In this document: positions 1 through 64,000 of the stretch, piece after piece
Layout of the letters: each line of letters opens with the position of its first letter
Position numbering within the stretch: the first letter of the stretch is position 1
Source: Flavobacteriales bacterium UBA958
GTDB lineage: Bacteria; Bacteroidota; Bacteroidia; Flavobacteriales_D; Crocinitomicaceae
Length of the DNA stretch: 64,000 nt
Direction of reading: 5' to 3'
Assembly: GCA_002293045.1 (NCBI GenBank)
Contig: DBCM01000070.1
Location: 14,139-78,138 of the forward strand
The notes under the pieces: model-generated
The model's database searches: none
Told to the model about the DNA's origin: nothing
What the model saw: only the letters and a program-made list of their open reading frames with translations
Translations under genes and position numbers: made by a program

Positions 1-134
1 TTGAAATCAAACTTTTGGTAATACTAACGATTTGGTATGTTATGAAAGGTTTGTTGCTTACAAAAATAAGTTACCGTCAATGGTTATTGACAATACAAGT
101 ATGAAACTAACTACAAGCATTTAAAACGATAAAA

Positions 135-680
135 ATGATTGACGAAAATGAAAAAGACTTTTTGAAATTCTACATGGAGCAAACATGGGAAGAAATGCGC
201 CATATTGAAAACATGAGAGAAAGAGTGACAATTCTTGTCGTCACAGTCGCTTCAGCAATTGCGGGATTCATTATTCAGCAGAAATTTTCAATTGAAACAA
301 AACCTTTCGTTTGGTTTGTTATTATCCTTGGTGTTTTTGGTCTTTTAATGACACTTAAACTCTTTCAAATTCATCAAATGTCTCAAAAACGACTGAACAA
401 ATGGTATATTTATTTGGAAAGCTTTTGTGGAAATGATCCAAAAATATTAAAGCTACGAAGACAAGCTGATGTGGAGAACAAAAAAGATTTCTTTTACATC
501 GTTAAAATTCCTCACAATTATTTTTGGAGTGCTATTCATCTTTTCATCTTTGGGTCTGGCTTCTTTTTACTTACAATGTATCCAAAACCAACTTCGACAA
601 GAATGGAACGTCATTGCATCCATTCAACAATTTCGACAAGCATAAATAAAACAATCGTTAACATAAGTAAAATAAAATAA
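135..680 (+). CDS. small integral membrane protein (3 predicted TM helices); partner of the downstream TIR-like gene
   Basis: 181-aa ORF with hydrophobic helices VTILVVTVASAIAGFII, FVWFVIILGVFGLLMTL and FWSAIHLFIFGSGFFLL. An amphipathic charged N-terminus (EKDFLKFYMEQTWEEMRHIENMRER) precedes TM1. The TAA stop at 678-680 lies 1 nt before the next ATG. No family recognised. Confidence 0.6.
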   Translation: MIDENEKDFLKFYMEQTWEEMRHIENMRERVTILVVTVASAIAGFIIQQKFSIETKPFVWFVIILGVFGLLMTLKLFQIHQMSQKRLNKWYIYLESFCGNDPKILKLRRQADVENKKDFFYIVKIPHNYFWSAIHLFIFGSGFFLLTMYPKPTSTRMERHCIHSTISTSINKTIVNISKIK

Positions 681-681
681 T

Positions 682-1251
682 ATGGCAAATAGAACTGGAA
701 ACTACACTGCATTTTATGTAGCTGAACCATTCAACGAATCGAATCTTGGAGCAAATGCAACAAGAGACTTCGTTACTTACAACCAGCTTAAAGCATGGAA
801 AGGGCTTGATTCTTCATTCCCCTTTGTTGATTCCCATGCAAAGAATTATAATGTTCGTGAAAGCAGTAATTGGGAGACAACATTAAAACCTAGACTTCGT
901 GACCGACTTAACATGTCAAAAAATATCATTCTTGTTCTAAGCTCGATTACAGTAAACTCAAGAGCATTAAGAGAAGAAATTGACTGGGGAATAAATACCT
1001 GCGGACTACCCATTATCGTGATATATCCAGAATACAAGGAAAAGAGCGATATAATAGATTGCGACAATAAAGAAATTAAACAACAGATAAGAAATCTTTG
1101 GAACAAATTACCAATTTTCAGAGACTCTATGAGCAAGGTTCCAACAATTCATATTCATAATAACAAAGCATTAATAGAAAAAACATTAAAAGACCCAGAC
1201 TTCAATGTTGCAACTAAATGTAACGCGGGTTTGTTTCACTACCCATGTTGA
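682..1251 (+). CDS. TIR-like domain protein (DUF1863 / ThsB-like family)
   Basis: N-terminal NRTGNYTAFYVA, then YNQLKAWK..FPFVDSHAKNYNVRESSNWETTLKPRLRDRLNMSKNIILVLSSIT.NSRALREEIDWGI...GLPIIVIY. This is the pattern I associate with MTH538/DUF1863 TIR-like proteins (Thoeris ThsB, plasmid Tir proteins). A Glu sits in the REEID segment where ThsB has its catalytic Glu. Motif recognition only. Confidence 0.6.
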   Translation: MANRTGNYTAFYVAEPFNESNLGANATRDFVTYNQLKAWKGLDSSFPFVDSHAKNYNVRESSNWETTLKPRLRDRLNMSKNIILVLSSITVNSRALREEIDWGINTCGLPIIVIYPEYKEKSDIIDCDNKEIKQQIRNLWNKLPIFRDSMSKVPTIHIHNNKALIEKTLKDPDFNVATKCNAGLFHYPC

Positions 1252-1414
1252 TATTCAGGCTGATGCGTTCATTCTGTATAGGACTGACAAGCTCTTGGAA
1301 GCCAAGTACCAAATGGCTGTAACACGGGTTTTACGTCAGGCGAGGCGACGCGCAAACTTGGAGCATTTTTCGTCTATTCAAGTTTAATGAATAAGTTTTA
1401 TACTACACACAAGT

Positions 1415-1445
1415 AAAGCCGAAGGACATCTTTAGGCTTTTTTTA
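1415..1445 (+). terminator. putative rho-independent terminator downstream of the TM/TIR pair
   Basis: aaagccgaaggacatctttaggcttttttt: an AAGCC/GGCTT stem (extendable with GAAG/CTTT) followed by a T-run. Confidence 0.45.
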
Positions 1446-1496
1446 AGCATTACAATTTTCTCCCAAAATAATTAATCCTGACTCAATTCAGAGGAA

Positions 1497-1541
1497 TTTG
1501 TACTTTTTAGTACATGTACTAAAGATTTTGGTATTTGTACT
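1497..1541. promoter_or_regulatory. cluster of GTAC-centred palindromes / TTTGTACT direct repeats (candidate operator)
   Basis: TTTGTACT occurs at 1497-1504 and 1534-1541. A perfect 12-nt palindrome AGTACATGTACT lies at about 1509-1520, and there are four GTAC cores within 45 nt. The cluster sits in the intergenic region upstream of ORF 1683. Confidence 0.25.
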
Positions 1542-1682
1542 ATTTTATTATTGGCATTGTCGAGTCAAACTTCAGTAAACATTTGATATTAACTTGATTC
1601 AGTATCGTTCAGCCATTTTACAATGAAATATTTCTTTGACCTCATTCATTAATTTTGCGCCGAATCAACATTTAGTGATAAT

Positions 1683-2411
1683 ATGAATAATCTTTTGCCA
1701 TCTGTAACTTGTGTAGCTTGTCATTGTTCTGATACGATGCAACAACCCACTTCCACATCAAATATCTTGAATTACACTCAGAGTTTTGGTGCTATCCATA
1801 ACAATCTGCTAACTCTTTATGGCGAAACATTTCCCGGTTTGATCGGAACCCATGAACAAATTTGGCAATTTATGACTACTGAAACAACAAAGGAGTTAAA
1901 TACAGTCAATCTTCCGGGCGCGAATTTTATTTCGTTTTCAGATGCAAATTCATATGGTGTGAACATTAAATCTTCGCTGAACTTATATCTGAAAGATTTA
2001 CAAAGTCAAGGAATAATTTCACCTACAATCTATGAATTAGTTGATACCATATTATTCATTATCAAAAATTTTGAAAATTCAATGGATGTTTCGTTCAGAT
2101 TAAACTCATTCATAAATAAACATAGTCTAAATCCATCCCTTACACAAAATGATAAAATATCTGTTCTTGGCGCAGCAAATGTTGGACTTTATTCAAACTA
2201 TTTTTGGGATTTTGCTTTGAACAATAGTGATGATCCTTACCATCAAATTGCCTTTGATCTAAATGCCACTGGGAATTTATATAAAATAAAATGGGCAGAT
2301 TTGATTGGTTTTGTTGTCGGGGCAGGAGTTGGAATTGCAGCGGGTCCACTAACAGCAGTATCAACAGGCATAGCCTTGGGAGGTTTTGCTTCAAAGATTT
2401 TTGGAGAATAA
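1683..2411 (+). CDS. hypothetical protein with C-terminal glycine-zipper membrane segment
   Basis: 242-aa ORF (alternative start at M19). The C-terminus GFVVGAGVGIAAGPLTAVSTGIALGGFASKIFGE is a GxxxG-rich hydrophobic tail. No family recognised. Confidence 0.45.
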   Translation: MNNLLPSVTCVACHCSDTMQQPTSTSNILNYTQSFGAIHNNLLTLYGETFPGLIGTHEQIWQFMTTETTKELNTVNLPGANFISFSDANSYGVNIKSSLNLYLKDLQSQGIISPTIYELVDTILFIIKNFENSMDVSFRLNSFINKHSLNPSLTQNDKISVLGAANVGLYSNYFWDFALNNSDDPYHQIAFDLNATGNLYKIKWADLIGFVVGAGVGIAAGPLTAVSTGIALGGFASKIFGE

Positions 2412-2450
2412 TCTCTATATTTGGTTGTATAACCATCTAATACATAAAAA

Positions 2451-3137
2451 ATGAAAAAAATATTCTTCTACTTTTCATTAATTGCAGGCTTTAATGTTCT
2501 AGCTCAAACTGATGTACCAAAAGAATCCGGAAGCGAGATTTATTGGAACATTGGGGCGCATTCACCCTCCATTCAACCGCTCAATGACCTCATTGTCGCC
2601 GCAGGATTTCCAATGCTAAAAACCACCAGTTATTCGGCCGGATTCTCTTATGTGCAATTCAGTAAAAAGGATATCGTTACAGAGCAAGAACTATTCTATT
2701 ACAATTTACAGTCAAAAAATGATTCATTAACATCCAATATGAGAAATATAAGTTATGGCTTCTCATTATTTGGGTACCGGTACATGGATCGTAAAAAATT
2801 AAAAATGTTTTCAACAGTCGGACTTATTTTTAATAATTCCCGAGTAAAAGTGTTTGAAAATCTATCAAACGATAATTCCGTGGCTTCCTATTTATCAGGA
2901 ACTGCCAATCAACATGAAATGAACACATTTAACTACAACTTAAATGGAACTACCCACATCAATTATTACATTTCTTTTAAGAAATCTACAACACAGCTTA
3001 TTTTAGGAGCACGAGCAGCATACTATTTACCACTAACTACCACAAAATGGAGTATGGATAATGCAAAACTTAACAATGGCCCAAAAATTAACCCCGGCGG
3101 TTATGCTGTACATTTAAGTATTGGCATGACTTTGTAG
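2451..3137 (+). CDS. secreted hypothetical protein, possibly outer-membrane beta-barrel-like
   Basis: Signal peptide MKKIFFYFSLIAGFNVLAQ. Aromatic/alternating hydrophobic pattern through the body. No family recognised. Confidence 0.4.
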   Translation: MKKIFFYFSLIAGFNVLAQTDVPKESGSEIYWNIGAHSPSIQPLNDLIVAAGFPMLKTTSYSAGFSYVQFSKKDIVTEQELFYYNLQSKNDSLTSNMRNISYGFSLFGYRYMDRKKLKMFSTVGLIFNNSRVKVFENLSNDNSVASYLSGTANQHEMNTFNYNLNGTTHINYYISFKKSTTQLILGARAAYYLPLTTTKWSMDNAKLNNGPKINPGGYAVHLSIGMTL

Positions 3138-3185
3138 TAAAACAGTCGCTCATTTGAAATACAGTTAGCATAGCCGATCAATACG

Positions 3186-3305
3186 GAGCCGAAACCGAAA
3201 CATCCAAGATATACCTCCGAAGCTTGGCGGAGGTGGATTCCGAAGTTATTTTCTTAACAGCACCCTGAGTAGTCCGAAGGACATATCGAAGGGTGCGGAG
3301 GTGGT
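3186..3305 (+). repeat. structured intergenic repeat, copy A (long form)
   Basis: Shares gccgaaaccgaaacatccaag ... tccgaagttattttcttaacagCACCCTGAGTAGTCCGAAGGACATATCGAAGGGTGcgg with copy C (5263-5346). Core hairpin GCACCCT...AGGGTGC with an inner GTCC-GAAG-GAC stem. Carries an extra cctccgaagcttggcggagg hairpin insert. Confidence 0.7.
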
Positions 3306-3426
3306 TGCCACAAAAACTTCACGTGCCTTTGGTGATGTTAAGTTTAAAAAAATCTTTAATTACGCTGCACTACCCCTCCACGATTTGACCTGCGTTTAGT
3401 TTGAAGTACCCCCTTAAACGTATGTT

Positions 3427-4992
3427 ATGAAAATTCTACCCGCTATTTTATCTGCCCTTCTTGCTTGCTCCGCATGGGCGCAACAAATTTCTTACCTGTC
3501 CTTAGATCACAACAATGTTTCGTGTTTGCTCGACGACGAGGGTGGATTTTTTAACAACTTGCCATCCGGGTTGGCGGGTTATGAAGTCCCTAAACAGAGT
3601 GGATTATCCACCATTTTTGCGGGGTCGTATTGGATGGGAGCGCAAGATGTGAATGGCGCCTTGTACATGTCTGCGGTGAAATACAGTGCGGGAGGCAGCT
3701 GGAGTGCGTTTCATGGTGGACCCATTTCTACTACCCAAGCATACAATACCTTAGCCTACAGCAACCAATACCAAGACGCCATCTGGAAGGTAAGCAAGGC
3801 CGAAATATTGGCCCACCAAGCCAATGTGCAAAACCCAGGGTATGTAGTGCCCCCTGCCATTGCCAATTGGCCAGGCAACGGGGATACCTCACTCGGAATC
3901 GCAGCACAACTTGCTCCCTTTATAGACCTCAACGGGAATGGTCTTTATGAACCATCCCAAGGAGATTATCCCGATATCCGCGGCGACGAGGCCGTTTATG
4001 TTATTACGAACGATGAATCGTATCTACCCGATGGTAACCAATTGGGTATTGAAGTACACGCCATGTTTTACCAATTCCAAACCGCAAACTACCTGAACAA
4101 TACGACCTTTTTGACCCTGCGGGTGTACAACCGAAGCAACCGCACATATTACAATTTTCATGAAGGCCTTTACCTCGACTTTGACTTAGGCAATTATTCC
4201 GATGACTACATCGGATGTGATCCCACCAACCGATTATTGTATGCGTACAACGGTGATGACCTTGACGAATCGGACGGAGGACAACTAGGATACGGTGCAA
4301 ACCCGCCCTGCCAAGGTGTATTGTGCCTTTCACATCCCTTAGAAAGCGCGGGAAGATTAACCGGTGCGATGGATGCAGGCATGAGCACCAGCTTTGATAC
4401 AACGGCATGGTTGCTCATGAACGGACAAAACAGCGATAGCACCAATTGGATGAATCCCTTAACGAATACCAGCACCCATTTTCTGTACGACGGTAATCCC
4501 AACGTACCCAATACATGGAATGAAGCGGCCAGTAATAACAACCCAAGTGACCGAAGGGGAATGTTAAGCATAAAAGAAGCGATCTTACCCCAAGGAGAAA
4601 GCTTTTGCGCTGATTTTGCCTTCATTTACAATCGTTCCGGAAACCGCCTACAGAATGTGCAACAGAACATCTACACGGCAGGGGCCTTACTGACGTGGTA
4701 TGCGCAAGATCAAGTTTTCCCCTGTCAATCGCAGGCGTTTAACAGCCTAACAGAATCAGATCAGGCACTCGAACCCTTACTCCTTTATCCCAACCCGACC
4801 AGTCAACAGCTCACCGTCGCATGGACATCCAAAGACGCTTCTTGCATTGAAATCTTTACCCTACACGGTAAGCTGGTAGAACGCATTCCCATACATGAAC
4901 CCAAGGCTCAAACCCTCGATGTTAGCGGCCTATCGCCGGGCATGTACCTAATCCGTGTTGAAGAACAAACGCAATGCTTACATAAAGAGTAA
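3427..4992 (+). CDS. T9SS-secreted protein (type A C-terminal sorting domain); short paralog of the giant proteins at 40262-44422 and 60507-64000
   Basis: Signal peptide MKILPAILSALLACSAWAQ. C-terminal LLLYPNPTSQQLTV...IEIFTLHGKLV...GMYLIRV is typical of T9SS CTDs. The N-terminal module (NNVSCLL..GYEVPKQSG..IFAGSYWMGAQDVNGALYMSAVKYS) and the central YLDFDLGNYSDDYIGCD...YNGDDLDESDGGQLGYGANPP motif are shared with the two giant paralogs. Confidence 0.8.
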   Translation: MKILPAILSALLACSAWAQQISYLSLDHNNVSCLLDDEGGFFNNLPSGLAGYEVPKQSGLSTIFAGSYWMGAQDVNGALYMSAVKYSAGGSWSAFHGGPISTTQAYNTLAYSNQYQDAIWKVSKAEILAHQANVQNPGYVVPPAIANWPGNGDTSLGIAAQLAPFIDLNGNGLYEPSQGDYPDIRGDEAVYVITNDESYLPDGNQLGIEVHAMFYQFQTANYLNNTTFLTLRVYNRSNRTYYNFHEGLYLDFDLGNYSDDYIGCDPTNRLLYAYNGDDLDESDGGQLGYGANPPCQGVLCLSHPLESAGRLTGAMDAGMSTSFDTTAWLLMNGQNSDSTNWMNPLTNTSTHFLYDGNPNVPNTWNEAASNNNPSDRRGMLSIKEAILPQGESFCADFAFIYNRSGNRLQNVQQNIYTAGALLTWYAQDQVFPCQSQAFNSLTESDQALEPLLLYPNPTSQQLTVAWTSKDASCIEIFTLHGKLVERIPIHEPKAQTLDVSGLSPGMYLIRVEEQTQCLHKE

Positions 4993-5007
4993 GCTTACAC
5001 ACCTAGT

Positions 5008-5060
5008 TTTTCCACGGACCCTGAGTAGTCCGTAGGACGTATCGAAGGGTAAGTGGAAAA
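5008..5060 (+). repeat. structured intergenic repeat, copy B (core only, with its own closing stem)
   Basis: ttttccac-GGACCCTGAGTAGTCCGTAGGACGTATCGAAGGGTAA-gtggaaaa. Same core as copies A and C, closed by an 8-bp TTTTCCAC/GTGGAAAA stem. Confidence 0.65.
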
Positions 5061-5262
5061 GCAAAAAATCTACGCGACGGGTCTATACTTTCTTTTGTCT
5101 TGATACAAAAGAAACAAAAAATCAAGGCACGGGATTGCTTCTTGGTTCGGAAAACTCACAACACATACGATTCCACATCAACCGAGCCATTTCATCCCCT
5201 CCTGAGCCGCTGTTTTGTCAGTGATTTTTCAACTACCTCCAAAAAAACGCGGCTCACTTCGG

Positions 5263-5346
5263 TGCTGAAACCGAAGCATCCAAGTGCCGAAGTTATTTTC
5301 TTAACAGCACCCTGAGTAGTCCGCAGGACGTATCGAAGGGTGCGGG
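5263..5346 (+). repeat. structured intergenic repeat, copy C
   Basis: gctgaaaccgaagcatccaagtgccgaagttattttcttaacagCACCCTGAGTAGTCCGCAGGACGTATCGAAGGGTGcggg. Near-identical to copy A apart from the internal insert. The central loop base of the inner hairpin differs (A/T/C) among the three copies while the stems are kept. Confidence 0.7.
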
Positions 5347-5375
5347 AAAAAAGTAGAGGAAAAAAATCTTTTAAC

Positions 5376-6464
5376 TTACGATTCCAAATCCCCGAACATT
5401 GCCAGTATGGCTGCTTCGTTGGGTTCGCAAACCCCGCGTTCGGTGATTAAGCCCGTAACCAAGCGTGCTGGGGTAACATCAAAGCCGTGATTCACGGCTT
5501 GCGTAGTTTCTGGACAGATTAATACAGGTTCTATAGTTCCCGCAGCACTCTTGCCTATCACATAGCGCACCTCGTCTTGGTTTCGTTCCTCGATCGGAAT
5601 TTCTTTCAATCCATCCCGCACCGATAAATCCAAGGTGGTCGAGGGTAAGGCTACATAAAACGGGATCTTGTTATCGTGCGCTGCCAAGGCTTTCAGGTAG
5701 GTTCCAATTTTATTGGCTACATCGCCATGCCGTGTGGTTCGGTCCGTACCTACAATGACCATGTCCACCATGCCGTGCTGCATCAAATGCCCGCCCGCAT
5801 TATCCACGATTAAGGTGTGCGGAATCCCGTGCCGTGTGAGTTCGTAGGCCGTTAGGTTGGCTCCTTGGTTGCGCGGTCGTGTTTCGTCCACATACACATG
5901 AACGTCAAGTCCTTTTTGTTTCGCCTGGTAAATCGGAGAGGTAACTGTACCCCATTCAATGCAACCCAACATGCCCGCGTTGCAGTGGGTTAATATGTTT
6001 ATGCGCTGACCTGGCTTTTTAGCGGCAAGGGCTTCGATGATGGGTAAGCCATGCACCCCAATGTTGCGGCAGGTTTCTATGTCTTGCTCTACAATGGCTT
6101 GGGCTTCCTCCCAAGCTGTTTGTACTAAATCCTCGGCGCCATCTAAGCGAACTTTCATGCGGTTCAAAGCCCAAAATAGGTTTACGGCCGTCGGCCGTGA
6201 ATTGGCTAAGGCCTCAAAAGCATGATCCATAAAAGATCGGTCGTGATTTCCTTCGATACAGGTGCGAGCCGCTAAATAAATTCCATAGGCTGCAGTGGCT
6301 CCAATTAAGGGGGCTCCGCGAACAATCATGTCTTTTATAGCAGTTTCCGCCTCTTGATAGGTGTGCAGTTTTACCACCACCCATTCGTGGGGTAAAAACC
6401 GTTGGTCTATGACTTCCACATACCGATCTGAAGTCGGCCAAATGGTACGAAATGGACTAGCCAC
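5376..6464 (-). CDS. mtnA: S-methyl-5-thioribose-1-phosphate isomerase
   Basis: 362 aa. VEVIDQRFLPHE...MIVRGAPLIGATAAYG...VGTDRTT..GDVANKIGTY are typical eIF-2B-like MtnA motifs. Confidence 0.85.
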   Translation of the reverse strand: MASPFRTIWPTSDRYVEVIDQRFLPHEWVVVKLHTYQEAETAIKDMIVRGAPLIGATAAYGIYLAARTCIEGNHDRSFMDHAFEALANSRPTAVNLFWALNRMKVRLDGAEDLVQTAWEEAQAIVEQDIETCRNIGVHGLPIIEALAAKKPGQRINILTHCNAGMLGCIEWGTVTSPIYQAKQKGLDVHVYVDETRPRNQGANLTAYELTRHGIPHTLIVDNAGGHLMQHGMVDMVIVGTDRTTRHGDVANKIGTYLKALAAHDNKIPFYVALPSTTLDLSVRDGLKEIPIEERNQDEVRYVIGKSAAGTIEPVLICPETTQAVNHGFDVTPARLVTGLITERGVCEPNEAAILAMFGDLES

Positions 6465-6467
6465 GGG

Positions 6468-7724
6468 TTAGAGGTTAAACGCCGCTTTGATTCGGTCTAC
6501 GTAATCTAGATTTTCCCAGGTAAATAATTCCACTTCCATGGATTTCTTTTCACCGTTCGGCGCTTCAAATACCTTGATTTTCTTTTCGTAATCACGTCCC
6601 ATGTGACCATAAGAAGCGGTTTCTGAATAAATCGGATTTCTTAGTTTCAAGCGTTGTTCAATAAAGTACGGACGCATGTCGAAAATCTCTTCGATTTTCT
6701 TAGCGATTTCTCCGTCTGTCATGTCTACTTTGGATGTACCATAGGTTTCCACAAACAAGCCACACGGCTTAGCCACTCCAATCGCGTAAGAAACTTGTAC
6801 TAATACCTCATCGCACAATCCTGCGGCTACCATGTTTTTTGCAATGTGACGGGTAGCATAGGCGGCGGAACGATCTACTTTCGATGGATCTTTTCCTGAA
6901 AAGGCACCACCACCGTGCGCTCCTTTTCCTCCGTAGGTATCTACAATGATTTTTCTTCCGGTTAAGCCGGTATCTCCGTGCGGACCACCGATTACAAACT
7001 TTCCGGTTGGGTTAATGTGATACGTGATTTGATCATTGAATAGTGCTTGTAAGCTCGGTTTAAGCTTGGCTTTTACTCTTGGAATTACAATTTCTACGAT
7101 GTCCTTTTTAATCTTTGCTAACATGGTAGATTCCTCATCAAAATCGTCATGTTGCGTTGAAACTACGATGGTATCAATGCGTTGCGGCACGTTATCATCA
7201 GAATACTCAATGGTTACTTGAGATTTCGCATCCGGGCGTAAATATGAAATTAACTGCGGTTCATTGTTGCGAATTAAAGAAAGTTCTTGTAGGATTTTGT
7301 GTGCGATATCTAAGGCCAAAGGCATGTAGTTATCGGTTTCTTTGGTGGCATAACCAAACATCATTCCTTGGTCACCCGCGCCTTGATCTTCAGGGTTGGT
7401 GCGTTCAACACCTTGGTTGATGTCGGAAGATTGCTCATGAATGGCAGAGAAAATACCACAAGAATTTGCATCAAACATATACTCAGATTTGGTATACCCG
7501 ATTTTTTTAATCGTTTCCCGAGCAATTTTCTGAACATCAAGGTAAACGTTAGTTTTAACCTCACCCGCCAATACCACTTGACCGGTAGTTACTAAGGTTT
7601 CACACGCCACTTTCGACGTTGGGTCAAACGCCATGAAATGATCAATCAACGCATCAGAAATTTGATCTGCTACTTTATCTGGGTGCCCTTCTGACACCGA
7701 CTCTGAGGTAAATAAATATGCCAT
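6468..7724 (-). CDS. metK: S-adenosylmethionine synthetase
   Basis: 418 aa. [54 protein letters not shown] and [19 protein letters not shown] are canonical MetK motifs. Confidence 0.97.
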
Positions 7725-7742
7725 TTATAGATTTGTTTTGTG

Positions 7743-7750
7743 CAAAAATA
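7743..7750 (-). promoter_or_regulatory. Bacteroidota -7 promoter box (TAnnTTTG) upstream of metK
   Basis: The minus strand reads TATTTTTG about 18 nt upstream of the metK ATG. Confidence 0.35.
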
Positions 7751-7777
7751 GGGAATTCCCTTGAATTTTAGAGCGCC

Positions 7778-8932
7778 TTACCAAAGTGGTCCTCCAGCAT
7801 TCACTCGATCTTTCAATAGGGCGTTTGGTCGATACCGGTCTTCGCCGTATCGTTCATACAAGGAATTCAATTGCGCCAAGATTTCGGAAGGACCAATTTC
7901 TTCGGACCAAGCCAGCAATCCCTTCGGATAGTTTACCCCTTTCATCATGGCTAAATCCACATCGCTTGGGGAGGCCACCTGCATGAGCACCGCATCGTAC
8001 GCTTCGTTGATTAACATCGCAAAAACGCGCTTAAAAATCACCTGATGCAAGGCTTCGTCGGGTGTTGGATTGCTCCGATCCATCGAATAATCATAAAACC
8101 CACGTCCCGTTTTACGGCCATAAAGGCCTGCTTCTTTTAATCGTTTTTGAGTAAAGGAAGGTTTAAACCGAGGATCATAGTAAAACGCTTCGAACACCGT
8201 TTCCGTGACCGTATAATTCACATCATTTCCAATGTAATCCATCAATTCAAAGGGTCCCATTTTAAAGCCCCCAATGGAAGTCATTGCATAATCAATGGTT
8301 ACAAAATCTGCCAATCCCTCTTCATAGATTCGTAACGCTTCTCCATAAAATGGTCTTGCTACACGATTTACAATAAATCCAGGGGTGTCTTTGCAAAGGG
8401 CCACGGTTTTACCCATGGCTAGAATGATCTCTTGCGCCTGCGCAACCACTGCTTCGTGAGTTAAAACACTTGGAATAATTTCCACCAATGGCATCAAGGT
8501 CGCCGGATTAAAAAAGTGGATTCCTAGAAAACGTTCCGGTTGTTTTAAGGCACTCGAAATCGATGCAATAGAAAGCGAGGAAGTATTCGATGCAAGGATA
8601 CACGCTGGAGAAACTAACCCCTCCAAGGCCTTGAATACCTCATGCTTAACCGTTAAATTTTCTACGATGGCTTCGATGACTAAGTCTGCGTGTTGTGCGG
8701 CATCCAAGTGATTCACAAACTGTATGCGACCCAATATGGCCTCATATGAGGTGGCGTCAATTTTCCCTTTTTCCAATAAGGTTGTTAGCGATTTGTTTAT
8801 CCCTGCTTGTGCCTTACTTAATTGATCGGATGAAAGGTCGTACAACCACGTTTCAAACCCTTTTTGTGCGGCTAATTGGGCAATTCCTGCGCCCATGGTG
8901 CCTGCACCAACAACAAATATTCGTTTAGTCAT
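7778..8932 (-). CDS. 3-hydroxyacyl-CoA dehydrogenase (PaaH-like)
   Basis: 384 aa. N-terminal Rossmann VVGAGTMGAGIAQ, HFFNPA motif and a C-terminal 3HCDH dimerisation repeat. Overlaps the upstream enoyl-CoA hydratase stop by 1 nt. Confidence 0.85.
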   Translation of the reverse strand: MTKRIFVVGAGTMGAGIAQLAAQKGFETWLYDLSSDQLSKAQAGINKSLTTLLEKGKIDATSYEAILGRIQFVNHLDAAQHADLVIEAIVENLTVKHEVFKALEGLVSPACILASNTSSLSIASISSALKQPERFLGIHFFNPATLMPLVEIIPSVLTHEAVVAQAQEIILAMGKTVALCKDTPGFIVNRVARPFYGEALRIYEEGLADFVTIDYAMTSIGGFKMGPFELMDYIGNDVNYTVTETVFEAFYYDPRFKPSFTQKRLKEAGLYGRKTGRGFYDYSMDRSNPTPDEALHQVIFKRVFAMLINEAYDAVLMQVASPSDVDLAMMKGVNYPKGLLAWSEEIGPSEILAQLNSLYERYGEDRYRPNALLKDRVNAGGPLW

Positions 8933-9705
8933 TACTTTCCTGTAAAATTTGGTTTTCGTTTCTCTAAAAAGGCTTGCACCCCTTCGTTAAAATCTGCGGT
9001 ATTCCCTGCTTCCACTTGTAAATTCAATTCGGTATCTAATTGTTCATCCAAGGATTGAAACCAACTCAGTTGTACTGCTTTTTTGGTCAAGGCAAGGGCT
9101 TTGGTTGGCATGCTTGCGATCTGTGTTACGAAGTCGGTGGTGAAGGTCTCGTAGGAATCTGCAGGAACTGCCTTAAAAATCATATTCATTTGTTCGGCTT
9201 CTTTGGCACTCACCTTATCGCCCGTCATCATCAAGGCTAAGGCTTTTTGCGATCCGATCAAGCGAGGAAGAAAATAAGTGCCTCCGGAATCTGGAATTAA
9301 TCCGATTTTCGAGAAGGCTTGAATGAAACTCGCGTGTTCATGGGCAATCACCACATCACAGGCCAGGGCGATATTCGCTCCTGCACCCGCTGCAACCCCA
9401 TTCACTAGGGCGATCACTGGTTTTTCTAACGCTACAATCTGACGGATAATTGGGTTGTAATGTTCGGAAAGGATGGTTTCTAATCCAGGTCCATTAGGAT
9501 CAACTGCTTCGCCGAGGTCTTGCCCAGCGCTGAACGCCTTTCCATTCCCTGATATAACCACAGCTCGAACTTGCTCTGTACTCGCTGCTTCGGCTAAACA
9601 CGATTGCATTTGAAGCGCCATGCTTCGGTTAAAGGCGTTGTACACTTCCGGTCGATTGAGTTTAATCCACGCAATGCCTTGGTTAATTTCAAATAGTATT
9701 TCCAT
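8932..9705 (-). CDS. enoyl-CoA hydratase/isomerase family protein (PaaG/PaaF-like)
   Basis: 257 aa. Crotonase-fold motifs NRPEVYNAF, GKAFSAGQDL, ALVNGVAAGAGANIALACD. Confidence 0.85.
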   Translation of the reverse strand: MEILFEINQGIAWIKLNRPEVYNAFNRSMALQMQSCLAEAASTEQVRAVVISGNGKAFSAGQDLGEAVDPNGPGLETILSEHYNPIIRQIVALEKPVIALVNGVAAGAGANIALACDVVIAHEHASFIQAFSKIGLIPDSGGTYFLPRLIGSQKALALMMTGDKVSAKEAEQMNMIFKAVPADSYETFTTDFVTQIASMPTKALALTKKAVQLSWFQSLDEQLDTELNLQVEAGNTADFNEGVQAFLEKRKPNFTGK

Positions 9706-10699
9706 TTTTATCTATTAAAGTCTGTTTACTAATACGTTCGTTCCAAGTTTGAATCAAGTGGGGTGGGGTTAAAATACGAATCTCCCCTATAAAACCAAAT
9801 AGGGCTCTAATTAGTTCCTCGTTGATTTGTACGGTTAAGGCAAAGCGATTCGAACCAATTTTCTCTTGAGAAAAATGCAAGGGCTGAGATTCAATATACT
9901 TGGCAGCGATTTCATTCGCCTCCAATTCAATCCGTTCTGCTGCTTTTTTTTCGGTAGTGATTCCAATGGTTTCCGCAAAAAAGGTACTCGGATTAAAGGC
10001 GTCCTTAAGCACGTGGTGGGTATCGCTCACCTCTACCCCCTCCATTCGTTCTAGCGCATAGGTTATCCAATCGGATTTCTCAAAATCAAAGGTTATCAAG
10101 TACCACCGGTTGCGGTATTCTTTAAGATACACGGGTACAACCTTTCTAGGTTTTGCGATGCCGGATTTAAACGAGGCATAACTAAAGGTGCAAATCTTTT
10201 TTTCTTGAATGGCAGATAAGAGCAAGGGAAGCCATTGATTGCCTGCTGAGGCATAGGCTGTTTCAAACCCAATAAATGCATTGGGTTCTTGTCCGTCGGT
10301 ACCTGCAACCGCTACCCGCGTAGCAATCTTATCAATTGCACTTCCAAATTCTTTGAAATAGGGTACTTCTTGAAATTGCTGTAAGGTTTGAACCGCAAAC
10401 CGAATGGATTCCAGTTCGTCTTCAGAAAGGGGAATATCGTTAATGGTATACTCGGGGTCCTCATAAAAATAGCCTTCGTATTTTCGGCTATACTTGATGG
10501 GCGCATCGTGTTCCATCCGCATGGCAAACAAATCCTTTTCAATGGTAGAATCACAGATATGTTCTCCATAGGTTGAACCAAATAAGGATTCTTCACAGGC
10601 CTCTCGTAAATCACCTTTACTCGGGTATGGCTTGTAGGGATTTCTTATCATTCGATCAATAATTCGAAAGCGGATGAGGGCGTTTTTAATGTGCGGCAT
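9689..10699 (-). CDS. WYL-domain transcriptional regulator (N-terminal wHTH)
   Basis: 336 aa. N-terminal IRFRIIDRMIRN..YPSKGDL resembles the HTH of Bacteroidota WYL regulators. Central RNRWYLITFD is a WYL motif. Overlaps the downstream paaG-like gene by 17 nt. Confidence 0.6.
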   Translation of the reverse strand: MPHIKNALIRFRIIDRMIRNPYKPYPSKGDLREACEESLFGSTYGEHICDSTIEKDLFAMRMEHDAPIKYSRKYEGYFYEDPEYTINDIPLSEDELESIRFAVQTLQQFQEVPYFKEFGSAIDKIATRVAVAGTDGQEPNAFIGFETAYASAGNQWLPLLLSAIQEKKICTFSYASFKSGIAKPRKVVPVYLKEYRNRWYLITFDFEKSDWITYALERMEGVEVSDTHHVLKDAFNPSTFFAETIGITTEKKAAERIELEANEIAAKYIESQPLHFSQEKIGSNRFALTVQINEELIRALFGFIGEIRILTPPHLIQTWNERISKQTLIDKNGNTI

Positions 10700-10702
10700 G
10701 CC

Positions 10703-12106
10703 TTAGGCTTTGCTGTACCCGAAGAGTTCGAAAAATTTAATAGCTTGCGCTGCTTCATACGGCACATCCTCTTCCCAATTTTTTGCTCCAGCTTTAATTT
10801 TACTCAACACATCATCCGACATGATGTGGAGGTTTTTGTCATTAAACTGTTTAATGGGGGTGATTTTATCATTCTGTACCATAAAATCCATCAAGCCTTT
10901 CAGGTGTGCTGGCAACTCCATATTGTACATATCGAGTAATGCCCCTGATTCTACATCGATTGCAGGGTAAACGTAGAGTTTTACATTATGCCCAAACCCT
11001 CTTCCAAAGGCTTCCAATAGTCCACCTGGAAGATTATCATAATATCGTTCGTCGAAAATCGTGCTTAGATTATATACCCCTAGAATCACTCCCATGAATT
11101 GTCCTTTCGCAATGGCAGAAAGATATTCTACCATTTTATAATGTTTCAAGTAATTTGAAATCATCACCGTATAGCCAAGGGAACTTAACAATTCGGCTCG
11201 ATCTAGGAAATCTTTATCAGAAATTTTTCCGTCTGCTGTAAGGTCTTTCAAGGTGAGCTCAAAGATTACTTCTACGTTGGTGTGTTTTACCCGCGGGTCT
11301 TGCAGAAAACAAACTTTTCCGTTCTCAATCATGTCTACGTGAACGTGTGTAACTGGACGAAATCTGCCCCGCATCAGTAGGATATTCTTTTTATAAAGGG
11401 CAGTAGCAGGCTGAAGTACATTCTTTGCTAAATCAAACATGGTGGCGTCGGTGATTCCTTTACGCACCAAACTTAAGGCAATCATGCGGTTGTCTATATC
11501 TTCAAAATCTGGACCCGTGAACCGCAACATGTCGATTTCCATGCGCTCCCGAGGAAGCCGAGACACCAAAGAGTTTACAAATTCTTCGTGATCTTTCGAT
11601 TGATAAAACGCGCCGTAAATTAGGTTAACCCCTAAAATCCCCAGCGCTTCTTGTTGTGCTTTATTGGAGATGTCATGCATTTTAACATGCAAAATAATCT
11701 CATTAAACGGACCACCAATAGTAGCTTGAAAGCGAAGACCGACCCATCCTTGGCCTTGGTTAGTTTTATGGTAATTTAAGGATTCAACGGTATTACAAAA
11801 CGCAAAGAACCGAGACTCTTTATTTTTTTGTGGAAGTATTTTCATGAGCTGGTCGCACTCTGCGCCAAGCATGGTTAACAAGCGTTCTTCACACACATAG
11901 CGTTTGGCGGCCCCGTACATGGCATCTGAAACCTTCATGTCATACGCAGAATGGGTAAACGCAATCGTACCTGAACTTCCGCCAGCTTTAAAGAAATTCG
12001 CCGCAACTTCTTGACCGGCACCAATCTCGGCAAAACACCCGTAAATATCTTTGGTTAAATTGACTTTGAGGGCTTTGTCCTCTGTGGTTATTTTATCCAA
12101 CATCAA
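10703..12106 (-). CDS. conserved hypothetical protein (function unknown)
   Basis: 467-aa ORF with non-repetitive, soluble-looking sequence (FAEIGAGQEVAANFFKAGGSSGTIA..., LLMRGRFRPVTHVHVDMIE). I cannot place it in a named family. It lies in a tight co-directional array: a 4-nt overlap with the upstream gene and a 3-nt gap to the WYL gene. Confidence 0.6.
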   Translation of the reverse strand: MMLDKITTEDKALKVNLTKDIYGCFAEIGAGQEVAANFFKAGGSSGTIAFTHSAYDMKVSDAMYGAAKRYVCEERLLTMLGAECDQLMKILPQKNKESRFFAFCNTVESLNYHKTNQGQGWVGLRFQATIGGPFNEIILHVKMHDISNKAQQEALGILGVNLIYGAFYQSKDHEEFVNSLVSRLPRERMEIDMLRFTGPDFEDIDNRMIALSLVRKGITDATMFDLAKNVLQPATALYKKNILLMRGRFRPVTHVHVDMIENGKVCFLQDPRVKHTNVEVIFELTLKDLTADGKISDKDFLDRAELLSSLGYTVMISNYLKHYKMVEYLSAIAKGQFMGVILGVYNLSTIFDERYYDNLPGGLLEAFGRGFGHNVKLYVYPAIDVESGALLDMYNMELPAHLKGLMDFMVQNDKITPIKQFNDKNLHIMSDDVLSKIKAGAKNWEEDVPYEAAQAIKFFELFGYSKA

Positions 12107-13170
12107 TTAGGATCTCTAAATGCTGGGTTATTAATGAATGAATTATCCGTAAGTGTCATTAGGAATTTCTTTAACAAGTACTTTTCTTGTGCATCCAATT
12201 GTACACCTCCTTGATTAGAAAACTCAATCAAAGGATCTATGGTTGGGGAAGTATGAATACCAGAGGAATAGTGTTCGATTACCTCATCCAAGGTACTAAA
12301 GCGTCCATCGTGCATGTAAGGCGCAGAAAGTGCAATGTTTCGTAAAGTTGGCACCTTGAATTTGCCGTGGTCATTGGAGTTATTTGTTATTGCTCCACGC
12401 CCTAAATCCAAAAATGAAAAGTCTAACCCATTGTTACTAAACTTCGCAACACGCATGAGCGGGCCGTTGTGACAATGAAAACAGTCTGCACCGTTAAGGC
12501 TTTTAAATAAGTCGTAGCCAGCCCATTCCTCTGCTTCAATACTAACGGCTTGTTCTGAGGCGCTAAGCGGTTTATTGTTTTCAATTTTGTACATGATATC
12601 AAACTTGCTGCTGCCAGAAATCATGGTTCGAATGAATTGGGCTATTGCTTTTGCGACATGCGTGGAATCAAAATTATCTACGCCGAAAGCCTTATAAAAT
12701 TGATTGCGGTAGTAGGTATCCTTTTTGAGTTTTAAAATGGCATTTTTCCAAGACTGGTGCATTTCGATAGGGTTGGGAACAGGCTCAAGTATCTGCTCTT
12801 CAAGAGACGTTGCACTACCGTCCCAAAAGAAAAAAGAATCCCAACCTAAATTAATCAAGGCCATCGCATTTCGCGTACCCTTGAAACCATCAATCCCCGT
12901 TGAGTATTTTGAGGAATCAGAAAAGGATGTTTCTGGCGTGTGGCAGCTCCCGCAACTCATTTGATCATTGCCACTCAACCGTTTTTCGTAGAATAAAAAC
13001 CTGCCGAGTTCCACACCTTCAACAGTCATTGGGTTATCCGCAGGAATATTCATATCAGGGAAATGTGATGGAATATTCAATTGGTATGGAGTAGGTTTAT
13101 ACCCCACTTTGTCCTTACCGCAGGAGCTTACAACACTTAGTCCAAGTAAAATGAATAAGATCCGAATCAT
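12103..13170 (-). CDS. di-heme cytochrome c peroxidase family (MauG/MbnH-like), lipoprotein
   Basis: Two CxxCH motifs (CGSCH, CFHCH). PTLRNIALSAPYMHDG is a typical CCP/MauG motif. Lipobox LSVVSSC. Confidence 0.85.
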   Translation of the reverse strand: MIRILFILLGLSVVSSCGKDKVGYKPTPYQLNIPSHFPDMNIPADNPMTVEGVELGRFLFYEKRLSGNDQMSCGSCHTPETSFSDSSKYSTGIDGFKGTRNAMALINLGWDSFFFWDGSATSLEEQILEPVPNPIEMHQSWKNAILKLKKDTYYRNQFYKAFGVDNFDSTHVAKAIAQFIRTMISGSSKFDIMYKIENNKPLSASEQAVSIEAEEWAGYDLFKSLNGADCFHCHNGPLMRVAKFSNNGLDFSFLDLGRGAITNNSNDHGKFKVPTLRNIALSAPYMHDGRFSTLDEVIEHYSSGIHTSPTIDPLIEFSNQGGVQLDAQEKYLLKKFLMTLTDNSFINNPAFRDPN

Positions 13171-13916
13171 TGTGGTTGAAGCGCATTTTTAAAATTAATG
13201 GTGACTTTTTGTGTTAGCGGGCCTAAACCTGCACCTGAATGAGTAAACGATTCATTGGGAATATCTATCGGCTGTTGAGGATTGAAAAAGAAAGACTCCA
13301 TATCAAGCTTTAAAAACAAACTGTGTTCATTTGTTCCTGTTTTAGTCCATGATAAATTTGAAAAAGTCATTGCCTGTTGATACCAGTCCGTTCCAACATG
13401 ATAACTGTAGCTAAGGTCGAAATTATCAACCCCATCGTTTAATGTATCGGCTTTTCCTTCAACGCTGATAAAAATATATCCAGTATTCCACCCCCAATGC
13501 ATGGAGCCAGAATTTATTATGTTTAAAGGACTATTGTTTGGAAAGGCGGATGGGTCATCGTGGTTTAAGGAGGTGTCTACCCCTAAAATGAATGAAAGGG
13601 ATGGAAATTTTGAATAGTCCCCCTCCTGTTCAATCATTACATTTCCTTTTTCCCTGTAATCAAAGTATCCTACCTCTGCGAATGTGTTATTTCCATTGGT
13701 CATTAGCGTAGTAAAAAACTTAATGTCTGAAATTTTTATTCGAATACCGTTTGGTCCCTGATAGATTGAGTCTAAATATAATGGATACTGGCCATAAGTT
13801 GGATTAACCAAGATCCTTGCTTGGCTAACGGGTTCATTGGGCTCAGGGATTGGGTCTGGTTTACAAGAAACAAGTATAGCTATAATTATGAACGGAAATA
13901 AAATGTTTTTAACCAT
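13167..13916 (-). CDS. MbnP-like lipoprotein (partner of the MbnH-like di-heme enzyme)
   Basis: 249 aa with lipobox ILVSC. Size and position immediately upstream of, and overlapping, a MauG/MbnH-like gene match the MbnP-MbnH arrangement. The sequence itself is not recognised with certainty. Confidence 0.45.
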   Translation of the reverse strand: MVKNILFPFIIIAILVSCKPDPIPEPNEPVSQARILVNPTYGQYPLYLDSIYQGPNGIRIKISDIKFFTTLMTNGNNTFAEVGYFDYREKGNVMIEQEGDYSKFPSLSFILGVDTSLNHDDPSAFPNNSPLNIINSGSMHWGWNTGYIFISVEGKADTLNDGVDNFDLSYSYHVGTDWYQQAMTFSNLSWTKTGTNEHSLFLKLDMESFFFNPQQPIDIPNESFTHSGAGLGPLTQKVTINFKNALQPQ

Positions 13917-13976
13917 AAGTACAAAATTACACTTTTTGACCTTAAATTTAACGTCCCGATAAATAAATTTAACCCT

Positions 13977-16900
13977 TTGAAAAAAACAAATAAAAAGTCT
14001 CGTCCGCTCCTAGTGCTCAACGCATCAGCGGGAAGTGGAAAAACCTATCGCCTCGTTTTGCAATACCTCACCTTGCTCTTTGAAGCACCTGGCAGTGGTA
14101 AATACCGGCATTTGGTCGCAATGACCTTTACCAACAAAGCCGCCTTTGAGATGAAGGAACGGATTTTACAGGCCCTACATGATATTTCCACGTATCAAGA
14201 GGGAGATGAGCGGACCTTAACATTAATCAAAACCTTAAGTGAAATGTTAGGACAGCCCGTCACCGTGTTTCCAGACCGGGCCACAGCAATTCTTTCTGAA
14301 ATTCTTCATGGATATGAAGATTTTTTGATCTCAACGATTGATAAATTCAACCTTCGTTTGATCCGATCCTTCAACCGAGACCTTAATTTACCCCAAGAAT
14401 TCGAAGTTATTTTAAACGAAACAGAAATTCTTGAAAAGGTCATTGATTCCATCCTTGCCAAAGTTGGAACACCAGGAAACGAAGCATTAACCGGGTTAAT
14501 TTCGAACTACACGAAAAAGAACTTAGAAGAGGAAACCCATTGGAATTTTCGCAATCAACTCATTGAATTTTGTGGAATTTTGTCCAAAGAGCGGTATATT
14601 GATTTAGTAGAATCTTTATTGGAGCAAGACTATCAAGAAGCGGACTTGCGAGAAGCAACAAGGCAGCAAGAAGTGCTTTTAAATGAGCTTATCCAGAAAG
14701 GCCTTCGAGTATCTAGCCTGTTTGAAGCATCGGGCTTAGCCGATGCACAATTACCGCAAAAAAGTAGAACATCAACTCCAATCCGTCGTCTTGGCACCTT
14801 GGTTCAATGGCCAGAGAAAGGCATTCTGACCGATACGGTGCTAAATTTATTGGATGAAGGAAAATATGAGGGAATTTTTTCAGCCGAGTTGATTCTTGCC
14901 CTAAACGAATTATTGGATTTTTATACCGACCAAACTGAAGCCTTTATAAAACTAAAATTCTACCGTGAAACCTTTTATAACCTCGCCTTACTTCAATACG
15001 TGGCTAAGGAAATGGATGTCATTAGGGAAAATGAACATTTTATACGAATTTCTGAATTTAATCGATTAATCAGTGGATTAGTGCAGCATCAGTACGCTCC
15101 ATACATCTACGAACGTCTCGGAAACAAGCTGCATCATTTCTTGTTGGATGAGTTTCAAGACACCTCTCGAATGCAGTGGTTAAATATGATTCCGCTGATT
15201 GAAGAATCCATTTCGAAAAATCAAAAGAACCTTATTGTTGGTGATGCAAAGCAATCCATATATCGATTCAATAATGGTCTTGCAGAGCAATTTGTAGCGC
15301 TACCACGTATTTATAATCCGGAAAATAATCCGCGAGTTGCGCGACAATCTGCCTATTTTGAAGAAATGGGTAGCCTTGAAGTGTTGGAAGACAATCACCG
15401 TTCTGGAAAATCTATTGTTGCGTTCAACAATCAACTTTTCGAAGCGAGTAAATCCCTGATTCCACTTGGATCTGAAGGTTTTTATAACTCGGTACACCAA
15501 AATGCGGTTAAACAATTTGAAGGATACGTGGAGGTGAAAAGTATGGATGCTAAACACTCAAGCATCGAGGCCTTTGAAGAACTCCTTAGAATCATTGAGC
15601 AGTGCGTAGCCGATGGCTTTAAGCCCGGAGATATCTGTATATTAAGTGAGAAAAACGACCAAGGAAATCGGATTGCGCAATACTTAACAGAGCAGCGATA
15701 CAAAGTGGTCTCTGCTGATTCTTTGCTGATTCATTCAGATGCTAGAATTCGCCTCGTGGTGTCGTATTTAAAGATCCGAAATAAAACTTCGAATCACAGA
15801 GAATTCATGAAGTTTGCCGACCTCTTTTTACGATTTACTATCCAAGACCCTGAATTGGCGTACTTAGCGCTGTTTGAGGTAGATGCTAGCGGGCGAAGAT
15901 TCTTCAGTATTAATCGTTTCATCAATACCTACTTTCATGAAGAGTCGCTGTTTTTTGTGAACTACACGAATTTATACGACCTCATTCAAAAGTTTTATGA
16001 CCTCATGGGATGGCAAGAAACCGCGGATGTTTATTTACATCACTTTGCAGACCTTTGTTTTAATTTTCAAATTGGTAGAAAGGTTGATTTAAACAGTTTC
16101 GTTGAATACTATGAAAAAAACCAGCACAAGTTGGCGATTCAGTTCCCTAAAACCAACGATGCGATTCAAATCATGACGATTCACAAATCGAAAGGACTAC
16201 AATTCCCTGTGGTTATTTTACCCAATGTGAATTTCTCAATCAGTGACACGATGTCTTATTATTTAATTCCAGGATCCGATCAAGTTTATTATAGAAAACT
16301 CAGCAAGAATAGTCCCCTTCAAGAGATACGAGATTTCTCTGAAAAGGAATCCAATCAGTTTTTTATGGACAAATTAAACTTGTTGTATGTTGCCATGACA
16401 CGGCCGATTCATCGGTTGTATGTATTTAACCTGTATGAATCCAATAAAATGGGTAAACCCTTGCATGACCTTTTGACAAGCACCTACCCGGAGCATGTAA
16501 CGGACGGGGTGTTGTCCCTTACTTTAGGTCAGGAAGAACTTGCCACTGGAGGCGGTGAAACAGATACGTTTTATCATCCGGAAGAATTTGGAGATCGATT
16601 ATGGTATCCGGAGCTTGTAGTTCGCCAAGGGTTTGACAGCGACCAAACCTTACTTGGAAAAGCTTTCCACCGCATCATGGCCACGTGTTCAACCGTCGAA
16701 GAGGTCCCAGATTTTATTCAACTCCTTGAAGATCAATCCGAAGTGTTAACAGAACACCGGGCAGTACTGTACGAAATGGCGGAGCGCATTTTTTCGGACA
16801 ATACCTATCGTACATGGATAGAAAACGCCATCACCATATACAGTGAACCTTGGATCATGACCCCTGAAGGAACCTTGGTTAGGCCAGACAAAATCATGGT

Positions 16901-17063
16901 CCAGGCCGATAAAATCATGGTCATTGACTTTAAAACAGGGAAACATCAAGCCGCACACAAGCTTCAACTAAGCGAGTATATGAACACTTTAAGTCAAATG
17001 ATGCCTCAGCCGGTAGAAGGGTATTTGTATTATTGTCAATCCGGGGAATGGATCGCCTCTTGA
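13977..17063 (+). CDS. UvrD/AddA-like ATP-dependent helicase with C-terminal PD-(D/E)xK nuclease-like region
   Basis: 1028 aa. Walker A ASAGSGKT, DEFQDTS (motif II), GDAKQSIYRFN, helicase C-terminal TIHKSKGLQFPVV, LLYVAMTRP, and a terminal VIDFKTGK nuclease-like motif. The start is a TTG in the track; a nearby in-frame GTG is an alternative. Confidence 0.8.
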   Translation: MKKTNKKSRPLLVLNASAGSGKTYRLVLQYLTLLFEAPGSGKYRHLVAMTFTNKAAFEMKERILQALHDISTYQEGDERTLTLIKTLSEMLGQPVTVFPDRATAILSEILHGYEDFLISTIDKFNLRLIRSFNRDLNLPQEFEVILNETEILEKVIDSILAKVGTPGNEALTGLISNYTKKNLEEETHWNFRNQLIEFCGILSKERYIDLVESLLEQDYQEADLREATRQQEVLLNELIQKGLRVSSLFEASGLADAQLPQKSRTSTPIRRLGTLVQWPEKGILTDTVLNLLDEGKYEGIFSAELILALNELLDFYTDQTEAFIKLKFYRETFYNLALLQYVAKEMDVIRENEHFIRISEFNRLISGLVQHQYAPYIYERLGNKLHHFLLDEFQDTSRMQWLNMIPLIEESISKNQKNLIVGDAKQSIYRFNNGLAEQFVALPRIYNPENNPRVARQSAYFEEMGSLEVLEDNHRSGKSIVAFNNQLFEASKSLIPLGSEGFYNSVHQNAVKQFEGYVEVKSMDAKHSSIEAFEELLRIIEQCVADGFKPGDICILSEKNDQGNRIAQYLTEQRYKVVSADSLLIHSDARIRLVVSYLKIRNKTSNHREFMKFADLFLRFTIQDPELAYLALFEVDASGRRFFSINRFINTYFHEESLFFVNYTNLYDLIQKFYDLMGWQETADVYLHHFADLCFNFQIGRKVDLNSFVEYYEKNQHKLAIQFPKTNDAIQIMTIHKSKGLQFPVVILPNVNFSISDTMSYYLIPGSDQVYYRKLSKNSPLQEIRDFSEKESNQFFMDKLNLLYVAMTRPIHRLYVFNLYESNKMGKPLHDLLTSTYPEHVTDGVLSLTLGQEELATGGGETDTFYHPEEFGDRLWYPELVVRQGFDSDQTLLGKAFHRIMATCSTVEEVPDFIQLLEDQSEVLTEHRAVLYEMAERIFSDNTYRTWIENAITIYSEPWIMTPEGTLVRPDKIMVQADKIMVIDFKTGKHQAAHKLQLSEYMNTLSQMMPQPVEGYLYYCQSGEWIAS

Positions 17064-17728
17064 TGCGCCATTGCCGCTTTAATGAAGGTATAGACGATTG
17101 GATGCGGTAAGTCCCGAGTAGAAGAAACCTGGGGGTAATAAGAAACCACCATAAAAAAGAAATGTGATTTTAAGCTTAAGGCTTCCGGATCGTCAAATTG
17201 GTTGACTGCTTCTATTTCTACGTGATTTGCCACTAAATCTAGCACAAAATTTGGATAAAGGCTGTAGCGAACTGCTGAAAGTTCATTGGTGGTAAAGTGG
17301 TCATAGAGCTTTTTAAATGCCTTGGATTTTGGAACCACGTAAATGGATTCGAAGTATGCGCCACTCACTAAATTATCAGAAATTAATTTGTCCCCTCGCG
17401 AATTCATCCCGTTTTTAGCAATTAAAAATTCCAGAAATAATCGGTAGGCTTCCCCTGTGGCTAACACGGGTTTATTCAACTGCGATAACCGGGAATAAAT
17501 GCCGTTTAAAAAGAATGGATTTAAATAGGGTCCTGGAGCAATCCAAAATGCATCATAGGTATCAAAAAAAGCAACCTTTTGCTGAGCAACCTCTTGAATT
17601 CTAATCCAATAATAAGACAGCTCAATATCGAGGAAGTTTGCCGCATGATCTAATGCTAAATTAGTTGCATGGTGTGCATTGAAGGTAAAATTGTAATCCC
17701 CAATTATTGCTATTTTCAACCGATCCAT
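17036..17728 (-). CDS. hypothetical protein, possibly a degenerate class I glutamine-amidotransferase-like fold
   Basis: I moved the start to M13 (MDRLKIAIIGDY) because the terminator hairpin at 17735-17760 would otherwise be coding. Layout resembles the CTP-synthase C-terminal GATase region, but I see no nucleophile Cys motif. Weak call. Confidence 0.4.
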   Translation of the reverse strand: MDRLKIAIIGDYNFTFNAHHATNLALDHAANFLDIELSYYWIRIQEVAQQKVAFFDTYDAFWIAPGPYLNPFFLNGIYSRLSQLNKPVLATGEAYRLFLEFLIAKNGMNSRGDKLISDNLVSGAYFESIYVVPKSKAFKKLYDHFTTNELSAVRYSLYPNFVLDLVANHVEIEAVNQFDDPEALSLKSHFFFMVVSYYPQVSSTRDLPHPIVYTFIKAAMAHQEAIHSPD

Positions 17729-17734
17729 ACTGTT

Positions 17735-17760
17735 AAAAAAAAATGCCGCAAATGCGGCAT
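17735..17760 (-). terminator. rho-independent terminator after the lipoprotein gene
   Basis: The minus strand reads ATGCCGCA-tt-TGCGGCAT (8-bp perfect stem) followed by T9. Confidence 0.7.
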
Positions 17761-17764
17761 TCAA

Positions 17765-18400
17765 TTATCGTTTAAACCATCCTCGGTACTTTCCATTTTG
17801 TATCGGGAGGGAGTCAATTAAACTTGTTTGAGGATTTAAACTGTATACGTAGCACGAGAAATTACATTCAAAAAACGAATAATCTCCGGTGCCGTCGGAT
17901 TGCTGTTTGATGTTCGTAAACGCGACCGCCTGTGGAACAGGATTGTTTTGTTTTGATAACCAAATACGTGACGTGTTATCGGTGTAGGCTACTTCAAACC
18001 CTGCGATTGCACCGTTCGAATAGGAAGGCGCAGTAACAGACGAATTGGTATGAAAATCATTGAACATGGATAAGCTTGGCTCTGTGTTGGCTGCTAAATC
18101 CCAGTTTAATGCACCAAGTTTGATTCGAAGGCTCACTGGATTTGATGGGGAGTACATTTCAAACATATAAACTCTTCGAGATGGCAAAGGTGAAGGTTGA
18201 ACGAAGGACTCTGAAGAGGTATTTCCTAGATAACTGTTTACATTTTGTGTGAATTCCACTTGAGTACCGTTAACATAACCAGTAAAACTTCCATCTAAAT
18301 TAACGGTATTGGTTGGCGGCGGTACTACTTCATGCTCTATACAAGAACTTACACTAAATAATACAATCAATAAAGAAAGTGATATAGAAAAAATTTTCAT
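17765..18400 (-). CDS. hypothetical lipoprotein
   Basis: 211 aa with signal/lipobox LFSVSSC. No family recognised. A TACATTTG -7 box lies about 16 nt upstream on the minus strand. Confidence 0.55.
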   Translation of the reverse strand: MKIFSISLSLLIVLFSVSSCIEHEVVPPPTNTVNLDGSFTGYVNGTQVEFTQNVNSYLGNTSSESFVQPSPLPSRRVYMFEMYSPSNPVSLRIKLGALNWDLAANTEPSLSMFNDFHTNSSVTAPSYSNGAIAGFEVAYTDNTSRIWLSKQNNPVPQAVAFTNIKQQSDGTGDYSFFECNFSCYVYSLNPQTSLIDSLPIQNGKYRGWFKR

Positions 18401-18558
18401 CTTTTAAATTTTGGTATCAAATGTAACGAATAACGAGAAATAAAACAAAAAGATGCGTCATCCTTAAAAAAAGGTTCATATTCCGCGGTTAGAGACTCGT
18501 TTAACTCAATGCACCAATGATTTTCAATGGATGTTTTTTTACCTTTGAGCACAAATTC

Positions 18559-18716
18559 GGCTCCGTAGTCATGACGAGGCAATGCCGGTCATGGTGCTGA
18601 CATTTATCGTCAGCATTCAATGGAGTATTGTTTTATTGGCTCCGTAGCCATGACGAGGCAATGCCGGTCATGGTGCTGACATTTATCGTCAGCATTCAAT
18701 GGAGTATTGTTTTATT
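18559..18716 (+). repeat. two tandem 79-bp units, each a 5-prime fragment of the adjacent tRNA-Arg interrupted by a 47-nt double-hairpin insert
   Basis: The units start at 18559 and 18638 and differ at 1 position (t/c at unit position 11). Each begins GGCTCCGTAG (tRNA nt 1-10). Next come CATGACgaGGCaatGCCgGTCATG and TGCTGACatttatcGTCAGCA hairpins, then TTCAATGGA (tRNA nt 11-19), then a T-rich tail. The third period is the intact tRNA. Confidence 0.85.
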
Positions 18717-18788
18717 GGCTCCGTAGTTCAATGGATAGAATAGAAGTTTCCTAAACTTTAGATATGGGTTCGATTCCCGTCGGAGCTG
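18717..18788 (+). tRNA. tRNA-Arg (anticodon CCU)
   Basis: Hand-folded cloverleaf: acceptor GGCTCCG/CGGAGCT, D-arm GTTC/GAAT, anticodon stem GAAGT/ACTTT with loop TTCCTAA (anticodon CCT), T-arm ATGGG-TTCGATT-CCCGT, discriminator G. No encoded CCA. Confidence 0.85.
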
Positions 18789-18811
18789 CAAATACAACGA
18801 GGGGCGGCTTA

Positions 18812-21652
18812 CTATTCTTTAATGAGTAATTGCCGAACACTTCCTGAAGCAAGGGTACAATTTACCATGTAAATCCCCGCACTGAAGGCACTTAAATCCA
18901 AAGTCATCGAAGTGCTTTGCACCTTAACTTCATGCAATAATTTTCCGGAACAATCCAACAACTGAATGGTGGAACCTGCACTTATTCCTGTAATCATTAC
19001 TTCACCATTGGTAGGATTGGGATAAATCAACACATTACTTATGTTTTGATTCAACAGGTTCGCGCAATCATCCACCTGAATGCTGAGGGTATCCATACCG
19101 ACACATCCGTTTGGATCTGTAATGGAAGCGGTAATAACAAAACTACCTACGCCCGCAACCGTTGGATCAAATGCCCCGTTGCTTACTCCTGTTCCGGAAA
19201 GTGTCGCATTGGCTGTAGCGGTTAATGCTACCACGCCATCCGTTAAACACACTTCGTTGTCCGAGGCACTTAACGTTACTTGAGGGGTGGTCAAAACCAC
19301 AATAGTATCCGTAAAAGAAGTGGATCCCGCTGCATTTGATGCGGTAAGAGCAATTATGTAGGTTCCTGCATTCGCATAAGCGTGTATTGGATTTTCTACC
19401 GATGCGCTTGAGCCATCCCCAAAATCCCAAGCCCAAGTAGACGGGTTATTTGATGACCCATCTGAAAATAAAACGGCTTCACCCGTACACGTGGCATTTG
19501 TTGACGTGGTAAACGAAGCGACTGGCGCAACCGGTGGCGCATTTACATTATAGAGGATTTCAAAATCATCAAAATAATAACCATCCGCTACAGTTCCACC
19601 ATCTGAACCGAGTTTAAACCTAAATTTAATCACTTGTCCCAAGTAATCACTCAGGTTGATTTCTTCCAATACCCAAGCACTTTGTACCCCTTCATATACA
19701 GGCTGATTGTTCGGCTGAACACTTCCATTCGCATTTGTTCCAGTTACGGTATAATTACCACACTGAGGAATCCATGTAGTTCCGTTATCTGTAGAAACCA
19801 AGAACTGAACGTAATCGTAATCCGCTTCAATGTTCCACTTCGCATAAAATCGCACCATCGCACTAGAAGCGTTGGTTAAATCTACGGCTGGCACATAGGT
19901 ATACGTTCTATTGGCATTGTTGCTGTAATTACCCGTAGGAGAATCAGTAAACGAGCGCGTTGGAGATACAAAAGTAGATGTTGTGGTGCTCCAGTTTCCT
20001 GTCCAATTTGCCGCAGAAGTAGCATTTTCTACCACTTGTGAAGTCAAGGCCCCAAAGGTTTTATAAATGGTATCTCTTTTAATCCATAGGCCGTTATTGG
20101 TTTCAAGTACATAAATTATTTGATCTCCAAATTGGATGCTTGGGTTTAATGAATAACTGATGGATCCCGTTGATGTTTGCTGCTGTGCTAAGGAATAAGT
20201 AACTGCCGTTCCAACACTCACAATATTCTGAATGGGTGAAATAGATACCGTAACCGGTCCCGACTCCCTCCCTAGGCGCTTTATGCTGTGATTAAAATTA
20301 CCGTTGATGGTGGCAATCATGTTTGGGTCGGAATCCGTTGTAGTGGCATAAACTCGAGCTAAATGGGCTAATACCAGGTTTGGAAAGAGCATTTCAGCAC
20401 AGGTAGGAATGATTTGATTGGATGGTTGCCAAAATGCGGTGCCCACCTCTGGGGTATGCACAAATATGGTGTCTTTTTGACCCACACCAATATCCACTTT
20501 ATACATGTAATCATCAGAGTCTCCGGAGGCTGGATACAATCCACTACTTTTCATCGCAGTGTAGCCATTATATTGCACCTGATGGTTAGATTCATCTTGA
20601 AACCAGTTGTGGTGTGGCGCAAACTCTGCTGTGGTAGTACCAATCGGAAAGAGGATATCTTCGGCATAGGTATGTGCATTGAATGCGGTAATAAAATCAT
20701 TATTTTGAACCAACCAACGCATGGCTTGAGTTTCAGGTTCTGAGAACGCTGAGGGGCCACAATAGGTATCGTTACTTGTGTTATTGCTCGTTCCGGTGGT
20801 TCCCCATCCATAGGAATAATTACGATTGAGGTCCACGCCATAGACCCCACCGCCATTATTTCGGCGATTTTTTCGCCACATGCCACCACCGTTTGGATTG
20901 GTGGTTTCGTTGTACACATATCCATCCGGATTGATGCATGGAACAAAATATAATTGTAGGTGATCTACCAGGTACGTAACCTCATCATTGGTTCCATAAT
21001 TCTCCAATAAATACCACATATAAAAAATAGTTTCCATTAAAGCCATCGGTTCGCGGGCGTGGTGAATTGCCGTATACAGCACTTTTGGTTCACCCTCATC
21101 TACTGTTGGATTATCCGAAATTCTCACATAGTACAAAGGTCTATTTTGATGCGTTAAAAAATTGGAAATTGGAGCCTTAACCGAAATTAACGACGGATAG
21201 GTAGCGGCCATTTCATCTAATTCCGCCAACATTTCATTGTATTTTAAATACCCGCCCATGGTTCCTAGGTTGAAATGAGTCGGTGTTACTGGATTTACGT
21301 GCGGATTTGTTGCACTCGCTCCAGGGCCATCGCAGGTTGGATTGTGGTTGTTTGTACTTGTGGCAGGTTCGGCTAACATTTGCTCATAATACGTAACAAC
21401 ATCGGGAATTAAAATCTCAATATTGAAATTATTCGCCTGCATAATGCCTATTTCTGCGCTTGAAAAATCCGAAATAAAGTATAATCCTTCTTTGTGAACC
21501 CCATGATCGATGGTGACCCCCTGACTCGAAAGAAATTGCAAGCCTTGCTCGTCTGAATTAATTTTAACACGTGAATATGTGCCTAGTTGCTGTGAAAGGC
21601 CAATAGATATATTAACCAATAAAAGTGCTAAAACCGCAATGAATTGTTTCAT
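18812..21652 (-). CDS. M14 zinc carboxypeptidase with PKD domain and T9SS type A C-terminal sorting domain
   Basis: The start is placed at the M preceding signal peptide MKQFIAVLALLLV. M14 motifs HHAREP...FVPCINPDGY...WRKNRR. PKD signature WAWDFGDGSSAS..NPIHAYANAGTY. C-terminal IYPNPTNGEVMI...GIYMV is a CTD. Confidence 0.85.
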   Translation of the reverse strand: MKQFIAVLALLLVNISIGLSQQLGTYSRVKINSDEQGLQFLSSQGVTIDHGVHKEGLYFISDFSSAEIGIMQANNFNIEILIPDVVTYYEQMLAEPATSTNNHNPTCDGPGASATNPHVNPVTPTHFNLGTMGGYLKYNEMLAELDEMAATYPSLISVKAPISNFLTHQNRPLYYVRISDNPTVDEGEPKVLYTAIHHAREPMALMETIFYMWYLLENYGTNDEVTYLVDHLQLYFVPCINPDGYVYNETTNPNGGGMWRKNRRNNGGGVYGVDLNRNYSYGWGTTGTSNNTSNDTYCGPSAFSEPETQAMRWLVQNNDFITAFNAHTYAEDILFPIGTTTAEFAPHHNWFQDESNHQVQYNGYTAMKSSGLYPASGDSDDYMYKVDIGVGQKDTIFVHTPEVGTAFWQPSNQIIPTCAEMLFPNLVLAHLARVYATTTDSDPNMIATINGNFNHSIKRLGRESGPVTVSISPIQNIVSVGTAVTYSLAQQQTSTGSISYSLNPSIQFGDQIIYVLETNNGLWIKRDTIYKTFGALTSQVVENATSAANWTGNWSTTTSTFVSPTRSFTDSPTGNYSNNANRTYTYVPAVDLTNASSAMVRFYAKWNIEADYDYVQFLVSTDNGTTWIPQCGNYTVTGTNANGSVQPNNQPVYEGVQSAWVLEEINLSDYLGQVIKFRFKLGSDGGTVADGYYFDDFEILYNVNAPPVAPVASFTTSTNATCTGEAVLFSDGSSNNPSTWAWDFGDGSSASVENPIHAYANAGTYIIALTASNAAGSTSFTDTIVVLTTPQVTLSASDNEVCLTDGVVALTATANATLSGTGVSNGAFDPTVAGVGSFVITASITDPNGCVGMDTLSIQVDDCANLLNQNISNVLIYPNPTNGEVMITGISAGSTIQLLDCSGKLLHEVKVQSTSMTLDLSAFSAGIYMVNCTLASGSVRQLLIKE

Positions 21653-21768
21653 TTGAAAAATTTGAGGGTAAAAATACACTTTATACCCATTAAAAAAAAG
21701 CAATAAAGCAACCATAAAACAGCCTTTGCAGTATTATAAATTAACCGCGCTTGCGTAATTTAGCCACC

Positions 21769-24700
21769 ATGAGATTTTTCCTGCTTCTTGGGGTTCAGTG
21801 TTTTGTACTTAGTCTTTTTGGTCAAGCCATATGGATGACACCAAATGAGGGACAATGGGTAGATTCCATTGATTTTACCATTCCCGTGAATCAGGGGCGT
21901 ATTCACGTGGGCCAACAGGGCATGAACTTTTACATGTATGAACTGCCCTCCCATGAGGAGCATCAGACCAACCCAACGCTTAAAACACATTCTATTCATC
22001 AACGGTTCCTTGGTGTTACCACTCATGAGCTTCAATACAACGGAAAGCGGTCATCACACTATTCTAATTACTTTATTGGTTCGGATCAATCCAAATGGGT
22101 GAGTGAAATTCACGATGTAAGCCAAGCGGAATACACGTCTTTCTACAGCGGCATAGACCTATTCTATTCCACGCAAAGCGAACAACTTGAATATGGATTT
22201 AAACTGCATGCAGATGCCAATCCTTCGGACATTCAATTTATCATTGAGGGCGCATCCCACGTTTCAATCAATAACAAACATGAACTGGTCATTACACACC
22301 GCTTTGGCGAAATCATTGAAAGCGCCCCGAAGGCTTGGAGCTACTTAAACGGCGTGAAAAAACCCATAGCCATTTCATATAAACTCGATGGGAATGTGTG
22401 TGGGTTCAATTTTTCAAATCTTAACGCCTCTTTTGATTCCTTACTCATTGACCCGAGCTTAACATTTTCTACGTTTTCCGGATCGAGTGCAGATAACTGG
22501 GGCTTTACTGCCACCCCAGATGCGGCGGGTAATTTATACGGTGCAGGCATCGTTTTCGGATACGGATATCCTACCACCCCTGGAGCTTATGACATTACGT
22601 ACAATAACGGAGCAGGTGCCATGCCTTTTGATATCGGGATCACAAAATTTAATCCTTCCGGAACCAACCTACTCTACTCCATCTATTTTGGCGGGGCAGG
22701 TAATGAAACACCCCACAGCATCGTTTGTGGTCCGACCGGTGAACTTTACGTATACGGTGTAACGTGCTCCTCAAATTTTCCAACCACCCCCGGGGCGTAT
22801 GATGCCACGTATAATGGCGGTCCATCCGTCACAGAAAACTCGCTCACTTTTGATGGCAGTGATATTTTTATTTCAAGGTTTAGCACCAACGGCGCGAATT
22901 TAATCGCCTCTACCTACCTTGGTGGAAGTAACTCGGATGGATTAAACCTGAACAACTTACACTATAACTATGGGGACCAATTCCGTGGGGAAATAATTCT
23001 TGACGCCAGCGGCAATGTGTACATTTCTAGCACCACCGCATCCAATAATTTTCCGACCACGGGCGGCGCATTTTCTACTGTGCTTAACGGACTTCAAGAT
23101 GCAGTGGTTTGCAAACTCTCGAATAACCTAAATTCCTTACTGTGGAGTTCCTTTTTCGGTGGGATTGGAGAAGACAGTGGGAATTCTATTGAAATCAGTC
23201 CTAACGGAAGCGTTTACTTAGCCGGTGGATCTAATTCGCCAACCTTTCCCGGCGTATCGTCTGGAAATGACCTATCAAATAACGGTGGACTTTCCGACGG
23301 CTATGTGGCGCGATTTAATCCTGGAAATGGAAGTGTAATTTCAGCCACGTTTATGGGGGCCAATGAATACGACCAAACCTATTTTGTGCGCTGCGACCCC
23401 GCTAATCAGGTGTATGTGTATGGCCAAACGGAATCCAACTGGCAAATTTCACCGGGGTGTGTTGGCACACCCAATTCTGGACAATTTCTTCGCAAATACG
23501 ATACCGGATTAGGAGCAATACAATGGTCGACGGTATTTGGCGCTGGATCTGGGCACGTAGAGATTTCACCCACGGCCTTCCTTGTATCAGATTGTTATGA
23601 AATATATGTTTCGGGTTGGGGGGGGGAATTAAATGCGAATAGTGCGGTCTCACAGGCTTTATTCTCCTCTACAAATGGATTTGTAACTACACCCAACGCC
23701 TTTCAAAGCAACACCAACGGTTCAAATTTCTATCTGGCGGTTTTCGCGCCTGATGCGTCCCTATTAAATTATGGGACCTACATGGGAGGGCTCACCAGCA
23801 GTTCAAACCATGTGGATGGAGGAACCAGTCGTTTTGATAAAAAAGGGCGGATTTACCATGCGGTTTGTGGTGCGTGTGGCGGCAATAATTTTGGATTCAC
23901 CTCAACCCCCGGAAGTTGGTCGCCCCAAAACCCAAGTCCGAATTGTAATATGGCCGTATTCAAATTCGATTTGAGCACCCTAGACGCAATATTAGCTCAA
24001 CCGTCTCCGCTCATTTGTATTCCACAACCTGTGGTCTTTAATAACAACAGTGTTAATGGAAATACCTATTCGTGGGATTTTGGAGATAATTCCACCTCAA
24101 CCCAGGTTCAACCGAGTCATCAATACAATGCCGCAGGCGTATATACTGTCACCTTGATTGTGTCTGATTCTGCCAATTGTTATGAACCAGATACGGCGAT
24201 TATTCAAGTGAATATTGGGGATTTTCAAGGAGGGGTAACGATTCCTTCGCAAGCGGTATGCCCAGGGACACCGTTTCAACTCGATGCATTTGGAGGATCT
24301 ACCTACGCTTGGACCCCGGCCAATGCCTTAAGTAACCCATCCATTCCAAATCCCCTAGCAACAATAACTTCTAATACGGTTTTCACGGTAATCATAAGTG
24401 ACAGTTGCGGTTCAGATACCCTGCAAGTGCCTCTCAATGTAGTTCCACTGAACCTCAGCTTATCCAACGACACTTCGATTTGTATTGGTGGGCAAGTTCC
24501 CTTATCGGCGAGTGGCGCGGGTACCGTTACCTGGTCCCCGAATCAGTTCTTGAACAACAACAGTGGGGCAAATGTAATCGCCACTCCTGATTCTAGCATT
24601 ACCTATGTTGCAACCCTCACCACGCCTGAGGGATGCTCTACCACAGACAGCGTGCGCATTAATGTCTTTTATGACCCCCCCAGTTCTAATCTGCCTGACA

Positions 24701-25629
24701 CCTTAATTTTATGTCAAGGAGCATCAACATCCATTACCGCAGCAGGTGCAAGTACCTACTTGTGGTCCCCCAACCAATATATATCAGCTGTAAATCAAGC
24801 AACGGTGACCGTTTGGCCCACGCAAGAAATGTATTATTTCTGTGAGTTCACCAATGCCTGTGGCACAATCACAGATAGTGTATATATTGATATTCTAACG
24901 GCATCGATTAGCGCTGGAAACGATACCATTATTTGTCCGCGCGAGACGGCTTATCTTTGGGCCAATGGTGGCTTATATTATCAATGGTCTCCGGCTTATG
25001 CAATCCTGGAACAAACCGGAAATCAAGTTTGGGTAAGTCCAAACACCTCTACTAATTTTCAAGTAGTGGGAACGGACATCAACGGCTGCAAGGATACAGC
25101 CTATGTGGAAGTTGTGTTACATCCACTACCTACGATTACCATTTCTCCTGACATTCAGGCATTTTACGGTGACTTAGTAGCATTAAATGCCATTGGAAAT
25201 AGCCCAGGCGCCTATGTGTGGAGTCCGCCTGAGTTTTTATCGTGTATTAATTGTCCGGATCCTATTGCAAATCCAGATATGGACTATACCTACATGGTGA
25301 CCTTTACCGATTTGAACGGATGTATTGCGGATGCCATGGTATCCATTAGTTATGAAGCGGTAATCTATGTTCCAAATACCTTTATTCCGGATGGAAATGG
25401 CAGAAACGACTTCTTTGGTGTGTACGGCGGCAACATCAAAACCATGGAAATGCTCATTTTTAATCGATGGGGTGAATTAATCAAAACCTTGAATAGCCTA
25501 TCTGATCAGTGGGATGGAACCTACGATGGTCAGCGTTGTCCAGATGGCGTATATACCTGGAAATTGACCTACACAGACAAGCAAGAACGTAAATACGGCC
25601 TTGAAGGACATGTAGTACTTATCCGATAA
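21769..25629 (+). CDS. large secreted adhesin-like protein (beta-propeller repeats, PKD) with T9SS type B (gliding-motility-associated) C-terminal domain
   Basis: ATG at 21769 gives signal peptide MRFFLLLGVQCFVLSLFGQ (the track starts at a TTG at 21751). Repeated SSNFPTTPGAYD / SNNFPTTGGAF motifs. PKD YSWDFGDNSTS. C-terminal VPNTFIPDGNGRNDFF...IFNRWGELI...WDGTYDG...GVYTWKL...GHVVLIR matches the type B sorting domain. Confidence 0.85.
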   Translation: MRFFLLLGVQCFVLSLFGQAIWMTPNEGQWVDSIDFTIPVNQGRIHVGQQGMNFYMYELPSHEEHQTNPTLKTHSIHQRFLGVTTHELQYNGKRSSHYSNYFIGSDQSKWVSEIHDVSQAEYTSFYSGIDLFYSTQSEQLEYGFKLHADANPSDIQFIIEGASHVSINNKHELVITHRFGEIIESAPKAWSYLNGVKKPIAISYKLDGNVCGFNFSNLNASFDSLLIDPSLTFSTFSGSSADNWGFTATPDAAGNLYGAGIVFGYGYPTTPGAYDITYNNGAGAMPFDIGITKFNPSGTNLLYSIYFGGAGNETPHSIVCGPTGELYVYGVTCSSNFPTTPGAYDATYNGGPSVTENSLTFDGSDIFISRFSTNGANLIASTYLGGSNSDGLNLNNLHYNYGDQFRGEIILDASGNVYISSTTASNNFPTTGGAFSTVLNGLQDAVVCKLSNNLNSLLWSSFFGGIGEDSGNSIEISPNGSVYLAGGSNSPTFPGVSSGNDLSNNGGLSDGYVARFNPGNGSVISATFMGANEYDQTYFVRCDPANQVYVYGQTESNWQISPGCVGTPNSGQFLRKYDTGLGAIQWSTVFGAGSGHVEISPTAFLVSDCYEIYVSGWGGELNANSAVSQALFSSTNGFVTTPNAFQSNTNGSNFYLAVFAPDASLLNYGTYMGGLTSSSNHVDGGTSRFDKKGRIYHAVCGACGGNNFGFTSTPGSWSPQNPSPNCNMAVFKFDLSTLDAILAQPSPLICIPQPVVFNNNSVNGNTYSWDFGDNSTSTQVQPSHQYNAAGVYTVTLIVSDSANCYEPDTAIIQVNIGDFQGGVTIPSQAVCPGTPFQLDAFGGSTYAWTPANALSNPSIPNPLATITSNTVFTVIISDSCGSDTLQVPLNVVPLNLSLSNDTSICIGGQVPLSASGAGTVTWSPNQFLNNNSGANVIATPDSSITYVATLTTPEGCSTTDSVRINVFYDPPSSNLPDTLILCQGASTSITAAGASTYLWSPNQYISAVNQATVTVWPTQEMYYFCEFTNACGTITDSVYIDILTASISAGNDTIICPRETAYLWANGGLYYQWSPAYAILEQTGNQVWVSPNTSTNFQVVGTDINGCKDTAYVEVVLHPLPTITISPDIQAFYGDLVALNAIGNSPGAYVWSPPEFLSCINCPDPIANPDMDYTYMVTFTDLNGCIADAMVSISYEAVIYVPNTFIPDGNGRNDFFGVYGGNIKTMEMLIFNRWGELIKTLNSLSDQWDGTYDGQRCPDGVYTWKLTYTDKQERKYGLEGHVVLIR
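23618..23626 (+). repeat. G9 homopolymer inside the adhesin CDS
   Basis: tgG GGG GGG Gaa encodes W-G-G-E. The run length is confirmed independently by the antisense ORF in the track (IPPPN). Confidence 0.9.
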
Positions 25630-25642
25630 GCGCGGGAATTAC

Positions 25643-25650
25643 TACCTTTG
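25643..25650 (+). promoter_or_regulatory. -7 promoter box TACCTTTG, 4 nt upstream of the ATG
   Basis: actacctttgt is an 11-mer identical to the one at 36041-36051. It matches the Bacteroidota TAnnTTTG consensus. Confidence 0.4.
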
Positions 25651-25654
25651 TAGT

Positions 25655-26302
25655 ATGCATGTGCAGGTACACTCATTCACGTTCAATGGATTTCAGGAAA
25701 ACACGGTGGTGCTCTCGGATGAGCAAGGACATGCGGTAATTATTGATCCCGGATGTTATGAAGCGCATGAGCGACAGGAACTTCTGCATTACATTGATTC
25801 ATCGAATCTACGGGTTGAAGGCTTGCTAAATACGCATTGTCACATTGACCACGTACTGGGAAATCACTTTATATCAGAAACCTACCAGGTTCCGTTGGGG
25901 ATTCACTCCTTGGATTTAGACACCTTAAATCGCGTAGCCGACTATGCGCATGTATATGGTTTCGAAGGATACGTGCCCTCGCCTGCCCCAAGTTACTGGC
26001 TGGAACATAAGCAAAAAATACAGTTTGGATCCATCGAACTCACCGTGCTTTTCACCCCGGGGCATGCACCCGGACATGTGGTATTCTATGTAGAAAAGGA
26101 AGGCATTGTCATTAATGGTGATGTGTTGTTTCGTGGAAGCTTTGGGAGAACTGACCTTCCCGGTGGTGATTTAGAAATCTTAAAGCGAAGCATCCATGAG
26201 GTGATGTTTCAACTGCCGAATGATACATTGGTATACTGTGGGCATGGACCAACAACCACAATTGGAGTAGAAAAAGAAACCAATTATATTCTTCAATTTT
26301 AA
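25655..26302 (+). CDS. MBL-fold metallo-hydrolase (glyoxalase II-like)
   Basis: 215 aa. THCHIDH metal motif, TPGHAPGH, and GDVLF..S.GRTDLPGG. Confidence 0.85.
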   Translation: MHVQVHSFTFNGFQENTVVLSDEQGHAVIIDPGCYEAHERQELLHYIDSSNLRVEGLLNTHCHIDHVLGNHFISETYQVPLGIHSLDLDTLNRVADYAHVYGFEGYVPSPAPSYWLEHKQKIQFGSIELTVLFTPGHAPGHVVFYVEKEGIVINGDVLFRGSFGRTDLPGGDLEILKRSIHEVMFQLPNDTLVYCGHGPTTTIGVEKETNYILQF

Positions 26303-27411
26303 TGGTAATCGCAATTAACTGCCGTCACTTAACACCCAAAAAACTCGAAGGATTTGGAACCTACACCTATGCGCTTGTATCTCGTTGGATTACGGAGCAC
26401 AAAGAGGTAAACTTCGTACTTATTTTTGATCGCGAGCCGGCGGTTGTGCTTCCGGAATTACCCCATGTTAAAAAAGTAGTTGTTGGTCCACCGACAAGAC
26501 ACCCTCTTTTATATTGGATTTGGTTTGAATGGTCTATTCCGCGGATATTAAAACAATACCAGGCTACCCTCTTCTTTTCACCGGACGGGTATAATTCCTT
26601 GCGCAGTAACATCCCAAGCGTAATCACCGTGCATGATTTAAACTTTGAGCACAACCCAGCAGACTTACCTAAGGTTATCAGCTGGTATCTTCGAAAATTC
26701 GTTCCAAAATTTGTAGAAAAAGCAACTCGAGTGCTCACGGTATCAGAATATTCTAAGCTGGACATCACAAGGTGCTACACCTGCCCAAGCGAAAAAATTT
26801 CTACGGTTTACAATGGTGCACATGAAATCTATCAGCCCTTATCGGAAGAAGTAATAATCAACACTAGAAAACGCATCAGTAATAATCGCCCCTATTTTTT
26901 ATTTGTTGGGTCTTTGCATCCGCGAAAAAATGTACAGCGTTTAATTACGGCCTATCAAGGCATAAATAATCCGTCGGTGGATCTGGTGATTGTTGGGAGT
27001 GCCATGTGGCGAGATCATCACATTACCGTAGACCCACGTGCTGCGGAACGGATTCATTTCCTGGGGTACTTGGCGCAAAAAGAACTTGCAGAGGTAATGG
27101 GTTCTGCGTTGGCCTTAGCCTATGTTCCGTATTTCGAAGGCTTTGGCATTCCTTTAGTTGAAGCCATGCGATGTGAGATTCCAATCTTGGCAGCAAATAC
27201 TACCTGTTTACCAGAAATCGCTGGGGATGCTGCGATTTATTGCGACCCATTCAATGTTCAAGAGATTCAAAAAGGCTTAGAAGAATTGATAGAAAACCAT
27301 GCGCTGAGGGTACAATTAAGTGAAAACAGTAAAAAGAGAGCCGCAGCATTCAGTTGGGATCTAGCTGCTAAGCAATCATGGGAAGTGATTTACACTACCG
27401 CAAACACTTAA
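26302..27411 (+). CDS. glycosyltransferase family 4 (GT-B fold)
   Basis: 369 aa. C-terminal EGFGIPLVEAM motif. Start overlaps the upstream stop (ATGA-type junction). Confidence 0.8.
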   Translation: MVIAINCRHLTPKKLEGFGTYTYALVSRWITEHKEVNFVLIFDREPAVVLPELPHVKKVVVGPPTRHPLLYWIWFEWSIPRILKQYQATLFFSPDGYNSLRSNIPSVITVHDLNFEHNPADLPKVISWYLRKFVPKFVEKATRVLTVSEYSKLDITRCYTCPSEKISTVYNGAHEIYQPLSEEVIINTRKRISNNRPYFLFVGSLHPRKNVQRLITAYQGINNPSVDLVIVGSAMWRDHHITVDPRAAERIHFLGYLAQKELAEVMGSALALAYVPYFEGFGIPLVEAMRCEIPILAANTTCLPEIAGDAAIYCDPFNVQEIQKGLEELIENHALRVQLSENSKKRAAAFSWDLAAKQSWEVIYTTANT

Positions 27412-27880
27412 AATAATCAAAGGGTTCAAGGCAAACTTGGCATTGATAATGTGCCTTGCAAGCTGTACTTCCAAATTGACTGATCATCTTGGTATTGGTT
27501 TCCTTACATTTCGGACAAGGCACCACGGGAGGCTTGCTAAACAACACGCTTTTATCTACTTCTTCTACGGGTGGCGCAATGCCATATGCTTCAAGCTTTC
27601 GTTTCCCTTCCTCGGTAATCCAATCGGTAGTCCACGCGGGCGAAAGGGAGGAATTAATGGTAAACTCACTAACTCCATTGGATTTCAACATCTTTGCGAT
27701 TTCTTCTTCTATGGTAATCATAGCGGGGCACCCACTGTAGGTTGGTGTAATATCTATAACCCAACCTTTCTCCGTTGAGGCAACCGCTCGTAGAATCCCT
27801 AAATCCCGAATGGATAACACAGGAATTTCAGGGTCTTTAACCGCATCCAATAGGTTGAGAATTTCTTCCTTCGTTACCAT
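27395..27880 (-). CDS. paaD: 1,2-phenylacetyl-CoA epoxidase subunit PaaD
   Basis: 161 aa. DUF59-like N-terminus (VKDPEIPVLSIRDLGILR) plus a C-terminal Cys-rich ribbon (CPKC...CQVC). Sits in the paaABCD order. Confidence 0.8.
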   Translation of the reverse strand: MVTKEEILNLLDAVKDPEIPVLSIRDLGILRAVASTEKGWVIDITPTYSGCPAMITIEEEIAKMLKSNGVSEFTINSSLSPAWTTDWITEEGKRKLEAYGIAPPVEEVDKSVLFSKPPVVPCPKCKETNTKMISQFGSTACKAHYQCQVCLEPFDYFKCLR

Positions 27881-28623
27881 TGCATATTGGGATAAGCCCG
27901 CTGCATATATTGAAGTTGGGCCAAAAGAAAGCCCATGTGTTCTGAATGACGCCCTTGCCTCCCTGCACCAAAAAACCCTTGATTTTCTGGTAAGTTAAGT
28001 GTTGCAAGGGTTAACACGGCGAGGACTTGTTCCATCCAACGCGGTTTCAAGTCGTGTAAATTGGGAATAACCCCAGCTTTTACCAATTCACTTTCTGTTT
28101 CATCCATGTAAAACAATTCATCGGTGTATCGCCACAAATCTAAAATTGCGAACTGTGCACGTTCCTTTGATAGCTCCGTACCATCTCCTAAGCGAATAAC
28201 CCACTCTGAGGAATGCTTTAAATGATAGCGTGTTTCTTTGAGTGATTTTTCTGCGATTGCAGCTAATTGCACGTCCGTTGAAGTCAATAACTGTTCAAAC
28301 AATAATTTGCGATAGGCATCAAAGAAAAATTGACGAACCAAGGTGTCTGCAAAATTGCCATTGGGCTGTTCCACCAAAATAGTGTTTACATATTGGTGCT
28401 CTAGGCGTAAAAATGCTAAGGCATCCGCATCTCTACCTTTACCTTCCAATTGTGCCGCATAGGTATAAATATTGGTTGCTTGACCAATTAAATCCAATGA
28501 AATATTCGTGAGGGCGATGTCTTCTTCGAGAATTGGACCATGACCACATAATTCAGCCAAGCGCTGTCCTAAAATCAAACTATCGTCTCCAATCCGTAAT
28601 AAAAACTTATAGGTATGTTCCAT
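27874..28623 (-). CDS. paaC: 1,2-phenylacetyl-CoA epoxidase subunit PaaC
   Basis: 249 aa with a ferritin-like helical sequence, positioned between paaB and paaD. Confidence 0.8.
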   Translation of the reverse strand: MEHTYKFLLRIGDDSLILGQRLAELCGHGPILEEDIALTNISLDLIGQATNIYTYAAQLEGKGRDADALAFLRLEHQYVNTILVEQPNGNFADTLVRQFFFDAYRKLLFEQLLTSTDVQLAAIAEKSLKETRYHLKHSSEWVIRLGDGTELSKERAQFAILDLWRYTDELFYMDETESELVKAGVIPNLHDLKPRWMEQVLAVLTLATLNLPENQGFFGAGRQGRHSEHMGFLLAQLQYMQRAYPNMQW

Positions 28624-28625
28624 AA

Positions 28626-28913
28626 TTACATGTGTTCAATGCCATCAGGCAGGTCATAAAACGTGGGATGCCGATACACTTTAGAATCTGCGGGCTCAAA
28701 ATACGCCTCAGAATCTGAAGGATCAGAAGCCGTAATCAGCGCCGATTGTACCACCCAAATGGAAATCCCTTCGGACCTTCTGGTGTACACATCACGGGCA
28801 TTTTGCAGAGCCATTGCGGAGTCTGGAGCTCTCAGGCTTCCAACATGTTTATGGTTAAGTCCTTGTTTGCTACGAATAAAAACTTCCCATAGCGGCCATT
28901 CGTTCGTTGACAT
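28626..28913 (-). CDS. paaB: 1,2-phenylacetyl-CoA epoxidase subunit PaaB
   Basis: 95 aa. WPLWEVFIRSK.GL.HKHVGSL.A is a typical PaaB N-terminus. Confidence 0.85.
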   Translation of the reverse strand: MSTNEWPLWEVFIRSKQGLNHKHVGSLRAPDSAMALQNARDVYTRRSEGISIWVVQSALITASDPSDSEAYFEPADSKVYRHPTFYDLPDGIEHM

Positions 28914-28933
28914 GGTATGAAATTTAGATTGTA

Positions 28934-29878
28934 TTACGATTTATGTTTTTTTGCGTAGGCCATGGCAGCTTCTCGAACCCATGCACCCTCTTCTTTTGCC
29001 TTTACTCGAGCTTCAATGCGCTCCTTGTTGCATGGGCCATTTCCGTTGACCACTTGCCAAAATTCATCCCAATCAATTGCTCCAAAATCATAGTGACCTT
29101 TGGCTTCATTCCATTTCAAGTTAGGATCAGGAATCTTTAACCCAATTAATTCAGCCTGTGGAACTGTTGCATCTACAAACGACTGCCTTAATTCATCATT
29201 AGTGAATCGCTTGATTCTCCAGCGCATCGATTGTTCGGTATGCTTCGACTCGGCATCGCTTGGTCCAAACATCATTAAGGCCGGCCACCAAAAGCGATTC
29301 AGTGCATCTTGCGCCATTTCGCGCTGTGCTTCCGTTCCATTCATGAGGGTAGTCATGATTTCATATCCTTGACGTTGATGGAACGATTCTTCTTTACAAA
29401 TTTTTACCATGGCTCGGGCATATGGACCGTACGACGTTCTGCACAGAGCTACTTGATTCATGATGGCTGCACCATCAACCAACCAACCAATCGCACCCAT
29501 ATCGGCCCACGACAGGGTTGGATAATTAAAAATCGAAGAATATTTTACTTTTCCTGAATGAAGATCATCTATGGTTTCTTCTCTACTTATTCCCAAGGTC
29601 TCTGTTGCAGAGTATAAGTATAAGCCGTGGCCTGCTTCATCTTGCACCTTAGCTAACAATACTGCCTTTCTGCGCAGCGAAGGGGCACGGGTGATCCAAT
29701 TTCCCTCAGGCAACATACCTACAATCTCGCTGTGCGCATGCTGTGAAATCTGCCGAATTAGGGTTTTTCGATAGGTGTCTGGCATCCAATCATTGGGCTC
29801 AATTTTAATATCCGCATCAATTTTTGCTTGAAATTTCTCTGCTAATTTTTCTTGCGTTAATGTTTCCATGTCTTCCAA
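28934..29878 (-). CDS. paaA: 1,2-phenylacetyl-CoA epoxidase catalytic subunit PaaA
   Basis: 314 aa. Di-iron ferritin-like motifs QHAHSEI...QDEAGHG...EESFHQRQG. Confidence 0.9.
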
Positions 29879-30006
29879 TTATTACACAAATATACTCAAA
29901 TCAAATCCTAAAAAAATGGGTAAAATTCTAGTGCATCAGAATCTTATTTTTCATATGAACAAGAGTTCGAATTGATTTGTTTAATTTTGGCCACACAATA
30001 CGTGAT

Positions 30007-31074
30007 ATGTCTCTTAAATTTCATTCCATTACACTTTCAGCAATTCGCTCATTGACGGACGATTCGGCAGAATTTTCATTTAATATCCCCTCTGATTTAC
30101 AGGGCTTATTTTCCTACAAAGCCGGACAATATCTAACGTTTAAAGCCCATATTAATGGGGAAGAAGTTCGGCGTTCATATTCCTTGTGCAGTGCCCCTCA
30201 TGAAGGACAGTGGCAAGTCGGTATAAAGCGCGTTACTTCTGGCCTTTTTTCTAATTACGCCATGGATCACTTGCATGCGGGCGCAACGTTAGAAGTAATG
30301 CCCCCAGCGGGAAACTTCAAATACGAAACGAATCCTTCCGCAAATAAGCACATTGTTTTATTTGCCGCGGGAAGTGGCATCACCCCTATCTTATCCATTG
30401 CCAAAACGATTTTACATGACGAACCCCATTCTTCCGTGACATTATTCTTCGGAAATAAAGGATTTTCAAAAGTGATGTTCGCAGAAGAATTGGAACAACT
30501 AAAAAACAACTACCTCACCCGCTTTCGTCTTTTTCATGTATTTAGTCAAGAAAGCCAGGGCATTCCGATTCAAAAAGGCCGAATTGATCAAGAACGATTA
30601 GCTGACTTACACCGTGCATTTTTAACTCACGATACCATCGATGGTGTGTATGTGTGTGGTCCCGAGGAAATGATCTTGAACGTAAAATCCTTTTTTGAAG
30701 AAAAGGGAATTGCTTCAGGTCAAATTCATTTCGAATTGTTTCATTCAGGCAAGGCAAAAAGCTCCGGGACGACCGAAGACATTCGAAAGGTAAGTACTTG
30801 TGAGGTTGAACTAATTATTGACGACGACTCTATTTACTTTCAAATGGAAGCGTCGGATAAAAACTTATTAGACGCAGCGCAACGTGCCGGAGCCGATGTA
30901 CCGTTCGCCTGTAAAGGAGGCGTATGTTGTACATGCAAGGCAAAGATATTAGAAGGAGAAGCCGAAATGTTAGTAAATTATGCCCTGGAGCCTGAGGAGG
31001 TGGAAATGGGGTATGTATTGACCTGTCAAGCTATACCCACCAGCAATAAAATAACCATCTCATTTGACGAATAA
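30007..31074 (+). CDS. paaE: phenylacetate-CoA oxygenase reductase subunit PaaE (FNR-like plus plant-type 2Fe-2S)
   Basis: ATG at 30007 (the track starts at an upstream TTG at 29977). RRSYSLCS FAD motif, AAGSGITP NAD motif, C-terminal CKGGVCCTCKAKILEGE...VLTCQA ferredoxin. Confidence 0.85.
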   Translation: MSLKFHSITLSAIRSLTDDSAEFSFNIPSDLQGLFSYKAGQYLTFKAHINGEEVRRSYSLCSAPHEGQWQVGIKRVTSGLFSNYAMDHLHAGATLEVMPPAGNFKYETNPSANKHIVLFAAGSGITPILSIAKTILHDEPHSSVTLFFGNKGFSKVMFAEELEQLKNNYLTRFRLFHVFSQESQGIPIQKGRIDQERLADLHRAFLTHDTIDGVYVCGPEEMILNVKSFFEEKGIASGQIHFELFHSGKAKSSGTTEDIRKVSTCEVELIIDDDSIYFQMEASDKNLLDAAQRAGADVPFACKGGVCCTCKAKILEGEAEMLVNYALEPEEVEMGYVLTCQAIPTSNKITISFDE

Positions 31075-31075
31075 C

Positions 31076-32119
31076 ATGGGAATCTTTTCATTTTTAACCG
31101 GGAGTAAAACACTGCAGTGGGCCTCCCTCAACGTAACGAAAAAAGAACAACTCTCCGAAGACTTCGTGGTCTTAACCCTAGAGAAAAACAGCAAAGATTC
31201 CTTTGAAACGAATTTTACACCCGGACAATACGTTACCCTAGAAATTGAGCAAAAAGGAGTTCAAATTAGGAGGTCGTACTCCATCTGTGGAAAATCCGAA
31301 AATGGCTTCAAAATTGGTGTAAAGCGAATCGAAGGGGGGCAAATGTCTCCGTATCTGCATGATCATTTATCGCTTGGAGCAACTATACGCGTTCACATAC
31401 CTGAAGGTAATTTTATTTTAAACGGGGAGCAGCATATTTGTGCCTTCGTTGCCGGAAGTGGAATAACACCGGTTGCCTCTATGATCGAAGCGCATCATCC
31501 AGGGAAAAGTTTCAGGGTGTTTTTTGGGGTGAAACGAGCGAGCGATGTAGTGTTTAAGTCGCTTCTTGACGCCATTAAATCCACCGTGTATCTCAGTCAA
31601 GAACACCAAGAAGGGTACAAACATGGACGCTTAACCTACGATGCTTTAATGGAGGAATTGAAAGCAGATTTATCACTCCTTCAAGCCGATGTTTATTTGT
31701 TGTGTGGCCCCATTGAATTCATGCAAGAAATAGAGCGGGGCTTATTATTTTTTGGAGTGCCTGAAACAAAGATTAAACGAGAGTATTTTACCCCCCCGAA
31801 AAAGGAACTTACCAAGGACAACACAAATAAAATCAATGGGCCGGTAGCCATTACCGCTATCTTGGATGGTCAAACCCACGAATTCACCTTTCAAGCAGGT
31901 AAGAAAACTTTATTGGAAGGACTTGAAGAACAACGCTTAGATCCACCCTATTCTTGTCGCGGAGGGGTGTGCAGTTCTTGCCGAGCAAAAGTTACTTCCG
32001 GAAAGGTAAGCATGCGCCAGAATTATACCTTAACAGATAAAGAAGTCGCCGCTGGGTATATCCTAACCTGCCAATCCGATCCGTGTTCAGAAACTGTAAG
32101 CATAAGCTTTGATGAATAA
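31076..32119 (+). CDS. second PaaE-like ferredoxin-NAD(P) reductase (tandem paralog)
   Basis: ATG at 31076, 2 nt after the paaE stop. RRSYSICG, VAGSGITP, and C-terminal CRGGVCSSCRAKVTSGK...ILTCQS. Confidence 0.8.
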   Translation: MGIFSFLTGSKTLQWASLNVTKKEQLSEDFVVLTLEKNSKDSFETNFTPGQYVTLEIEQKGVQIRRSYSICGKSENGFKIGVKRIEGGQMSPYLHDHLSLGATIRVHIPEGNFILNGEQHICAFVAGSGITPVASMIEAHHPGKSFRVFFGVKRASDVVFKSLLDAIKSTVYLSQEHQEGYKHGRLTYDALMEELKADLSLLQADVYLLCGPIEFMQEIERGLLFFGVPETKIKREYFTPPKKELTKDNTNKINGPVAITAILDGQTHEFTFQAGKKTLLEGLEEQRLDPPYSCRGGVCSSCRAKVTSGKVSMRQNYTLTDKEVAAGYILTCQSDPCSETVSISFDE

Positions 32120-32801
32120 GTACATTGTTGTTTGCGGGACGTCAAGAGGTATTGGAAAAGCAATACTCTCTCATTTATCCATAAACCCGGAACTTCACAT
32201 CCTTGCTCTCAGTAGAGACATCACCGCTTTGGCAGAAATGTATGCGGATAACCAACGTGTTACGCTGATTCCATTCGACTTAACGCTGCCGGTGGAGCCT
32301 CAGCTTAATGAGCAATTTAAAGAAATTAAAGCCATTCATGGATTGATCAACAACGCCGGGTATCTGGAACAAGGCACAGCAGAAACCCTCTCCATAGAAG
32401 CTTACCACCGATGTATGCAAACTAATTTTTTCGGACCGGTTGCTTTAATTCAATGGCTATTTCCAAGACTGGTAGCGGGTAAAGCGCATGTAGTGAATAT
32501 TAGTACCATGGGTGCTTATCAAGGGAGCGTAAAATTTCCAGGGCTTTCAGCCTATGCAGCGTCGAAGGCAGCAATAACAAATTTCACGGAAGTCTTTGCA
32601 GAGGAACAAAAAGACAGCGGAATTCGAATGAATTGCCTGTGCTTAGGCGCAGTGAATACCGAGATGCTTCGAGAAGCATTCCCCGGCTATGTAGCTTCGA
32701 CCAGTGCTGAAGAAATGGGTTCGTATATTGCTGAATTCACGTTGCGAAGCGGACAGGTTTTTAATGGGAAAATCCTTCCGGTATCGTCGAGCACCCCCTG
32801 A
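32112..32801 (+). CDS. SDR family oxidoreductase
   Basis: VVCGTSRGIGKA dinucleotide motif, NNAG, and YAASKAA catalytic Y-x3-K. The ATG overlaps the upstream stop (ATGAATAA). Confidence 0.85.
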   Translation: MNKYIVVCGTSRGIGKAILSHLSINPELHILALSRDITALAEMYADNQRVTLIPFDLTLPVEPQLNEQFKEIKAIHGLINNAGYLEQGTAETLSIEAYHRCMQTNFFGPVALIQWLFPRLVAGKAHVVNISTMGAYQGSVKFPGLSAYAASKAAITNFTEVFAEEQKDSGIRMNCLCLGAVNTEMLREAFPGYVASTSAEEMGSYIAEFTLRSGQVFNGKILPVSSSTP

Positions 32802-32847
32802 GCGAAAAGCACTTTGTTTTCATTGGCATTTTTGATACATTTACAAG

Positions 32848-33843
32848 GTGAAGCGAATTGTTATACTTAGTGCGTTAGTGGTAAATTTCATGGTTTATGG
32901 ACAAGACATCCATTGGTCACAATTCAACGACAATCCCATCTTTCAAAATCCAGCAAATACGGGAGAATTTAATGGGGATACACGATTCATAGGAAATTTC
33001 CGAGATCAGTGGCGCAGTGTTTCTGTTCCATTTCAAACATTCAATGTGTGTGTTGATCGAAAAGCAAAGCATTTCAATTACGGGCTATTCATGTTTCATG
33101 ATCAAGCGGGAGATGGCACGCTTAAAACCATTGAAGCGATGGTTACCTTGTCAAAAACATTTAAAATCACCCCAGACTCCCTTCATATTATCACAGGAGG
33201 CATCAACCTAGGCATCAATCACAGGCAAGTAAATACAGACGCGTTCTACTTTGACTCCCAATACAACGGGTACATCTTTAATCCCTTATTGCCCACCAAT
33301 GAAACGTTTCAAACAGATCGTAAAACCAATGCCAATCTTGGGGTAGGTGCACAATACGGACTGAATATCTCTTCTCGCCATTACCTAAAAGTAGGATTAA
33401 GCGCATTTAATTTAAATCAACCGAACCAAGGATTTTATCAGGATGTCATTAAGCGAGACCTACGATGGGTCTGGCAAGTTAAATATAGCCAGGCAATCAA
33501 TGCACGCTGGGATATCTTGCCTTCGTTACAATATTCCAAACAAGGAACATACGATGAATTAATGTTGGGCAGTTCTGTACGGTACTATTTACCAGGAAGC
33601 AATCGAAATTACATTCACAAGGCATTATTGGCGGGCGTTTGGTCGCGTGCTAGAGATGCACAGATTTTATCGGTTGGCTGTGAATACAAGGACTGGTTTG
33701 TTGGTTTAAGTTATGACATTAATACCTCAAAGTTAGTGCCCGCAAGCAAAGCACGTGGAGGCTTTGAAATTGCCGTTCGTTATATCATGTATCGTTTTAA
33801 ACCGAAGCGAATTGACCATCGCGTATGCCCAGACTTTATCTAA
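32848..33843 (+). CDS. PorP/SprF family type IX secretion system membrane protein
   Basis: GTG start. Signal peptide, then QDIHWSQFNDNPIFQNPANTGEF, the typical PorP/SprF N-terminal signature. About 330 aa beta-barrel size. Confidence 0.8.
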   Translation: MKRIVILSALVVNFMVYGQDIHWSQFNDNPIFQNPANTGEFNGDTRFIGNFRDQWRSVSVPFQTFNVCVDRKAKHFNYGLFMFHDQAGDGTLKTIEAMVTLSKTFKITPDSLHIITGGINLGINHRQVNTDAFYFDSQYNGYIFNPLLPTNETFQTDRKTNANLGVGAQYGLNISSRHYLKVGLSAFNLNQPNQGFYQDVIKRDLRWVWQVKYSQAINARWDILPSLQYSKQGTYDELMLGSSVRYYLPGSNRNYIHKALLAGVWSRARDAQILSVGCEYKDWFVGLSYDINTSKLVPASKARGGFEIAVRYIMYRFKPKRIDHRVCPDFI

Positions 33844-36023
33844 CCCTTGTTGTAACGATGTTGGTCTTCTGCGTGGGAGGCCAAGTAAAACTAAAGGATT
33901 TAATCTCTTTCGGTGATGAACAATTTCAAAAAGGGGATTATTATTACGCCACTAAACTTTACGAACAAGCCATCGCAATGGATTCTTTAACGGTTGATTT
34001 ACATTGGAAGCAAGCAGAAACACAGCGAGCATATAAAAACTACGCTGAAGCGGCAAAATGGTATGCAAAAGTGTATGCAGAGGACCCTGAACAGGTCTAT
34101 CCCAATGCGCTTATATACTACGCCCTTATGGTTAAACAAACCGGGGATTACACTCAAGCATTGGGCCTGTTTAAAAAAGCATATAAAGCCGCGGCAACAT
34201 TTCCTGATGAATTTGCTTACATTAAAGCAAAGCAGGAAATAAAATCAACGGAATTCGCCATTAAATCCATCGTGCGCTCTCCAGAGCCAATCCTTCCAAT
34301 GCCAGACAGCATTAATTCCTTTGATGCGGAATTTGGACATTTATTCAAGAATGGGGTATTTTACTTTTCCTCCTTAAAGGCCGATTCAATCAACACCAAT
34401 GAAGAGGTGTATACGAAGTACTACAGAACCAGAACGTACACCGCTGACTTTGATTCATCCAAAAAAACGTATTCATCTCCAAAACAATGGGAACAATTAT
34501 CAATACCAGAACGCAGCACTGGAAATGGGAGTTTTGATGACCAGGGATGGTATTACTACAGTATTTGTAATGATAAGGGGTATAACTATCAATGCAAAAT
34601 CGCTCGATTTAAGCAGGAACATGGGAATACTCGCATAGATACATTACCCGGGATTATTAATATGGAAGGGGCGAATACCACAAATCCGTGTTGGGTTAGG
34701 CTGAAGAATGGGAAAAGCTATCTGTTCTTTTCGTCAGACCGCGAAGGAGGTAAGGGTGGGATGGATATATGGATGGCTGGAATCAAGGCAAACGGAACCT
34801 TTGATACCCCAAAGAATCTTGCCGCTATAAACAGCATTGAACATGACATCACCCCGTGGATGGATGTGGATTCAAACCGTTTGTACTTCTCATCACCCTG
34901 GCATTATGGCTATGGTGGATATGATGTATTCGAGTCTAATCTTCAAGATAAAATGCAATTCACGAAACCAAAAAATGTGGGCAGGCCTATAAATAGTCCG
35001 GCAAATGATTTGTACTTTTTTAGGCAAGCAGACAGTATTTTCGTGTCCTCGAACCGCTTAGGGAGTAAATCAAAGAAAAATCCAACCTGTTGCAGTGATA
35101 TATATTACGGGAGAATTGAGCGTCCAAGCATTATCCCTCCTCCCCCCGACAGCATTCCATCAGACAGCAATCGCATTGAATTTCCGGTGGCGTTATACTT
35201 TAGAAATGATTACCCAAATCCGAAATCCTACGCTAAAAAAAGCAATGTACCCTATGACATCCTATATATGGATTATGTAACTGCGAGAAAAGGATATTTA
35301 GACAGTGTAAGTGATAAAAATGGCTTAGCTGAATTTTTCACCAACAAAGTTGATCGAGGTTACAGCGTATTACTCATGTTATATGATTCTGTCCGGAATG
35401 AACTAGCACGAGGAAATTCGGTACAGCTTTTTGCCCGAGGATATGCGAGTCCTTTGAATGTTACGCAGTACAACGTGAACTTAACCCAACGGAGGATATC
35501 ATCGGTACAGCGGTTCTTTTTAGAGTATCAACAGGGTGCACTTAAAGACCTGCTTTCAAAAAACAAAGCAATTTCATTAGACATTGTAGAAGTTCCCTTA
35601 GGAGAATTTGCAGCCAATCAAAACACCTCCGATAATCTGCAAGATAAAGCAGCCTCCGTATACTCGGTTGCCGCGAGTATTGAGCGAAAGGTGGAAATCC
35701 TGTATATGACCCGAATTCAACATCAAAATTTACAACAGATTACGGCAGAACCGCTGGTGCAGCAAGATGAACTAAAAGAGGGCAGCAGCATTACAAAACG
35801 GATTTCTCTGAGGCACGACGCCAGTGAATTAACCTTAAGTGAAGTGAAATTTAGTCAAGAAGGCTTAACTTATGAAATGAAATCTATGGCGGAAAATGAA
35901 TCTGAAATCGTCTTTACCTTCACCCCTATATTTACCGGAAAACACGCAAGCTGCTACGCGGATTTATATTTTGAAGACATCAAAGAACCATTGCGTGTGT
36001 ATTTTACCTTTTTGAAAAAATAA
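33825..36023 (+). CDS. TPR / PD40-like / OmpA-like C-terminal domain protein (common PorP/SprF neighbour)
   Basis: 732 aa with an N-terminal signal and TPR-like helices (GDYYYATKLYEQAIAMD, YKNYAEAAKWYAKVY). Repeats of the type SPANDLYFF. The OmpA-like segment ARGYASPL...YNVNLTQRRISSVQRFF is degenerate. Confidence 0.55.
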   Translation: MPRLYLTLVVTMLVFCVGGQVKLKDLISFGDEQFQKGDYYYATKLYEQAIAMDSLTVDLHWKQAETQRAYKNYAEAAKWYAKVYAEDPEQVYPNALIYYALMVKQTGDYTQALGLFKKAYKAAATFPDEFAYIKAKQEIKSTEFAIKSIVRSPEPILPMPDSINSFDAEFGHLFKNGVFYFSSLKADSINTNEEVYTKYYRTRTYTADFDSSKKTYSSPKQWEQLSIPERSTGNGSFDDQGWYYYSICNDKGYNYQCKIARFKQEHGNTRIDTLPGIINMEGANTTNPCWVRLKNGKSYLFFSSDREGGKGGMDIWMAGIKANGTFDTPKNLAAINSIEHDITPWMDVDSNRLYFSSPWHYGYGGYDVFESNLQDKMQFTKPKNVGRPINSPANDLYFFRQADSIFVSSNRLGSKSKKNPTCCSDIYYGRIERPSIIPPPPDSIPSDSNRIEFPVALYFRNDYPNPKSYAKKSNVPYDILYMDYVTARKGYLDSVSDKNGLAEFFTNKVDRGYSVLLMLYDSVRNELARGNSVQLFARGYASPLNVTQYNVNLTQRRISSVQRFFLEYQQGALKDLLSKNKAISLDIVEVPLGEFAANQNTSDNLQDKAASVYSVAASIERKVEILYMTRIQHQNLQQITAEPLVQQDELKEGSSITKRISLRHDASELTLSEVKFSQEGLTYEMKSMAENESEIVFTFTPIFTGKHASCYADLYFEDIKEPLRVYFTFLKK

Positions 36024-36042
36024 CTTTCCCCAGAGAATCTAC

Positions 36043-36050
36043 TACCTTTG
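36043..36050 (+). promoter_or_regulatory. -7 promoter box TACCTTTG, 5 nt upstream of the ATG
   Basis: actacctttgt is identical to the 11-mer at 25641-25651. Confidence 0.4.
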
Positions 36051-36055
36051 TCTGC

Positions 36056-37258
36056 ATGAGCATGGATAAAAAACAACTGAAACCTAGGCTTTATTTTATT
36101 GATTTCGCCCGATCGATTGCTATCATAATGATGTTGGAGGGCCATTTTACAGGGGCAGCCTTAGCCAATTCGTATAGAGACAGCTCCAACTGGATCTTTT
36201 CCTTTTGGCATAATTTACACGGATTAACGTCTCCATTATTTTTTACCACGAGCGGATTGATATTTGTCTATTTACTAACTGGAACCTCACCCGAGATTGC
36301 CTATCTCAAAAATGATCGCGTTCGAAAAGGATTCAAGCGGGTTGCTGAGTTATTATTTTGGGGATACCTTATTCAATTGTCATTTTTTACCCTCGGGAAA
36401 GACATTTACTATGGATCGGAATGGCATTTAGATTGGTTCTATGCCTTTCATGTCCTTCAATCTATTGGCGTTGGGATTTTTCTTTTGTTGGTATTATTCG
36501 GGTTGAAAAAATTGATCAAGGTTGGAGCAATGCACTGGTATTACTTAGTCAGTGCACTTTCGATCTTAGTTGCTTATGCCTTCCTCAAAGATTATATTAA
36601 ACACGATGAAATTCAAATCTCTCACGGAAATGCTCCCAGTTATTGGCCGCAGGGTTTCCCTAAGGTGATTCAAAACATGTTTTATGGTCCCTTCTCGGAT
36701 TTTGGTATGCTGCGATATTCCAGTTATGTATTGCTCGGAGGGGTTATTGGAAGCCTTGTTCGGACCTATGAAAAACACTCTAAACAGGCGTGGTTCGGAT
36801 TAAGCTTCGTTACGTTGGGGCTATGTTTAAATCTATTTATTCAACCTGTCTTGCATGGATTAGACGGACTCATTGAATCCACTGGAATGATCGGGCATAG
36901 TGTCCTGGAATTAGATGCGACTCATTTTGTTCGCTTTGGTCAAGTCCTTATATTACTTGGTACGTTGATGTTTTTAGACGGTCGCGTAAACATTAATTTT
37001 CCGCGCTTTCTTAAAATGGGCCAAAACACCTTTCCAATCTATATTATTCACGTAATTATACTTTATGGGGGTATTTTCGGTTTCGGACTTGTTCCTTATG
37101 CATTTAACCGAGATTTAGATCCGTATTCTAGTGCCGGGATTTCAGCCTTAGCGGTCTTGTTTTTCTTCCTTATGACTCAATATATTGAGCCGTTGGAAGC
37201 TTTTTATCACCGAATTTTAGTGGCTCTAAAGATCCGAAAACCCCGTCCTACTTCTTGA
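36056..37258 (+). CDS. polytopic membrane protein, DUF1624 / heparan-alpha-glucosaminide N-acetyltransferase-like
   Basis: 400 aa with about 10 hydrophobic helices. N-terminal RLYFIDFARSIAIIMMLEGH resembles the acyltransferase_3/DUF1624 signature. Confidence 0.5.
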   Translation: MSMDKKQLKPRLYFIDFARSIAIIMMLEGHFTGAALANSYRDSSNWIFSFWHNLHGLTSPLFFTTSGLIFVYLLTGTSPEIAYLKNDRVRKGFKRVAELLFWGYLIQLSFFTLGKDIYYGSEWHLDWFYAFHVLQSIGVGIFLLLVLFGLKKLIKVGAMHWYYLVSALSILVAYAFLKDYIKHDEIQISHGNAPSYWPQGFPKVIQNMFYGPFSDFGMLRYSSYVLLGGVIGSLVRTYEKHSKQAWFGLSFVTLGLCLNLFIQPVLHGLDGLIESTGMIGHSVLELDATHFVRFGQVLILLGTLMFLDGRVNINFPRFLKMGQNTFPIYIIHVIILYGGIFGFGLVPYAFNRDLDPYSSAGISALAVLFFFLMTQYIEPLEAFYHRILVALKIRKPRPTS

Positions 37259-38258
37259 TTTTCGGGCTGGCTTTAAATGTGATTTTTTGAGCAAACCATC
37301 GGGTACCGCATGGGGATTCCACCTTTAGGCGAACTATATAAGAACCAGGAGCAGCGTAGTAATATTCCAGTGCACTTCCCTTAAATATTTTGTCTTTTGC
37401 GAGAACCCATGTGATTTTTGAGTCCTCCCCATAATGAGCTTCTGCCTTTAATTTATATCTGCCCTTTCCATCGGTTTGGGTTACTATGTTAAAATAGTCC
37501 GAAGTAAAGCCATTGGCATTTAACGCAGGTAACACGGTTTGTTCACAATGCGTTTGAATTAGCTTCGCATCGGCATAGCTAATGGTTTTTGTGGAAGCTC
37601 CCACCGGAGATTCGTGAAAAATGCACGTATAGAAAGTGCATGCAGCTAAGTAAGAACCTAATTTACTCGGATGATATAAATCGGTATCATATAAATTTAC
37701 GTCGGGGTATTTCTGACGAAAAGACAACCACGTGCGCCCTACGGGCACAACCGGGTGTTTGAAAATCGAATTCATTAATGCATACCCTTTAATTATGGTA
37801 TCACTCATTTGTTCATACGACAGCATCACCGAATCCATATCGCTTCCATCGCGGTACCCCCATGTTTCATAGAAAAGAATTTTAGCACACGGATTATATG
37901 TTCGAATGGTGTCTAATATTTGGCGTGCATAGGGTAAGGTGACAGAATCGATATACGCTTGTTTTTGAACAAATTCCTTCGACCATCCTTGAACGACCAC
38001 AACGTCCCAATTTCCTTTTTTAATGGATTGAAATAACTCCGGTCTTGACGTTTGATCCCGTAAAGAGGCGCCGCCCTTCCATGACTTTTCTACGTGAACA
38101 ATCTTTTGCTTTGCTCTACTAATTTTTTGAAAAATGCCAGGCATGTCATTATTGCCTGTAAAGGAATTACCAATGAATAAAATATTGGTTGTATCAGACG
38201 CTCCCGCGAAAAAAGAACAACCTAGACAAAACAAAAATACCTGCTTAAATTTCATCAC
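37248..38258 (-). CDS. SGNH/GDSL-like hydrolase (DUF4886-like) with C-terminal PKD-like domain
   Basis: Signal peptide, ILFIGNSFTGNNDMP block I, and a C-terminal KITWVL...YYYAAPGSYIVRLKVESPCG beta-sandwich. Confidence 0.6.
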   Translation of the reverse strand: MMKFKQVFLFCLGCSFFAGASDTTNILFIGNSFTGNNDMPGIFQKISRAKQKIVHVEKSWKGGASLRDQTSRPELFQSIKKGNWDVVVVQGWSKEFVQKQAYIDSVTLPYARQILDTIRTYNPCAKILFYETWGYRDGSDMDSVMLSYEQMSDTIIKGYALMNSIFKHPVVPVGRTWLSFRQKYPDVNLYDTDLYHPSKLGSYLAACTFYTCIFHESPVGASTKTISYADAKLIQTHCEQTVLPALNANGFTSDYFNIVTQTDGKGRYKLKAEAHYGEDSKITWVLAKDKIFKGSALEYYYAAPGSYIVRLKVESPCGTRWFAQKITFKASPKIKK

Positions 38259-38650
38259 TATACACTTAATGAAAAGGTGGCCATCAAGCCTTTTGCCAAA
38301 GTCTCATCCAACGCACACTTATCTCGCGAAAAATTCATGTCTCCAATGGTATTCATAGGAATTAAATGAACGTGTACATGTGGGACTTCCAATCCGATTA
38401 CGGATACACCGATTCGTTTGCATGGCACCAGTTCCTTTAAACGCGCTGCTACGTGCTTGGTAAAACTCATTAATGCATGATACTCCTCATCCGACAAATC
38501 AAACAAATAATCCACTTCTTTTTTAGGAAAAACCAGCACATGTCCTTGCACCAATGGATTAATGTCTAGAATCGCCATGTGCATCTCGTCTTGCAGAAGG
38601 ATATACGCCGGAAGTTCGCCACTCACAATCCGTGAAAAAACACTGGGCAT
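38258..38650 (-). CDS. HIT family protein
   Basis: 130 aa with the histidine triad HVHVHLIP. Confidence 0.9.
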   Translation of the reverse strand: MPSVFSRIVSGELPAYILLQDEMHMAILDINPLVQGHVLVFPKKEVDYLFDLSDEEYHALMSFTKHVAARLKELVPCKRIGVSVIGLEVPHVHVHLIPMNTIGDMNFSRDKCALDETLAKGLMATFSLSV

Positions 38651-39123
38651 TATCGAGAAAGTGAAATAATTTCAAACTGCATTAATCCACCCGGTGTTTG
38701 TATGTCCACGACATCTCCTACTTTTTTACCGAGAAGTCCTTTGCCAATTGGGGAATCCACTGAAATTTTTCGCACTTTAATGTCTGCCTCGCTCTCGGCC
38801 ACCAAGGTATACTCAATTTCCATTTGGTTGGCTTTATTTCGAATTTTTACCGTCGACAAAATAAAGGCTTTCGTTTTATCAATATTCGTATCATCAATCA
38901 ATCGCGCATTGGAGATCACTGCCTCTAATTTGGAGATGCGCATTTCAAGAATCCCCTGTGCTTCTTTCGCGGCGTCATATTCTGCGTTCTCAGATAAATC
39001 GCCTTTGTCGCGAGCTTCTGCAATTTGGTTAGAAATAGACGGACGCTGAACGTGCACTAAATCATGCAACTCATCCTTTAATTTTTGAAGGCCTTCTGGC
39101 GAATAATAATTAATTTGTGACAT
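38650..39123 (-). CDS. greA: transcription elongation factor GreA
   Basis: Start at the ATG giving MSQINYYSPEGLQKLKDEL. GDLSENAEYDAAKE motif and a C-terminal FKBP-like domain. Confidence 0.9.
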   Translation of the reverse strand: MSQINYYSPEGLQKLKDELHDLVHVQRPSISNQIAEARDKGDLSENAEYDAAKEAQGILEMRISKLEAVISNARLIDDTNIDKTKAFILSTVKIRNKANQMEIEYTLVAESEADIKVRKISVDSPIGKGLLGKKVGDVVDIQTPGGLMQFEIISLSR

Positions 39124-39144
39124 CTGTAAAGGGATTAAACGCAA

Positions 39145-39168
39145 ACAAGAGAGCCTAAGCCCTCTTGT
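39145..39168 (-). terminator. putative terminator ending the TBDR-giant-PorV-like operon
   Basis: ACAAGAG/CTCTTGT 7-bp stem 23 nt past the PorV-like stop. The minus-strand tail ttgcgttt is only moderately T-rich. Confidence 0.4.
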
Positions 39169-39190
39169 TCTACAAAAATACTATAATTTC

Positions 39191-40243
39191 TTATTTTAAA
39201 CTAATCGTAACGCCAAGGGTATGAATGATTCCAAATACACCCGCAAAACGCGAGCAATACTCAACGCCTAATGCACTTTTATTCTTACCAACAAGCGCAT
39301 CTACTGAGAAACCAGCTGTAGGGCCTGTAAGGGCATTCGAGCGATTCTCTGCATCGAAAATACCATTTTCATACACAAATCCTCCACGAACATTGAATGC
39401 AACTTTTTCCGTTGACATTCCATAGTCTAGGCCAATTCTATATTGATCTTTAGAAAATGAATTCGCTTGAAATGCAAGCGCTAGATTTAACTTACTCGCG
39501 TCGCTAAAAATAAAATCATAGGAGCCTCCGATTGACAATAAGGATGGCAATTCATACGTTGCAGAACGTTGCTCTAATGAAGCAATAAAACCACTAGATA
39601 CATACTCCACTTGATTCGCTAACCCATCGCCTTTAAATTTCATTACCGGACCTACATTCTTCAGTGCGATACCAAATTTAATCTGATTTTGCTCACCCGT
39701 AACGTAACGAATGCCTGCATCTACAGCGATTCCATTCGATTTTAAATTAAAAATGCTCTCAGTGACCACTTTAAAATTGATTCCACCGTATATCGAGGAA
39801 GAAAACTTTTTTGCAAATCCCACATTAAAGATGTTTGCACGAGGCGAAAAATAACCGATGTTACCTTCGGGATTCGCTACGGTAGTAATCGGAACATCAC
39901 CGTAATTCATAGATTGAATGCTCACCGCAATTACATTAGATTCACCAACGCGTTGGGCGAATCCAGCAGAATTCAAACTAATTCCTGCGTTACCCATCCA
40001 ATTTGAGTAGTTGAACTTGATTTGCGTTTTATCCAAAAAAGCCAACCCTGCTATGTTGTTGTACTGTGCTTCTAGGCCATTGATGTTAGCAACACCCGCA
40101 TCCCCGATCGCTGAACCCCGAGCCCATGGATTAACCAATAGATGGGAAGCCCCCGCAGATCCTACACGATCTTCATTGCCAGCAAAGGCAGACAACGAGC
40201 ATGCTGCGGCAAAAATTAAACTATACTTACTAATCGATTTCAT
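39191..40243 (-). CDS. PorV/PorQ family outer-membrane beta-barrel protein
   Basis: 350 aa with a signal peptide. GSAGASHLLVNPWARGSAIGDAGVANINGLEAQYNNIAGLAF resembles the conserved PorV/PorQ N-terminal block (..AR..a.GDAGVA...). Beta-strand-rich, and the terminal strand ends HTLGVTISLK. Confidence 0.6.
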   Translation of the reverse strand: MKSISKYSLIFAAACSLSAFAGNEDRVGSAGASHLLVNPWARGSAIGDAGVANINGLEAQYNNIAGLAFLDKTQIKFNYSNWMGNAGISLNSAGFAQRVGESNVIAVSIQSMNYGDVPITTVANPEGNIGYFSPRANIFNVGFAKKFSSSIYGGINFKVVTESIFNLKSNGIAVDAGIRYVTGEQNQIKFGIALKNVGPVMKFKGDGLANQVEYVSSGFIASLEQRSATYELPSLLSIGGSYDFIFSDASKLNLALAFQANSFSKDQYRIGLDYGMSTEKVAFNVRGGFVYENGIFDAENRSNALTGPTAGFSVDALVGKNKSALGVEYCSRFAGVFGIIHTLGVTISLK

Positions 40244-40261
40244 GCTATCTATAATTAATGA

Positions 40262-43200
40262 TTAGATTCCTTGATAATCCGGAGTTCTCATTCCTCCAAA
40301 GAACTTCAATACCACTTCTCCGATTTCCGGAACTTCCACGTGAATGAGATAAACCCCACCAGCCACTGGAATCGCTTTGTGATTTGTTAAATCCCAATCC
40401 AATGATGTTACCGGACTGTCCTTTTTGAAGGTTCGAATTAATTTACCATTTACTGAATAAATCTTAACCGTACATTTTTCAGGAAGGTTCGTAATTTTCA
40501 CCTTGGTCTCAATTCGCGTACGCTCATAATCCGAATATGCATAATATGGATTTGGAACCACATTAATCATTTTCAAGGCTTCTTCTAAGGCATCATGCGA
40601 TCCAACTTCTGTGGCTATTTCATCCATTGACCACCCGTACATTGGCTTACCACCGTTTGCACCCGTTGCTGTGAAATTCTTGTACTCTTTGTTAATGCGT
40701 AAACGGATGGTAACATCTGTAGCTAGTAAAGACTGACCCGGTGTTACAATCGGATACGAAATCCAAGTCAAACTTCCGTATAAATCGCGTTTTGATTGCG
40801 TATTGTTTGCTTCTACCTCAAGGTACTTTTGATACGCAACATTGTTTGCGTTTACGTCCGATACGCCTGGAGTATAGGCTGGGAAATCAAAACTTGAGTT
40901 GTATCCATTAATTGATTTTTGATTGTAACTAAATACATAGATTGGATGCATTCCACCCATCAATGGTGTACCTACGTTACTCACAAAATTTGACGTTGGA
41001 TTCCAAACCATGTCTGCGCCATTTTCACCGCCAAGGAACGAATTCTCACCAAATGCCATGTACAAGCGAGCACCAGATTCTAAGTCTACGGCATAGCCTG
41101 GGAACCAACCCATTCCAGTTCCTGTACCATCCGCATCCCCATTCTTATCTACACTTGGGCTTTTTCTTAAGGCCCCCGGTATTGCGCCACCCACATTCAA
41201 TCCAGCGGTGCGTCCAAGCTCAACCACCGGACAACGTGTCCAAAGGCTCTTGTCATTCGTAATCACAATGTTTACACTTGGTAAGAACGAAATCGATGCA
41301 TTTTGACGGGAAGAACCGTTAAACGTACCACAATAGGCCAATGGCATGTAATCCGCTTGATAACCTGTTAAACGGTGCGGTGCAATCGTACCTTCCAAAA
41401 TACCTTCATAGCTTTGGTCAGGATCAACACCCGCTTCGTCTGGATAATTGCACGGATTTAAATAGGTCGGACCATTAGGTAAGCCCTCGAAAGCAGGGTC
41501 GTTTTCGTCACATTCTGGCGCATAATCTCCCGAACGAATCCAATTGGTTGGGAAATATGCATCGTTGTCTGGAACTCCCATTAACCAACGCTTTGAGGAA
41601 TCTCCATACGTCATTGAAGACTCAATCATATCCGTTGTTCTCGCAGTAATGTTACCTGAACCTGAAGGGAAATAATAGTTTTCTTGGTGGATTTGCACCG
41701 AGATTCCCCATGCTGGTATAATTTGCTCATTATCCCCTGCAATCGTAACATCAGAACTTACAGAATCCTGAATGGTACCGCCCTTTGTATCGTAGCGATA
41801 AATCACCCAACTTGCGGTATCGGCTGCATTCCCGGGGGAAGTTGGCGTGTAGTTTCTGAAACGACACTCAAAATATCCGCCTTTCAAATTTAATGGGTCA
41901 ACTACTTTAATGTTCACTGGACCTCGGCCTGCCGCATATTCTGGATCTTCCATAAACCCAGTATTCAAAATGGTAGTTAAAGACTCATCTGTAAATTCTA
42001 AGGAACGGTTTCCATTTCCGTAGCCATCAAGGCGCGTAATTTTTGGTGTAGAACCGTAACTCACTAATTGATAGGTACCGTCTGCCTCTGGCATTGGGTT
42101 GTGCGGAACTGCAGGTGTGGAACTAATGGCAGTACCATCAAAATTCAAACGAGAAGAGATATACGGCATTTTTTGACCATCTAACAACAATGGATCATTT
42201 GGATCATACTTTTTGAACTCGTTGTGCGCATACGCAACCGCTACATAATAATATGTTTTGTGATTTACTAAACGTCGAGCCCCTTGAGCAAAGGCATCTT
42301 CAGTTACCTGGAATGAGTGACGGATTCCTTTGTTTTCACCATCCACTTTTTCTACAGGAACTGAGAATCCTAATGCTTCGTCAAATTCAAAATTGATGAG
42401 GCGAGAAATACTGTTTTTAATGTCACATTGTGCAACCAAACGAGCCTTTGTTGGATCAGCGATGTCTGAAATGGAAACATCTTGATTCTTTAATTGGAAG
42501 ATTTGATACCCTTCAAAACGGTATTTTCTATCTACGGTTGGATCGGGAATATTGATTTCATCTACCTCTTCATACCCTTCTTGATAGTTATTTGAAGAAA
42601 TAGGGTTCTCAATCATTAAGATTAATTCTTTATCTAGCTCCTGGATTGTTAATTTCGGTGCATCTGGCGGAGATAAGATTTTGAAACAAGCATCAAATAA
42701 AGCCTGTGCTTTAGTATCCGCACGTTTCATAGCGTCAACAGATGCCATTAAGGTACCTTCGGTACTACGTCCATAAACAATACCCACTGTAATGTTATTC
42801 ACAGCACCTGGTTTTAAGGTGAACGGACCAGCAGACTGTACAAAACGACGGTCACCCGCAGGGTTGTTGTTTGTTGACTCATCCCATCCATTTGGATATT
42901 GACCAGACATATCTGTACCAGCAGTAGACCAACTCAATGGATCTGAAGTTCCAGGGAACATGTAATCAGAAAGTACTCCTGGAGTACTGCCTAAGCCTCC
43001 GTAATACATCTCAGAACCATTAGCCCATTGGCCTTCCATGAAATTATAAAATTCTGCTGCAGGACCTGGATCATTGTACGGATATGCCGATGTTGAGGTA
43101 TAGTAGGTAAATCTTCGCATACCAAAACGCTCATTATCAATAATGCCATCGGAATAACCAATACCAATTCCTTTGTAAACGATCCCATTATTTGCTAAGG

Positions 43201-44422
43201 CATCAACTACGGTAGGAACTACTAAGGATTGCGTTGCATTATCAAAATATGGCCCTGGGTTATCGATCCCATCTGCATCTTGATACGGTCCTTCGAAGAA
43301 ATCACATCCGATTGCTGGAGGATTGTCCCCATACCCTAATTTACCACCGTCGTTTTCATCATTCAGATCGCCATTATACATGTACCCTAATCCGCGAGAA
43401 ACATCACACCCTGCGTAGTCATCCGCATAATTTCCAACATCCGCATCCAAGTATTGGGCAAAATATGTATCGTAAAGGGTTTGCGTACCGCGGTTTATTA
43501 ACTCATAGTTGTAGAAGGTCATTTTATTCACCTCATCGTTTGTAGCGAAAGAGAACGCTTGCGCACGAATTTCCATTCCAATTGGATCGCCATTCGTCTC
43601 GGTGTGAATGTTCCCTTTATCATTAAATACCCACCAATGGGTTTCATCACCAAACAAAGAAATTCGTCGGTCAAACCCACACTGAATGTCATCACGCCCT
43701 AAAATATCATCGTACCAAGGGTGGTCACCGTTGTCAGGATTATAATTTCCATCTTGATCTCTATCGTAATAAGGCGCCAAGAAATAATCTTGTCCTTTAG
43801 AAACATCCCCATGCGCTGGCCAGTTGTAGATTCTGTTTAACTCTTCATTCGAAGGCGATTGTACATCATCACATTCTGTAGTAATTCCCGCTTGGCATTC
43901 CCACCAAATATTAAAACGAATTACTTCTGCTTTACGGATCGTGTAGAATTGGTCATATGCAATACACTGATCTGGATCGATGTTCGCCTCGCCAAAATCA
44001 CGAATTGCTCCGTCCCCAACTGGGAATAAGGGATTATAATTTCCGGTACCTGGAGTTACTGATAACGGGCCAGGCCAAAAGTCGTTCCCTTGACGGTAGC
44101 GCAACGCGGCAAGTTTAAGCTGACCGTTAACGTCTGTTCCGCCCATCCAGAGTGCACCGGCAAAAATCGCAAAGCGATTACTTCCCTTTGGTACCTCGTA
44201 GGCTGCGACACCGTTTTGACGGTTTTGAAACATGGACCCTCCTTGCTCGATTAGGGCGCGTACATCATTAAATTCCATGATGTATTTTGCCGTAGCCGGA
44301 CTACAGTTTGCTTTTGGTTTTCCAGTTGGCTTTTTACTTTTATCGTTTGGTCCGTAATATGCCAAGGCATTTGAACCAATGAAGACAATTGCGATAAATG
44401 TGGCAAATAATTGCTTTTTCAT
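40262..44422 (-). CDS. giant secreted protein with T9SS-type C-terminal domain (unnamed paralog family)
   Basis: ATG giving MKKQLFATFIAIVFIGSNALA (the track starts 10 codons earlier at 44452). Shares the N-terminal module FNDVRALIE..YEVPKGS..IFAGALWMGGTDVNGQLKLAALRYRQGNDFWPGP and central YLDADVGNYADDYAGCD..YNGDLNDENDGGKLGYGDNPP with 3427-4992 and 60507-64000. The C-terminal VVPNPYYAYSDYE...VKIYSVNGKLI...GGVYLIHV is CTD-like. Confidence 0.8.
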   Translation of the reverse strand: MKKQLFATFIAIVFIGSNALAYYGPNDKSKKPTGKPKANCSPATAKYIMEFNDVRALIEQGGSMFQNRQNGVAAYEVPKGSNRFAIFAGALWMGGTDVNGQLKLAALRYRQGNDFWPGPLSVTPGTGNYNPLFPVGDGAIRDFGEANIDPDQCIAYDQFYTIRKAEVIRFNIWWECQAGITTECDDVQSPSNEELNRIYNWPAHGDVSKGQDYFLAPYYDRDQDGNYNPDNGDHPWYDDILGRDDIQCGFDRRISLFGDETHWWVFNDKGNIHTETNGDPIGMEIRAQAFSFATNDEVNKMTFYNYELINRGTQTLYDTYFAQYLDADVGNYADDYAGCDVSRGLGYMYNGDLNDENDGGKLGYGDNPPAIGCDFFEGPYQDADGIDNPGPYFDNATQSLVVPTVVDALANNGIVYKGIGIGYSDGIIDNERFGMRRFTYYTSTSAYPYNDPGPAAEFYNFMEGQWANGSEMYYGGLGSTPGVLSDYMFPGTSDPLSWSTAGTDMSGQYPNGWDESTNNNPAGDRRFVQSAGPFTLKPGAVNNITVGIVYGRSTEGTLMASVDAMKRADTKAQALFDACFKILSPPDAPKLTIQELDKELILMIENPISSNNYQEGYEEVDEINIPDPTVDRKYRFEGYQIFQLKNQDVSISDIADPTKARLVAQCDIKNSISRLINFEFDEALGFSVPVEKVDGENKGIRHSFQVTEDAFAQGARRLVNHKTYYYVAVAYAHNEFKKYDPNDPLLLDGQKMPYISSRLNFDGTAISSTPAVPHNPMPEADGTYQLVSYGSTPKITRLDGYGNGNRSLEFTDESLTTILNTGFMEDPEYAAGRGPVNIKVVDPLNLKGGYFECRFRNYTPTSPGNAADTASWVIYRYDTKGGTIQDSVSSDVTIAGDNEQIIPAWGISVQIHQENYYFPSGSGNITARTTDMIESSMTYGDSSKRWLMGVPDNDAYFPTNWIRSGDYAPECDENDPAFEGLPNGPTYLNPCNYPDEAGVDPDQSYEGILEGTIAPHRLTGYQADYMPLAYCGTFNGSSRQNASISFLPSVNIVITNDKSLWTRCPVVELGRTAGLNVGGAIPGALRKSPSVDKNGDADGTGTGMGWFPGYAVDLESGARLYMAFGENSFLGGENGADMVWNPTSNFVSNVGTPLMGGMHPIYVFSYNQKSINGYNSSFDFPAYTPGVSDVNANNVAYQKYLEVEANNTQSKRDLYGSLTWISYPIVTPGQSLLATDVTIRLRINKEYKNFTATGANGGKPMYGWSMDEIATEVGSHDALEEALKMINVVPNPYYAYSDYERTRIETKVKITNLPEKCTVKIYSVNGKLIRTFKKDSPVTSLDWDLTNHKAIPVAGGVYLIHVEVPEIGEVVLKFFGGMRTPDYQGI

Positions 44423-44441
44423 AACCTTTATGCTATTTATT

Positions 44442-47400
44442 TTAGAAATCATATTTTACTCCAAGACGAATGGTACGAGGTACACTAATGTTAAACGGAT
44501 TATTCACCTTCATGGAGTAGTAATCGCGGAACGCTTGCTCATCCGTTTGATTTTGAATGGACGTTTGACTCGCTGCTGCTGCTAAATACCCATCGTCATC
44601 GGCATTACCGGTAGCGCGGTAAATGGATAATATATTGAATTGGTTAAACAAGTTCGTTGCACGGATATAGATGTTCAAATTGGAAACTTTTTCTTTGTCC
44701 TTGCTTTTCGCATCTTTTGACTTGTGCGTAATGGTTATGTTTCGATCCAACTGCATGTCTAATCGATACGTCCAAGGCATACGAGAGCCGTTCACTGTAC
44801 CGCTGATCCCCGCATTCAAGTTGCCAATTCCTTCATCTGTGATGAACGTTTGCGCTGAATATGGATACCCTGAATTGATGTTTGTAAAGATGTTTAATCC
44901 CGTATTCTCTAAGACATTAAATCCACCAATTTTTGGTCCGTTGTAATCCTTCCCTTCACCGTAACGATAGTCGAACGTAATGGCGAACGCATGACGTTGG
45001 TCGAAGCTATATGGGAAGATATTTCTTAGGTTAGGAATCCCTGCATTGATGAACGCCGCCATAGAAGTTGCATCAGACCCTGTACCATCAGCGAACTGTA
45101 AGGTATAGTTTGCAGTCATCCGAATGTTCCCTGTTTGACGTAAGTCGTATGCAATGGTCATCCCCTTAACGGTACCAAAGTCGCGATTACCGAATGTTTT
45201 GTAGGAAGCAGGGTAAGCCATGAACACGTTAATTAACTGTACATTATTTCGCTGTTCACGATAGAAGGCGGAGATTTTCAAGGAGGAGGTTGCAGACAAT
45301 ACTTGTTGGAATCCTAATTCGTAATCTACCGTAGTTTCTGGTTTGAGGTTTGCATTGTTAATTACGGCGCTTCGTGTTTGGATGAACTGATATTCGTATG
45401 GATCAAAACGGAAACCTGAGGTCGGTCGTTTTGTTAAGATGTCATAATGCGCAAAAAACGAAGCTTTCTCAGAAATCGGAAACGAGAAGGCGATTCGAGG
45501 CATCACGTTAATTTGAGCTTTATAATCTTCAAATGCAGAGGCATCTGGTGCGGTTTGCCCTGGATTCAATACCCAAGGAGCAATACCACCGGCACCTTGA
45601 ATGGTTTTCGGATCTTCTACGGTAGTCCCTACTGCATTGTACCACTGATCACCTGTTCTAAATCCGTTAATGCCTGTTGGGTTAGAAATGTCGTTCACAT
45701 AAACAATATAATCGTCGCCCATACTTTCAGGGATATCTACCCAGTTGTATTGACCTGGGTCATTTGCCTTTAGTTCTTTCGCTTCCTTCACAGTTCGCGC
45801 GTTAAAGAACAAATATTGATCTTTCAACACAGGTTGATTCGCATCAAATACATCAACACGTACACCCACGTTAAACACGATGTCTTTGAATGCAAATTTA
45901 TCCATTACATAACCAGCCATGTAAGTAGGTTGGAATGCGCCAATAAATCGCTTGTAATTGCCGTTTTCATCGAACTCGTTAAAATACTTGTTAATATCTG
46001 TAGTTCCTTTTACTTTCTTTCCAGTATGATCAAATCCGTAATATGAAACGAATGAGTTTCCACCATTCATTAACTCATCGGGTGAGAACATATCAAACTG
46101 AAACATCCCCGGATCGTACATGTCAATGTCAACATAATCATCTCCTGCAATATTCAACCCAAGTGCTTTTCTTACGCTGTAATCAAAGAAAGACTGATTA
46201 TCGTTGTTTAATTGGCCCCCATAAACCCCTGTTCCGGATTGGCTGGCATATCCCGCATTTAAACGGTCATAGGTAATGGCCTTAAACGAACCAGAGTCAG
46301 TAATTACTCCCGAAGCGTAATCAAGCTCTTCAATGTGGAAGTTCATCAACTGACGAGCGATGGACCAAATTGCCACCGGGCCTTGGTCACCATTAGACCA
46401 TCCGCGGTCGATGCGTTGTTCATATTCGAACCCTAGTGATACACTGTGGTTACCGATCACTAAGGATCCCGCTCCCGTTACTCGAAACTGGTCGTTTTCA
46501 AACTTACCAAACCCGTTTGAAGGAGAACCGATGTTGGACCAAATGCCGTAAACGCTTTGAGGTGCATCTCCATTTCTCAAGGCATTTCCTTGCTGGATTT
46601 GGAATAAGTTTTCATAATGACCAAGAGGCTCTCCTTGGTAAATGTTATAGTATTGAGTTGTGATCGCAGCCAATGCAGCATTGGTTTCCGAAGGAGAAAA
46701 TGCAACCTCTAAATCCTTGAATCCGTTGTGTTCCCAACGTTGTAAGTTATCATTAAACTGATAGGATGGTGTACGTCGGGTAGTAAATTTCCCCACGTGA
46801 CCATAATTAAAGATATTGTATTGATGCCTTGGGTCATAAGAATCCCGTAGCGTTTTGCTGTAATCAACCATTAAGGTGTAGTTCGCAGACTTAATTTTGC
46901 TGTTTTTGTTATCACTCGTGAAACGTTGTGAAATTTTTCCGTACACACGGTAATCCAAGCCTTTAGATTCTCCGAAATTGGTGAAATTCAGAAGGGATGC
47001 TGCGTAGGAGTAATTAGACGCTCTAAAGTAATTTAAGGATCCTCCGAACTGTACGTTTACTGAAGGACCTGTATTTACGTCAATTTTACCTTGACCGGAA
47101 ATCGTTGTATTTCTGGCGTTCATTCTCCAAGGAACTTTCTCGAAATCCGATTCTTTGGTTGGGTTACCATCAGCGTCTAAGGGGTTTTGTAAAAACAAGG
47201 CATTATGGAAGGTTCCGAATCCCGTAGAAGTTGGGCGCAAAGGATTTGCAAGAAGCTCATCCCTGGTTTCTTGCTTTACACGCCATCCACCGCCAGCTAG
47301 AGGTCGATTGTCTAGCTCATCCGTTAAATTACCAGAAACAAGGAATCCTAAAAGGGGACGAGTTTTATTGCCTGCAGAATCTTTTTGCATCCAAAGTGGT

Positions 47401-48239
47401 CCGGATAACATTCCCTCGACAAGGTTGTATCCAAATTTATCCAATCCAATCACTTTTCCGTCGTACCCGTTTGGATCTGCTCCTTTAAAGTATGCCCCAG
47501 AAGTTACTGCTTCAATGCTACCAAAGTAAATGGCTGAAGGGCCTCTGGTGGTTACGGAAATGATTCCTCCAGTAACATCCCCATAATTCGCAGGAACCCC
47601 ACCCGTTATAACCGATACTTCTTCGAGTGCGGCTTTCGGTAGGTTAGCAGAACCACGGACCTTAATTCCATCAATAAAGAAATAGGTGGCGTCTGAACGT
47701 GAACCTCTCACCGAAATCGCACCGCTTCCTTCGTTTGTATTTACCCCTCCAACAGATTGGGCCACACCTGCTGCAGAACGCACGGGCATTCTGGCAATGT
47801 CTTCCCTCCCGAGCACGGCACCTGATGCCCCACCGTCTTTATCAATAAGGGGAACTTTGTATCGAGTTACCTTCACCTCATCTTTTTGTAGCTCATTTTC
47901 GGGCTTACCTAAGGTTATTTTTTCCAAAAAGGTAATCTTGTCTGAAGAGATAACCACGCCTTGTTCGAGGGCGTCTTGATAGCCTTCGATCTTGTTGGTT
48001 ACCTTCACATCGTAGGATCCCGGAAGAATGGCATTAATTTGAAATTCTCCTTTTTCATCCGTAATGGCATTCCCCTTCATCGAAGTTCCTGACATTAAAT
48101 AAACCTTGGCACTGGGTATAACTTCCCCAGATTTTTGGTCTTTAACTATCCCCTTTAGGGTTCCCAATCCAGACTGAGCAAACATGTAAGCGCTTGAAAA
48201 CAAAACGCTTAACACTAATAACTGTAATTTTTTCAGCAT
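44442..48239 (-). CDS. TonB-dependent-receptor-like outer-membrane protein with N-terminal carboxypeptidase-regulatory-like domain
   Basis: 1265 aa with a signal peptide. GTLKGIVKDQKSGEVIPSAKVYL...GEFQINAILPGSYDVKV (CarboxypepD_reg-like). Plug-like ISVRGSRSDATYFFIDGIKVRG. Terminal ...RTIRLGVKYDF with a C-terminal Phe. No SusD-like gene follows. Confidence 0.75.
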   Translation of the reverse strand: MLKKLQLLVLSVLFSSAYMFAQSGLGTLKGIVKDQKSGEVIPSAKVYLMSGTSMKGNAITDEKGEFQINAILPGSYDVKVTNKIEGYQDALEQGVVISSDKITFLEKITLGKPENELQKDEVKVTRYKVPLIDKDGGASGAVLGREDIARMPVRSAAGVAQSVGGVNTNEGSGAISVRGSRSDATYFFIDGIKVRGSANLPKAALEEVSVITGGVPANYGDVTGGIISVTTRGPSAIYFGSIEAVTSGAYFKGADPNGYDGKVIGLDKFGYNLVEGMLSGPLWMQKDSAGNKTRPLLGFLVSGNLTDELDNRPLAGGGWRVKQETRDELLANPLRPTSTGFGTFHNALFLQNPLDADGNPTKESDFEKVPWRMNARNTTISGQGKIDVNTGPSVNVQFGGSLNYFRASNYSYAASLLNFTNFGESKGLDYRVYGKISQRFTSDNKNSKIKSANYTLMVDYSKTLRDSYDPRHQYNIFNYGHVGKFTTRRTPSYQFNDNLQRWEHNGFKDLEVAFSPSETNAALAAITTQYYNIYQGEPLGHYENLFQIQQGNALRNGDAPQSVYGIWSNIGSPSNGFGKFENDQFRVTGAGSLVIGNHSVSLGFEYEQRIDRGWSNGDQGPVAIWSIARQLMNFHIEELDYASGVITDSGSFKAITYDRLNAGYASQSGTGVYGGQLNNDNQSFFDYSVRKALGLNIAGDDYVDIDMYDPGMFQFDMFSPDELMNGGNSFVSYYGFDHTGKKVKGTTDINKYFNEFDENGNYKRFIGAFQPTYMAGYVMDKFAFKDIVFNVGVRVDVFDANQPVLKDQYLFFNARTVKEAKELKANDPGQYNWVDIPESMGDDYIVYVNDISNPTGINGFRTGDQWYNAVGTTVEDPKTIQGAGGIAPWVLNPGQTAPDASAFEDYKAQINVMPRIAFSFPISEKASFFAHYDILTKRPTSGFRFDPYEYQFIQTRSAVINNANLKPETTVDYELGFQQVLSATSSLKISAFYREQRNNVQLINVFMAYPASYKTFGNRDFGTVKGMTIAYDLRQTGNIRMTANYTLQFADGTGSDATSMAAFINAGIPNLRNIFPYSFDQRHAFAITFDYRYGEGKDYNGPKIGGFNVLENTGLNIFTNINSGYPYSAQTFITDEGIGNLNAGISGTVNGSRMPWTYRLDMQLDRNITITHKSKDAKSKDKEKVSNLNIYIRATNLFNQFNILSIYRATGNADDDGYLAAAASQTSIQNQTDEQAFRDYYSMKVNNPFNISVPRTIRLGVKYDF

Positions 48240-48393
48240 ATTCTTTCGTAAATTGTTGCTAAGAACACATTAAATTTAAGTTGCTAAATATAGAAATATA
48301 AACTTGTATAGCCAAAATGTTAAAAAAATAAAAAGAAAAAAATGCCGAATTTTACAATCGAAGTACCGATAAGCGTTAACGAATAACAGATGT

Positions 48394-48999
48394 ATGGTTG
48401 GAAAAACAGGGATTACTAATTTTGTCCATTGGGAACTGGGAGAGATTCAAGTGCTGAATGCCGATTACGTACCACTTAGCCCTGAAGAAAACGCGCAACT
48501 CTTGCGCTTGGGTTCTGATCAACGCAAAAAAGAGTTCAAGGCCATTCGAGTATTAAAGCAAAGAGTATTTGGTGCGGAAGAAATCATTTACGGGTTGCAT
48601 GGTAAACCAGAAATACCCCAAGCAGGGGTCAGTATCGGAATAAGTCATTCATCGCAATGGGCCCTATTTGCACATGCGGCGGTTGCCTTTGGTTGCGATG
48701 TTGAAGAGCCAAATGAACGGATCAATCGGGTAGCAGAACGCTTTTGCAGTGCTGAAGAGCTTGAATTATTCCCAGGGGAAGTAGGCATTATTCAACTTAC
48801 ACAACTGTGGAGTTGTAAGGAAGCCATCTATAAACTCGTGAATGAGCCAGGGATTCATTGGAAAGACCAAATGCGATGCACTGCTATTTCAGGATCGAAG
48901 TTTCTGTTTACGGTAGAAACCCCCATGAAACATCCCATGATTCAGTGCGAAACCATACATGTTCACAACGCCATTATTTCCATCGCAACCTATGCATAA
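48394..48999 (+). CDS. 4-prime-phosphopantetheinyl transferase family protein (Sfp-type)
   Basis: GKPEIPQAGVSIGISHS...FGCDVEE...WSCKEAIYK are typical PPTase motifs. Confidence 0.7.
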   Translation: MVGKTGITNFVHWELGEIQVLNADYVPLSPEENAQLLRLGSDQRKKEFKAIRVLKQRVFGAEEIIYGLHGKPEIPQAGVSIGISHSSQWALFAHAAVAFGCDVEEPNERINRVAERFCSAEELELFPGEVGIIQLTQLWSCKEAIYKLVNEPGIHWKDQMRCTAISGSKFLFTVETPMKHPMIQCETIHVHNAIISIATYA

Positions 49000-49735
49000 A
49001 CAGAGCACCTTATTGAATAAATTGGCAAACACGCGCAAGGGAATCGCTATTCTGATTGACCCTGAAAAGGCCAGTGATCAGCAGCAATTCGACCAACAGT
49101 TAGCCGCAATAAAGCTAATCGCCCCTGCATTTATCTTTATAGGTGGCAGTACCGTTTCAGCGACCGAAATGAACTCGGTTGTTGAACGCCTAAAGGCAAG
49201 TACAGGCATTCCACTCATCATATTCCCAGGGGGTATTTCACAAATAAACACGGAAGCAGATGGGATTCTTTTTCTTTCGCTCATATCCGGAAGAAACCCA
49301 AGGTATCTGATTGGTGCGCACGTGGAAGCCGCTTCCCAGCTTTTTGATGCTCCGGTTGAGGTGATTAGTACGGGGTATATTCTAGTAGAGGGAGGAATCA
49401 CCTCCGCAGTAGCTAGGGTATCGGAAACTGATCCAATCCCACAAGATGAAGTAAGTCTGATAGCATCCACAGCAAAAGCGGGAATATTGTTAGGCATGCA
49501 TTGCCTGTATGTAGATGCTGGAAGTGGCGCCAGTACGCCCGTATCCACAGCGATTATTAACGCACTTAGTGGGCTTGGATGTCCATTAATCATTGGCGGT
49601 GGGCTCCGAACCATTGCTTCCATTAAAAAAGCACATGAGGCCGGCGCAACCTTAGTGGTTATTGGGAATAAATTAGAGGAAGACCCTTCGTTTATGAAGG
49701 AACTGGCCCAATACAATATAAAAAACAATGGATGA
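48992..49735 (+). CDS. geranylgeranylglyceryl / heptaprenylglyceryl phosphate synthase family (PcrB/GGGPS-like)
   Basis: Start at the ATG overlapping the PPTase stop (ATGCATAA). ILIDPEK, FIGGSTV, IIFPGG, SLISGRNPRYLIG, YVDAGSGA, IIGGGLR and VVIGN align by eye with B. subtilis PcrB motifs. Confidence 0.75.
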   Translation: MHKQSTLLNKLANTRKGIAILIDPEKASDQQQFDQQLAAIKLIAPAFIFIGGSTVSATEMNSVVERLKASTGIPLIIFPGGISQINTEADGILFLSLISGRNPRYLIGAHVEAASQLFDAPVEVISTGYILVEGGITSAVARVSETDPIPQDEVSLIASTAKAGILLGMHCLYVDAGSGASTPVSTAIINALSGLGCPLIIGGGLRTIASIKKAHEAGATLVVIGNKLEEDPSFMKELAQYNIKNNG

Positions 49736-49759
49736 CAGTTGCCGGACTGGAAGTAAAAC

Positions 49760-50596
49760 CTAATGAATAATTGCCTTTAAACTAAGGTCTAGGCTTTTTA
49801 CATGATGCGTAAGTGCGCCAACAGAAATATAATGCACCCCTGCTTCGGCAAATTCCACAATGTTATCTTCTGTAATCCCTCCGGAAGCTTCAATTTCGAA
49901 ATGCGGGGGAATCATGGAAAGGCACGCGCGAATCTGTTTTGGAGAAAAATTATCTAATAAAATGCGGTCCACTCCTTGGGTTTGAATCACTTCTCGGAGT
50001 TCGGTTTCATTTCGCACCTCCACCTCTACGGGGATGGTTAAATGCCGTGCGATTTTGTATGCGTTTACTGCATGTACCGCTTTTTCAATTCCTCCAGAAA
50101 AATCAATGTGATTATCCTTGAGCATGATCATATCGTACAACCCAAAGCGATGGTTAGATCCTCCGCCAATCCGAACCGCTTCTTTTTCCAATAATCTGAA
50201 TCCCGGTGTTGTTTTCCGTGTATCGAGCAACTTCGCAGAAGTATGTGCAATTTTTTGACTTAAGGCTTGTGTTTTCGTTGCAATCCCAGACATGCGTTGC
50301 ATGCAATTCAGAATTAACCGTTCCGTCGTTAAGATATTTCGCGCATTCCCCTCTACAATAAAGGCAAGATCTCCCGGTGAGACGGAATCACCGTCCTTTT
50401 TAAACCACTGAACATTCGCCTGGGTATCCGTAAGCTCGTATATCTGTTTAGCCACCTCAAGGCCTGCTATCACTCCGGACTCTTTAATTAATAATCTCGC
50501 GGTACTTCTAGCCTCAAGCGGGATAGACGCGATGGTAGAATGGTCTCCTTCGCCAATGTCTTCTGCGAGCCAAGCGTTAATTAAGTCCTGTAACAT
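49760..50596 (-). CDS. nadC: nicotinate-nucleotide diphosphorylase (carboxylating)
   Basis: 278 aa. DIGEGDHST, TRKTTPGFR, GGG.NHRFGLYD..MLKDNH and ASGGIT are NadC motifs. Confidence 0.9.
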   Translation of the reverse strand: MLQDLINAWLAEDIGEGDHSTIASIPLEARSTARLLIKESGVIAGLEVAKQIYELTDTQANVQWFKKDGDSVSPGDLAFIVEGNARNILTTERLILNCMQRMSGIATKTQALSQKIAHTSAKLLDTRKTTPGFRLLEKEAVRIGGGSNHRFGLYDMIMLKDNHIDFSGGIEKAVHAVNAYKIARHLTIPVEVEVRNETELREVIQTQGVDRILLDNFSPKQIRACLSMIPPHFEIEASGGITEDNIVEFAEAGVHYISVGALTHHVKSLDLSLKAIIH

Positions 50597-50601
50597 AGTA
50601 A

Positions 50602-50609
50602 CAAAGGTA
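50602..50609 (-). promoter_or_regulatory. -7 promoter box TACCTTTG, 5 nt upstream of the nadC ATG
   Basis: The minus strand reads ctacctttgttactATG. Confidence 0.4.
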
Positions 50610-50628
50610 GAAAAGTAATTGGAGGTTC

Positions 50629-52806
50629 ATGTTGAAAAGTTATCTTTGTTTGGTGAATCCGTCGCTTGCTTCTTCCAAACATATACTGCGCTTTCTTGGG
50701 GTGATATTTTTACTATGGAGCAGCGCAATCTTCGCTCAAGAAAAGGAACTTATTCGCTATTGTCAAGAAAACCGTTTTAATCCCGTTGGATTCAGCGAAT
50801 CCTTGAGCAAAGCTAGGCCATCCACAGGATCTATGCGTGTATTGACCGCCTATGAAAAATCATTAAACGGAAATTACTTAGGATTTACCCAAGATGTGCT
50901 TGCCCTAAAAAAAGTGAAGGTCAGCACTCTGAAAAACCCCTTCATACTGCACCTTTATCGGTTACAGCAATGTGAATTACAATTACATCTCGGTGAATTC
51001 ACTGCCTCAAAAGAAGGGTTGCGTCGCGTGGTAGAAAGCGCCCGAAGGCAGCGTCAAAATCAGTGGGTATCACAAGCCTATCGATTGCTTTCCAATGTTT
51101 ATTTGCATGAAAATAAAAAAGATTCTGCCGATGCATCGAACTACAAAGCAATCGAATTTGCCAAGCGATCCAATACCAAGCTCGAATTGGCGCTTTGTTT
51201 GCATCAATCGGCCATCACCCATGCCCAATTTTCAAACATCCAAGAAGCCGTTACCCAGGCATTGTTGGCACTTCAAGTGGTAGAAAAGCTCAACAACAAT
51301 TATTATGAATGCATCTTTAACCGATTTATCGCAGAATTATCCTTAGATGCAGGGAATTTAAGAGAAGCTGAAAATTATCTTCGAAAATGCCAATTGAAAA
51401 GTGGTAGAATATCGAGTACCCGATTGAAATTAGAAAACGACATTTTACGGGCACGAATCGAAATTAGAAAAGGCTTCCCGAAGGAAGTATTGGTGTTTTT
51501 TCCAACCAGTGTAAAGGGCTTGGAGCGATTAAAAGATTACACCTCGCTTGGAGAGGCCTGGATGGTTTTAGGAGAAACCTATAATGCGGCGGGACAAACC
51601 CAACAATCCTTAGACGCGTTCAACACATCGCTCACATATTTCGATCAATCGGGTGAACCTGAAAAAATGGCCAGCGTGTATCACCAAGTTGGATTGGTGT
51701 ATTTATCAAAGCGTGATTTGGCAAATGCAGAAAAGAACATCTTAAAATCCATCTTGATACGAAATGATATCAAGGAACGAACCCGCATTTACGAAAGTTA
51801 TTTTGCCTTGTCAAATGTGTATGCCGCTCAAGGAAAAAAACAACAAGCGTATGATTACCTAAAACGTCATACTGATTTTTTACGACGAAATTCGTTTTCC
51901 ATTGACAGTAAAAAAATTGAAGACCTTACCCAGACCAACTCTCGGGAGGAACGAGAACGCTTAATTGAAACCCAGGAAGAAAAACTGCAAAAAGAACTCA
52001 AGGAGAAAGAAATCCTGAAGCTTCAAAGTGACCGACAATTGCTGGGCATCAGTATTGTAATTGCCATTTTTTTCCTATCCGCAGTAACCGTGTTTTTTAT
52101 TATTCGCCAACGCAATACCCTTCAAGAGCAGCGAGAATCAGAAATGTCACAGACCCTGTTGCGCTCTCAGATGAATCCGCACTTTATCTTTAACGCCCTG
52201 GCAGTTATTCAAAGTTATATTTACGAGAACACCCCAGAAAAAACATCCAAGTTTCTGGTGAATTTTTCACGTTTAATACGTTTGATTTTAGAAAACTCTC
52301 CCAAGGAATTTATTACCATTGACATTGAAAAGGAGATTTTATCTAAGTACCTAACAACCCAAAAGCTGAGGTTTGAAGATCGTTTTAATTTTGTCATTGA
52401 CATTGACGAAGAGCTTCTTTTTAAACGAGCCTTGATTCCTCCAATGATTACGCAGCCATTCATAGAAAACTCTATTGAACATGGACAATTACACACCATA
52501 GAACGTGGGGTGATTAAGATTCATATGAAAGAAGACGCGGGCATGTTAACCATTGAAATCACTGATAATGGCGTAGGCAGAACAAAAGCGGGTAAAATTA
52601 AAAAGAACAAAACGCACAAAAGTATGGCGATAGACATCACCCGAGAGCGGATAGAAATTATGAATAAGAAATATAAGGGCAAAGGCAGTTTAACCATTGA
52701 AGATTTAGACCTCAAGCACAAAACAGGAACACGCGTAATAATTTGTTTGCCAATCATTTACGAAAACACTACATTTGAAGCATATGAAAAAAGTACTGAT
52801 AATTGA
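50629..52806 (+). CDS. sensor histidine kinase, LytS/YehU type, with periplasmic/extracytoplasmic TPR region
   Basis: 725 aa with a signal-like N-terminus, TPR-like repeats, a coiled coil and one TM (LLGISIVIAIFFLSAVTVFFII). Then LRSQMNPHFIFNAL (His_kinase domain) and an HATPase region (ITDNGVG). Confidence 0.8.
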   Translation: MLKSYLCLVNPSLASSKHILRFLGVIFLLWSSAIFAQEKELIRYCQENRFNPVGFSESLSKARPSTGSMRVLTAYEKSLNGNYLGFTQDVLALKKVKVSTLKNPFILHLYRLQQCELQLHLGEFTASKEGLRRVVESARRQRQNQWVSQAYRLLSNVYLHENKKDSADASNYKAIEFAKRSNTKLELALCLHQSAITHAQFSNIQEAVTQALLALQVVEKLNNNYYECIFNRFIAELSLDAGNLREAENYLRKCQLKSGRISSTRLKLENDILRARIEIRKGFPKEVLVFFPTSVKGLERLKDYTSLGEAWMVLGETYNAAGQTQQSLDAFNTSLTYFDQSGEPEKMASVYHQVGLVYLSKRDLANAEKNILKSILIRNDIKERTRIYESYFALSNVYAAQGKKQQAYDYLKRHTDFLRRNSFSIDSKKIEDLTQTNSREERERLIETQEEKLQKELKEKEILKLQSDRQLLGISIVIAIFFLSAVTVFFIIRQRNTLQEQRESEMSQTLLRSQMNPHFIFNALAVIQSYIYENTPEKTSKFLVNFSRLIRLILENSPKEFITIDIEKEILSKYLTTQKLRFEDRFNFVIDIDEELLFKRALIPPMITQPFIENSIEHGQLHTIERGVIKIHMKEDAGMLTIEITDNGVGRTKAGKIKKNKTHKSMAIDITRERIEIMNKKYKGKGSLTIEDLDLKHKTGTRVIICLPIIYENTTFEAYEKSTDN

Positions 52807-53527
52807 TGATGAAAAACGCATCCGGGATTTTGTAAAACGGATGATTGATTCGTTTAATCTTGATGTTGAGGTATTTACGGACGGTGAAAACGTCGAAACG
52901 GGGTTCGAATCCATCAACCGCATTCAACCAGACATTGTGTTTTTAGACATTCAAATGCCGGACGGTACCGGGTTTGATTTGTTGAACCGTGTAAAAGACA
53001 AGAAGTTTGAATTGATTTTTATTACGGCGTTTCAGGAATATGCCATCATGGCAATTAAATTCAGTGCCCTCGATTACATTCTTAAACCGATTGATGAGGA
53101 AGAATTAAAAACAGCCCTGCAAAACGCCATTGACACGGTAGATTTCAAAAAAGAAGACTCACAATTTGAGGCGCTTACCCACAACCTTCAAACCAACCAA
53201 AAACGAAAATTAGTACTTAAGACGCAAGAAAGTGTGCACGTGGTAGACCTCAGCGAAATCATACGTTGCGAGGCGGATAAAAACTATACCTTCTTTTACC
53301 TCAATAGTGGTAAAAAAATTCTTGTATCTCGAACACTTAAAGATTTTGAAACCTTGCTCTCAAATCATGGCTTTTTTAGAGTTCAACAGTCTCATTTGAT
53401 CAATTTGGAATACATAGAACGCTATGATAAACACGAAGGAGGTTCCGTCATTATGCGGGATGGTTCGGCGGTGCCTTTATCCCCTGCTAAAAAGGATCAA
53501 TTTTTCACGATGCTCGAAAAACTCTAA
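52784..53527 (+). CDS. LytTR-family response regulator
   Basis: MKKVLIIDDE, receiver DIVFLDIQMPDG, and a C-terminal LytTR domain (IIRCEADKNYTFFYL...FFRVQQSHLINL). Confidence 0.85.
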   Translation: MKKVLIIDDEKRIRDFVKRMIDSFNLDVEVFTDGENVETGFESINRIQPDIVFLDIQMPDGTGFDLLNRVKDKKFELIFITAFQEYAIMAIKFSALDYILKPIDEEELKTALQNAIDTVDFKKEDSQFEALTHNLQTNQKRKLVLKTQESVHVVDLSEIIRCEADKNYTFFYLNSGKKILVSRTLKDFETLLSNHGFFRVQQSHLINLEYIERYDKHEGGSVIMRDGSAVPLSPAKKDQFFTMLEKL

Positions 53528-54663
53528 GCTAGGGCTTGCGTCAAGTCTTGAATTAAGTCCTCCACATCCTCGATACCGACACTTAAACGGATTAAACTAT
53601 CTACGACCCCACTTTGCTCGCGCTCCGCTTTAGGAATAGACGCATGCGTCATCGTGGCGGGATGCCCAATCAAAGATTCTACCCCACCTAAGGATTCCGC
53701 TAAGGAGAATATTTCAACTTTTTTAACCACGGATAAGGCATCTTCCAAGTTATTTCCTTTCAAGGTAAAGGAAATCATTCCCCCGAAACCGCGCATCTGC
53801 TTTACTGCCACATGATGGTTTGGGTGGTGGGTAAATCCGGGCCAAAACACCTTATCGATTTTTGGATGATTCGCCAAGAAATGAGCGATTTTCTCCCCAT
53901 TTTCACAATGACGCTCCATGCGCAAGTGTAAAGTTTTTATCCCTCTTAGCACAAGAAAAGAATCCATTGGACCACAAACGGCACCCGATGAGTTTTGTAT
54001 CCGATACATTTCATGCGCAATGGTTTCATCCTTGGTCACCAAGGCTCCCATGATTACATCCGAGTGCCCCCCTAAGTATTTGGTCACCGAATGCATCACG
54101 ATATCGGCCCCAAGGTCTAAAGGGTTTTGTAGATAGGGCGTAGCAAAGGTATTATCCACACACAGCATGGCTCCCGCTGCTTTCGCAATGGCAGAGGCCC
54201 CTTCAATGTCGATAATGTTCATCATTGGGTTTGTGGGTGTTTCTACCCAAATCAATTTTGTATTTTTATTCACCTTTACTTGGATGTTGGCTACATCGGT
54301 CATGTCCACAAAATGAAAAACCAGGCCATATTTCTCGAAAATCGTTTTAAAAATCCGATAAGACCCACCGTATAAATCATTCGTAGAAATGACCTCATCC
54401 CCGGGGTTGAGCATTTTAATGACGCAATCAATGGCCGCTAAACCCGATCCAAAACACGCGCCATGGGTTCCGTTTTCAATCGCTGCTAAATTCTTCTCAA
54501 GGGCATGACGTGTTGGATTCAAGGTTCGCGAATACTCGTAGCCTTTATGGTTTCCTACCCCCTCTTGCACATAGGTTGATGTTTGATAAATTGGTGTCAT
54601 GATGGCTCCGGTAGCTGAATCTGGTGCTACCCCCTCGTGAATGGCTTTCGTTGCGAATTTCAT
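53524..54663 (-). CDS. Cys/Met-metabolism PLP-dependent enzyme (cystathionine gamma-synthase / beta- or gamma-lyase family)
   Basis: Start at MKFATKAIHEG. YSRTLNPT, and the SVTKYLGGHSD PLP-lysine motif. Confidence 0.85.
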   Translation of the reverse strand: MKFATKAIHEGVAPDSATGAIMTPIYQTSTYVQEGVGNHKGYEYSRTLNPTRHALEKNLAAIENGTHGACFGSGLAAIDCVIKMLNPGDEVISTNDLYGGSYRIFKTIFEKYGLVFHFVDMTDVANIQVKVNKNTKLIWVETPTNPMMNIIDIEGASAIAKAAGAMLCVDNTFATPYLQNPLDLGADIVMHSVTKYLGGHSDVIMGALVTKDETIAHEMYRIQNSSGAVCGPMDSFLVLRGIKTLHLRMERHCENGEKIAHFLANHPKIDKVFWPGFTHHPNHHVAVKQMRGFGGMISFTLKGNNLEDALSVVKKVEIFSLAESLGGVESLIGHPATMTHASIPKAEREQSGVVDSLIRLSVGIEDVEDLIQDLTQALA

Positions 54664-54702
54664 GGAATTAATTTTGCTCAAAATTAACAAAAGGGATTGA
54701 AT

Positions 54703-55032
54703 CTAACCGAGTTCTTTTGGATCCCAAAAAAAGGATTCAAACTGTTGGATTTGGTCATCAAGCACAGGTATCCCTTCAGCCATCAATTTCCGCTGCATGG
54801 CACCTTCATCTTCAAAGTGCATTTTCCCAGTTAACAAACCCGTTCGATTGACCACCCGATGTGCTGGCACATCCGATAAGCTATGACTCGCATTCATGGC
54901 CCAACCCACCATGCGCGCAGCGCCTTTTGACCCTAAGGCTTGCGCGATCGCTCCATAGGTGGTAACCTTTCCTGGAGGGATTAAACGCACTATTTGATAT
55001 ACCGCTTGGAAGAAATCTAGGTCTTTTTTCAT
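54703..55032 (-). CDS. MGMT-family DNA-binding protein, alkyltransferase-like (active-site Cys replaced)
   Basis: TYGAIAQALG..GAARMVGWA...VPAHRVVNRTG. The PCHR motif reads PAHR. Confidence 0.75.
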   Translation of the reverse strand: MKKDLDFFQAVYQIVRLIPPGKVTTYGAIAQALGSKGAARMVGWAMNASHSLSDVPAHRVVNRTGLLTGKMHFEDEGAMQRKLMAEGIPVLDDQIQQFESFFWDPKELG

Positions 55033-55078
55033 GCCCCACAAAGATAGCTGTGTAGGCCCAATCTAAAAATTCCGGCAT

Positions 55079-55101
55079 AAAAAAAGCCGCTCAAGGCGGC
55101 T
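55079..55101 (-). terminator. rho-independent terminator after hppA
   Basis: The minus strand reads AGCCGCCttgaGCGGCT followed by tttttt. Confidence 0.7.
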
Positions 55102-55121
55102 TTACAATCTACTATGTTTGT

Positions 55122-57593
55122 TTACTCTTTGCAGCAATCTTTCTTCATCTTTCCCCCAATCCACTTGCCATTCTTGTCGTACTGTGCCATGCAGGCATCT
55201 TTTTCTTGCTTGGAACAGCCAATTTCATCGCATTTTTTTGCGCACTCTTCTTTGGTCATTTTTGAACATTCGTTCATGTTGCATTTTCCCATCATTTGAG
55301 TACCTGCTTTACAGTTACCCTCACACTTTCCGGATTGCATGCCTGATTTGCACATGCCAGACTCACTTTGGCATTCCATGCGCATTTTGTTGCCCTGGTT
55401 GTTGTTTTCAGAGCCGGAAGTGCCATTTCCAAGAATTGGAGCAATGACCAATCCAACTAAACATGTTAACTTAATTAAAATGTTCATTGAAGGACCTGAA
55501 GTATCTTTAAACGGATCACCAACGGTATCGCCGGTTACTGCAGCTTTGTGCGCATCAGAACCTTTGAAGGTCATTTCCCCGTTGATTTCAACGCCTGCTT
55601 CAAACGACTTTTTAGCATTATCCCATGCACCCCCTGCGTTATTTTGGAACACCGCCCAAAGTACACCCGATACCGTAACACCAGCCATGTATCCACCAAG
55701 CATCTCAGCGATTAATTGATTATCGTATCCAATTAACATCGGTAAGGTAGCAATCGCAATAGGGAAACCTATGGTTAACACCCCAGGCAACATCATTTCA
55801 CGCAAGGCCGCTTTCGTAGAAATCTCAACGCATTTTCCGTATTCTGGCTTACCTGTTCCTTCCATGATTCCTGGAATTTCCTTGAACTGACGACGCACCT
55901 CATATACCATGTCCATGGCTGCTTTACCTACTGAATTCATTGCTAAGGCGGAGAAAACCACTGGGATCATACCCCCAATAAACAACATGGCTAAAACCGG
56001 AGCTTTGAAAATGTTAATTCCATCAATGCCCGTGAACGTTACGTAAGCAGCAAATAAGGCTAAGGAAGTTAAGGCTGCAGAAGCAATAGCAAAGCCTTTT
56101 CCGGTTGCTGCCGTGGTATTTCCAACTGAATCTAAAATGTCAGTACGTTGACGTACTTCTTTAGGTAATTCACTCATTTCAGCAATTCCACCTGCGTTGT
56201 CTGAGATCGGACCGAATGCGTCAATCGCTAATTGCATTGCTGTTGTGGCCATCATCGCAGATGCAGCCAACGCGACACCGTAGAATCCTGCTAAGGCGTA
56301 TGAACCCCAAATAGCACCGGCAAATAACAAGACCGTTGGGAAGGTAGAAATCATCCCAGTAGCTAAACCAGCAATCACGTTTGTACCTGCACCGGTAGCA
56401 GATTTTTGAACGATTTTTAACACGGGCTTAGTACCTAGACCAGTGTAGTATTCAGTTACTGAGGAAATTACTCCCCCAACAACTAAGCCAACGATGGCGG
56501 CAAAGAATACTCGCAGTGAAGAAATGTCTTTAACGCCTTCACCAAAGAAATTCATTTGCATGGTAGATGGAAGCATCCAAATCACTAAACCATAACACGC
56601 GATAGCAGTTAAGGCGATGGAAACCCAGTTTCCTAGGTTCAGTGCACCTTGCACTTGCTTTTCCTTATCGTCGTTGCTTTTAATGCGCACCAATAAGGTT
56701 CCAATGATGGAGAAAATGATTCCAAAACCAGCGATGGCCATTGGCAGCAAAATCGGACCGATACCGCCGAACGCATCTTTAATGCTTCCTCCCATATCCT
56801 GAATCACGTAATTACCAAGCACCATGGCGGCAAGAACAGTAGCCACATACGAACCAAATAAATCCGCCCCCATTCCGGCAACATCCCCAACGTTATCTCC
56901 AACGTTGTCTGCAATGGTGGCAGGGTTACGTGGATCATCTTCAGGAATACCGGCTTCTACTTTACCGACTAAATCCGCACCTACATCCGCTGCTTTTGTA
57001 TAGATACCTCCACCAACACGTGCGAATAATGCAATGGATTCAGCACCTAGGGAGAATCCTGCTAAGGTTTCTAACACCACCGTCATGTCTTCTGCATTCG
57101 TCCATTTGCCTCCCATAAAGAATTGGAAGAAAATGATAAAAAACCCAGTCAATCCTAAGACTGCTAAACCGGCTACTCCAAGTCCCATAACGGTACCACC
57201 GCCAAAGGAAACTTTCAAGGCCTGAGGCAATGAAGTTCTTGCCGCTTGAGTAGTTCGGACGTTTGTTTTAGTGGCAATTTTCATCCCCATGTTTCCAGCC
57301 AATGCTGAAAAAATGGCTCCAAAAACAAAAGCTACAATGATTAATAAATGTGTTTTAACGCCAGGAATAAAGGTAATTCCTGCCAACACAACGCTAGAGA
57401 GCAAAACAAATACTGCAAGCAAACGATATTCTGCCTTAAGAAAGGCAAGTGCACCTTCATAGATGTAGTCTGAAATTTCTTTCATTTTTCCATCCCCTGC
57501 ATCTTGTTTCAATACCCATGCGCGTTTCATTGCCATAAACAGTAACCCAATCAGTGCTAAAACGATTGGTACATAAATCATCATTGACTCCAT
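55122..57593 (-). CDS. hppA: membrane-bound proton/sodium-translocating pyrophosphatase with an unusual Cys/Met/Lys-rich C-terminal extension
   Basis: 823 aa. PPase motifs [58 protein letters not shown]. After the normal end (..VIAPILG) about 100 extra residues follow, carrying 13 Cys. Confidence 0.9.
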
Positions 57594-57689
57594 TTCTTTA
57601 GTAATTAATTTTCAAAAATTTTCGACGGCAAAAGTAGCGTATTTCGCCAAGGTTTGCAAGTACGGACAAAACGAAAATAAGGTTACGTA

Positions 57690-58655
57690 TTAGTCGTTTG
57701 AAATAATATCGAACAATTCATCCAAATTTGGAGAAATAATAACTTCAATCCGTCGGTTTTTGGCTTTATCCGAAGGGTCAACGGGTTGAAATTCACTTCG
57801 ACCGGCCGCAACAATACGCGCTGGATTCATTTTAGAATTGGCTAGCAGTATATCCACGACGGAAGTTGCCCGCAACACTGACAATTCCCAGTTATTTCTT
57901 GGAATAGCGGCACTGGAAAGCTTATCTGTATCCGTATGGCCCTCCACCACAATTTCCAAATCCGTTTCATTTTCTAAGGCTTTACCAATTTGAAGTAGGG
58001 CACTTTTACCATCCGCCTCAACGACAATACTTCCAGATTTAAACAAAAGTTTTGCCTCCATACTCACATAGATTTTCCCATTTTTCTGTTCTACTTTCAA
58101 TCCCTGATTTTCAAAGCCAATGAGGGCATCGGTCACTTTCTTCTTTAAGGTGTTCAAGGCATCTTCTTGACGTTTTAGCAACTCCTCCAATTCATTGACC
58201 CGTTGTTCACGTTCTTCCAAGAGTTTTTGTTTTGCTTTTAATTCTGACTCAAGGCTTACTAAGGCTTCAGATTTCTTTTGCAGTTCGACATTTTTCTGTT
58301 CAAGCTGTTTTTGAAGGACGGAAGCTTCCTTTGCTCCCGTTGATTTATACTTTTCGAATGTTTTAGTGAGTTCATCGAGTTCTTTCATCGACTTACCCAA
58401 CTCACGAGATAGGGTGCGAACGGAAAGGCCCAGTCTCGAGGTGTCTGCTTTCAAGGCGGTCGCTTCCTTTTGCAGTGCATCTACCGTAGATTTAAGCTCC
58501 TTCACCTTGAGTTCATAATCCTGATTGCTTTGTTTCATTTTTTCAAGCTCTTCGGAACAGGCCTTTTGCTGTGCTTCCAAGGCTTTAAACTTTTTTGAGG
58601 AAACACACGCCGAAGCAAGGACAAGCAACACTAAAAACAGAACAGACTTTTTCAT
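57690..58655 (-). CDS. OmpA/MotB-family lipoprotein with long coiled-coil region
   Basis: Start at MKKSVLFLVLLVLASAC (lipobox). Heptad-rich KELKSTVDALQKEATALK.... C-terminal VVEGHTDTD...WELSVLRATSVV...NRRIEV is an OmpA-like domain. Confidence 0.8.
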   Translation of the reverse strand: MKKSVLFLVLLVLASACVSSKKFKALEAQQKACSEELEKMKQSNQDYELKVKELKSTVDALQKEATALKADTSRLGLSVRTLSRELGKSMKELDELTKTFEKYKSTGAKEASVLQKQLEQKNVELQKKSEALVSLESELKAKQKLLEEREQRVNELEELLKRQEDALNTLKKKVTDALIGFENQGLKVEQKNGKIYVSMEAKLLFKSGSIVVEADGKSALLQIGKALENETDLEIVVEGHTDTDKLSSAAIPRNNWELSVLRATSVVDILLANSKMNPARIVAAGRSEFQPVDPSDKAKNRRIEVIISPNLDELFDIISND

Positions 58656-58769
58656 ACCTTGGATTTTTACAAAAATCGAGCTTTCATTCATGTGAAATCC
58701 GCTGAAGTCATTGAGTTTTTAACACTCCTTCTTTAATTGCTTTGTCAATGTGCTTAACTTTGACCACCA

Positions 58770-59303
58770 ATGCCAACGATTATCTTCATTTTTGAACTTC
58801 TTGCCTCCCTGCTTGGAGTAGTGTACATTGTACTTATTGCCAGGAAAAATGCTTTGGGTTGGCTCGTTGGGATCCTTTCTTGTGCCATTTTTGCCGTACT
58901 TTGCTTTGAATCCGAGCTCCATAGTCAAGGAATTATTCAAGTACTGAATGTACTGATGGGCGTTTGGGGTTGGGTGCAGTGGCGAAAGCAGGAGATTCCG
59001 GTGCAATCATATCCTATACTCAGCTATATTTTTTTGGCCGCATTACCTCTGTTTTATATGGGAAGTACGGTCTGTTTCCCCGACATAAATTGGACGCGCC
59101 AACTCGATCAAATTGCATTGGTTTTTTCAATCCTTGCCACCCTATTCACGGTTCGTATGATTCAACAAAATTGGATGCTGTGGTTGGTCGTTAATGGAAT
59201 AACGGCTGTTACCGCCTTTTCGAACGAATTGTATTTCTACGCCAGCTTATCTCTTATTTATTTTGGGGTTTCACTTTACGGAATGTATCAATGGAGAAAA
59301 TAA
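58770..59303 (+). CDS. pnuC: nicotinamide riboside transporter PnuC family
   Basis: 177 aa with about 6 TM. LLGVVYIVLIARKNALGW and the W-rich GVWGWVQWRK, NWMLW and YGMYQWRK motifs are typical of PnuC. Confidence 0.7.
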   Translation: MPTIIFIFELLASLLGVVYIVLIARKNALGWLVGILSCAIFAVLCFESELHSQGIIQVLNVLMGVWGWVQWRKQEIPVQSYPILSYIFLAALPLFYMGSTVCFPDINWTRQLDQIALVFSILATLFTVRMIQQNWMLWLVVNGITAVTAFSNELYFYASLSLIYFGVSLYGMYQWRK

Positions 59304-59797
59304 TTCCACTTAAGTTTCGAATAGCGTTCACTGGCCCTGAATGCAGCGGAAAATCCACGCTGGCACATTGGCTTTCAAATGAGCTCAACCTTCCCCTTGT
59401 TCCAGAATTTGCGCGTACTTATTTAGCAGATAATCCGAGCTATTCGCGTGAAGACTTATACGCCATTGCATCAGGACAATTTACCCAAAATCATCAACAT
59501 GACCGTTGTGTTTGTGACACAGAAATGACTGTTATGCGCATTTGGGAACACGTAAAATACGGAGGGATTTCAACACATATTCAGGACTTAACATCGTCCG
59601 AATCGTACACCTTATTGCTCTTGTGTAAACCCGATTTTCCCTGGGAAGATGATCCCTTGAGGGAACACCCTGAAGCGCGGAACGAGCTCTTCGATTTATA
59701 TGTTCAAGACTTGAAGGCACGACAGGTACCTTACCATATTCTAGCGGGTTCCTTGGAGGAAAGAAAATCACAACTTTTGAAGCTAATTCCTCATTGA
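59291..59797 (+). CDS. AAA/P-loop kinase, NadR-type ribosylnicotinamide kinase-like (kinase domain only)
   Basis: IAFTGPECSGKSTLA P-loop, about 170 aa. Overlaps the pnuC stop by 13 nt. Confidence 0.6.
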   Translation: MEKIIPLKFRIAFTGPECSGKSTLAHWLSNELNLPLVPEFARTYLADNPSYSREDLYAIASGQFTQNHQHDRCVCDTEMTVMRIWEHVKYGGISTHIQDLTSSESYTLLLLCKPDFPWEDDPLREHPEARNELFDLYVQDLKARQVPYHILAGSLEERKSQLLKLIPH

Positions 59798-59802
59798 TTT
59801 GG

Positions 59803-59810
59803 TACCTTTG
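59803..59810 (+). promoter_or_regulatory. -7 promoter box TACCTTTG, 4 nt upstream of the ATG of the SCO gene
   Basis: ggtacctttgtcttATG. Confidence 0.4.
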
Positions 59811-59814
59811 TCTT

Positions 59815-60477
59815 ATGAAACGCCTCGTCTTTATTGCCCTGATTTTGGTCATTGCCATTCCAATTGCATACTTCATGGTTAACCAAGCCAACACCCCTGC
59901 TTTACCCTTTATCAATCCTACCGATGTGCAATCTGAAATGGTTGATTCCAGTGTGCAGAACATTGGCCGAAATCATAAAATCGGTGCGTTTAGGTTGCTT
60001 GATGAACAAAACAAGATGATTACCGATGAGGTAATCGACGGAAAAGTATTTGTGGCGGAATATTTCTTTACAACCTGCGGAAGCATCTGCCCCATTATGA
60101 ATCAGCAAATGCAACGTGTTCAGACCGCATTCGATGGAAATGAGGCGTTTGAAATCTTAAGTTTTACCGTTGACCCTGAAAATGACAAGCCAAAGCAGCT
60201 CTTGGAATATGCTAAAAGCCATGCATATCGTCCCGGACAATGGCACTTTATTACGGGGAGCAAAAAAGACCTTTATTCCCTAGCACGAACCTCGTTTTTT
60301 GTCCTAAAACCAGCGGAAGCAGCGAATCTTGGGGATGCAGGCAGTGACTTTATCCATACCAATAATTTCGTATTGGTTGACCAAGACCGACACATCCGGG
60401 GGTATTACGACGGCACCAATCCGATAGAGGTGGATCAGCTCATCTTGGATATTGAAAAATTACTCAATTCCAAGTAG
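59815..60477 (+). CDS. SCO1/SenC family copper chaperone / thiol-disulfide protein
   Basis: Start at MKRLVFIALILVIAI (membrane anchor). FFTTCGSICP is a CxxxC motif. Thioredoxin-like fold with a conserved downstream His (FIHTNNFVLVD). Confidence 0.8.
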   Translation: MKRLVFIALILVIAIPIAYFMVNQANTPALPFINPTDVQSEMVDSSVQNIGRNHKIGAFRLLDEQNKMITDEVIDGKVFVAEYFFTTCGSICPIMNQQMQRVQTAFDGNEAFEILSFTVDPENDKPKQLLEYAKSHAYRPGQWHFITGSKKDLYSLARTSFFVLKPAEAANLGDAGSDFIHTNNFVLVDQDRHIRGYYDGTNPIEVDQLILDIEKLLNSK

Positions 60478-60506
60478 AAATCCATATTTTTTGGTAATTT
60501 CAGCGA

Positions 60507-63500
60507 GTGAAACGGTATACAACCCTTGCCTTTATTTATCTCATTTCAGCGTTTGCTGTATTTGGTCAATCCTATCAAGGAAATCATACCCAGCAGATCA
60601 AACCTGCAAAAGCTGCGGGCTGCGCCCCACCAACCACAACTTCTTTCCTTGAATTAAACAACGTACGCGCGATGGTGCACACCGCCGGGAATTTATGGCA
60701 AATTCCAGGTCAAAACTTTGCGCAATATGAAGTACCTAAGAATTCAGGAATCATGGCCTTGTTTACTGCCGCCTTGTGGCTTGGTGGAACCGATGTAAAT
60801 AATCAACTTAAACTCGCGGCCCTACGTTATCGGAATGGGCAAGATTATTGGACAGGACCTTTGTCTCAAGTCTTCGCGGAAACCAGTTATGAGGAATGTG
60901 ATAAATACGACCGACACTTCATTAGCTCAAAAGATGAAATACGAGAATTTAATGCCTGGTTTGAGGCGGGACTCGCTGATCAGCAGAACGGTACAAACAC
61001 GCAAGCTGCCCTCTTTCCAAATTATCAAGTACCGGAAATTATTAAAACATGGCCGGCCCATGGGAATGTATCGCTAGGCCAAGACTATTACCTGGCGCCC
61101 TTTTATGACTTTAACGACGACGGCCATTACGACTGGCGTGATGGAGATTATCCCTGGTACGACATAAAGCAAGACAAGCAATGTAACGTCGATCGGGATG
61201 TATCGCTGTATGGGGATAAGAACTTTTGGTGGGTTATGAACGACAAGGGGAATATCCATACTGAAACGGGTGCAGATCCCATTGGAATGGAAATCAGGGC
61301 CCAAGCCTTTGCCTTTGCTTCCAACGATGAAGTAAATAACATGACCTTTTACAACTACGTGCTCATTAACCGAGGCACACAAACCTTATACAACACCTAT
61401 TTTGGGTTTTTTACGGACGGCGCCTTGGGAGATCCATACGATGACTATGTGGGTTGTGATGTCATGCGTGGCTTGGGATACTATTACAATGGGGATAATT
61501 TTGATGGGGACAACTCGGGGTATAAAGGCTATGGCTATTCTCCACCCGCGGTGGGGGTAGACTTCTTTGAAGGACCCTATCAAGACGATGACGGAATCGA
61601 TAATGCCTATGGCATTGGATTGAACGAGGCGTTGAATGGGATTGGTTATGGAGATGGAATCATAGACAACGAACGCTTCGGAATGCGCAGGTTCTTGTAT
61701 TATTCAAATACAACGAACGGGGCAAACATCAATCAAACTGACCCCATTGCCTCCTCGGATTACTACAACTATTTGAGGGGCTATTGGAAAGATGGAACCA
61801 AGTTCGTGTATGGTGGAAGTGGTCATATCTCTGACCCTGAAGCCGATCCAAATACCCCCTGTGATTTTATGTTCCCTGGAACCTCTGATTTTATGGGCTG
61901 GGGAACGGGAGGTATTGTTAAACCAAATTGGACGGAACAAACGGCCAATAACACACCGAATGATCGTAGATTTGTAGAGAGCGCGGGACCCTTCTTGCTT
62001 AAACCCGGAGCAGTTAACAACATTACGGTGGGGGTTGTTTGGGCTCGTTCCAACGGTGGAGACCCCTTTACCTCGGTGGAATCTTTGCGTCGTGCAGACG
62101 ATAAAGCTCAGGCCTTATTCGAAAATTGTTTTAAAGTGATGGATGCCCCGCATGCACCCAACTTAGAAATTCAAGAATTGAATAATGAACTCATTCTTTA
62201 CTTGTCAAACCCGATTAACTCGAACAACTATCAAGAAAAATATCAGGAAAACGACCCCTTCATTGTCTCATCAAATCCCAACGCCGATAAAACGTTTCGG
62301 TTCCAAGGGTATCAAATTTTCCAATTAGCGAGTAATCAAGTAGCGCTTTCTGATTTGAGTAATCCCTTAAAATCAAGGTTGGTTGCTCAATGTGACATCA
62401 AGGACAATGTTTCTCGGATTATCAATTTTGAGTTTGATGAAGAACTAGGGTTTAGTGTTCCTAAAGAGCGGGTTAATGGTGAAAACAAGGGAATTCGGCA
62501 CAGCTTCCGGGTAACGAACGATTTATTCGCGCAAGGGCAATCGAAGTTGGTGAATTTCAAGAAATATTACTACATGGCGGTTTCTTATGCCTACAACAAC
62601 TACGAAACCTACAATCCGAATGATCCCTTGAGTCTGAACGGACAAAAAATGCCCTACATCGCCAGTAGAAAAAGTGCCATGGGTGAAGTGAAGGTTATGG
62701 AAGGGGTACCGCATAATCCAATGCCTGAAGCCGATGGTACCTATCAACAAATAAGCTATGGGTCTACGCCCAGAATTACACGCCTCGATGGGTACGGTAA
62801 CGGGAATCGATCCTTGGAATTTACAGAGGCTACCTTGAATACTATTTTGAATACTGGGTTTATGGAGGATCCCGAGTATGATTATGGACAAGGTCCGGTG
62901 AACATCAAAGTAGTGGACCCCTTAAACCTAAAAAGTGGATATTTTGAGTGTCGTTTTAGAAATTATACCCCTACCTCACCGGGTAATGCGGCCGATACCG
63001 CCCGTTGGGTGATTTATCGCTACGATAGCAAAGGTGGGACGATACAAGATTCTGTAAGTTCAGAGCTTACCATTGCCGGCGACAACGAGCAAATCATACC
63101 GGCATGGGGTATATCGGTTCAAATCCACCAAGAAACCTATTATTTCCCTTCAGGATCTGGCAACATTACAGCGAAAAGCACCAACATGATTGAGTCTTCA
63201 ATGACTTTTGCGGACTCGTCTAAACGCTGGCTTACCGGAATCAAAGACAACGATGCATTTTTTCCCACCAACTGGATCCGCTCGGGAGAATATATTCCGG
63301 TGACCGATATAAACAATGCCGCTTACGATTGTAATCCCAATGTCCCTCCCTATTTGAATCCATGTAATTACCCAGATGAAAGCGGAGTCGATCCTAATCA
63401 AAATTACGAAGGTGTCTTGGAAGGAATTATTGCTCCGCACCGATTAACCGGATATGAAGCCGATTATATGCCCTTGGCGTATTGTGGAACCTTCAGTGGG

Positions 63501-64000
63501 TCATCCCGTCAAAATGCATCGATTTCATTCTTACCGAGTGTGAACATTGTAATCACCAGCGATAAGAGCAAGTGGACACGTTGTCCGGTAGTTGAATTGG
63601 GCCGTACCGCTGGGTTAAATGTGGGTGCGGCTGTTCCTGGGGGGTTGAGAAAAAGCCCAAGTGTAGATAAGAATGGAAATGCCGATGGTACAGGTACTGG
63701 AATGGGATGGTTCCCAGGCTATGCGGTAGATTTGGAATCAGGTGCGCGTTTGTACATGGCCTTTGGAGAGAATTCGTTCCTTGGCGGTGAAAACGGTGCG
63801 GATATGGTTTGGAATCCGACTTCAAGCTTTGTGAGTAGCGTTGGAATCCCATTGATGGGAGGCATGCATCCAATCTATGTATTTAGTTACCACCAAAAGT
63901 CAATTAACGCATTCAACTCAAGTTTTGATTTTCCCGCCTACACTCCGGGATTTTCTGAAGATAACGCAAACAATATCGCCTATCAAAAGTATTTAGAAGT
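60507..64000 (+). CDS. second giant paralog of the 40262-44422 protein (5-prime complete, 3-prime truncated by the window edge); absent from the ORF track
   Basis: Hand translation from GTG 60507 gives signal peptide (M)KRYTTLAFIYLISAFAVFGQ. It continues KPAKAAGCAPPTTTSFLELNNVRAMVHTAGNLWQ..YEVPKNSGIMALFTAALWLGGTDVNNQLKLAALRYRNGQDYWTGP..., and the frame is still open at 64000 (...DNANNIAYQKYLEV). It is collinear with the 1396-aa protein. Only short antisense ORFs are listed here in the track. Confidence 0.85.
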   Translation, partial: MKRYTTLAFIYLISAFAVFGQSYQGNHTQQIKPAKAAGCAPPTTTSFLELNNVRAMVHTAGNLWQIPGQNFAQYEVPKNSGIMALFTAALWLGGTDVNNQLKLAALRYRNGQDYWTGPLSQVFAETSYEECDKYDRHFISSKDEIREFNAWFEAGLADQQNGTNTQAALFPNYQVPEIIKTWPAHGNVSLGQDYYLAPFYDFNDDGHYDWRDGDYPWYDIKQDKQCNVDRDVSLYGDKNFWWVMNDKGNIHTETGADPIGMEIRAQAFAFASNDEVNNMTFYNYVLINRGTQTLYNTYFGFFTDGALGDPYDDYVGCDVMRGLGYYYNGDNFDGDNSGYKGYGYSPPAVGVDFFEGPYQDDDGIDNAYGIGLNEALNGIGYGDGIIDNERFGMRRFLYYSNTTNGANINQTDPIASSDYYNYLRGYWKDGTKFVYGGSGHISDPEADPNTPCDFMFPGTSDFMGWGTGGIVKPNWTEQTANNTPNDRRFVESAGPFLLKPGAVNNITVGVVWARSNGGDPFTSVESLRRADDKAQALFENCFKVMDAPHAPNLEIQELNNELILYLSNPINSNNYQEKYQENDPFIVSSNPNADKTFRFQGYQIFQLASNQVALSDLSNPLKSRLVAQCDIKDNVSRIINFEFDEELGFSVPKERVNGENKGIRHSFRVTNDLFAQGQSKLVNFKKYYYMAVSYAYNNYETYNPNDPLSLNGQKMPYIASRKSAMGEVKVMEGVPHNPMPEADGTYQQISYGSTPRITRLDGYGNGNRSLEFTEATLNTILNTGFMEDPEYDYGQGPVNIKVVDPLNLKSGYFECRFRNYTPTSPGNAADTARWVIYRYDSKGGTIQDSVSSELTIAGDNEQIIPAWGISVQIHQETYYFPSGSGNITAKSTNMIESSMTFADSSKRWLTGIKDNDAFFPTNWIRSGEYIPVTDINNAAYDCNPNVPPYLNPCNYPDESGVDPNQNYEGVLEGIIAPHRLTGYEADYMPLAYCGTFSGSSRQNASISFLPSVNIVITSDKSKWTRCPVVELGRTAGLNVGAAVPGGLRKSPSVDKNGNADGTGTGMGWFPGYAVDLESGARLYMAFGENSFLGGENGADMVWNPTSSFVSSVGIPLMGGMHPIYVFSYHQKSINAFNSSFDFPAYTPGFSEDNANNIAYQKYLE

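Follow-up and report, generated by a model that had tools for sequence, protein, structure and literature searches.

Two adjacent genes were found at the left edge of the window, which is the whole 64,000-nucleotide stretch of DNA analysed here. The first gene, ORF1 (135..680, + strand), encodes a 181-aa protein with three transmembrane (TM) helices, a putative inner-membrane effector that appears to be a divergent member of the 8xMP/RipA-like superfamily. The second gene, ORF2 (682..1251, + strand), encodes a 189-aa ThsB-type TIR protein (PF08937, PADLOC ThsB1), the putative sensor and signal synthase. The stop codon TAA of ORF1 (678-680) and the start codon ATG of ORF2 (682-684) are separated by the single base 681, which agrees with the 1-nt spacing given in an earlier sequence-only reading of this DNA. 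Both proteins are conserved in many metagenomes, indicating that ORF1 and ORF2 are genuine genes and not chance ORFs.

The 5′ leader (1..134, + strand) is intergenic and is the probable promoter region of this two-gene operon. It was 100% identical across eight independent contigs, and no promoter was established within it. In a longer contig of the same organism (L001), the leader lies within a 472-nt gap after a Por_Secre_tail gene. This gap is intergenic and no ThsA-like gene was found upstream in L001, indicating that nothing was lost at the window edge. On the other side of the pair, an intrinsic-terminator-like hairpin (1411..1444, + strand; −9.1 kcal/mol, z = −2.46 vs shuffles) ends in TTTTTTT (1438-1444). 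The sequence-only reading had placed a hairpin/T-run terminator after the two genes. The element is present, but it lies approximately 165 nt past the ORF2 stop and its stem is interrupted, which is why a simple consensus terminator scan overlooked it. The 3′ untranslated stretch 1252-1445 folded no better than shuffles (z = −0.6), and Rfam gave no match over positions 1-3500.

The GC content of the window is 31–37% up to approximately position 3250 and 43–51% beyond it. The AT-rich block noticed earlier was thus found, but it extends at least 7 kb further upstream in L001 and is not specific to the ORF1-ORF2 pair. In the window, the pair is flanked by genes for T9SS-secreted proteins and housekeeping genes such as mtnA and metK, and no defence island was found. 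The downstream ORFs 1683-2411 and 2451-3137 were considered as parts of the system and rejected, as they are not kept beside the pair in other taxa.

A 42-nt direct repeat brackets the ORF1-ORF2 module. Its downstream copy (1504..1545, + strand) contains the perfect 18-bp palindrome TTTAGTACATGTACTAAA, and its upstream copy is outside the window, 138-179 nt to the left of its first position. Of the 42 positions, 38 agree between the two copies, which are spaced 1682 nt apart in L001 (6801-6842 and 8483-8524). There are no further copies in the window, where 0 are expected by chance. The repeat may be an operator or an insertion scar.

The predicted product of ORF2 is a complete, full-length ThsB TIR protein. 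It matched PF08937 ThsB_TIR with E = 2e-23 and 83 bits (cut-off 21.2), and the PADLOC model ThsB1 (PDLC00421) covered its full length (2e-69). The DUF1863/ThsB signature recognised by eye in the sequence-only reading is therefore real. The best solved relatives of ORF2 were PDB 9uv0 (1.6e-77) and 3hyn (1.6e-71). Entry 9uv0 has the sequence of BaThsB, the ThsB from the type II Thoeris system in B. amyloliquefaciens Y2, as printed in the portion of Table S1 of Yirmiya et al. covered here, and the TIR domain of BaThsB has 64% identity with ORF2. The catalytic Glu of ORF2 is E99 (codon 976-978) in the REEID segment. It aligns with the ThsB catalytic Glu and was invariant in an alignment of BaThsB, B. 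cereus ThsB, the type VII and type X TIRs, and the TIRs that partner ORF1 relatives, in line with the earlier observation that a Glu is kept at this place. The second active-site residue, Y8 (codon 703-705), was nearly invariant in the TIR alignment; this position is Phe in B. cereus ThsB and in classical NADase TIRs. By these residues, ORF2 is assigned to the Tyr-containing type II active-site class (BaThsB/EcThsB2-like). Shi et al. (2024) gave Tyr-Glu as a hallmark of ThsB subfamilies that occurred only with TM-Macro effectors in their data set, and described this active site as ill suited to plain NAD+ hydrolysis. The ThsB of B. amyloliquefaciens makes His-ADPR, which activates a 297-aa TM-Macro effector. 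ORF2 relatives at 60–67% identity, from Bacillus, Klebsiella, Serratia and Citrobacter plasmids, also adjoin Macro-domain proteins (278-283 aa), the arrangement of type II Thoeris. Neither ORF1 nor ORF2 proteins were found in viral contigs or phage records, and nothing there points to a phage-borne origin of the pair.

The hydrophobic segments of ORF1 are located at approximately residues 31-49, 56-79 and 130-148. The first 30 residues are strongly charged (5 K/R, 9 D/E), and the 50-residue loop between TM2 and TM3 carries 10 K/R. This distribution fits a topology with an intracellular N-terminus and two cytoplasmic segments. The AlphaFold2 monomer model of ORF1, built on a 137-sequence alignment, had a pLDDT of 91.5 and a pTM of 0.79. 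In the model, two helices of 45 residues each (4-48 and 53-97) run from the cytoplasm through the membrane, followed by a cytoplasmic helix (103-118) and a membrane helix (127-147). Segments and model agree with the charged N-terminus and three hydrophobic helices described previously for this 181-aa protein. The C-terminal tail is Ser/Thr/Lys-rich, unstructured in the model, and variable or missing in relatives.

Conservation of ORF1 is strong over residues 1-150, where many polar positions are invariant. R22, E25, R28, K75 and W131 were nearly invariant even among relatives at 20–25% identity. Four of these (R22, E25, R28 and K75) are the most conserved charged residues and lie in the N-terminal helix and the TM2-TM3 loop. 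No SIR2, Macro, SLOG, SLATT or DUF2270 domain was found in ORF1 with Pfam, and no nucleotide-binding motif was recognisable. The sequence-only reading held that the protein has no room for a SIR2, Macro or SLOG sensor domain. The absence of such a match was confirmed, but 'no room' is an unsafe conclusion, as the polar positions with the highest conservation lie within approximately 80 cytoplasmic residues, which could make up a ligand site once ORF1 is oligomeric. ORF1 had no SLATT match at E ≤ 1 and no match in PADLOC, NCBIfam or PHROGs. The Pfam and PADLOC scans suggested earlier thus identified ORF2 as a ThsB TIR and left ORF1 without a SLATT or PADLOC match. The possibility that ORF1 is a shortened type II ThsA was dismissed, since HMM and BLASTP comparisons with three TM-Macro proteins showed no similarity.

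ORF1 is best described as a divergent, distant branch of the 8xMP/RipA-like superfamily and not as a PF24838 member by the Pfam threshold. ORF1 matched PF24838 8xMP with 20.5 bits (E = 4.5e-4), below the gathering threshold of 30 bits. Sub-threshold matches to PF24838 were found for 33 of 36 family members, the best with E = 2.1e-5. A profile search of 1.84 billion representatives gave 538 ORF1 relatives at E ≤ 1e-3, typically of approximately 150 aa. Among 137 sampled superfamily members, 53 matched 8xMP, and weak matches were found to DUF4231 (7), SLATT_1 (2) and SLATT_3 (2). A few superfamily members matched the PADLOC 2TM or PycTM models, and one ORF1 relative is fused to the superinfection-exclusion protein SieB. 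In hhalign, the ORF1 superfamily profile aligned with a 47-sequence 8xMP alignment at 90.7% probability (E = 1.2e-6, 141 columns), in register from the N-terminal helix to TM3; the narrow core-family profile alone gave 10.7% probability. The AlphaFold2 model of a true 8xMP protein has helices at 27-68, 78-117, 124-131 and 146-171, in the same order as in ORF1. PDB sequence searches with ORF1, the family profile, the true 8xMP protein and the 8xMP profile gave nothing meaningful. Foldseek searches with the models of ORF1 and the true 8xMP protein against PDB, and of ORF1 against BFVD, returned generic helical bundles only (E > 0.1). By sequence and fold, no solved structure related to the ORF1 family or 8xMP was found in PDB. 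The match of the ORF1 model to a viral DUF2270 protein in BFVD was non-significant (E = 0.65, TM 0.48).

The close homologues of ORF1 comprise 77 proteins with 52–92% identity and approximately 150-200 aa, mostly from freshwater metagenomes. The named genomes with the family are Sediminibacterium, Chitinophagaceae/Chitinophagales, Ignavibacteria and Flagellimonas lutimaris. As sampled, the ORF1 family is small and belongs to Bacteroidota/Ignavibacteriota. Its distribution is patchy, with only five matches among one genome for each of 185,579 species, and it looks horizontally acquired.

Linkage to ThsB was counted at 14 loci with a family member of at least 52% identity, besides nine near-identical contigs of the window's species. 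In 13 of these 14 further loci, the ORF1-family gene is followed by a same-strand PF08937 gene at a distance of −11 to +13 nt. The question raised in the sequence-only reading, whether the two genes stay neighbours elsewhere, is thereby answered positively outside the species. On every computable point that this reading had named as refuting its idea, the result was in its favour. The exception is locus L020, where a 205-aa protein of no known family stands in place of a recognisable TIR. The ThsB genes at two family loci are truncated, and the ORF1 gene there is intact; in the window, ORF1 and ORF2 are both intact and highly conserved.

Three clades can be told apart among the partner TIRs: clade A, which is type II-like (70–100% identity to ORF2), clade B, with a length of 183 aa (30–38% identity), and clade C, a third form in locus L019. 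The ORF1 sequences cluster by the clade of their partner TIR. At one Ignavibacteria locus, a single effector is flanked by TIRs of clades A and B. In other taxa, the neighbours include type I RM, a large methyltransferase, RiboL-PSP HEPN, Mrr and further TIR proteins. Several relatives thus have defence genes around them, but in this genome the pair is not in a defence island. Distant ORF1 relatives adjoin large TIR-NB-ARC-TPR and DUF4062 proteins.

The generic features of Thoeris, a ThsB-type TIR with the catalytic Glu and a conserved adjacent effector gene, are both present in the pair. PADLOC and the domain definitions of the verified Thoeris types did not call the ORF1-ORF2 system, in line with the earlier view that its architecture is unlike the canonical types. 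Type II Thoeris is related through its TIR, which is of the same clade as ORF2 (64% identity to BaThsB, 1.6e-77 to 9uv0, Tyr/Glu active site). Both are two-gene operons with a membrane-spanning effector. The type II effector is 297 aa long and has two TM helices at its N-terminus and a Macro domain at its C-terminus, whereas ORF1 has 181 aa and three TM helices without Macro.

Yirmiya et al. (2025) verified Thoeris types V–XI and predicted a '3TM' class, which was outside the 30 operons tested. In the part of their work covered here, the '3TM' putative effector is paired with SHSW-type TIRs. On the Synechococcus plasmid pIITB6_1, a TIR 60% identical to such a '3TM'-type TIR has a 4-nt overlap with the gene of a 172-aa 8xMP protein. 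This protein is a bona fide 8xMP (E = 3.9e-39) and is named 'RipA family octameric membrane protein' by NCBI. For another true 8xMP protein, present on hundreds of contigs, the upstream ThsB_TIR gene overlaps its gene, while a Nodularia 8xMP member had no TIR linkage. From the plasmid and metagenome examples, and not from the gene IDs of the paper, the '3TM' class is probably the TIR-linked PF24838 8xMP. ORF1 resembles '3TM'/8xMP proteins in size (approximately 170-180 aa), three TM helices, helix layout and coupling to a TIR gene; the homology is remote yet covers the whole domain. As far as the covered part of the source goes, the two differ in the TIR, which is SHSW-type for '3TM' and type II-like DUF1863 for ORF1, and in gene order, since the TIR gene comes first in true 8xMP systems and the effector gene comes first here. 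The label 'unclassified' given to the pair earlier accordingly holds only in part: no verified type was called, but ORF1 is remote kin of PF24838, whose true, TIR-linked members are probably the '3TM' class of Yirmiya et al. (2025).

Other small membrane effectors are similar to ORF1 in part. ThsF of type V Thoeris (DUF2270/PF10028, 3′cADPR, enriched in Bacteroidota) is also small, has three TM helices and no classical nucleotide-binding domain, and occurs in the same phylum. However, PF10028 was not matched by ORF1, by 36 family members or by 137 superfamily members. ThsH of type VII (SLATT, canonical cADPR) and the CBASS/Pycsar 2TM effectors share with ORF1 an N-terminal helix, a TM hairpin and a cytoplasmic helical extension; ORF1 differs in its third TM helix and in the lack of a SLATT match at E ≤ 1. 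The 2TM-1TM-TIR system of the P2/P4 hotspot has three genes, whereas here a single 3-TM protein accompanies the TIR, with an intergenic gap upstream and neighbours that are not conserved. Francisella tularensis RipA is the namesake of the superfamily through the NCBI naming of PF24838 proteins. [quoted passage not shown] Unlike the TIR-linked ORF1, it has a role in LpxA stability and intracellular growth and not in phage defence.

We consider it reasonably probable, from sequence, models and analogy, that ORF1-ORF2 is a two-gene Thoeris-like abortive-infection system in which a ThsB signal activates an oligomeric membrane effector. ORF2 would detect phage infection and consume NAD+ to produce an ADPR-derived signal. 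This signal is probably His-ADPR itself or a molecule close to it, given the Tyr and Glu of the active site and the 64% identity to the His-ADPR-producing BaThsB. ORF1 would be the effector, an inner-membrane homo-oligomer whose N-terminal helix and TM2-TM3 loop are cytoplasmic. The signal may bind the cytoplasmic membrane-proximal face of ORF1 (the R22, E25, R28 and K75 segments), probably between protomers. The ORF1 assembly would then open or cluster, the membrane would be breached or depolarised, and phage replication would stop.

This mechanism is preferred because of the ThsF/ThsH analogy and the TIR clade of ORF2. Precedents are ThsF/DUF2270 and ThsH/SLATT, two small TM effectors that lack a classical nucleotide-binding domain and still read TIR signals. 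Their models (Yirmiya et al. 2025) are rings or filaments with basic inter-protomer pockets as the likely ligand sites. Since one effector family is served by three TIR clades, a shared small molecule is favoured over a shared protein interface. The translational coupling of bona fide PF24838 proteins to TIR genes, the occurrence of related loci among RM, HEPN, Mrr and other TIR genes, and the SieB fusion also support the Thoeris-like reading. Several results count against it: ORF1 falls under the 8xMP threshold, the core profile reached only 10.7% in hhalign, and no nucleotide-binding motif was seen. The window holds no defence island, L020 is without a TIR, two ThsB genes are truncated, and the namesake RipA acts on LpxA and not in defence.

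The components could also work by direct contact. ORF1 would then be a membrane sensor or anchor for phage envelope events that activates ORF2, and ORF2 would deplete NAD+ with no diffusible signal. The tight translational coupling would suit a stoichiometric complex of this kind, as would an ORF1 without a recognisable ligand-binding domain and the position of distant relatives beside large, seemingly self-sufficient TIR-NB-ARC-TPR and DUF4062 proteins. We regard this as unlikely. The closest characterised TIR (64%) is a signal synthase with a separate effector, the Tyr-Glu site is described as poor for plain NAD+ hydrolysis, and ORF1 relatives weakly match SLATT and 2TM effector families. 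Three ThsB clades with one effector family are also explained more easily by a shared small molecule. The invariance of the catalytic Glu in all partner TIRs indicates an enzymatic function and not mere binding, which argues against a toxin-antitoxin-like pair in which ORF1 is a holin-like toxin restrained by ORF2 and phage interference with ORF2 frees ORF1. Such a pair would fit the small size and membrane location of ORF1 and its place as the first of two overlapping or abutting genes in an operon. However, true 8xMP systems have the TIR gene first, and an intact ORF1 gene beside a truncated ThsB would be lethal if ThsB were the antitoxin, so that this arrangement seems highly improbable.

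Less probable again is an envelope function, in which ORF1 would resemble RipA in modulating an enzyme of the envelope or of lipid A, with the TIR as its partner in metabolism or regulation. The superfamily bears the RipA name, LpxA is an interaction partner of RipA, two functional regions of RipA are accessible from the cytoplasm, and the context of the pair in the window is not a defence island. These points are opposed by the patchy, horizontal-looking distribution (five matches in one genome per 185,579 species), the strict ThsB linkage, the defence-gene neighbourhoods at several relatives, and the clustering of the ThsB partner with a proven immune TIR. There is very little to recommend a decaying remnant, with ORF2 an orphan ThsB after the loss of a TM-Macro ThsA and ORF1 an unrelated neighbour, even though ThsB relatives usually pair with TM-Macro proteins and PADLOC detects ThsB alone. 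The pairing recurs in Sediminibacterium, Ignavibacteria, Chitinophagales and Flagellimonas, with three TIR clades and conserved spacing. Both ORFs are intact and highly conserved, and the synteny already contradicts a remnant.

A TIR with a signal-activated effector is a known kind of system, and the '3TM' class was already predicted by Yirmiya et al. (2025). Three aspects appear to be new: an effector branch unseen by Pfam thresholds and PADLOC, its pairing with a type II/His-ADPR-like TIR clade instead of TM-Macro, as far as the covered part of the earlier work shows, and a connection of TIR-associated 3TM effectors to the RipA family. Literature on 8xMP, octameric membrane protein, and Thoeris with RipA gave no account of the pairing, and no paper in the library searched joined Thoeris to RipA; Table S1 of Yirmiya et al. 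was covered in part, and the exact pair may already be listed in that table.

If the Thoeris-like system is functional, a His-ADPR-type TIR clade reported as TM-Macro-specific would have been re-wired to an unrelated membrane effector with a conserved core of approximately 150 aa. The pair would be a minimal setting in which to study how a TIR signal can be read when no known binding domain is present. It would also extend defence annotation in freshwater Bacteroidota, where current tools show an orphan ThsB only, and tying the predicted '3TM' class to the named Pfam family 8xMP/RipA would give a hint at the function of Francisella RipA. A broader and more doubtful idea, which we put forward tentatively, is that the RipA/8xMP superfamily consists of widespread minimal ligand-gated oligomeric effectors, in which a pocket of membrane-proximal cytoplasmic helices directly reads TIR-made ADPR conjugates without Macro, SLOG or any other nucleotide-binding domain. 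This would make ORF1 the smallest receptor-pore known for a signal of the His-ADPR type, and the virulence factor RipA of Francisella might be a nucleotide- or metabolite-sensing membrane oligomer.

An effector and two ThsB genes of different clades were located in an Ignavibacteria MAG (JBHELA010000423.1; L011, 1822–4002), where the single effector gene lies between the two ThsB genes. The upstream ThsB is type II-like and is separated from the effector by a small GIY-YIG-like ORF. The downstream ThsB belongs to clade B and directly follows the effector, and after it comes a 962-aa methyltransferase-like gene. The locus appears to be a system with two sensors.

Distant relatives of ORF1 (~25% identity) were found at two loci. 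One is arranged convergently with an 891-aa TIR-NB-ARC-TPR protein (L025, 2688–5945), and the other divergently with a DUF4062 protein on a Streptomyces plasmid (L032, 2792–4453). The association with TIR-like domains may reach across the whole ORF1 superfamily. The 358-aa protein P0102, found in the representative search, carries a SieB superinfection-exclusion domain (PF14163, 1.4e-27) and a C-terminal ORF1-superfamily domain. This fusion ties the ORF1-superfamily fold to another abortive-infection membrane protein.

The bona fide PF24838 proteins, such as P0225 on the Synechococcus elongatus plasmid pIITB6_1 (L030, 3390–3908), are named 'RipA family octameric membrane protein' by NCBI. The NCBI naming implies that Francisella RipA, which contributes to virulence and is an interaction partner of LpxA, and the TIR-coupled putative defence effectors belong to one family, and no paper connecting the two was found in the literature searched.

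The ORF1-ORF2 module is flanked by a 42-nt direct repeat, with the downstream copy at 1504–1545 of the window and the upstream copy 138–179 nt left of the window start, on a longer contig of the same organism (L001, 6801–6842). The two copies are 38/42 identical and 1682 nt apart, and the repeat contains a perfect 18-bp palindrome, TTTAGTACATGTACTAAA. Neither the rest of the window nor related taxa contain further copies. The repeat may represent an operator that was duplicated and also serves the next gene, or it could be the scar of a cassette insertion.

The 3′-end of ORF2 is overlapped by a 60-aa ORF (1205–1387), which is probably spurious although some public contigs (L001 and L006) have it annotated as a gene. 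It lies within a stretch of locally higher GC (1252–1400), which showed no RNA-structure signal and no Rfam match. Two further ORFs, of 242 aa (1683–2411) and 228 aa (2451–3137), share the low-GC block of ORF1-ORF2. Neither had Pfam or PHROG matches, and neither is kept beside the pair in other taxa. The 242-aa ORF ends at its C-terminus in a glycine-zipper-like segment, GFVVGAGVGIAAGPLTAVSTGIALGGFASKIFGE, and the 228-aa ORF starts with a signal-peptide-like sequence.

Follow-up and report, generated by a model that had tools for sequence, protein, structure and literature searches.

A conserved gene triad of freshwater Crocinitomicaceae that may encode an outer-membrane uptake complex with a giant type IX-secreted partner

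Three neighbouring genes of a freshwater member of the Crocinitomicaceae, referred to here as g1, g2 and g3, form a deeply co-conserved unit that encodes a TonB-dependent-transporter-like protein, a giant secreted protein with a variant, PorZ/PorU-like C-terminal sorting domain (CTD), and an outer-membrane barrel of the PorV/PorQ family. We propose, with a probability of roughly 45%, that the T9SS (type IX secretion system) delivers g2 to the surface, that its uncleaved CTD would hold it on g3, and that it would partner the g1 transporter in a SusCD-like manner. The genes were analysed within a stretch of 64,000 nucleotides (the window), to which all coordinates refer, and they and all of their features described below lie on the minus strand.

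The layout of the trio is operon-like, since only 19 nt separate the stop codon of g1 from the ATG of g2 at 44422, another 18 nt separate g2 from g3, and a single terminator-like hairpin (39141-39173, minus strand) stands 3' of g3. Folding of the 61-nt stretch that holds this hairpin gave -19.3 kcal/mol (z = -4.13), which none of 200 shuffles matched. These open reading frames and the folding bear out the original prediction, which had described a co-directional trio with gaps of about 19 and 18 nt and a hairpin at its end. The AT-rich intergenic region upstream of g1 (48240..48393, minus strand), which is common to g1 and a divergently transcribed ACPS gene, presumably serves as the promoter, judging from its sequence; two weak sigma-70-type matches lie upstream of g1 (48323-48295 and 48315-48287), found by a scan that excludes Bacteroidota promoters. 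The neighbours of the trio are housekeeping genes, and the neighbourhoods examined showed no linkage of the triad to genes for CAZymes, peptidases, sensors or ECF-sigma factors. The window also holds a separate PorP/SprF gene (32848-33843) and genes for T9SS cargo of types A and B.

Most of the 80 species-level Crocinitomicaceae loci that we sampled have a complete triad; in all, some 60 species-level genomes of the family keep it whole, at 65-97% amino-acid identity. It is also present in loci L084, L088 and L090, as well as in Salinivirgaceae (Bacteroidales), where all three proteins are about 38-41% identical over their full length and the greA-HIT neighbours are kept. One Crocinitomicaceae clade keeps g1 and g2 and has SOD and mgtE in the place of g3. 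The original prediction was to be abandoned if the triad proved not to be conserved as a unit, and the roughly 60 Crocinitomicaceae genomes, together with Salinivirgaceae, show that this is not the case. As far as sequence comparison goes, all three proteins are under strong constraint.

The first gene, g1 (44442..48239), was delimited by its open reading frame and domain models and encodes 1265 aa; its orthologues are 64-98% identical within Crocinitomicaceae and 38% identical, at full length, in Salinivirgaceae. The protein consists of a signal peptide, an N-terminal extension, a TonB-box-like motif, a plug and a long C-terminal region that ends in Phe (...LGVKYDF, with a ..YDF beta-signal). 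The extension (residues 27-103; 47931..48161) matches CarboxypepD_reg (PF13620, 43.9 bits against a cut-off of 32.3), a domain found in 27 of 28 orthologues, and the plug (residues 138-225; 47565..47828) matches PF07715 (38.3 bits, gathering cut-off 23.9) in all 28, while a PDB search with the family profile finds the PqqU and YncD plugs (E ~5e-5). The CarboxypepD_reg-like domain, the plug and the C-terminal Phe had all been read from the sequence beforehand. Between extension and plug lies the motif DEVKVTRYKVPLI (residues 120-132; 47844..47882), which the Salinivirgaceae orthologue, at 38% identity, keeps as DEVIVVDYKVPLI and in which E, P, L and I do not vary across the 28 orthologues; its position suggests the role of a TonB box. 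Together, the conserved motif and plug suggest that g1 is an energised transporter. The remaining ~1000 aa have no Pfam barrel match in any of the 28 orthologues, and matches to NCBIfam TBDR-barrel models are weak (E 1.5e-3 for g1; 1.5e-5 and 2e-5 for the orthologue in L082). An AlphaFold model of residues 105-1265 was unusable (pLDDT 28, from a 17-sequence alignment at 79-98% identity), and hhalign of the g1 profile with one Pfam-positive TBDR of locus L087 aligned the plug alone, at a probability of 0.2. The barrel of g1 is therefore a putative one, as Pfam is silent, the NCBIfam matches are weak and no usable model was obtained. We found no match of g1 to TIGR04056 (SusC/RagA) or to SusD models, and the next gene is g2, which itself has no SusD-like match, in agreement with the original view that the locus is not a polysaccharide utilization locus (PUL).

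The open reading frame of g2 (40262..44452) encodes 1396 aa from its first ATG. Its orthologues align only from residue 10-11, so the start is likely the ATG at 44422 (MKKQLF..., 1386 aa). A signal peptide ending in ..SNALA before YYG is followed by an all-beta multi-domain body and then by the variant CTD. Cys50 is invariant, and outside the CTD the protein has no Pfam, NCBIfam or PDB match in sequence and profile searches, much as expected for the giant secreted protein with a conserved Cys and an unrecognisable body that had been described. The AlphaFold model of residues 30-1197 is confident, all-beta and multi-domain (mean pLDDT 87.2, pTM 0.72); for it, Foldseek searches of the PDB and BFVD returned only weak sandwich and FN3 matches (TM <=0.26). 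Among these the best, at E 4e-4, were beta-supersandwich domains from carbohydrate-active enzymes, and the FN3-like and sandwich modules of the model resemble FN3 proteins of phage tails and fibres. The same searches gave no enzyme or lectin assignment and no ligand site, and no peptidase, gingipain or C25-like fold was among the matches.

The g2 family is very large and unnamed, with 7,089 clusters at 50% identity. That it is a multi-copy family had been anticipated, and two further copies lie within the window. One of them (60504..63998, plus strand) is 63% identical to g2 by sequence comparison and is cut off by the end of the window; genes for an NMN transporter, AAA_28 and SCO1 precede it, with no g1 or g3 nearby. 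L080 has the complete copy, of 1348 aa, and the paralog is sister to g2 in a neighbour-joining (NJ) tree. The other (3427..4992, plus strand; 521 aa) joins the N-terminal module of g2 alone, at 35% identity to residues 59-393, to a CTD of the canonical type A (TIGR04183, 38.3 bits). A large neighbour at 21751-25629 was also considered as a paralog and proved to be unrelated, being a DUF7948-PKD-CHU_C type B cargo protein. More widely, there are paralogs of g2 that share its CTD type but have neither g1 nor g3 beside them, and the family includes tandem pairs. The free paralogs indicate that g2 can work, or at least undergo secretion, when no partner is linked to it.

In its general features g2 qualifies as T9SS cargo, with a Sec signal peptide, a CTD-related C-terminal beta-sandwich and T9SS genes in the same window. 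Its CTD (residues ~1290-1396; 40265..40585) was recognised through matches to the CTDs of PorZ and PorU, which are retained. The score against the PorZ model NF052228 is 30.7 bits (E 1.1e-7), far from the cut-off of 260 and restricted to residues 1290-1372, for which reason we rejected g2 as PorZ proper. The match to PorU (NF033707) is likewise confined to the CTD (16.7 bits, E 1.1e-3, cut-off 420), in line with the original judgement that g2 is not PorU. Against TIGR04183 the domain reaches 18.6 bits where 23 are required, and PF18962 gives no match. The best PDB matches of the g2 family profile are again PorZ (5m11, E 0.027) and PorU (6za2, E 0.73). In contrast, control cargo proteins of the window score 38-46 bits, and two with ordinary CTDs, at 38-42 bits against TIGR04183, match neither the PorZ nor the PorU model; the g2 CTD is closer to the CTDs that PorZ and PorU retain than to those of cargo. 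Aligned with canonical CTDs, it has family-specific insertions and, past their end, the tail KFFGGMRTPDYQGI (residues 1383-1396; 40265..40306). This tail of 13-14 residues, ..FFGGMRTPDYQGI, is conserved across the family with the consensus KWFGxxRPxDLxxF, so the extra tail that had been described for g2 is a family-wide trait. Within Crocinitomicaceae the tail reads KFFGGMR..QGI with an adjacent g3 and K[AS]F[IV]AMR where g3 is absent, a co-variation that may stem from no more than one or two events in evolution. At 0.73-0.77 identity, conservation of the CTD equals that of the body.

The third gene, g3 (39191..40243), encodes a FadL-like outer-membrane barrel of 350 aa. With 140.1 bits against NF033709 and 39.4 bits against PF19572 it exceeds the cut-offs of both models (90 and 27 bits, respectively), as its predicted likeness to PorV and PorQ implied. 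It stays below every equivalog cut-off, with PorQ the best (82.8/220 bits), then PorV (70.1/250) and PorV2 (43/325), and the Salinivirgaceae orthologue shows the same pattern. Its sole PDB relative is PorV of F. johnsoniae (6h3i_F, E 9.5e-10). By these scores, g3 belongs to the PorV/PorQ family but is not PorV, PorQ or PorV2. A g3 HMM run over 1.6 Mb of loci found the triad orthologues only and no further PorV-like genes, and a literature search on PorV2 found no relevant paper. We also considered FadL-like BamG and the other subunits described in two 2025 papers on the Bacteroidota BAM, which are unrelated to the triad.

We infer from these features that the three proteins would associate physically as one outer-membrane complex that captures and imports a candidate, probably polymeric, substrate. 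Here g2 would pass the inner membrane through Sec and the outer membrane through the T9SS, and its CTD would stay uncleaved and bound to the dedicated barrel g3, as that of PorZ is on PorQ and that of PorU on PorV. A private PorV-like partner for this CTD is plausible because it matches the CTDs of PorZ and PorU and those of the ordinary cargo in the window do not. The adjacency of g2 and g3, the type of the CTD and the co-variation of its tail with g3 speak indirectly for such docking. Held by g3 at the surface beside g1, g2 may bind substrate or present it to g1, the putative TonB-energised transporter, as the SusD lipoprotein and surface glycan-binding proteins do for SusC.

Several known systems share parts of this composition. 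As in SusCD and RagAB, g1 is of the large TonB-dependent type with a CarboxypepD_reg-type extension, a TonB-box-like motif and a plug, and the next gene of the operon is predicted to encode a large surface-exposed partner. However, this partner is an apparently Sec/T9SS-exported all-beta CTD protein of 1,386 aa rather than a SusD-fold lipoprotein, a PorV/PorQ-like barrel is added, g1 misses the SusC/RagA model, and no glycan-degrading enzymes or regulators are linked. PorQ holds PorZ through its retained CTD (PMC10202324), and the predicted docking of the g2 CTD on a 14-strand PorV-family barrel would parallel both this pair and PorU-PorV. The body of g2 is unrelated to the propellers of PorZ and the C25-like sortase of PorU, though, and further differences are the sub-threshold scores of g3 for PorQ, PorV and PorV2, the TonB-type barrel in the unit, and the insertions and tail of the g2 CTD. 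In SprB-SprF, which pairs type B CTD cargo with PorP/SprF-like barrels, a FadL-like barrel also adjoins its T9SS cargo, and one report describes a private FadL-like barrel beside type B cargo as needed for surface anchorage (PMC9143113); in our case the CTD derives from type A, not type B (CHU_C/TIGR04131), and the barrel is of the PorV/PorQ and not the PorP/SprF family. Two TonB-receptor-like barrels, PG0534 (PorF) in P. gingivalis and Oar in Myxococcus xanthus, are implicated in protein secretion and not in nutrient import; their kinship with g1 is hypothetical. Oar also has a CarboxypepD_reg N-terminal domain. As g2 has its own T9SS signal, no TBDT-mediated export would be needed.

A parallel in gene types comes from Rhodothermus marinus, in which an alginate locus contains a TonB receptor, a T9SS type A protein and a PorV/PorQ family protein (PMC9530828), and a xylan locus contains a TBDR followed by a Por-CTD protein (PMC6987092). 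Within one locus, the three gene types and their order match those of the triad, a likeness at the level of gene types with homology to g2 and g3 hypothetical. The Rhodothermus genes are smaller (a 935-aa receptor and a 727-aa CTD protein), stand among lyases and glycosidases, and are known from annotation only. The claim of the original prediction that no characterised system has this composition should therefore be qualified by this annotated precedent (PMC9530828). Its suggestion of a dedicated export and anchoring device held up in part: the triad is a conserved unit and a private PorV-like partner is plausible, but nothing points to g1 as exporting or tethering g2.

The proposed complex draws support from the operon-like layout, the conservation of the triad, the SusC-type domain order of g1, the PorZ/PorU-like CTD of g2 and the position of g3 nearest to PorQ, and also from the co-variation of tail and g3, the Rhodothermus gene order and the beta-supersandwich matches. 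It is weakened by the lack of any linked CAZyme, peptidase, sensor or ECF-sigma gene, by the unrecognised barrel of g1 and the weakness of the Foldseek matches in its favour (TM below 0.21), as well as by the g2 paralogs free of g1 and g3, the clade without g3 at the locus, the one or two events that may underlie the co-variation of tail and g3, and the hypothetical homology of the Rhodothermus proteins to g2 and g3.

An unlikely alternative is that the triad is an accessory or sorting module of the T9SS that would process, sort or anchor a subset of cargo, such as the g2 paralog family, with g3 as a PorQ-like dock, g2 as a PorZ-like factor at the surface and g1 as a barrel of the TonB-receptor type like PorF (PG0534), and with no part in nutrient import. 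The best matches of the g2 CTD (PorZ and PorU) and of g3 at the equivalog level (PorQ) would fit such a module, as would the very strong conservation of the three proteins among housekeeping neighbours; paralogs with the same CTD could share one dock, and the TonB-receptor-like barrel PG0534 is needed for the T9SS of P. gingivalis (PMC5445135). Nevertheless, no signal of a beta-propeller, of PorZ or of a peptidase comes from the body of g2, whose PorZ score stems from the CTD only, the relation of g1 to PG0534 is hypothetical, and Fluviicola taffensis, of the same family, has homologues in all 19 T9SS component trees, PorU included (PMC7323717). The module also appears to be absent from the model organisms studied, since NCBIfam and Pfam are without any g2 model.

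We consider it quite improbable that g2 and its paralogs are instead abundant structural, S-layer-like or adhesive proteins of a surface coat, with g3 as a non-covalent anchor and g1 as a scaffold. The all-beta g2 model with its modules like those of phage tail and fibre proteins would suit a coat, as would the missing enzyme signature and the multi-copy family with tandem pairs, which recalls TfsA/TfsB of Tannerella, a T9SS-secreted S-layer pair. Identities of 65-97% within the family and ~40% across orders are, however, more than is usual for coat or adhesin proteins that are exposed, and a scaffold would need neither the TonB-box-like motif nor the plug, both of which are conserved in g1. 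A chance adjacency of three outer-membrane genes with no common function is very unlikely: one clade has no g3 at this site and g2 has paralogs that stand alone, but order, short gaps and flanks are kept between Flavobacteriales and Bacteroidales at ~40% protein identity. Hardly credible is a misread core T9SS, with g2 as the lineage's PorU sortase and g3 as its only PorV, for although the succession of a large CTD protein and a barrel of the PorV family recalls porU-porV and g3 matches Pfam PorV, we rejected both identities on the PorU and PorV model scores, and g2 belongs to a multi-copy family and has no gingipain or C25-like fold.

The uptake complex that we favour would have a central protein, g2, from a family of more than 7,000 clusters with no name, domain model or structure. 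To our knowledge, no role has been assigned to barrels of the PorV family besides PorV and PorQ, and there is only a partial understanding of how T9SS cargo stays on the surface when it is not linked to A-LPS; the triad offers a genetically compact system for the retention of CTDs on private barrels and the T9SS-dependent assembly of an uptake complex. TonB-dependent transporters of Bacteroidota are thought to pair with lipoproteins. It is possible, if doubtful, that the triad represents an unrecognised, phylum-level class of uptake machine, in which the partner of the TonB transporter would be a giant T9SS-delivered non-lipoprotein, docked non-covalently on its own PorQ-like barrel by a third, tail-bearing class of CTD. 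If true, one complex would link the two outer-membrane systems that are the signature of Bacteroidota, import of the SusC type and export of type IX. In fresh water, Crocinitomicaceae are abundant and degrade organic matter of high molecular weight, and the putative substrate of the triad could therefore matter ecologically.

The triad lies on the minus strand between 39191 and 48239 and comprises the TonB-dependent-transporter-like gene g1 (44442-48239, 1265 aa), the giant g2 (40262-44452, 1396 aa counted from the first ATG), which carries a C-terminal domain (CTD) related to those of type IX secretion system (T9SS) proteins, and g3 (39191-40243, 350 aa), a PorV/PorQ-like barrel. The first ATG of g2 falls within the last codons of g1, and because alignments to g2 orthologues begin at residue 10-11, translation most likely starts at the ATG at 44422 (MKKQLF..., 1386 aa); this start reproduces the 19-nt gap between g1 and g2 of the original prediction. 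Only 18 nt separate g2 from g3, and 3' of g3 there is a hairpin (39141-39173) within a 61-nt stretch of -19.3 kcal/mol (z = -4.1; none of 200 shuffles folded as well). The surrounding genes are housekeeping ones, with greA and a HIT-family gene downstream and the divergently transcribed ACPS and PcrB genes upstream.

The closest genomes are MAGs of freshwater Crocinitomicaceae (Flavobacteriales), in which identities to the window reach 64-98% for g1, 65-97% for g2, and 70-99% for g3. Across 80 species-level loci, the order g1-g2-g3 is intact wherever the contig permits, except in one clade (loci L019, L022-24, L036, and probably L018 and L029) that has kept g1 and g2 without an adjacent g3; in L022, SOD and mgtE follow g2 instead. 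Digester contigs of Salinivirgaceae (Bacteroidales) carry, in that order, a g1-like gene (1237-1239 aa), a g2-like gene (1413-1422 aa), a PorV-like gene (347-350 aa), greA, and HIT, and their full-length identities to the window are 38% for g1, about 41% for g2 (cluster of P0189), and 39% for g3. As the same arrangement recurs both there and in three further divergent representatives (P0123, P0138, and P0137), the triad is an old unit that has been vertically kept, and its conservation as a unit in other genomes, one of the points on which the original prediction could have failed, is borne out.

The N-terminus of g1 contains a CarboxypepD_reg domain (43.9 bits, cut-off 32.3) and a Plug domain (38.3 bits, cut-off 23.9), and between them, at the position of a TonB box, lies the conserved motif DEVKVTRYKVPLI; the C-terminus is ..LGVKYDF. 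No Pfam barrel model matched the roughly 1000 residues past the plug in any of 28 orthologues, NCBIfam matches to TBDR barrels were weak, matches of the family profile to the PDB were confined to the plugs of PqqU and YncD, and an AlphaFold model from a shallow alignment reached a pLDDT of only 28. Because the N-terminal domains are recognized while the remainder has only weak matches and is poorly modeled, g1 is best termed TonB-dependent-transporter-like on solid N-terminal evidence, with a putative oversized barrel.

The body of g2 had no sequence matches in Pfam, NCBIfam, or the PDB. Its last ~100 residues match the PorZ model in its CTD part (30.7 bits, E 1.1e-7), likewise the PorU model, and on TIGR04183, the generic model for type A domains, they score 18.6 against a cut-off of 23. 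In the PDB, the family profile matched PorZ (5m11) and PorU (6za2) and nothing else. Two ordinary cargo proteins of the window, an M14 carboxypeptidase and a 521-aa g2 paralog, were used as controls; in contrast to g2, their CTDs scored 38-42 bits on TIGR04183 and matched neither PorZ nor PorU. Alignment with these canonical domains shows two insertions in the CTD of the g2 family, together with a tail of 13-14 residues (consensus KWFGxxRPxDLxxF; KFFGGMRTPDYQGI in the window). Modeled with AlphaFold2 from a 67-sequence alignment, residues 30-1197 form a nearly all-beta, multi-domain structure (mean pLDDT 87.2, pTM 0.72). The predicted combination of folds is new to the PDB, where everything that Foldseek matched was weak and partial (best E 4e-4, TM <=0.21), namely beta-supersandwich regions of galactose mutarotase and carbohydrate-active enzymes (GH15-like dextran dextrinase, GH94, GH116, and GH63). 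This link to carbohydrates is only a hint, and a viral library returned FN3-rich phage proteins. Conservation among orthologues is highest at residues 251-400, 551-600, and 1101-1150, and identity in the CTD (0.73-0.77) is about equal to that of the body.

Membership of g3 in the PorV/PorQ family is supported by NF033709 (140 bits, cut-off 90) and PF19572 (39 bits), and its sole PDB relative is PorV of F. johnsoniae (E 9.5e-10); scores fall below the equivalog cut-offs for PorQ (83/220 bits), PorV (70/250), and PorV2 (43/325). Every Crocinitomicaceae locus with an adjacent g3 (>57 loci) has the g2 tail KFFGGMR..QGI. In the Crocinitomicaceae loci lacking an adjacent g3, five that keep g1 and two that are free paralogs, the tail is K[AS]F[IV]AMR..[QE]N[ILM], and the version of the exceptional clade (KAFIAMR..QNI) resembles that of the free paralog (KSFVAMR..ENL). 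This variation fits a contact between tail and g3, and the co-variation may reflect just one or two events.

An exhaustive search placed 7,089 clusters at 50% identity in the g2 family (E <=1e-3; 1,792 at E <=1e-30), most of them 1,300-1,500 aa long. Copies without g1 and g3 occur as single genes, as tandem pairs, and in the window itself, where a free paralog (60504-63998, plus strand, 63% identical) lies behind NMN-transporter, AAA_28, and SCO1 genes; a full copy is present in locus L080 (9989-14035). The position of the window's free copy as sister of g2 in an NJ tree indicates a recent duplication. The 521-aa paralog (3427-4992, plus strand) joins only the N-terminal module of g2 to a canonical type A CTD. 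Distant tandem pairs of 1380-1415-aa genes (~40-43% identity) in L081 (8001-16403) and L086 (2168-10637) had no TonB-type or PorV-like neighbor.

Other genes of the window were also annotated. A PorP/SprF-family barrel (32848-33843, plus strand; TIGR03519, 144 bits) is followed by a 732-aa TPR protein (33825-36023, plus strand) with sub-threshold scores for the CHU_0125 OmpA-like family (138 bits, cut-off 620) and PorE (94, cut-off 600), and the two could form a pair of PorP and a PorE-like protein. Two divergently oriented genes for T9SS cargo (18812-21715, minus, and 21751-25629, plus), which supplied controls for the CTD comparison, encode the M14 carboxypeptidase, whose MAM and PKD domains accompany a canonical type A CTD, and a protein that combines DUF7948 and PKD with a CTD of type B (CHU_C). 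Given this barrel, its neighbor with sub-threshold PorE and CHU_0125 matches, and cargo of both types, the host clearly has a T9SS. Elsewhere, phenylacetate-CoA oxygenase genes (two PaaA/C-like, one PaaD-like) adjoin two tandem FAD/NAD/2Fe-2S reductase genes (27395-32119), and a WYL-domain putative regulator (9689-10699, minus) lies amid fatty-acid-oxidation and SAM-synthetase genes. The low-GC (0.34) first 2 kb encode a ThsB-like TIR-domain protein (682-1251, plus; PF08937, 83 bits) that may be part of a fragmentary Thoeris-like defence islet; the adjoining ORFs (135-680, 1683-2411, and 2451-3137) had no Pfam match.

PorZ and PorU both retain the CTD, PorZ being held on PorQ and PorU on PorV, and protection of CTDs from cleavage has been proposed for cognate PorV-like barrels (PMC10202324). 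As the CTD of g2 is PorZ/PorU-like and the gene for a PorQ-like barrel lies just downstream, g2 would be exported by the T9SS and remain docked on g3 at the surface with its CTD retained. The conserved TonB-box-like motif and plug suggest that g1 would be an energized gate rather than a passive anchor, and as g2 carries its own export signal, import would be the simpler role. Our preferred explanation, at a probability of roughly 45%, is a complex that captures and imports substrate by analogy to SusCD, with a surface partner that the T9SS would deliver and a private PorQ-like barrel would hold; we infer its function, its assembly, the retention of the CTD, and the substrate. Two nutrient-utilization loci for polysaccharides in Rhodothermus marinus, compared with the triad by gene type and order, add support: the alginate locus runs TonB receptor, T9SS type A protein, PorV/PorQ family protein (PMC9530828), and in the xylan locus a TBDR precedes hypothetical proteins with Por CTDs (PMC6987092). 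Against this explanation, no enzymes or regulators are linked to the triad, g2 has free paralogs and one clade lacks an adjacent g3, the g1 barrel is only predicted, and the fold matches of g2 are weak.

By analogy to PorF, PorZ, and PorQ, the triad could instead be an accessory or sorting module of the T9SS, and PG0534 is indeed a TBDR-like T9SS component (PMC5445135), though we consider such a module unlikely. That the triad builds a coat or adhesin, with g1 as a scaffold, seems quite improbable, and chance adjacency is very hard to credit. The least probable reading, g2-g3 as the core porU-porV, was rejected because of the model scores and because Fluviicola taffensis, of the same family, is already represented by homologues in each of the 19 T9SS component trees, its PorU falling in the expected clade (PMC7323717).

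Each component of the proposed import complex is of a known type: g1 is a TBDT-like barrel, g2 is T9SS cargo, and g3 belongs to the PorV-family barrels. There are also precedents for a TBDT that works with a surface partner and for cargo served by its own FadL-like barrel. What is new is that the three are combined and conserved so deeply, that the CTD represents a subclass with a tail, and that the g2 family is large and lacks a domain model or structure. More tentatively, and with some doubt on our part, such triads might represent a class of TonB-dependent uptake machines that is assembled by the T9SS and exists at the level of the phylum.
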